From NCBI GenBank assembly GCA_018238625.1, contig JABCSY010000075.1, positions 1 to 19,347 on the forward strand: a stretch of DNA of 19,347 nucleotides. The letters are read 5' to 3'. This document shows positions 1 through 19,347 of the stretch, piece after piece; position 1 is the first letter of the stretch; every line of letters begins with the position of its first letter. A program made the position numbers and the translations under genes. This stretch comes from Promethearchaeota archaeon. GTDB lineage: Archaea > Asgardarchaeota > Lokiarchaeia > Sigyniarchaeales > SOKP01. Under the pieces are notes generated by a model. That model was not told where the DNA came from. It saw only the letters and a program-made list of their open reading frames with translations, and did not search any database.

Positions 1-1810
1 GTTTACATTTTTTATCGTGCATTTCTGCTTTCTTTGCGAAAGTTTCGCATTCAAGACAGAAAGGATGGGCTTTATTTATCATTCCTTGTGTTAAAAGACG
101 CTGGAATGGCTCATTAAATGAGTGAAGACCAATATCTCGAGCTACTTTAGTAAAAAATCGAGCATATAACAAATGCATTATAGCGTGTTCTATTCCACCA
201 ATATATTGATCAACATTCATCCAATAATCTGCTATTTCTTTTCTATATGGTAAACCTTTCTCATTTGGATCACAATACCTGAAAAAATACCAAGAGCTAT
301 CTACAAACGTATCCATCGTGTCTGTTTCTCTTTTTGCTTGTTTCCCACATTTTGGACATGGAACTTTAACATAAATTTCACTTGTTTTAAGCGGATTTCC
401 TCTTCCCGTAAATTTTACATCTTTTGGTAACTCCACAGGTAAATCATCATATGGGACGGGTACGATTCCACAAGTATCACAGTAAATAATTGGTATGGGA
501 CACCCCCAATAACGTTGCCTGGAAATTAACCAATCTCTTAATTTGTAATTTACAGTTTCTTCTCCCCTTCCTATTGATTCTAGCTTTTTTGAAATTGAAT
601 CTATTGCAGATCGGTTTTCCATACCATTAAATTCATCAGAATTTATTAAAATTCCATCGCCTTCATATGCTCTAGTCATCTTATCCGCATTTAATTCATA
701 TTCAAACGGCTGGATAACTATTTTTATTGGTATATCGTATTCTTTTGCAAATTCGAAGTCTCGTTGGTCGTGTCCTGGAACGGCCATAACGGCTCCAGCA
801 CCATACTCATAAATGATAAAATTACCCACATAAATTGGAATCTCTTCCTTAGTTATGGGGTTAATGGCATATTTGCCTATAAATAATCCTTTTTTTTCTA
901 CATCATTATCTGTTCTTTCAAATTTATCTTGTTTGGTTACTTCATTGTAGAATTTTTCAAAGTCCTCCTCATATTTCGTCCCTTTTACCCATAATTTTAC
1001 CCAGGGATGTTCCGGTGCGAAGACCATAAAGGTAACGCCAAATAAAGTATCAGTCCTAGTTGTAAAAATGTCGATTGTTCGATCCTCTCCTACAATTGGG
1101 AACCGAATGGTACTTCCTTCGGAGCGCCCAATCCAGTTTCTTTGCATAGTTTTCACTTTTTCTGGCCATTCAACTTGGTTTAATCCATTCAATAGTTCCT
1201 CAGCATATTCTCTAATTTTTAAAAACCATTGAGTTAAGAACTTCTGTTCGACTTCAGAACTACAACGCCAACATTTACCGCTTAGAACTTGTTCATTAGC
1301 TAGTACCGTCGTGCAATCTGGGCACCAATTCACGTAGCTTTCTTGCCTATATGCTAAACCTTTCTCGTACATCTTTATAAAGAACCATTGATCCCACTTG
1401 TAATAATTAGGATCGTGACTGTAAACCATTCGCCTCCAATCGTATGAAAGTCCTATGCGCTTTTGTTGTTGTTGAATCGATTTTATATTAAAGTCTGTCC
1501 ATTCTGCGGGATCGACCCCTTGATCTATGGCAGCATTTTCTGCGGGTAATCCATAGCTATCATAGCCCATAGGGTATAATACATTAAGCCCTTGCATTCT
1601 TTTGAATCTTGCAAATGAGTCCCCTATTGAATAATTGCGAAGGTGTCCGATATGTAAATCTGAGCTTGGGTAGGGGTACATCTCCAAAACGTAATATTTT
1701 TTCTTCCCCTCTTTGCTCAAATCTTCTTTAACTTCGAATACTTTCTCTTTTTCCCACTTTTTTTGCCACTTTTGCTCGATTTTTTGAAAGTTATATTCAG
1801 TATTTACCAT
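1..1810 (-). CDS. leuS: Leucyl-tRNA synthetase, bacterial-type (3'-truncated by window edge; not in supplied ORF track)
   Basis: Manual translation from the ATG at 1810 gives [23 protein letters not shown]...[22 protein letters not shown] (HIGH motif), [22 protein letters not shown] (Zn knuckle), [13 protein letters not shown]1 editing domain [10 protein letters not shown]...[63 protein letters not shown] and [11 protein letters not shown]. The frame is open to position 2. KMSKS lies beyond the window. Confidence 0.97.
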
Positions 1811-1833
1811 TTTCCATCAATATAATTCCTATA

Positions 1834-1850
1834 AAAATATAAACTTGAAT
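1834..1850 (-). promoter_or_regulatory. Candidate archaeal BRE/TATA promoter for leuS
   Basis: The minus strand reads TTCAAGTTTATATTTT. TTTATAT ends about 27 nt upstream of the leuS ATG, which fits a leaderless or short-leader transcript. The AT-rich background makes this weak. Confidence 0.35.
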
Positions 1851-1885
1851 AATTTATACAATAAATTTTTTTTGAATTGAGTCAT

Positions 1886-1908
1886 ATTTTTATAAAAAAG
1901 GTTATCTT
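1886..1908 (+). promoter_or_regulatory. Candidate archaeal TATA/BRE promoter for the lipS2-cofD run
   Basis: ATTTTTATAAAAAAGGTTATCTT lies about 23-45 nt upstream of the ATG at 1931, in the 120-bp divergent intergenic region. Confidence 0.35.
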
Positions 1909-1930
1909 TAGAGAAAATATTGGTTTAATT

Positions 1931-2932
1931 ATGACAATAGAGAAAATTAGGGTGTCAATTGGGAGCGCTTCAGTGCTTGGATTATATCAAAGTAAAAGAT
2001 TTAAAGATGTTCCAACTACATGTTATATCATGACTTATAAAGAGGGTCATTGTATTGCAAACTGTGGCTTTTGTCCACAAGCCAGGGAATCAGAAAGCTC
2101 AGTTGAGATGCTTTCTCGAGTAAGCTGGCCAGTTTTTTCTTTTAAAGAATTTCTAACAAAAATAAGTTATTTACCAACAACAAAAAGGTTTAAAAGAGTT
2201 TGCATTCAAACTCTAAATTACCCACAAAATTTTCAAGATTTATTGGAAATTATTACTCAACTTAGAAAGAACAGTAATACACCAATATCTGTCGCAATAC
2301 CACCTATGTCGAGAGAAAAATTAGAAGAATTAAAGCTTATTGGTGTAGAGAGAGTGGGTATAGCTCTTGATGCCGCTACGCCTAAGATCTTTGAGGAAGT
2401 AAAAGGTAAGGAGGTTAACAGCCCTTACGATTGGGATACTCACTTTCAAAATCTTAAAACTGCATTAGAAATTTTTTCAGAAGGATTTGTTACCACACAT
2501 TTAATCGTTGGTTTAGGCGAAACTCAGAAAGAAATTTTAACATTAATTAATAAACTAGACTCGTTAGGGATCAGAGTAAGTTTATTTTCATTTACACCAA
2601 TTAAAGGAACAAGGCTTGAAAATCTCAGGCAACCTAATGTTATTCATTTTAGAAAAATACAGCTTGGAAGATATCTTCTTATAAATGGACTTAAAAACCT
2701 TAAGGATTTTACTTTTAATAATAACGGCGATGTAATCAAATTTAATTTAATTAAAAGAGATTTATGGGACATTATTGACGAGACTAACGCATTTCTAACA
2801 TCGGGCTGTCCAGGTTGCAATCGTCCATATTATACATCAAAACCTTCTGGTCCAATCTATAATTACCCGAGACAACTCGTAACAAATGAAAAAGATAATA
2901 TTTTTCAATCCTTAATTAAGCTCGTTCATTAA
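1931..2932 (+). CDS. lipS2: Radical SAM protein, two-component lipoyl synthase subunit LipS2
   Basis: Has CxxxCxxC (CIANCGFC), an N-terminal IRVSIGSASVLGL, LSRVSWP, and a C-terminal TSGCPGCNRP matching the LipS2 signature TxGCPxC(N/D)RP. It is adjacent to a lipoate ligase and a LipS1. The ATG at 1931 (MTIEKIRVS) is preferred over the TTG at 1877. Confidence 0.88.
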   Translation: MTIEKIRVSIGSASVLGLYQSKRFKDVPTTCYIMTYKEGHCIANCGFCPQARESESSVEMLSRVSWPVFSFKEFLTKISYLPTTKRFKRVCIQTLNYPQNFQDLLEIITQLRKNSNTPISVAIPPMSREKLEELKLIGVERVGIALDAATPKIFEEVKGKEVNSPYDWDTHFQNLKTALEIFSEGFVTTHLIVGLGETQKEILTLINKLDSLGIRVSLFSFTPIKGTRLENLRQPNVIHFRKIQLGRYLLINGLKNLKDFTFNNNGDVIKFNLIKRDLWDIIDETNAFLTSGCPGCNRPYYTSKPSGPIYNYPRQLVTNEKDNIFQSLIKLVH

Positions 2933-2937
2933 AGATA

Positions 2938-3729
2938 ATGGTAAAAAGTTTGAAAGAATGGAGATTTATTCCTATAGAAGTTAGAAATGGATATTGGAAT
3001 ATGGCATTAGATGAGGCTATTTTAAATGCTGTTATTGAAAAAAGATCTCCTAACACATTGAGGTTTTTTAAGTGGGAACCATCAACAGTGTCAATAGGTA
3101 GAAATCAAAGCCTTTCAAACGAAGTTAACACGAATGTAGCTATTGAAAAGGGTTTTAATGTCGTACGGAGAATTACAGGGGGAGGGGCGGTGTTTCACGA
3201 CAATACTCGCGAAATTACATATTCTATTGTGTGTCCTATAAAATTTCTAGAAGGGCTTAATGCAAAGAAAGTAATTGAGCAGTTCGAAATCTTAGAGGCA
3301 GGAATAATCATGGGTCTAACAAAGTATGGATTACAACCAGAAAAAGGAGTTATACATTGTCCCGCAATTTTTTTAGATGGAAAGAAGTTTTCTGGAAATG
3401 CGCAAATCAGAAAAAGGGGTTTTATCCTCCAACATGGAACGATTTTGTTAGAACTCGATCCAGAACTTATGTATTCAGTTCTAAAAGCACCTCATAACGT
3501 AGGCAAATCGAAAATGGTAAATTCTGTTTTTGCTAAATGTATTGGTATAAAGGAACAATTAAATTATTATAACGAAGAAGATTTTCTATTATCTCTAAAA
3601 GATGGTTTTGAAACCACATTAGGGATAAAATTAAAAGAAGGAATTTATACAGATTATGAATTGGAATTAGCAAAAGAACTTGTTCTACAGAAATATTCGA
3701 ATATTGAATGGTTAAAAAAATATGAATGA
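2938..3729 (+). CDS. Lipoate-protein ligase A / octanoyltransferase family (BPL_LplA_LipB), catalytic domain only
   Basis: Motifs NMALDEAIL, TLRFFKW..STVSIGRNQ, VVRRITGGGAVFHD, GKKFSGNAQ (conserved Lys) and LQHGTIL. It is 263 aa with no C-terminal accessory (LplB-like) domain. Confidence 0.92.
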   Translation: MVKSLKEWRFIPIEVRNGYWNMALDEAILNAVIEKRSPNTLRFFKWEPSTVSIGRNQSLSNEVNTNVAIEKGFNVVRRITGGGAVFHDNTREITYSIVCPIKFLEGLNAKKVIEQFEILEAGIIMGLTKYGLQPEKGVIHCPAIFLDGKKFSGNAQIRKRGFILQHGTILLELDPELMYSVLKAPHNVGKSKMVNSVFAKCIGIKEQLNYYNEEDFLLSLKDGFETTLGIKLKEGIYTDYELELAKELVLQKYSNIEWLKKYE

Positions 3730-4774
3730 AATTAAAGTATTGCTAGAGAAATTTGAAACCGGTACCCAGACTTGGTTAGATTATGAAGAGTTGATAAACC
3801 TGGAATCAAAAGATTTAGAACCTTTTTTTAAACTTGCTTATAATTTAAAAAAGCAAAATTTTAGTAATGAACTTAAAGTTTATATCCCCAATAAAAGGTT
3901 TCCGGCAATAAGTATTACTGGAACCGAATGTTCGTTACATTGCGAACACTGTAATGAAAAATATCTTGATGGAATGATATCAATTTTAAATAATAAGGAC
4001 CTAGAAGCTTTTTTAATGAATTTATCTAATAACGATGGCGTTGGAGCTTTAATTTCAGGAGGATGTCAACCCGATGGTTCAGTACCTTTATTAAATTTTT
4101 TAGATACTATTAAAAAAATAAAGAAGAAAACGAACCTGATAATAAATGTGCACACGGGTTTACTCAGCGAAGAAACGGCTATAAAATTAGCCGAGGTAGG
4201 TGTAGATATCGTATCTTTTGACATAAATATGGATGAGGAAATTATAAAAGATATATATCACTTAGATAAAAATTTAGAGGATTACAAAAGGGCAATAGAA
4301 ATTCTGCAAAAATATAAATTGAATGTTGTTCCTCACATCTGTATTGGTTTACATTACGGAAAACTCCATAAAGAATTAGAATCAATTAAATTTATAAAAG
4401 AATCTGGATTAAATCCTTCCTTAATAGTACTAATTGCTTTAATTCCTCCTAAGAATTCTAAAACAAAATTCATTAGACCAAAACCTATGGACATCGCAAA
4501 AGTTATTTCAATAATTAGATTTATTTTTCCAAGATCAGAAACTTCCCTAGGATGCATGAGACCAAGGGGGGACGTAAAAGTGGAAATAGAGAAATGCGCA
4601 ATTCGAGCAGGTATTACTAGGATTGAAATTCCTTCAAAAAAAACTTTAAAATGGATAAAAGAAGAAGATCCTGACGTGAACTTTAATTTTTTATCCGCGT
4701 GTTGTGCAATTCCAAAAGAATTTGAGAAACTTGCCAGAAGTAAAGCTTCTGATTTAAAGAGCTATCAAATATAA
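3722..4774 (+). CDS. lipS1: Radical SAM protein, two-component lipoyl synthase subunit LipS1
   Basis: Has ISITGTECSLHCEHC (CxxxCxxC), GALISGG, INVHTG, VVPHICIGL and the LipS1 signatures LGCMRP (GC[M/A]R) and C-terminal ACCA (CC). It overlaps the ligase stop by 8 bp (ATGAATGA). Confidence 0.88.
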   Translation: MNEIKVLLEKFETGTQTWLDYEELINLESKDLEPFFKLAYNLKKQNFSNELKVYIPNKRFPAISITGTECSLHCEHCNEKYLDGMISILNNKDLEAFLMNLSNNDGVGALISGGCQPDGSVPLLNFLDTIKKIKKKTNLIINVHTGLLSEETAIKLAEVGVDIVSFDINMDEEIIKDIYHLDKNLEDYKRAIEILQKYKLNVVPHICIGLHYGKLHKELESIKFIKESGLNPSLIVLIALIPPKNSKTKFIRPKPMDIAKVISIIRFIFPRSETSLGCMRPRGDVKVEIEKCAIRAGITRIEIPSKKTLKWIKEEDPDVNFNFLSACCAIPKEFEKLARSKASDLKSYQI

Positions 4775-4801
4775 TTCGATAAATAAAGAATATTTAAGAA
4801 A

Positions 4802-6205
4802 ATGAAAGAAAAAATTAACTTAATCGCGATTAAGGAGATCCCTCTAATAAAAGCTGGCGATAATATTCCCCAAATTATATTTAACGCTTTAAAATTAAAT
4901 AATTTAGCGTTAGAAAATGGAGATATTTTAGTTATTGCCCAAACTATAATTTCAAAAAGCCTTGGAAGGACACAGAATTTAAATCTAATTAAACCAAGTC
5001 AAAAAGCTATTGAAATCTGCAAAAAAATAGCGCCCTTGGCAAAGAAAAATGCTTTACCAGAAAAAAGCCCTGAATTAATTCAAGCGATATTAGATGAATC
5101 TACTGAAGTAATAAAAACTGAGCACGTAATGATTGTTGAGACTCACCATGGTTTTGTATGTGCTAATGCGGGTATTGACAAATCGAATGTTGAAGGTAAA
5201 GATGAAATTACTTTGTTACCCTTGGATTCAGATAAAGAAGCAGAAAAAATTAGAAGTTCACTACAAAGATTAACTGGAAAAAATATTGCTGTAATAATTT
5301 CTGATTCCTTTGGGAGATCGTTCAGGATTGGATCAGTGGGCGTAGCTTTAGGAGTTTCGGGTATAAATCCAATTTTAGATAAAAGAGGGAGTAAAGATTT
5401 ATATGGAAAAGAGTTGCAAAGTACTATTGTGGGCCAAGTTGATAATTTAGCATCTGCAGCTCAATTAATTATGGGAGAGACTGACGAAGGACGGCCAGTT
5501 ATAGTTATAAGAGGGTGCGATTTTAACATAACTGAAAATACTTCAATAGAACAAATCTTAAGAAAAAGAGAGATAGACTTGTTTAGAAACATAAAATTTC
5601 GAGAGAATTTAGAAATTTTATTAAAATCACGAAGAAGTTACAAATTAGAGTTTAGTAATAAAAAAATAGAGGAGAGTGTGATAAAGGAGTGCATTGAAAT
5701 AGCGCGATGGGCCCCAAGCGCACATAATGGCCAATTTTGGCGATATATTATAATGGAACAAGGAAAATTACGTGAAACCCTAATAAAAAATATAAATTCT
5801 AAACTCGGAGAAGATTTGTTTAAAGATGGTAAATCGAGAAATTTTATTGAAAAAAAAATCGAAAAAACAAAAAATCAATTTTTAAGATCTCCTTATTTAA
5901 TCCTTCTATGTTTAGATACACAAGATTTAGAGAAATATTCTGATCAAGAAAGAGAAAAAAACGAATATGTTATGGGAGTACAAAGCATAAGCGCGTCAGC
6001 AACATATTTGCTTCTTGCTTTTGAAGTAAGGGGGTTATCAGCGTGTTGGTATTGTGCTCCTTTATTCACTAAGGAGATTATCAAAAATACATTAAATCTA
6101 CCGTCTTCTTTTATTCCAATGGCATTTTTTACAGTAGGAAAATCGTTAAAGACACAAAAAATACCCAAACGTAAAGAATTGAAAGATATAATTTTTAAAG
6201 TATAA
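4802..6205 (+). CDS. cofE: Coenzyme F420-0:gamma-glutamyl ligase (CofE) fused to a C-terminal nitroreductase-fold domain (FbiB-like)
   Basis: Residues 1-~262 carry CofE motifs GDILVIAQTIISK, HGFVCANAGIDKSN, IISDSFGRSFRIG, DNLASAAQLIMGE and a terminal DLFR. Residues ~268-467 are nitroreductase-like: SRRSYK, ARWAPSAHNGQFW, DLFKDG, QSISASATYLLLA, GLSACWYCAPLF. This resembles the FbiB C-terminal family. Confidence 0.92.
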   Translation: MKEKINLIAIKEIPLIKAGDNIPQIIFNALKLNNLALENGDILVIAQTIISKSLGRTQNLNLIKPSQKAIEICKKIAPLAKKNALPEKSPELIQAILDESTEVIKTEHVMIVETHHGFVCANAGIDKSNVEGKDEITLLPLDSDKEAEKIRSSLQRLTGKNIAVIISDSFGRSFRIGSVGVALGVSGINPILDKRGSKDLYGKELQSTIVGQVDNLASAAQLIMGETDEGRPVIVIRGCDFNITENTSIEQILRKREIDLFRNIKFRENLEILLKSRRSYKLEFSNKKIEESVIKECIEIARWAPSAHNGQFWRYIIMEQGKLRETLIKNINSKLGEDLFKDGKSRNFIEKKIEKTKNQFLRSPYLILLCLDTQDLEKYSDQEREKNEYVMGVQSISASATYLLLAFEVRGLSACWYCAPLFTKEIIKNTLNLPSSFIPMAFFTVGKSLKTQKIPKRKELKDIIFKV

Positions 6206-6227
6206 AAAACTAATTATGTGAACAAAT

Positions 6228-7163
6228 ATGAACGATAATTATTATTTAATACTCGCTGGAGGCGTTGGAGCCGCAAAATTCATTAAAGGTCTAGCAAATG
6301 TTATTGATCCCGCGTTATTAAAGATTGTTATTAATACTGGTGACGATATCGAATTATTCGGTTTAAAAATGTGTCCCGATATAGATATTATTACTTATAC
6401 TTTAGCCAATATAGTGGACAAAGAAAAGGGATGGGGTTTTCAAGATGAAACTTTTAATTGTTTAAGTATTTTAAAAAAGTATTACGGTTTTGAATGGTTT
6501 AACGCTGGAGATAAAGATTTAGCAACCCATATTTATCGTACCGATTTATTTAAAAAAGGGTTTAATAAGGCAGAAATAACCTCAATAATTTGTGAGAAAC
6601 TTGGAATTAAATCTCAACTTATCCCTATGTGTAATGAAGACGTACAAACATTTATTACAACGGATTTTAAAAAAATGCATTTTGAAGAATATTTCATTAA
6701 ATATCAATGTGAACCTAAAATTATTGATGTACAATTTCAAGGCATTAAAAAAGCAAGGCCAGTGAATAACATTTTGGATTATATTAAGAAAGCCAAGAAG
6801 GTTTTAATTTGCCCTTCGAATCCAATAGTGTCAATAGGAACAATATTAGGTGTAGAGGGAATTAAAGAATCATTAAAAAATGTTAAGCAAAAAGTAATAG
6901 CAATTAGCCCTATTATAGAAGGGGCAACTGTACAGGGTCCAGCTGATAAATTAATGAAATACTTTGGAATAAAAGTTTCTTGCGTTGGCGTAGCAAAATA
7001 TTATCGTGAGATTATTGGTCATTTTATCATTGATAAAAAGGATTGTAAATTGAAATCGGAAATAGAAAAATTGGATATACCCACTTATTGCTTTGATACC
7101 ATGATGGTATCCTTAGATAAAAAGAAAGAACTGGCTCAGTTTGTAATAGATATTAAAACATAA
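6228..7163 (+). CDS. cofD: 2-phospho-L-lactate transferase (CofD/FbiA), F420 biosynthesis
   Basis: Motifs LAGGVGAAKFIKGL, INTGDD, CPDIDIITYTLA, WFNAGDKDLATHIYRT, MHFEEYF, ICPSNPIVSIGTIL, AISPII and GPADKLM. It is next to cofE. Confidence 0.95.
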   Translation: MNDNYYLILAGGVGAAKFIKGLANVIDPALLKIVINTGDDIELFGLKMCPDIDIITYTLANIVDKEKGWGFQDETFNCLSILKKYYGFEWFNAGDKDLATHIYRTDLFKKGFNKAEITSIICEKLGIKSQLIPMCNEDVQTFITTDFKKMHFEEYFIKYQCEPKIIDVQFQGIKKARPVNNILDYIKKAKKVLICPSNPIVSIGTILGVEGIKESLKNVKQKVIAISPIIEGATVQGPADKLMKYFGIKVSCVGVAKYYREIIGHFIIDKKDCKLKSEIEKLDIPTYCFDTMMVSLDKKKELAQFVIDIKT

Positions 7164-7172
7164 AAATTTGTC

Positions 7173-8621
7173 TTAAGTACTTTGTGTTGGTGCTTGCTCA
7201 ATTTCAACTTCTTTTTCCTCTTCAACTTCCTCTTTTTTAACATAATCACCTACTGAAGCCAAAATTTCTTTAATTCGTCCTTCTTGTTGAAGTCGAATAA
7301 GTAAATTCCTATGTTTTATAAAAGAAATTACTTTTGAGATTACAGGGAATGTTAACATTAATGGAACCAATAAAATTACTATAATTTCAGGAGAATACAT
7401 AACAACGCTCTCAACGATAGCGGGAGGTAATTGAAAAATATGTTCCATGAACCATTTTGGATGAATGATAATATAACTGATAATTATTAATAACCCAACT
7501 CGGAAAACAAAATTAATGATTGTTGAAACCACAAGACTTTGTGGTTTGGGAGCTGAAGATTTGGCCGTTAAAGTATCTTGAGCTTCAATATCTTCTTGGA
7601 AAAGGCGATGAATGTATCTTCCAAGCCTTCTAGTTTTTGACGCCGCTGTTACCAACTTTTTTTCTTCTTCTTCTAATTTTTTTTTCTCAATCATTTCTTT
7701 TATATAAGAAAATCTTTCTCCAGTTTTCGCAAAAAAACCGCTGATACCCATCGTTGTTTTATCTTCAATCTCTAACTCTTCTCTTCTTTTTTTAGCTTCT
7801 TCTTTTATTTTATCGACATTTGCAGTTATATAATAGGATTCGCTTTGTAATACCGTCAATTGCGCCTCTAATCGATTGCTTCTTTCTAAAGACGGTTTAG
7901 TAACTGTGTATGTATAATTTATTTGAAAAGCCATTTCTAAATAAATATAAGATGTTATTGCGAGAAGTATAACTGGACTTGCAAAAAATTGAAATATATC
8001 ATCAATAGGTATCTCCTCTAGAGAAATATCAAGAGGATACGGTAAATCTTCCAAATATTGAATGCTTATATTAAATAAATCCAGCATATCCTTAAATCCA
8101 AACACCATAAGAGGAATTACTAACATAAGAATTATAGCCCCAACGACTATAAGATCGTCCTTTGGGTTTGTTTTAAGGAAAGCCTTAACTGCGTAAATTA
8201 TTGAAATTATAATTAAGATTTGAAATGCTATTAAATAAATATTCTCATTAAAAACAGCGAATTCTTGCCCGAGTAAATCAGGAATTTGACTAATGTTTGG
8301 AGTTGTCCCATTAGGAAATGTAAACCAAAGACTTAATAGACCTCGAAAAAAATGATCTAACAATGTAAACATATGTGGTTGCGCTGCTAAAAAAATAAAG
8401 GTTGAGATAAGAACGCTAAATATAGCAATGCCGTACGCTGCTGCAAAAATAAGATAAGTTAACATATTTTTTAAACTGGTAAAAAATGCAGTTAATACAA
8501 GTTCTCCACTTGAAGTTGTAACAACTTCGTCAAAATGAAATATTGAGAAAAAAATAGTTAGAATCCATACAAAAATTAACGCGTTGAGAATTTTTAAAAT
8601 TAAAATGTAATATCTTGTCAT
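7173..8621 (-). CDS. Hypothetical multi-pass membrane protein with a central highly charged helical/coiled-coil region
   Basis: 482-aa ORF with about 5-6 hydrophobic segments in residues 1-235, an E/K/R-rich helical stretch (~240-355, e.g. IKEEAKKRREELE, IEKKKLEEEEKK), two more hydrophobic segments and an acidic tail. It starts 3 bp after the DUF58 gene stop. No family recognised. Confidence 0.8.
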   Translation of the reverse strand: MTRYYILILKILNALIFVWILTIFFSIFHFDEVVTTSSGELVLTAFFTSLKNMLTYLIFAAAYGIAIFSVLISTFIFLAAQPHMFTLLDHFFRGLLSLWFTFPNGTTPNISQIPDLLGQEFAVFNENIYLIAFQILIIISIIYAVKAFLKTNPKDDLIVVGAIILMLVIPLMVFGFKDMLDLFNISIQYLEDLPYPLDISLEEIPIDDIFQFFASPVILLAITSYIYLEMAFQINYTYTVTKPSLERSNRLEAQLTVLQSESYYITANVDKIKEEAKKRREELEIEDKTTMGISGFFAKTGERFSYIKEMIEKKKLEEEEKKLVTAASKTRRLGRYIHRLFQEDIEAQDTLTAKSSAPKPQSLVVSTIINFVFRVGLLIIISYIIIHPKWFMEHIFQLPPAIVESVVMYSPEIIVILLVPLMLTFPVISKVISFIKHRNLLIRLQQEGRIKEILASVGDYVKKEEVEEEKEVEIEQAPTQST

Positions 8622-8624
8622 TTT

Positions 8625-9953
8625 TTAATACGCACTCCCTTTTTTCTTCGCTTCCATATAAGTAGCCAAAACTTGATTCATCATATCATCTGGACCAACA
8701 GTTAAAATATTAACACCTAAGTGTCTTACCTCTTGTTTAAATTTTAGGATGTGTTCCATCATTTCTTCGCTAATCGCTTCAGCAAGAGCTTTATCTGTTG
8801 ACGACAAATCAATTTCATGAATTTCAAACCAAGGGCTAAACGGATTGATAATTATAATTGTATGATTAAATGGAACTAATTTTCGAATTGCGTGTCCTAT
8901 TTCTTTAACATCTGCTTCTAAATCTGAAATAACAAATATTAAGCTACGTTTTTGGAATCGTCTGTTAAAAAAATCCATTGCTTCAACCATTCTTAACTTT
9001 CCTTGTGGTTTGACTTTTGCAACAAAATCTAATACTTGATAGAATTGATCATCTCCACTTCTGGGTTTTAAGAATTGTAGATTTTTCTTATCTGAAAAAG
9101 TAAATACACCCACATTATCTTTACGAGTTAAAGCCACTTTAGTTAACAGCATACAAGCTCTGATCGCGTATTCGAATTTTGTGTTTTCTATTGCACCACC
9201 TGCCATAGAACTCGATGAATCTACCAATATCATGATCGTTACGTCTCTTTCACTTTCAAATTCCCTTACTATTAACTTCTGGGTTCGAGCGCTCGCTTTC
9301 CAATCAATGAGTCTAAATTGATCTCCAAACACATACCTTCTCATTCCATAAAATTCTGAGCCAAGGCCCTTCTGTTTTGATCTCTGTAGCCCATAATTTA
9401 AAGTTAAAGAGCGTTTAGAACCTAAAATTTCTATTCTTTTTATATCTTCGTAAGGAGGATAAACCAATATATCTGAAACACTGTTAGGCACAACTCTTTC
9501 CACCGAATTAAAACCTAATCTATCTTTAACCGTTACAGATAGTGGACCTATAGGGTATTCACCCCTCACTTTTGGTTCCAGCACATAACTAAATTTTATT
9601 ATATTTTTTGGTCCTATTCTTGTAGAAATAAAATTTTCCCCCAATACTAATCTAAAAAGTTGAGGGTTGTAATAATCCCTTATTTCCAGAAAATCAAAAC
9701 TATTTTTCCCAGTATTCTCAATTACAACCTTTATATGAACAAAATCGTCTTTAAATACTTTTTCTTTTTCCAGTTCTCTATGTACTCGCAACTCTTCTAT
9801 GTTCATTTGGTAATAGAAAAGGGGTAAGCTTACAACGGTACTAAATAGCAAAAGTATAGCAAAATAAATCAAAAAATAATTCTCAAATGCAAATCCAGCT
9901 GTTAGAAAAAAAACTGAAAATAGAATTAAAATTCTTCCTTTTCCTCCTAACAT
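8625..9953 (-). CDS. DUF58 (COG1721-type) vWA-domain membrane protein, MoxR partner
   Basis: Has two N-terminal TM helices, an Ig-like region (RGEYPIGP..V.DRLG...ILVYP), the DUF58 signature GSEFYGMRRYVFGDQFRLIDWKASAR..KLIVREFESE, a MIDAS-like LVDSSSSM, and ISDL. Confidence 0.92.
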   Translation of the reverse strand: MLGGKGRILILFSVFFLTAGFAFENYFLIYFAILLLFSTVVSLPLFYYQMNIEELRVHRELEKEKVFKDDFVHIKVVIENTGKNSFDFLEIRDYYNPQLFRLVLGENFISTRIGPKNIIKFSYVLEPKVRGEYPIGPLSVTVKDRLGFNSVERVVPNSVSDILVYPPYEDIKRIEILGSKRSLTLNYGLQRSKQKGLGSEFYGMRRYVFGDQFRLIDWKASARTQKLIVREFESERDVTIMILVDSSSSMAGGAIENTKFEYAIRACMLLTKVALTRKDNVGVFTFSDKKNLQFLKPRSGDDQFYQVLDFVAKVKPQGKLRMVEAMDFFNRRFQKRSLIFVISDLEADVKEIGHAIRKLVPFNHTIIIINPFSPWFEIHEIDLSSTDKALAEAISEEMMEHILKFKQEVRHLGVNILTVGPDDMMNQVLATYMEAKKKGSAY

Positions 9954-9959
9954 TTTATT

Positions 9960-9964
9960 CCTCC
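9960..9964 (-). promoter_or_regulatory. Shine-Dalgarno-like site of the DUF58 gene
   Basis: GGAGG lies 6 nt upstream of the ATG at 9953 (minus strand GGAGGAATAAAATG). Confidence 0.55.
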
Positions 9965-10010
9965 ATTCTTAAATTATTTTGATTTTATTCCAATGTTTTT
10001 AGAAAAAAAA

Positions 10011-10991
10011 TTAAATAGGTATTGGTATATCTTCAACAATGTTCTTTATCACAGATTTAACATCTAGACCTTCTAATTCCGCTTCAGGCTTTAATAAAAT
10101 TCGGTGATTCAAAGCGGGAATAATTAATGCGCGTACATCATCTGGAGTTACATATACCCTTCCTAAAATTGCTGCTCTTGCTTTTGAGCATTTCATTAAT
10201 ACAAGCGATGCACGTGGTCCACATCCAAGAGCTATCTGAGGATGGTTCCGAGTTTTTATTACAATGTCTCTAATGTATTTTAAGATTCTAATATCTATGT
10301 AAACCATATTCATTAGTTTCTGAGCAGCAAGTATTTCTTCTCCGCTCGTTATTGCCGTTACTGATGGAGACTCTCCAGAGATTTGTCTTCTCATTATATC
10401 TACTTCTTCTTCTTGACTAGGATAATCTAACCAGACTTTCATAATGAAACGGTCTAGTTGTGCCTCTGGTAAAGGATATGTCCCTTCCATTTCCACCGGA
10501 TTTTCAGTAGCAACTACCATAAAGGGTTTATCAAGTGGAAGTGTATCTCCTTCTATAGTAATTTGTCTTTCGGCCATAGCTTCGAGTAGAGCTGCTTGTG
10601 TTTTAGGAGCGCTTCGATTAATCTCATCTGCTAAAACTATATTTGCAAAAAGGGGTCCTTTTTGAAGTACAAAAGCTCCTTCATTCTGATCAAAGATTTT
10701 TGTCCCAGTTATATCTGAAGGTAAAAGATCAGGCGTAAATTGCACCCTTCGAAACGAGATTCCAAGCGATTGCGCAAAAGTTTTTGCCATTACGGTCTTT
10801 CCCAATCCGGGAACTCCTTCAAGGAGAACGTGACCATTCACTAACAAAGCAATGAAGAGTTGTTGTAAAATTTCTCCGTATCCAACAATGACTCGGCTTA
10901 CTTCTGAAAGAACCTCTTGGGCAATTTCTCTAATAGGTTCCACATTTAATTCTTCTCTTTCGTAATATTTAGCTTTATTTGGGGCTTCCAT
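10011..10991 (-). CDS. moxR: MoxR-family AAA+ ATPase
   Basis: Motifs GHVLLEGVPGLGKT (Walker A), RVQFTPDLLPSDITG, LADEINR (Walker B), KTQAALLEAMAE, ATENPVEMEGTYPLPEAQLDRF, GPRAS, YVTPDDV and LNHRI. Confidence 0.96.
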   Translation of the reverse strand: MEAPNKAKYYEREELNVEPIREIAQEVLSEVSRVIVGYGEILQQLFIALLVNGHVLLEGVPGLGKTVMAKTFAQSLGISFRRVQFTPDLLPSDITGTKIFDQNEGAFVLQKGPLFANIVLADEINRSAPKTQAALLEAMAERQITIEGDTLPLDKPFMVVATENPVEMEGTYPLPEAQLDRFIMKVWLDYPSQEEEVDIMRRQISGESPSVTAITSGEEILAAQKLMNMVYIDIRILKYIRDIVIKTRNHPQIALGCGPRASLVLMKCSKARAAILGRVYVTPDDVRALIIPALNHRILLKPEAELEGLDVKSVIKNIVEDIPIPI

Positions 10992-10996
10992 TATTT

Positions 10997-11006
10997 ATCA
11001 CATTCC
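10997..11006 (-). promoter_or_regulatory. Shine-Dalgarno-like site of moxR
   Basis: The minus strand reads GGAATGTGATAAATAATG. GTGAT lies 5 nt upstream of the ATG, a partial match to archaeal GGAGGTGAT. Confidence 0.4.
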
Positions 11007-11082
11007 TTTTTTTTATATTTTTAATTGATTTTTAATATTTTCTTTTTATTTTTAATTTAAATTAATTACCATGAACTATTCT

Positions 11083-12807
11083 TTATATGTTATTAACCAC
11101 CCATTCCATTTCAAAAAATAGGTTTTCAAAATCTTGTTCATTTTTTACTTTCATTCTTCCTTCTTTAATTGCTATAATTCTATCCATAAATTTAGAAATC
11201 CTTCTAATCTTAAGTTTTGTTATTTTTGGGTCTTTCGCAATCACCATTGCCATTACATTTTGAGTGGTAATTTTACGACCACTTAAAAGGGCATTTAATT
11301 TTCGCTCTAATCTCCTATAGAGTAACGTCAGAGCCTTTCCATATCTGCTTTTTTCTCTATACCACTCAATTTTTTCGGCAAAAAAGGACGAAGTTCTAAA
11401 TCGCTCTCTTTCTTCTTCAGTTTCTTGTTCTTTTGCCTTCTTTTTTTCCTTCTTTTTGTCTTTTTTAGGTAAATACTTCTTCATTGAATATATCGCTAAT
11501 AGCGGATAAATCCACGCTGTAATTGGATTCGTGCTCAAATGAACAATATATTGAGTGATAAACCCAAAGATTCCTGCTGAAGTAAAATCTCTTGAATATT
11601 CTGGTCGTATGTGAGCTTCATCGAAAATTACAACCCAATCTTCTTTCGATTCGCCATACGTTAACCAATCTATAATATTTTTACCAAACTGGGAATTATC
11701 ATATCCAGGTTCATTAATCAATTCGTTATTAAATAAGCTAGCATCAGCTGATAAGAAAACTCTAGAATTTCCAGCTTCTTTAGACATAAAAACCCCTTGT
11801 GAATAACCACCAAGTGGCCACTTAGCAGGAAATCCGGGGAGCATTCCGGCTACTAAACTTAAATCAACATAATCATCGTCAAAATTATACATATGGTCGT
11901 CATTTTTGTCAACATATCCATAATCAGAACTAGAGCCAACCAAATCCCATCCAAAATAGGAAATAAACGGACCTCCAACAACACAAGATGCTTGTGAGAG
12001 AATTACGTCGCTAATCCCAACAGTAGTAGGATGGGGGTTGAATGACCTTATTACGGGAAAATCTGGGCGCGTATCGTATGAGGCGTTATCACGTAGTATA
12101 CCGTTAGGGAATATCGTAACAGGCACGGCTCCTTGAAGATCTGGGTCTATAGCACTTGCGATAAAAATTTCCCATAAGAGCGTGCTCGTGCTTCCATGGT
12201 CGTGACATATAAACAACGAATTCTTTATATCACTATCAAAAAAATCAATGAAATATGGGATCTCAAATACGGGGTTGTAAAATTGATTTGGTCCTAATAG
12301 GATCAACAAAATAGATTTATTTAGTCTTTCTGTGGCGCTCAAGCTGGATTGAATAGTCATTACATCATAACCTTCAAGTTCAATAGTACGCTTAAAATCG
12401 GATGCACCATTCCAATTACTATTATACACAGAAAAGTTTTGGTCATTTTTCCCTGAATCGATTATTGAACCAAATAAAGGTATAAACGTAAAGATAAAAA
12501 TCACTAAAAATAAAGCCTCTTTATACGCAGTCCCCGTTTTCACTTTTTTACGAGATTGTATTTCTCTTGATTTTTGAATAGTTATATTTCTAATAAAAAT
12601 TACTAAGCCAAATCCTAAAAATATCGCTCCAATGTAACAAACAAGAGGAATATAACTTATAAAAAACGGGAGAGCTTCACCCGTATAAATTTCGATGAAA
12701 TTAGTAATAAAAATACCATAGACTACTAGAAAAACCGTGAAAAACGCTATGATTATGCCCTTTGAAAAAGTAACATTACTTCCTGATGGTTTTCCAACAC
12801 TCGACAT
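11083..12807 (-). CDS. DUF4350-type membrane protein with a C-terminal cytoplasmic helical domain
   Basis: Three N-terminal hydrophobic segments are followed by FSVYNSNWNGASDF, LILLGP, VFLSADASLFNNELI...N..F..NIIDWL and VIFDEAH, motifs typical of archaeal DUF4350/GATase1-like domains. Then come a further TM, a polybasic run and a helical tail. It lies directly upstream of moxR. Confidence 0.75.
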   Translation of the reverse strand: MSSVGKPSGSNVTFSKGIIIAFFTVFLVVYGIFITNFIEIYTGEALPFFISYIPLVCYIGAIFLGFGLVIFIRNITIQKSREIQSRKKVKTGTAYKEALFLVIFIFTFIPLFGSIIDSGKNDQNFSVYNSNWNGASDFKRTIELEGYDVMTIQSSLSATERLNKSILLILLGPNQFYNPVFEIPYFIDFFDSDIKNSLFICHDHGSTSTLLWEIFIASAIDPDLQGAVPVTIFPNGILRDNASYDTRPDFPVIRSFNPHPTTVGISDVILSQASCVVGGPFISYFGWDLVGSSSDYGYVDKNDDHMYNFDDDYVDLSLVAGMLPGFPAKWPLGGYSQGVFMSKEAGNSRVFLSADASLFNNELINEPGYDNSQFGKNIIDWLTYGESKEDWVVIFDEAHIRPEYSRDFTSAGIFGFITQYIVHLSTNPITAWIYPLLAIYSMKKYLPKKDKKKEKKKAKEQETEEERERFRTSSFFAEKIEWYREKSRYGKALTLLYRRLERKLNALLSGRKITTQNVMAMVIAKDPKITKLKIRRISKFMDRIIAIKEGRMKVKNEQDFENLFFEMEWVVNNI

Positions 12808-12867
12808 TTTAATATTTATAATGCGTATTTTTTTTTTACTTATTTTGAAATATACTGTTGTGTTTTA

Positions 12868-13248
12868 CTAAAAACTTACTGTTGGCAATGTCTTTCCTGT
12901 TATATCGTTGTATAAATTTGAAAATAGTTGAACTGTAAAATTTAGCTCTTTATTTGTTGGTTCTATGCCACCATATATAATATCCTCGATTTTTTTAATA
13001 AAAGGGTATATGGATTCTGGCTTTTGATCTAACTCGGTAACACATCTAATCGCATATTCTCGTATCGTTTGGTGAGCTAATCTTGGTTTTTTGAATTTTA
13101 ATGTTATTATATCGTTGTAAATAAGATAGATATATGCTATTGCTTCTTTTGCTCTATTAGTATCAACTAGTACTTTTGCATTCTCAAATTTTTGCTTAAT
13201 ATCTACTTCAGGTTCTTGCTCTTTTTTTGATTTTTTCTTTTTTGCCAT
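12868..13248 (-). CDS. Small soluble helical protein, DUF4129-like, paralogous to the C-terminus of the upstream gene
   Basis: The ATG at 13248 (MAKKKKSKK) is preferred to the TTG at 13260. R...QTIREYA...F...E.IIYG resembles the DUF4129 pattern (R..xeT.rEy...F....YG). It aligns visibly to the C-terminus of 13352..14929. Confidence 0.75.
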   Translation of the reverse strand: MAKKKKSKKEQEPEVDIKQKFENAKVLVDTNRAKEAIAYIYLIYNDIITLKFKKPRLAHQTIREYAIRCVTELDQKPESIYPFIKKIEDIIYGGIEPTNKELNFTVQLFSNLYNDITGKTLPTVSF

Positions 13249-13351
13249 ATTCTTTACCAATTTGTGTAATTTTTAAATTAATTAATTCATACTTATTTTT
13301 GGTTTTAAATTTTTTTCTACTTTTTTTTTATATATTTTTTACTTCTATTTT

Positions 13352-14929
13352 TTAAAAATTTAATACAAAATTGTAACCTGTTAATTCGAAATATATAGGT
13401 GAAAATAAATTAATTGTGTTATAAAATTCATTATCTGTAATTTGAAACGGTTTAGCATAAATAATTTCCTCAACTTTTTGTATAAAAGGATAAATTGTGG
13501 TTGGGGATAGCTTTAATTTTTTAACAGAAATTATAGCAAAATCTCTTATAGTTTCATTATCACTTCGAGTTCTTCCAAACTTAGCATTTATTAAATCCAA
13601 ATAAATTGCATTAAATAGGTAGGACAGGGATTCTTCTAATCTTCCTGTATCCTTAAGAATTTTCAGGTTTATTATTTTACTTTCAAGAGGTAAATTTACG
13701 ACTTTAGATAGCTTATCTTGCTTTTTATAGTAACGATATCCATAAAATCCTAATCCCCCAAGGACAATTGCCAAGATTGGAATAAACACAGAGAAAAAAA
13801 CTAAAAAGGGAGCAGCATCTTGGGGTGGTGTAAGCACTGTTTGTGCCGCTTGAACATCAAAGAAGTGCGTTGTAATAATATTTTTCCCGAGATTGTCAAC
13901 TAATTCTATAGTGATAAAACTTAATCCGGCCGAAGCATTAAGCGGATGAGTGTAAGAAAATTCCCCATTTGATTCTGTTTGGACTGTATTTATAGGAATT
14001 CCATTATAAACAATCCTTATTGTTCTATTATTAATTCTAAGATTAGGATCTGTTCTAGAGACTACTTGACCTGAGATTATTAAATCAGATGATGCCCTAA
14101 TGGTCGTAGGTAAATCCCAAATACAAGAAATATTAGCAAATAATTTTGTGTCGGATAAAAAAATTTCAGTATAATTTATTTCTGGGGGCGATTCAAACGT
14201 GAGTTTTAAATCCAAATCATCTATGCCAACATCTGGAATAGATATGCTTTGAATTAACCCTACACCATCTGTCAATATTAGATTACTATCAATAACAGTA
14301 GGACCATCGTACCAATAATAATTAATGGATGCAGATGGAATTCCTGTTCCGTTAAAAAATCTTAAATAACCATCTAAATCAAAATTAAAATCTTCTCCAG
14401 TTAATTTTGGAGTAAATGGTTCGTTAATGTTAAAAAAAGAAGTAGTATTTACATCTATCACATAATAGGTACGATATTCAACGGTATTAGGTGGAGAGAG
14501 AACAGTTGCTTCTATTTTGTGTGATGAATAAATATTTAGAGAAGGATCAATTGTATAAATTATTTCAAAATCTCCATTAAAATCAGTTGTATCGTTAATA
14601 CTAGAGTAAACAACATCGTCAACCTCTATTGCAACAACATAACCTTGTTTTCCTGTATCATTAATCCTATTAAAGAGTCTTCCTTGTATACTAATTATTG
14701 TATTATGAGTAAATCGAGAGTTGTTTATTCCTGTAGGATTTGTTAGATCTAATGTTGCCCAAATACCTGAACTCTTAATATACTGATCTTGAAAGTGAGT
14801 AGTATGATAATTTGATTCTCGAAGATTTATCATAGCTGGAAATAAGATGAAGATACAAATCAATATGAGAATTTTATACTGAATTTTTTTATTTGGTTTT
14901 AAAAAATTTACAATTCTCATAATCATCAT
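13352..14929 (-). CDS. Cell-surface protein: signal/anchor helix, about three Ig-like beta domains, TM helix, cytoplasmic DUF4129-like domain
   Basis: N-terminal basic plus hydrophobic segment (KKIQYKILILICIFILFPAMI). Three beta-rich units share G[RYQ][LV]...T[DE]xxG. TM is FLVFFSVFIPILAIVLGGLGFYGY followed by RYYKK. C-terminus has RSDNETIRDFA...IYPFIQKVEEIIYA. The exact start Met (14929/14926/14920) is uncertain. Confidence 0.8.
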   Translation of the reverse strand: MMIMRIVNFLKPNKKIQYKILILICIFILFPAMINLRESNYHTTHFQDQYIKSSGIWATLDLTNPTGINNSRFTHNTIISIQGRLFNRINDTGKQGYVVAIEVDDVVYSSINDTTDFNGDFEIIYTIDPSLNIYSSHKIEATVLSPPNTVEYRTYYVIDVNTTSFFNINEPFTPKLTGEDFNFDLDGYLRFFNGTGIPSASINYYWYDGPTVIDSNLILTDGVGLIQSISIPDVGIDDLDLKLTFESPPEINYTEIFLSDTKLFANISCIWDLPTTIRASSDLIISGQVVSRTDPNLRINNRTIRIVYNGIPINTVQTESNGEFSYTHPLNASAGLSFITIELVDNLGKNIITTHFFDVQAAQTVLTPPQDAAPFLVFFSVFIPILAIVLGGLGFYGYRYYKKQDKLSKVVNLPLESKIINLKILKDTGRLEESLSYLFNAIYLDLINAKFGRTRSDNETIRDFAIISVKKLKLSPTTIYPFIQKVEEIIYAKPFQITDNEFYNTINLFSPIYFELTGYNFVLNF

Positions 14930-14952
14930 CTATAAAACTAAATTTTCTTAAA

Positions 14953-17900
14953 TTAAGGCTCCCTATATACTTCTATTTCAAAAAATTCTACATAATAATA
15001 GTCAGGTGCACTGAAATTGTCTTCTGGGTAAAATGTGACCCAAACTTCGGCATTGTCAGGCCAATTACCAACAAGTAAAGTAATATTGAAGAACCCACTA
15101 ATATCTGTGACCCCAGTAGCTGTTGCTAGCACATTACCTATACTATCTCTAATCGTAACATTTACCTCCATAAAAGCCATGGCAGTACCGTTATCCCAGG
15201 TTAAGAATCCGTAAACATATAAATTATCACCCTCATAAAATTGATCTTTAACAATTTGAGTATCATAATTTCCATTTATATTAATACCAGCAGTAATATT
15301 TATTGAGATTAACGTACTTATTGAGATTTCTGCATAATTTGTCAGAGAGATTCCAAAATCATTCATACTTCCCGTAAAATTAATAAGAATGTAATAATTG
15401 CCTTGAGGGCAACTTAAAAATATTCCACTATTATCGTATAAATAATTTCCACCAAAAATAGTTCTAAATTGAGGACCGTTTAAGTTTAAATAACCAGAAA
15501 CATCTACAAAGGAAGCATCCAATAAGATAAGTCCTATTATTAACCCATCTAGATTCGTTCCGTTCTGTTGAAGAATTCCATCAACATTAAACTGATGGAA
15601 ATTTCTCTGGATAACATTTCTATCCAAGTTAATAGAAATATCAATAGTTTCATTAATAACAACATAAGTTGTGTTAAAAGCACTAAATGTATGATAATTA
15701 ACTCTAAATCTTATCAAACCTGCATGTAAATCGTTTGTAGAAAGATTAAATTGAACGAAACCAGTTGAAGAACCTGGAAACATGTATGAATCTAGAAGGA
15801 TATTAGTGTAATCGTCATAGATGTATACAGTTCTAGTATCAAATGACTCGACATGAATTAGCTGTACTTGAACATGGATTATCTCACCAAAATTGTATGT
15901 TTCTGGCGGATTTTCATTGTCATAAAAGGGGAGTGTTGGATTACCCTCAACAGATAATAGTATATCGAGGTTTTCAGGATCAATTACTTTAAGCTCATGA
16001 TAACCGTTTGTAATATTATTGAAATTACTAAAACTACCTAAATAAAAATCATGTTCATTATACTGATTATTTGGTGCTGAATATCTAAAGATCCCACCAA
16101 ATTCGATTTGAATTGTGTAATTTTTATCTGGTGTTGAGCTTGAAACTGAATAAGTTAAATCAAATTCTCCAGATTCGTCTAACCATAATGTTCCTCCATC
16201 TAGAGAAAGATAATAGACTTCTGTAGGTCCATCATACAAATGCACATGAATTCTAGCGTATTTAATTGGAATACCGTTAGTTGAATCGTTAACATATCCA
16301 CGAAGGTTAAAGGTTCTACCGGTCGGACCGCTTCTTAAAATTTCTCGAGGTTCTGGACCACTTTCAAGATCTACAATTATAGGAGTATCATATATGAAAT
16401 ATGAATAATTATTGTTTGATCCCCACTTAGCATAAATTAAATGGGGTCCAGCGACAGTAGAAGATCCAGTCGAATATATTAGTTGAGTAAATCCATTTAT
16501 TGTTTGGGCTGAACCAATCGTTATTCCTTGAGTTACATCATAAAAATTTATCCATTCTCCATCCCCAATCGGAACACCCCCCCATTCAAGATAAACAGAT
16601 AAATTTATTTTGCCATTCTGGTTGATAACAGGTTGATTATAATCGTCAAAAGTAGTACCATTTATCCAAAAATTAAATGTTAAAGTAGTTGGGGTCATTA
16701 CCATTAGTTCATTCATAAATGCCGAGGAAGTATTAATGTAAGGTAAATTAAAAAAGGTGGGATATTCGGGATGCCAAGTATAATCAATAGTTCCATTAAA
16801 ATCAAGTCTTAAGGTATAATTTCCTGTTGGTGTATTTGATGCAACTTCAAAATTTAAATTAAAATATCCGTTAAAATCTGTCCATATAGTATCGCTTGGT
16901 GTTAAATAAAGGGAATAATCCGTTCCACCTTTTAGTAATTTTAAATTTAATCGTGAAAATTTAATAGGGTTATTGTTAATACTATCTAAAATTTCTCCTT
17001 CAATGTTAAATATTGTATTACTGGCTCCAACGGAAGTACGATTAATTTCTCGGGGCGTTGGTCCAGATAAAATGTTAATTGTTGGTTCTTCATTTAATAT
17101 AAAATAAGTATAATTTTCTTCAATTCCTATTTTAGCATATAATAGGTTCGGACCTGTAGTAATAGAATTTCCTACAAAATAGTTAAGAGTTGTTATTCCA
17201 TTAACATTTGTCGTGTTCGAGCCTATTTGAATACCTCTCGTGTAATCGTAAAAGGTAACATCTTGATTAGCTAATGGATAGTTAGTTTCGTTTACGACTT
17301 TAGCCTTTAGAATAACTGTCGATGTTCTGTTTACAACGGGAGAATTGGGGATATCTGATGGAACATCGTTGATATAAAACCATACTTTTTTAACAACACC
17401 TTCAGTTACATTAAAATCCATCCTGTTACTTGAATCGTTTACAAATCCCACAGCATAAGCCGTAAAATACCAACTTCCGTTAGTATCTACTCTTAATTCA
17501 TAATTTCCTACTGAAACAGAAGGATCAACATTAATATCAACATTAAAATCTCCGTTTAAATCGGTAGTTGTATATGTGATATCAAAGGGAGGAGTTCCAA
17601 CTCGAGTATTTGTTCCTTTTTGAAGTAATATAAATTCTAAAGTTGTTCCGCCAACTCGTTGATTATTAATTGGGTCAATCACATACCCTTGAACATTTGT
17701 CATTGTATCTATCGATATATTTACTTCTTGTGGATTAATATTTTGAAGATTGACTTGAATATCTCCATATACGGTATATTCAGTGGTGTCGTTAACATTA
17801 GGACTAAATTGAGCAAACATATAATGGGGTCCAACAACTTGTGTGTCGTCAATATTAATTAAGAGTGAAGCTTCTCCATACGAATTAGTATCTATTTGAC

Positions 17901-19347
17901 CAAGATTTTGGTAGGAAGTTAAATCGTAGAAAGCAATTGGCATCCCTTCAACTGGAACACCATCGAGAGTTAAAGTTGCAGTTAAGTTTGCTACATTCCC
18001 TCTATATCCTGCTGAAAAGTTAGAGTTTAAAATTAACGAATAGTTTGCTAAACTAGGAGGGTTTCCTCCGTAATTATCGTAATAGACATCCATTTGCACC
18101 CAGAGTCCATCTCCAGAGATGTCAGTAGGAACATAAACTTCTGCCCAATTATACATGTTTTTATATTTTATCGCAAAAGTATCTCTTCCTTCAGTATTGT
18201 CAAAAAATTCTTGAATTGTAAAACTATTGAATCCGTCAACAAAACGGCTTGCTACGCCAAAAGCTCGCGAAAAAGCACAGAAGGCAGAGGCAAAATCGGC
18301 CCAATAGCCAATTCCTTGCTCACAAAACCACTCCACCTGATCATAACCTTGTGGAGCTGGATTGTATTGACTTGGGTCTGTAATTATTGCAAAATTATAT
18401 TGCAGATAATTTCTAATCTTGTCAGCAACTATAAAAGCGTTATCGGTATTAACAATTATTCCATCTAAAACATTATAATGAAAAGCAAAATCATCGTTGT
18501 TATTTATATATACATCAGTGGTATCCCCTTTTAATTGTAAATATTTGTTTTTTATAGGGTCGGGAGTGTATGTTGGTTCAACCGCAATTGCGTCTATTTC
18601 TGAGCTTGTTGGCAAATCTAAACCAAACAACTCGTAAGTCATATTTACGTCTTCAGCAGCACTAAAACTTATATCCAAAGTTGAACAATTAAAATCGTCT
18701 TTATATAAGGAAGGAGAACCTTGAAGGTTGTTTGCTTGGATACTATTTTCCATAATAAAAGGAGTAGGAAACAGTGAAGGTATAACCATCGAGTTTATAC
18801 CAACATCAGGGGACAGTGGCATCTTTAACATTAACAGATCTTTATCAAAATGGTATGAAAAATAATCACTGTAAGAATAAAAATTATTTAACTGTTTAGC
18901 AGCAGTTGAATGCCATCCATCACCGGTATATTCGTCAAAACATTCATATTTCCATAATTTTGTTGTCATTTCGTTAAAATCGTCATAGTCATATAATCTA
19001 AATACCTCAACTTCAGAAAACATAAGAGAGGCAAGAGTTTGGGAGTAATTACCTAAATCTAAATTGTCAATATCTCCATCAAACATATCTTGTAATGCGT
19101 CTAATAAGTCTTGTAATTGGTCTTGGGTTAAATTAAGGTCTGAAAATTGATCTTGAAAATCTGACATATTATAAGGGAAAGGAGGCATTATCAAAACAAC
19201 ATCTTCATATTTTGCTCTGTCCAATTCGTAGCTAGGAAGGGGCCTCTGGGTCCCCCAGAGAAGGCTAAACAAGAAGACTGAAAATGCAAATGAGGCAACC
19301 AATAAAGCGGCTGTAAAAATGATTTTAACTAATCGTTTTTTATTAAT
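14953..19347 (-). CDS. Giant membrane-anchored transglutaminase-like (TgpA/COG1305-type) protein with degenerate active site and tandem Ig-like repeats; 5'-truncated by window edge
   Basis: The frame is open to 19347 (INKKRLVKIIFTAALLVASFAFSVFLFSLLWG, a basic plus hydrophobic anchor). LWKYECFDEYTGDGW resembles the pre-TGase YWR..YD.YDG..W motif. The TGase core reads DKIRNYLQ, DQVEWF...GYWADFASAFCAFSRAFGVASRFVDGF...NWAEVYVP...GLWVQMD. About 1000 aa of beta-rich repeats follow. Confidence 0.85.
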   Translation of the reverse strand: MNKKRLVKIIFTAALLVASFAFSVFLFSLLWGTQRPLPSYELDRAKYEDVVLIMPPFPYNMSDFQDQFSDLNLTQDQLQDLLDALQDMFDGDIDNLDLGNYSQTLASLMFSEVEVFRLYDYDDFNEMTTKLWKYECFDEYTGDGWHSTAAKQLNNFYSYSDYFSYHFDKDLLMLKMPLSPDVGINSMVIPSLFPTPFIMENSIQANNLQGSPSLYKDDFNCSTLDISFSAAEDVNMTYELFGLDLPTSSEIDAIAVEPTYTPDPIKNKYLQLKGDTTDVYINNNDDFAFHYNVLDGIIVNTDNAFIVADKIRNYLQYNFAIITDPSQYNPAPQGYDQVEWFCEQGIGYWADFASAFCAFSRAFGVASRFVDGFNSFTIQEFFDNTEGRDTFAIKYKNMYNWAEVYVPTDISGDGLWVQMDVYYDNYGGNPPSLANYSLILNSNFSAGYRGNVANLTATLTLDGVPVEGMPIAFYDLTSYQNLGQIDTNSYGEASLLINIDDTQVVGPHYMFAQFSPNVNDTTEYTVYGDIQVNLQNINPQEVNISIDTMTNVQGYVIDPINNQRVGGTTLEFILLQKGTNTRVGTPPFDITYTTTDLNGDFNVDINVDPSVSVGNYELRVDTNGSWYFTAYAVGFVNDSSNRMDFNVTEGVVKKVWFYINDVPSDIPNSPVVNRTSTVILKAKVVNETNYPLANQDVTFYDYTRGIQIGSNTTNVNGITTLNYFVGNSITTGPNLLYAKIGIEENYTYFILNEEPTINILSGPTPREINRTSVGASNTIFNIEGEILDSINNNPIKFSRLNLKLLKGGTDYSLYLTPSDTIWTDFNGYFNLNFEVASNTPTGNYTLRLDFNGTIDYTWHPEYPTFFNLPYINTSSAFMNELMVMTPTTLTFNFWINGTTFDDYNQPVINQNGKINLSVYLEWGGVPIGDGEWINFYDVTQGITIGSAQTINGFTQLIYSTGSSTVAGPHLIYAKWGSNNNYSYFIYDTPIIVDLESGPEPREILRSGPTGRTFNLRGYVNDSTNGIPIKYARIHVHLYDGPTEVYYLSLDGGTLWLDESGEFDLTYSVSSSTPDKNYTIQIEFGGIFRYSAPNNQYNEHDFYLGSFSNFNNITNGYHELKVIDPENLDILLSVEGNPTLPFYDNENPPETYNFGEIIHVQVQLIHVESFDTRTVYIYDDYTNILLDSYMFPGSSTGFVQFNLSTNDLHAGLIRFRVNYHTFSAFNTTYVVINETIDISINLDRNVIQRNFHQFNVDGILQQNGTNLDGLIIGLILLDASFVDVSGYLNLNGPQFRTIFGGNYLYDNSGIFLSCPQGNYYILINFTGSMNDFGISLTNYAEISISTLISINITAGININGNYDTQIVKDQFYEGDNLYVYGFLTWDNGTAMAFMEVNVTIRDSIGNVLATATGVTDISGFFNITLLVGNWPDNAEVWVTFYPEDNFSAPDYYYVEFFEIEVYREP
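15290..18050 (-). repeat. Four diverged ~225-240-aa two-domain protein repeats (Ig-like) within the giant protein
   Basis: Recurrent anchors are FYDLT (~17928), FYDYT (~17249), FYDVT (~16542) and IYDDYT (~15818), followed by GPHYMFAQ / GPNLLYAK / GPHLIYAK / GLIRFRV and GNYEL / GNYTL / KNYTI / GNYYI. The repeat is visible at protein level and the boundaries are approximate. Confidence 0.8.

Follow-up and report, generated by a model that had tools for sequence, protein, structure and literature searches.

A TgpA-like domain with a degenerate catalytic triad

A giant surface protein encoded in the window, the whole 19,347-nucleotide stretch of DNA analysed here, from a Loki-type Asgard archaeon (Promethearchaeota), carries a TgpA-like transglutaminase (TGL) domain in which the catalytic Cys and His are replaced by Trp and Tyr. 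In the transglutaminase core, W349, Y399 and D420 take the positions of the catalytic Cys, His and Asp, and Pfam, profile-profile alignment and AlphaFold agree on this assignment. Since two of the three triad residues are lost while the domain stays tightly conserved across the group, a retained non-enzymatic module in a conserved envelope gene cluster is the most likely interpretation.

The gene (14953..19347, on the minus strand, as are all features given below) has an intact ORF of 1464 codons plus the stop, in agreement with the sequence-only reading of this DNA, which had claimed an intact ORF of >4.3 kb. It is 5'-open and runs off the window end, and the residue numbers W349, Y399 and D420 count within this 5'-open ORF. 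The full-length database version of the protein (P0002) has 1476 aa. An N-terminal membrane anchor is followed by the TgpA-like ectodomain with the dead transglutaminase core and then by about 1000 aa of Ig-like repeats. The anchor is predicted at about residues 10-32 (19252..19320), recognized from the translation rather than by a predictor. Lys/Arg residues lie ahead of it, which places the remainder of the protein outside the cell, and we infer that the protein is type-II-anchored with the rest extracellular. It contains 37 N-x-S/T sequons, compared with 20.6 +/- 4.5 over 200 shuffles.

The ectodomain (residues 40-480; 17908..19230), supported by AlphaFold2 and Foldseek, consists of a beta-rich N-domain and the transglutaminase core. 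The latter matches Pfam Transglut_core (PF01841; residues 306-420; 18088..18432) with E=5e-12 and 46.5 bits (cut-off 23). In the region of Ig-like/macroglobulin-like repeats (residues 481-1464; 14956..17907), CarboxypepD_reg passes its Pfam cut-off and the MG2 and Big_1 matches fall under theirs; Big_1, Big_3_5, MG2 and bMG3 were found in relatives of the protein. There is only one N-terminal hydrophobic helix, and Pfam gave no TgpA_N (DUF3488) match at E<=1. A sister-family protein, P0162, has a partial TgpA_N match of 31.3 bits. DUF4129 is absent from the surface protein itself in Pfam, and homologous domains are found on the next two genes.

Assignment of the triad columns

The Cys column is occupied by W349 (TGG, 18301..18303) in the motif GYWADFASAF, the His column by Y399 (TAT, 18151..18153) in MYNWAEVY, and the retained triad Asp is D420 (GAT, 18088..18090) in GLWVQMD. 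A single base separates the two altered codons from those of Cys (TGT/TGC) and His (CAT), as had been stated from the sequence alone. A single-sequence phmmer comparison of the domain with the PDB gave chance-level matches only (E>=0.41, a mycobacterial hydrolase), so that a family profile was needed. With a profile of 50 family members, the Trp lies over the Cys of GFCAHYA in Pseudomonas aeruginosa TgpA (6g49, E=0.028). In a family HMM alignment of 263, and later 355, proteins, the C and H of canonical relatives fill the W and Y columns (for instance GYCTYFASA and AHAWCEIY). Finally, hhalign of the family against 20 bacterial TgpA-type proteins (Prob 99.1, E=1.1e-18, 178 columns) pairs the W with an invariant C537, the Y with an invariant H581 and the D with D597. 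The Cys-His-Asp/Glu triad of an active transglutaminase or TGL peptidase was not found, its columns holding W349, Y399 and D420. Thus the three independent alignments and the codon positions uphold the original claim of a degenerate triad with Cys to Trp, His to Tyr and Asp retained.

The AlphaFold2 model of the ectodomain has a pLDDT of 83.4 and a pTM of 0.81. In its secondary structure, a helix (model residues 310-323) begins at W349, Y399 lies on the next long strand (359-368) and D420 comes straight after the following strand (375-380), which is the papain/transglutaminase arrangement. The sequence-only reading had proposed comparing a structure prediction with TgpA-like TGL domains. Foldseek returned the TgpA periplasmic domain 6g49 as the top PDB match (E=8.8e-12, TM(target) 0.66, 339 columns), and 3isr was also matched.

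Conservation across Asgard archaea

Two sets of sequences were compared. The genome set consisted of 80 species-representative Asgard genome loci and the window (81 sequences), and the protein-cluster set of 121 sequences, namely 119 relatives and the window's own protein twice. Neither Cys nor His occurs at the two catalytic columns in the 121 protein-cluster sequences, and the same is true of the 80 genome loci and the window. Conservation of both aromatic residues across the clade, which the earlier reading had put forward as a check, holds for the Tyr, present in 80 of the 81 sequences (TAT in 55, TAC in 25; the remaining one has Phe), and only in part for the Trp, present in 67, with Y in 9, F in 3, S in 1 and P in 1. 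The Asp column has D in 77 sequences, E in 2, N in 1 and a gap in 1. Synonymous variants are found at the conserved codons, TAT/TAC for Tyr, GAT/GAC for Asp and GAA/GAG for a neighbouring Glu, which indicates purifying selection.

Of all 60-aa blocks of the protein, the one that holds W349 to E403 is the most conserved, and the mean top-residue frequency is 0.76 in the TGL-core block against 0.52-0.71 in the remaining blocks. Among the residues in common with Cys-His-Asp relatives are the fold-defining G347, F352, S354, R361, R368, G372, W401, A402, E403, P407, W416, Q418 and D420. Family-specific changes occur at positions 349, 351, 395, 399 and 400; at position 351, the His two residues past the Cys is replaced by Asp or Glu in this W/Y/D family. 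In the closest genome (L049), the cytoplasmic parts of the cluster described below are 91-98% identical to those of the window, the TGL protein is 50% identical and the ectodomain of the adjacent g525 protein 31-53%; W/Y/D is retained there, and no other blocks of the protein are as well conserved as those of the TGL core (61-63%). With its fold-defining residues preserved and strong purifying selection acting on the core, the domain is, judging from sequence, a pseudoenzyme that has lost catalytic residues.

Each altered codon is one base off a catalytic codon, as might be expected of a sequencing or assembly error or a decaying pseudogene. However, 80 genomes from independent assemblies and 119 protein clusters show the same state, the ORF is intact over all 1464 codons, and synonymous variation lies under a constant amino acid at the sites. 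Error or decay has a negligible probability, and is refuted by the lack of Cys and His among protein-cluster relatives and Asgard genome loci. The idea of a pseudoenzyme kept by selection, as opposed to decay or error, is therefore well supported by the 121 and 81 sequences without Cys or His, by the synonymous variation and by the top conservation of the block.

The protein might still be an enzyme, either by pairing H290 with a non-canonical, shifted Cys such as C342 or C357, or by using Tyr399 and Asp420 as a nucleophile/base pair. C342 and/or C357 are present in 80/80 sequences, D420 is retained, and TGL domains with Ser in place of Cys have been proposed as possible serine peptidases (PMC3495828). 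However, C342 is Leu in 8/81 sequences and C357 is S, T or V in 9/81, H290 is missing in 16/80, and C342, C357 and H290 occur together in 49/80 only. No Cys or His column exceeds 90% within the first 540 residues, C357 sits two helical turns deep in the helix whose cap the nucleophile should form, and Trp is unable to serve as a nucleophile. No conserved His above 80% was found in the domain across the genomes and each of the two Cys is missing in about 10% of them, so that a shifted Cys-His pair, and with it the earlier suggestion that nearby Cys residues rescue activity, is unlikely. Taken together, we regard a surviving enzyme as very improbable.

In the phylogenetic tree, the W/Y/D family forms a single clade (SH-aLRT 100) nested in a 40-row clade (SH-aLRT 99), all 40 members of which are without Cys and His. 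Tyr at the His column is common to the sister families, and the Cys column varies by family (W, P, A, Y), with P, A, S, G or D in the sister families P0162-P0218. This is consistent with the two independent substitutions proposed from the sequence. In the sister clade lie TgpA-like surface proteins of Freyarchaeota/Jordarchaeia (P0202 and P0264-P0277, about 1220-1240 aa), which share the N-domain, TGL core and Ig repeats with the window protein at 28-31% identity, and whose C-terminus is homologous to that of g525. They differ in that Cys-His-Asp is intact (15/15) and that the TM segment and DUF4129 are in one polypeptide, DUF4129 being fused at the C-terminus in all 15.

A seven-gene envelope cluster

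The surface protein gene is the first of seven genes in a same-strand cluster with the order TGL giant Ig-repeat protein, Ig-TM-DUF4129-like, DUF4129-like, DUF4350, MoxR, DUF58/vWA and polytopic membrane protein. Gaps between the genes are 3-91 nt in the window, and the order is kept wherever contigs extend far enough. The second gene product, g525 (13352..14929; 62/62 loci with room for it), contains a signal/TM segment, an Ig-like ectodomain, a TM segment and a cytoplasmic DUF4129-like domain. In the Freyarchaeota homologue P0202, the C-terminus aligns with g525 residues 258-523 (E=2e-17) and contains Pfam DUF4129 above cut-off. Next is g130 (12868..13260; 56/57 loci with room), a stand-alone cytoplasmic DUF4129-like protein paralogous to the C-terminus of g525 (residues 415-518; 41% identity, E=2e-22); DUF4129 was matched in 3/20 of its orthologues, all below cut-off. 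The membrane protein g574 (11083..12807; 51/53 loci with room) has a DUF4350-type ectodomain. The window copy scores 19.8 bits against Pfam DUF4350 (cut-off 30.4), and 17/20 orthologues match at E<=0.01, 5/20 of them above cut-off. The DUF4129 and DUF4350 assignments of the window proteins are thus below the Pfam cut-offs and are based on orthologues and transitive homology.

A MoxR-family AAA+ ATPase (10011..10991; AAA_3 E=1.1e-64, AAA_lid_2 E=9.6e-24) follows. It is present on the same strand in 50/53 loci with room, plus one inverted copy, with 77-98% identity between loci. The DUF58/vWA protein (8625..9953; DUF58 E=6.3e-34, VWA_2 E=1.8e-11; 48/50 loci with room) has an N-terminal TM hairpin. 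The last gene encodes g482 (7173..8621; present in 48 loci), a polytopic membrane protein with a charged coiled-coil loop. No match for g482 was found in Pfam or NCBIfam, the two Atlas clusters nearest to it are from Promethearchaeota and have no family assigned, and its family was seen only in Asgard archaea. NCBIfam also had no model for the surface protein, g525, g130, g574 or the DUF58 protein, and tRNA and Rfam scans of the window gave no matches.

The 80 species-representative genomes in which the cluster was found carry the labels Promethearchaeota/Promethearchaeia, Hermod-, Hod-, Thor- and Odinarchaeota. In two complete chromosomes (L041 and L042), the TGL gene is present with no MoxR part nearby. 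Synteny also reaches unrelated housekeeping genes upstream (MCM, a deacetylase-family gene and a Ras-type GTPase), so that conserved order alone overstates functional linkage. A complex prediction for the TGL ectodomain (40-480) with the g525 ectodomain (40-372) gave a score of 0.01 (mark 0.32), which speaks neither for nor against binding.

Comparison with known systems

By gene content, the cluster is an Asgard version of known MoxR-vWA-TgpA/DUF4350 systems. In the three-gene MoxR-vWA-YebA/TgpA system of Zhang and Aravind (2012), the system as a whole was modelled as an ATP-dependent protease, and TgpA-type proteins are described there as linked to DUF4129 and generally associated with MoxR and DUF58 in prokaryotes (PMC3495828). 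The Asgard TGL gene is likewise in a predicted operon with MoxR and vWA/DUF58, with three further genes between TGL and MoxR. However, the published protease model cannot hold for the Asgard cluster if, as the sequences indicate, its TGL domain is dead. An archaeal system of arCOG01314 (DUF4350), MoxR, vWA and Ig proteins, with a predicted role in secretion or membrane remodelling, was reported by Makarova, Galperin and Koonin (2015; PMC5898192). MoxR, vWA and Ig surface proteins are present in the Asgard cluster as well, together with the sub-cut-off DUF4350 match of g574, whereas the description given of the arCOG01314 system names no TGL component (PMC5898192). Beyond the components of both published systems, the Asgard cluster contains two DUF4129-like proteins and a polytopic protein seen only in Asgard archaea.

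No PDB structure matched better over the beta N-domain and core than TgpA of P. aeruginosa (PA2873, 6g49), whose domain is likewise outside the membrane. Its triad is intact, it shows transglutaminase activity in vitro (PMC3507681), and it carries a multi-helix membrane domain (TgpA_N) as well as a fused DUF4129. In the window protein, by contrast, the triad positions read W/Y/D, a single anchor sits at the N-terminus, Ig repeats account for about 1000 aa, and the DUF4129-like domains are encoded by two separate neighbouring genes. Dead TGL domains used for binding or scaffolding are known from Rad4/XPC, Cyk3, CC2D2A/MKS6, erythrocyte band 4.2 (EPB42) and FBXO21 (PMC3495828, PMC10318531, PMC4758748). 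These also keep the fold and have lost triad residues, but they are eukaryotic and intracellular and usually show loss of the Cys alone, while the domain in the window is archaeal, extracellular and TgpA-type, and aromatic residues replace both Cys and His. Among the papers listed in searches of the openly accessible literature, none described the W/Y/D family.

Possible function of the domain

Our favoured reading, which we hold to be fairly probable, is that the dead TgpA-type domain is a non-catalytic, putatively binding or scaffold module, membrane-proximal on the surface protein and part of the seven-gene envelope cluster. Inactive TGL domains have been proposed as peptide binders (PMC3495828). 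Papain-type Cys-His-Asp chemistry would be abolished by the change of Cys to Trp or another aromatic residue, of His to Tyr and of the His at Cys+2 to Asp/Glu, and a peptide or glycan partner may be bound on the cell surface by the remodelled site (W349, D351, Y395, Y399, N400 and D420), much as the earlier reading had suggested. The surface protein and the ectodomains of g525 (Ig) and g574 (DUF4350) would lie on the extracellular side, and the two DUF4129-like domains, the MoxR AAA+ ATPase along with the DUF58/vWA protein on the cytoplasmic side. The cluster may thereby join extracellular with cytoplasmic parts in a putative complex, which MoxR and vWA would assemble or remodel from inside, as opposed to feeding a protease as in the proposal for catalytic TgpA/YebA. 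W349 is not invariant, with S or P in 2/81 sequences, and large aromatic residues in the old cleft could simply stabilise the fold; both points count against this reading. Few glycoproteins were reported in the glycoproteome of a cultured Asgard archaeon, which weakens the glycan-binding idea, and the terms transglutaminase, MoxR and DUF58 are absent from two supplementary text files of that paper (PMC11284389).

Alternatively, the domain may be a structural relic, a folded spacer or anchor under the Ig-repeat stalk in which Trp and Tyr plug the old cleft and nothing is bound. Most of the conserved residues common to active relatives define the fold, W, Y, F, S and P are all accepted at the Cys column within the family (P or A in sister families), and no partner has been identified. 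We consider a relic possible but doubtful. The core is the top-conserved block while the other extracellular parts diverge fast, and family-specific polar and aromatic changes gather around the old site (D/E351, Y395 and N400). Furthermore, the TGL domain of Cyk3, another dead one, is still functional without the Cys and requires its remnant triad residues (PMC4758748). The binding or scaffold module remains our preferred explanation.

Implications for the Asgard envelope

Among known prokaryotes, Asgard archaea are the nearest relatives of eukaryotes. Their envelope has been described as having no ordered S-layer and many unidentified surface proteins (PMC9834061). Given its presence in 80 species-representative genomes of Asgard archaea, the cluster is a candidate for a core component of this envelope. 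The W/Y/D domain might even act, at the base of one of the 'complex surface proteins' that cryo-tomography showed on Loki-type cells, as a lectin- or peptide-binding head, and the cluster as the machine that assembles and remodels the S-layer-free envelope, for example in protrusions or in contact with syntrophic partners, although we judge this picture unlikely. If it were true, the exchange of extracellular modules between near-identical clusters would reflect pressure from partners or viruses, and as a possible further step an Asgard-wide pairing of MoxR with a dead TGL protein could be the prokaryotic counterpart of the pairing of dynein with inactive TGL (CC2D2A) proposed for the origin of cilia. 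Freyarchaeota proteins with Cys-His-Asp and Loki-type proteins with W/Y/D form a natural pair for experiments. More generally, the widespread MoxR-vWA-TgpA system can apparently operate without TGL catalysis, which argues against a purely proteolytic model for the system.

The altered catalytic triad

The transglutaminase-like (TGL) surface protein is encoded by an ORF at 14953-19347(-), which has 1464 codons within the window and is open at the window end; P0002, the identical database protein, has 1476 aa. Residues 306-420 score as Pfam Transglut_core (E=5e-12, 46.5 bits, cut-off 23), with Ig-like CarboxypepD_reg, MG2 and Big_1 matches C-terminal of it, while no NCBIfam model matched the protein. 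The superfamily was reportedly defined in a 1999 paper. The sequence-only reading had claimed that two of the three catalytic residues are replaced, and reading back the minus strand of 18000-18400 and the translation of the ORF gave the same three residues, numbered here from the window's first in-frame codon: Trp for Cys in GYWADFASAF (TGG at 18301-18303, W349), Tyr for His in MYNWAEVY (TAT at 18151-18153, Y399) and the retained Asp of GLWVQMD (GAT at 18088-18090, D420).

Three alignments concur that W349, Y399 and D420 occupy the Cys, His and Asp catalytic columns, which is thus confirmed. First, a profile of 50 members of the orthologous family (hereafter W/Y/D family) searched against the PDB put the W349 column on the Cys of 'GFCAHYA' in Pseudomonas aeruginosa TgpA (6g49, E=0.028); a PDB search with the single sequence gave nothing meaningful. 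Furthermore, in an alignment of every collected protein to the family core HMM, C and H stand in columns 349 and 399 of the canonical relatives. Finally, hhalign of the same profile against 20 bacterial TgpA-type proteins (Prob 99.1, E=1.1e-18) paired W with the invariant C537, Y with the invariant H581 and D with D597. Cys-His chemistry is lost from the site.

The fold is conserved and the domain is TgpA-like. An AlphaFold2 model of residues 40-480 has a pLDDT of 83.4 and a pTM of 0.81, with blocks of at least 90 across the core. In this model W349 opens a helix, Y399 lies on the long strand after that helix and D420 comes right after the strand that follows the Y399 strand. Among PDB structures, the model matches the periplasmic domain of TgpA best (E=8.8e-12, TM(target) 0.66, 339 columns), followed by 3isr, a Cytophaga putative cysteine protease.

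Conservation of the altered site

Relatives at E<=0.001 numbered 225 in a word-indexed search. The best 120 of the 225 have 50-100% identity across residues 100-480 and, with the window's protein counted twice, give 121 cluster sequences; source names among the matches listed are Lokiarchaeota/Promethearchaeota, Hermod-, Hod- and Thorarchaeota. A genome scan gave 91 confirmed relatives, all in sequences titled as Asgard MAGs, from which the best 80 of 91 loci plus the window were used. The question raised from the sequence, whether W and Y are conserved across orthologues, is answered by W in 67 of these 81 genome sequences (Y 9, F 3, S 1, P 1) and Y in 80 of 81 (TAT 55, TAC 25; F 1). Among the 121 cluster sequences the Cys column has W 109, Y 7, F 4 and S 1, and the His column Y 119 and F 2. 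The Asp column reads D 118, E 2 and N 1 in the cluster sequences, and D 77 (GAT 68, GAC 9), E 2, N 1 and one gap in the genome sequences. W401 and E403 are present in 81/81, with both Glu codons used at 403.

A sequencing error or the decay of a pseudogene has practically no probability as an explanation, for the W/Y/D state recurs over both sets and the core is conserved. The 60-residue block that contains W349 to E403 ranks as the best-conserved block of the full protein among 49 full-length proteins (mean top-residue frequency 0.76, entropy 1.03; frequency 0.52-0.71 in other blocks), and neither Cys nor His occurs at columns 349 and 399 in the 121 cluster sequences or the 81 genome sequences. 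Both observations bear out the earlier proposal of a selected pseudoenzyme, and the domain is under purifying selection.

The sequence-only reading had also suggested that the nearby cysteines of WFCEQ and AFCAF (C342 and C357), though out of register, might rescue activity, and this is unlikely. C342 is Leu in 8/81 sequences and C357 is S/T/V in 9/81. Within the first 540 residues, Cys and His columns all stay at or below 90%, and the best-conserved ectodomain His, H290, reaches 80%. Every sequence (80/80) keeps C342, C357 or both, while H290, C342 and C357 are all present in 49/80 only. Since all three are variable, a conserved substitute Cys-His dyad is unlikely, and we regard a non-canonical enzyme as highly improbable.

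A residue comparison of the W/Y/D family with relatives that have Cys-His-Asp (C-H-D) found G347, F352, S354, R361, R368, G372, W401, A402, E403, P407, W416, Q418 and D420 in common. Family-specific changes are 349 C->W, 351 H->D/E, 395 A->Y, 399 H->Y, 400 A->N and 357 V->C. The former active site is now an aromatic and acidic cluster, which is compatible with a binding site but is no proof of one.

Relatives and evolutionary history

When 1.84 billion representatives were searched exhaustively, 214 matched at E<=0.001. Outside the W/Y/D family, further families were found at 28-35% identity: some have P/A/Y at the Cys column and Y/D at the His column, others have S/A/G/D/P at the Cys column and retain His, and a few relatives have the full C-H-D. 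A search seeded with one of these C-H-D relatives (P0202) found a Freyarchaeota/Jordarchaeia family of ~1220-1240 aa, then bacterial TgpA_N + TGL (+ DUF4129) proteins. C-H-D is present in 15/15 Freyarchaeota/Jordarchaeia members examined, and members have a C-terminal Pfam DUF4129 above cut-off.

Related giants with two to four tandem transglutaminase domains also occur (P0179, P0278-P0280, P0282, P0194-P0261), often with an intact C-H-D domain ahead of a P-H-D domain. In one class, of 2000-3200 aa, three or four TGL domains occur together with HEAT repeats.

A quick IQ-TREE was built from 89 rows: 29 W/Y/D (28 random plus the window), 30 intermediates, 21 Frey-type and 10 of the bacterial outgroup. 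It comes from a short search with the catalytic columns left in, contains a few long branches and calls for caution. The W/Y/D family forms a single clade (SH-aLRT 100) nested in a 40-row clade (SH-aLRT 99) with Cys/His in 0/40 rows, while the Freyarchaeota C-H-D proteins fall in a 37-row sister clade (join support 85). This nesting suggests that the loss of Cys and His is old and common to several paralogous families, and in the same short-search tree the Cys-column residue appears to have been fixed separately in each.

The downstream gene cluster

Six same-strand genes follow the TGL gene, with gaps of 23, 91, 60, 91, 57 and 3 nt. The first (g525, 13352-14929(-)) encodes a signal/TM segment, an Ig-like ectodomain, a TM and a cytoplasmic domain; its residues 258-523 match P0202 across that protein's last Ig domain, TM and DUF4129 (E=2e-17). 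Its invariant columns lie mostly in residues 415-525, and conservation is much higher in the C-terminal domain than in the ectodomain. The small cytoplasmic protein g130 (12868-13260(-)) is a stand-alone copy of that domain (41% identity, E=2e-22), and Pfam DUF4129 was found in 3/20 of its orthologues, all below cut-off. Next are a DUF4350-type membrane protein (g574, 11083-12807(-)), MoxR (10011-10991(-); AAA_3, E=1.1e-64), DUF58/vWA (8625-9953(-), E=6.3e-34) and a polytopic membrane protein (g482, 7173-8621(-)) whose nearest Atlas clusters are Asgard clusters without a name. DUF4350 is below threshold in the window's g574; among its orthologues 17/20 match at E<=0.01 and 5/20 are above cut-off.

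The cluster is conserved. Among the best 80 of 91 loci, counting those with sufficient downstream sequence, g525 is present in 62/62, g130 in 56/57, g574 in 51/53, same-strand MoxR in 50/53 and DUF58 in 48/50. MoxR is inverted in one locus (L059), where it sits between g574 and DUF58 on the other strand. Two complete chromosomes have a cluster that ends early: in L041 it stops behind g130, and in L042 behind a truncated g525 of 317 aa. Conserved gene order is weaker evidence of linkage than it appears, since synteny runs upstream into unrelated genes for a coiled-coil protein, a deacetylase-family protein, a Ras-type GTPase, MCM and a HEAT-repeat protein. This order was read outside the window, in positions 1-10000 of L001 and L013. 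The upstream neighbours recur in most loci: a same-strand 293-aa coiled-coil protein is found in 74/80 loci, a histone-deacetylase-family protein in 73/80, a Ras-family small GTPase on the opposite strand in 61/80 and MCM in 63/80, the L013 copy with intein and LAGLIDADG insertions. The association of MoxR, DUF58/vWA, DUF4350, DUF4129 and TgpA-type proteins is known independently in other prokaryotes, according to the available text of PMC3495828 and PMC5898192, and TgpA-type domains are also fused to DUF4129 in relatives.

Topology was inferred by reading the sequences. The TGL protein carries one hydrophobic helix at its N-terminus with Lys/Arg ahead of it, and the remainder should therefore be extracellular; N-x-S/T sequons occur 37 times, an excess over the 20.6 +/- 4.5 of 200 shuffles. 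In g525, RYYKKQDK stands between the last TM and the DUF4129-like domain, and a cytoplasmic location is expected for that domain. The DUF58 protein starts with a TM hairpin, which should place its body in the cytoplasm, adjoining MoxR. The cluster thus supplies parts outside the cell, in the membrane and in the cytoplasm, probably of a single envelope complex.

Divergence of the extracellular module

The genome closest to the window by cytoplasmic genes, among the best 80 of 91 loci, is L049. Amino-acid identity between the two is 97.5% for MoxR, 96.2% for DUF58, 93.8% for g130 and 90.8% for g482, against 49.7% for the TGL protein. In g525 it shifts sharply at the transmembrane segment, from 31-53% in the ectodomain to 96-97% in the cytoplasmic C-terminus. 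L010 shows the same pattern (g130 98.5% and g574 93.8%, against TGL 66.9% and g525 60.7%). MoxR (77-98%) and DUF58 (74-96%) identities are unusually high across loci of differently labelled Asgard groups, far above every other cluster gene. TGL orthologues fall into two length classes, ~1250 aa and ~1480 aa, and that of L049 is the short form, without window residues ~661-840. The extracellular module within 13352-19347 looks either exchanged by recombination or very fast-evolving.

L049 nevertheless keeps W/Y/D, and its TGL blocks 301-420 are the best conserved (61-63%). Retention of the three residues and of these blocks despite the diverged exterior is our strongest argument that the dead site is still needed. 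That the domain persists as a structural relic is a doubtful alternative, to which we still give some weight.

Other genes in the window

A leucyl-tRNA synthetase fragment at 2-1810(-) matches the bacterial-type equivalog TIGR00396 (861 bits, cut-off 548) and does not reach the cut-off of the archaeal model (164.8 bits, cut-off 648.5), the Asgard contig notwithstanding. At 1877-4774(+) lie LipS2, a lipoate-protein ligase and LipS1; the two LipS proteins make up the two-protein radical-SAM lipoyl synthase, and both their models exceed the cut-offs. F420 biosynthesis genes occupy 4802-7163(+): CofE glutamyl ligase, with a nitroreductase/FbiB-C-terminal-like domain fused to it, then CofD.

Proposed role

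We propose that the TGL domain would serve in binding or scaffolding without catalysis, close to the membrane at the foot of a long Ig-repeat stalk. From the inside of the cell, MoxR and the vWA protein would assemble or remodel the complex by way of the DUF4129 and DUF4350 proteins that span the membrane. In the available text of PMC3495828 the MoxR-vWA-TGL association is put forward as an ATP-dependent protease, an idea that cannot apply to the window's variant lacking Cys and His. Functional dead TGL domains are described in Rad4, Cyk3, CC2D2A, EPB42 and FBXO21 (accessible parts of PMC3495828, PMC10318531 and PMC4758748); the window's protein would work alike and be of this known kind. It descends from the TgpA family, from which it differs in three features: the triad, TgpA_N and the fused DUF4129. 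No description of the Asgard family, the W/Y/D signature or the seven-gene cluster was found in the literature searched, with subscription journals and closed supplements outside its scope. The surface proteins of Asgard archaea are given as unidentified in the available portion of PMC9834061. Pseudoenzymes are common; this one, however, would mark a phylum-wide core system of the envelope in the closest archaeal relatives of eukaryotes.
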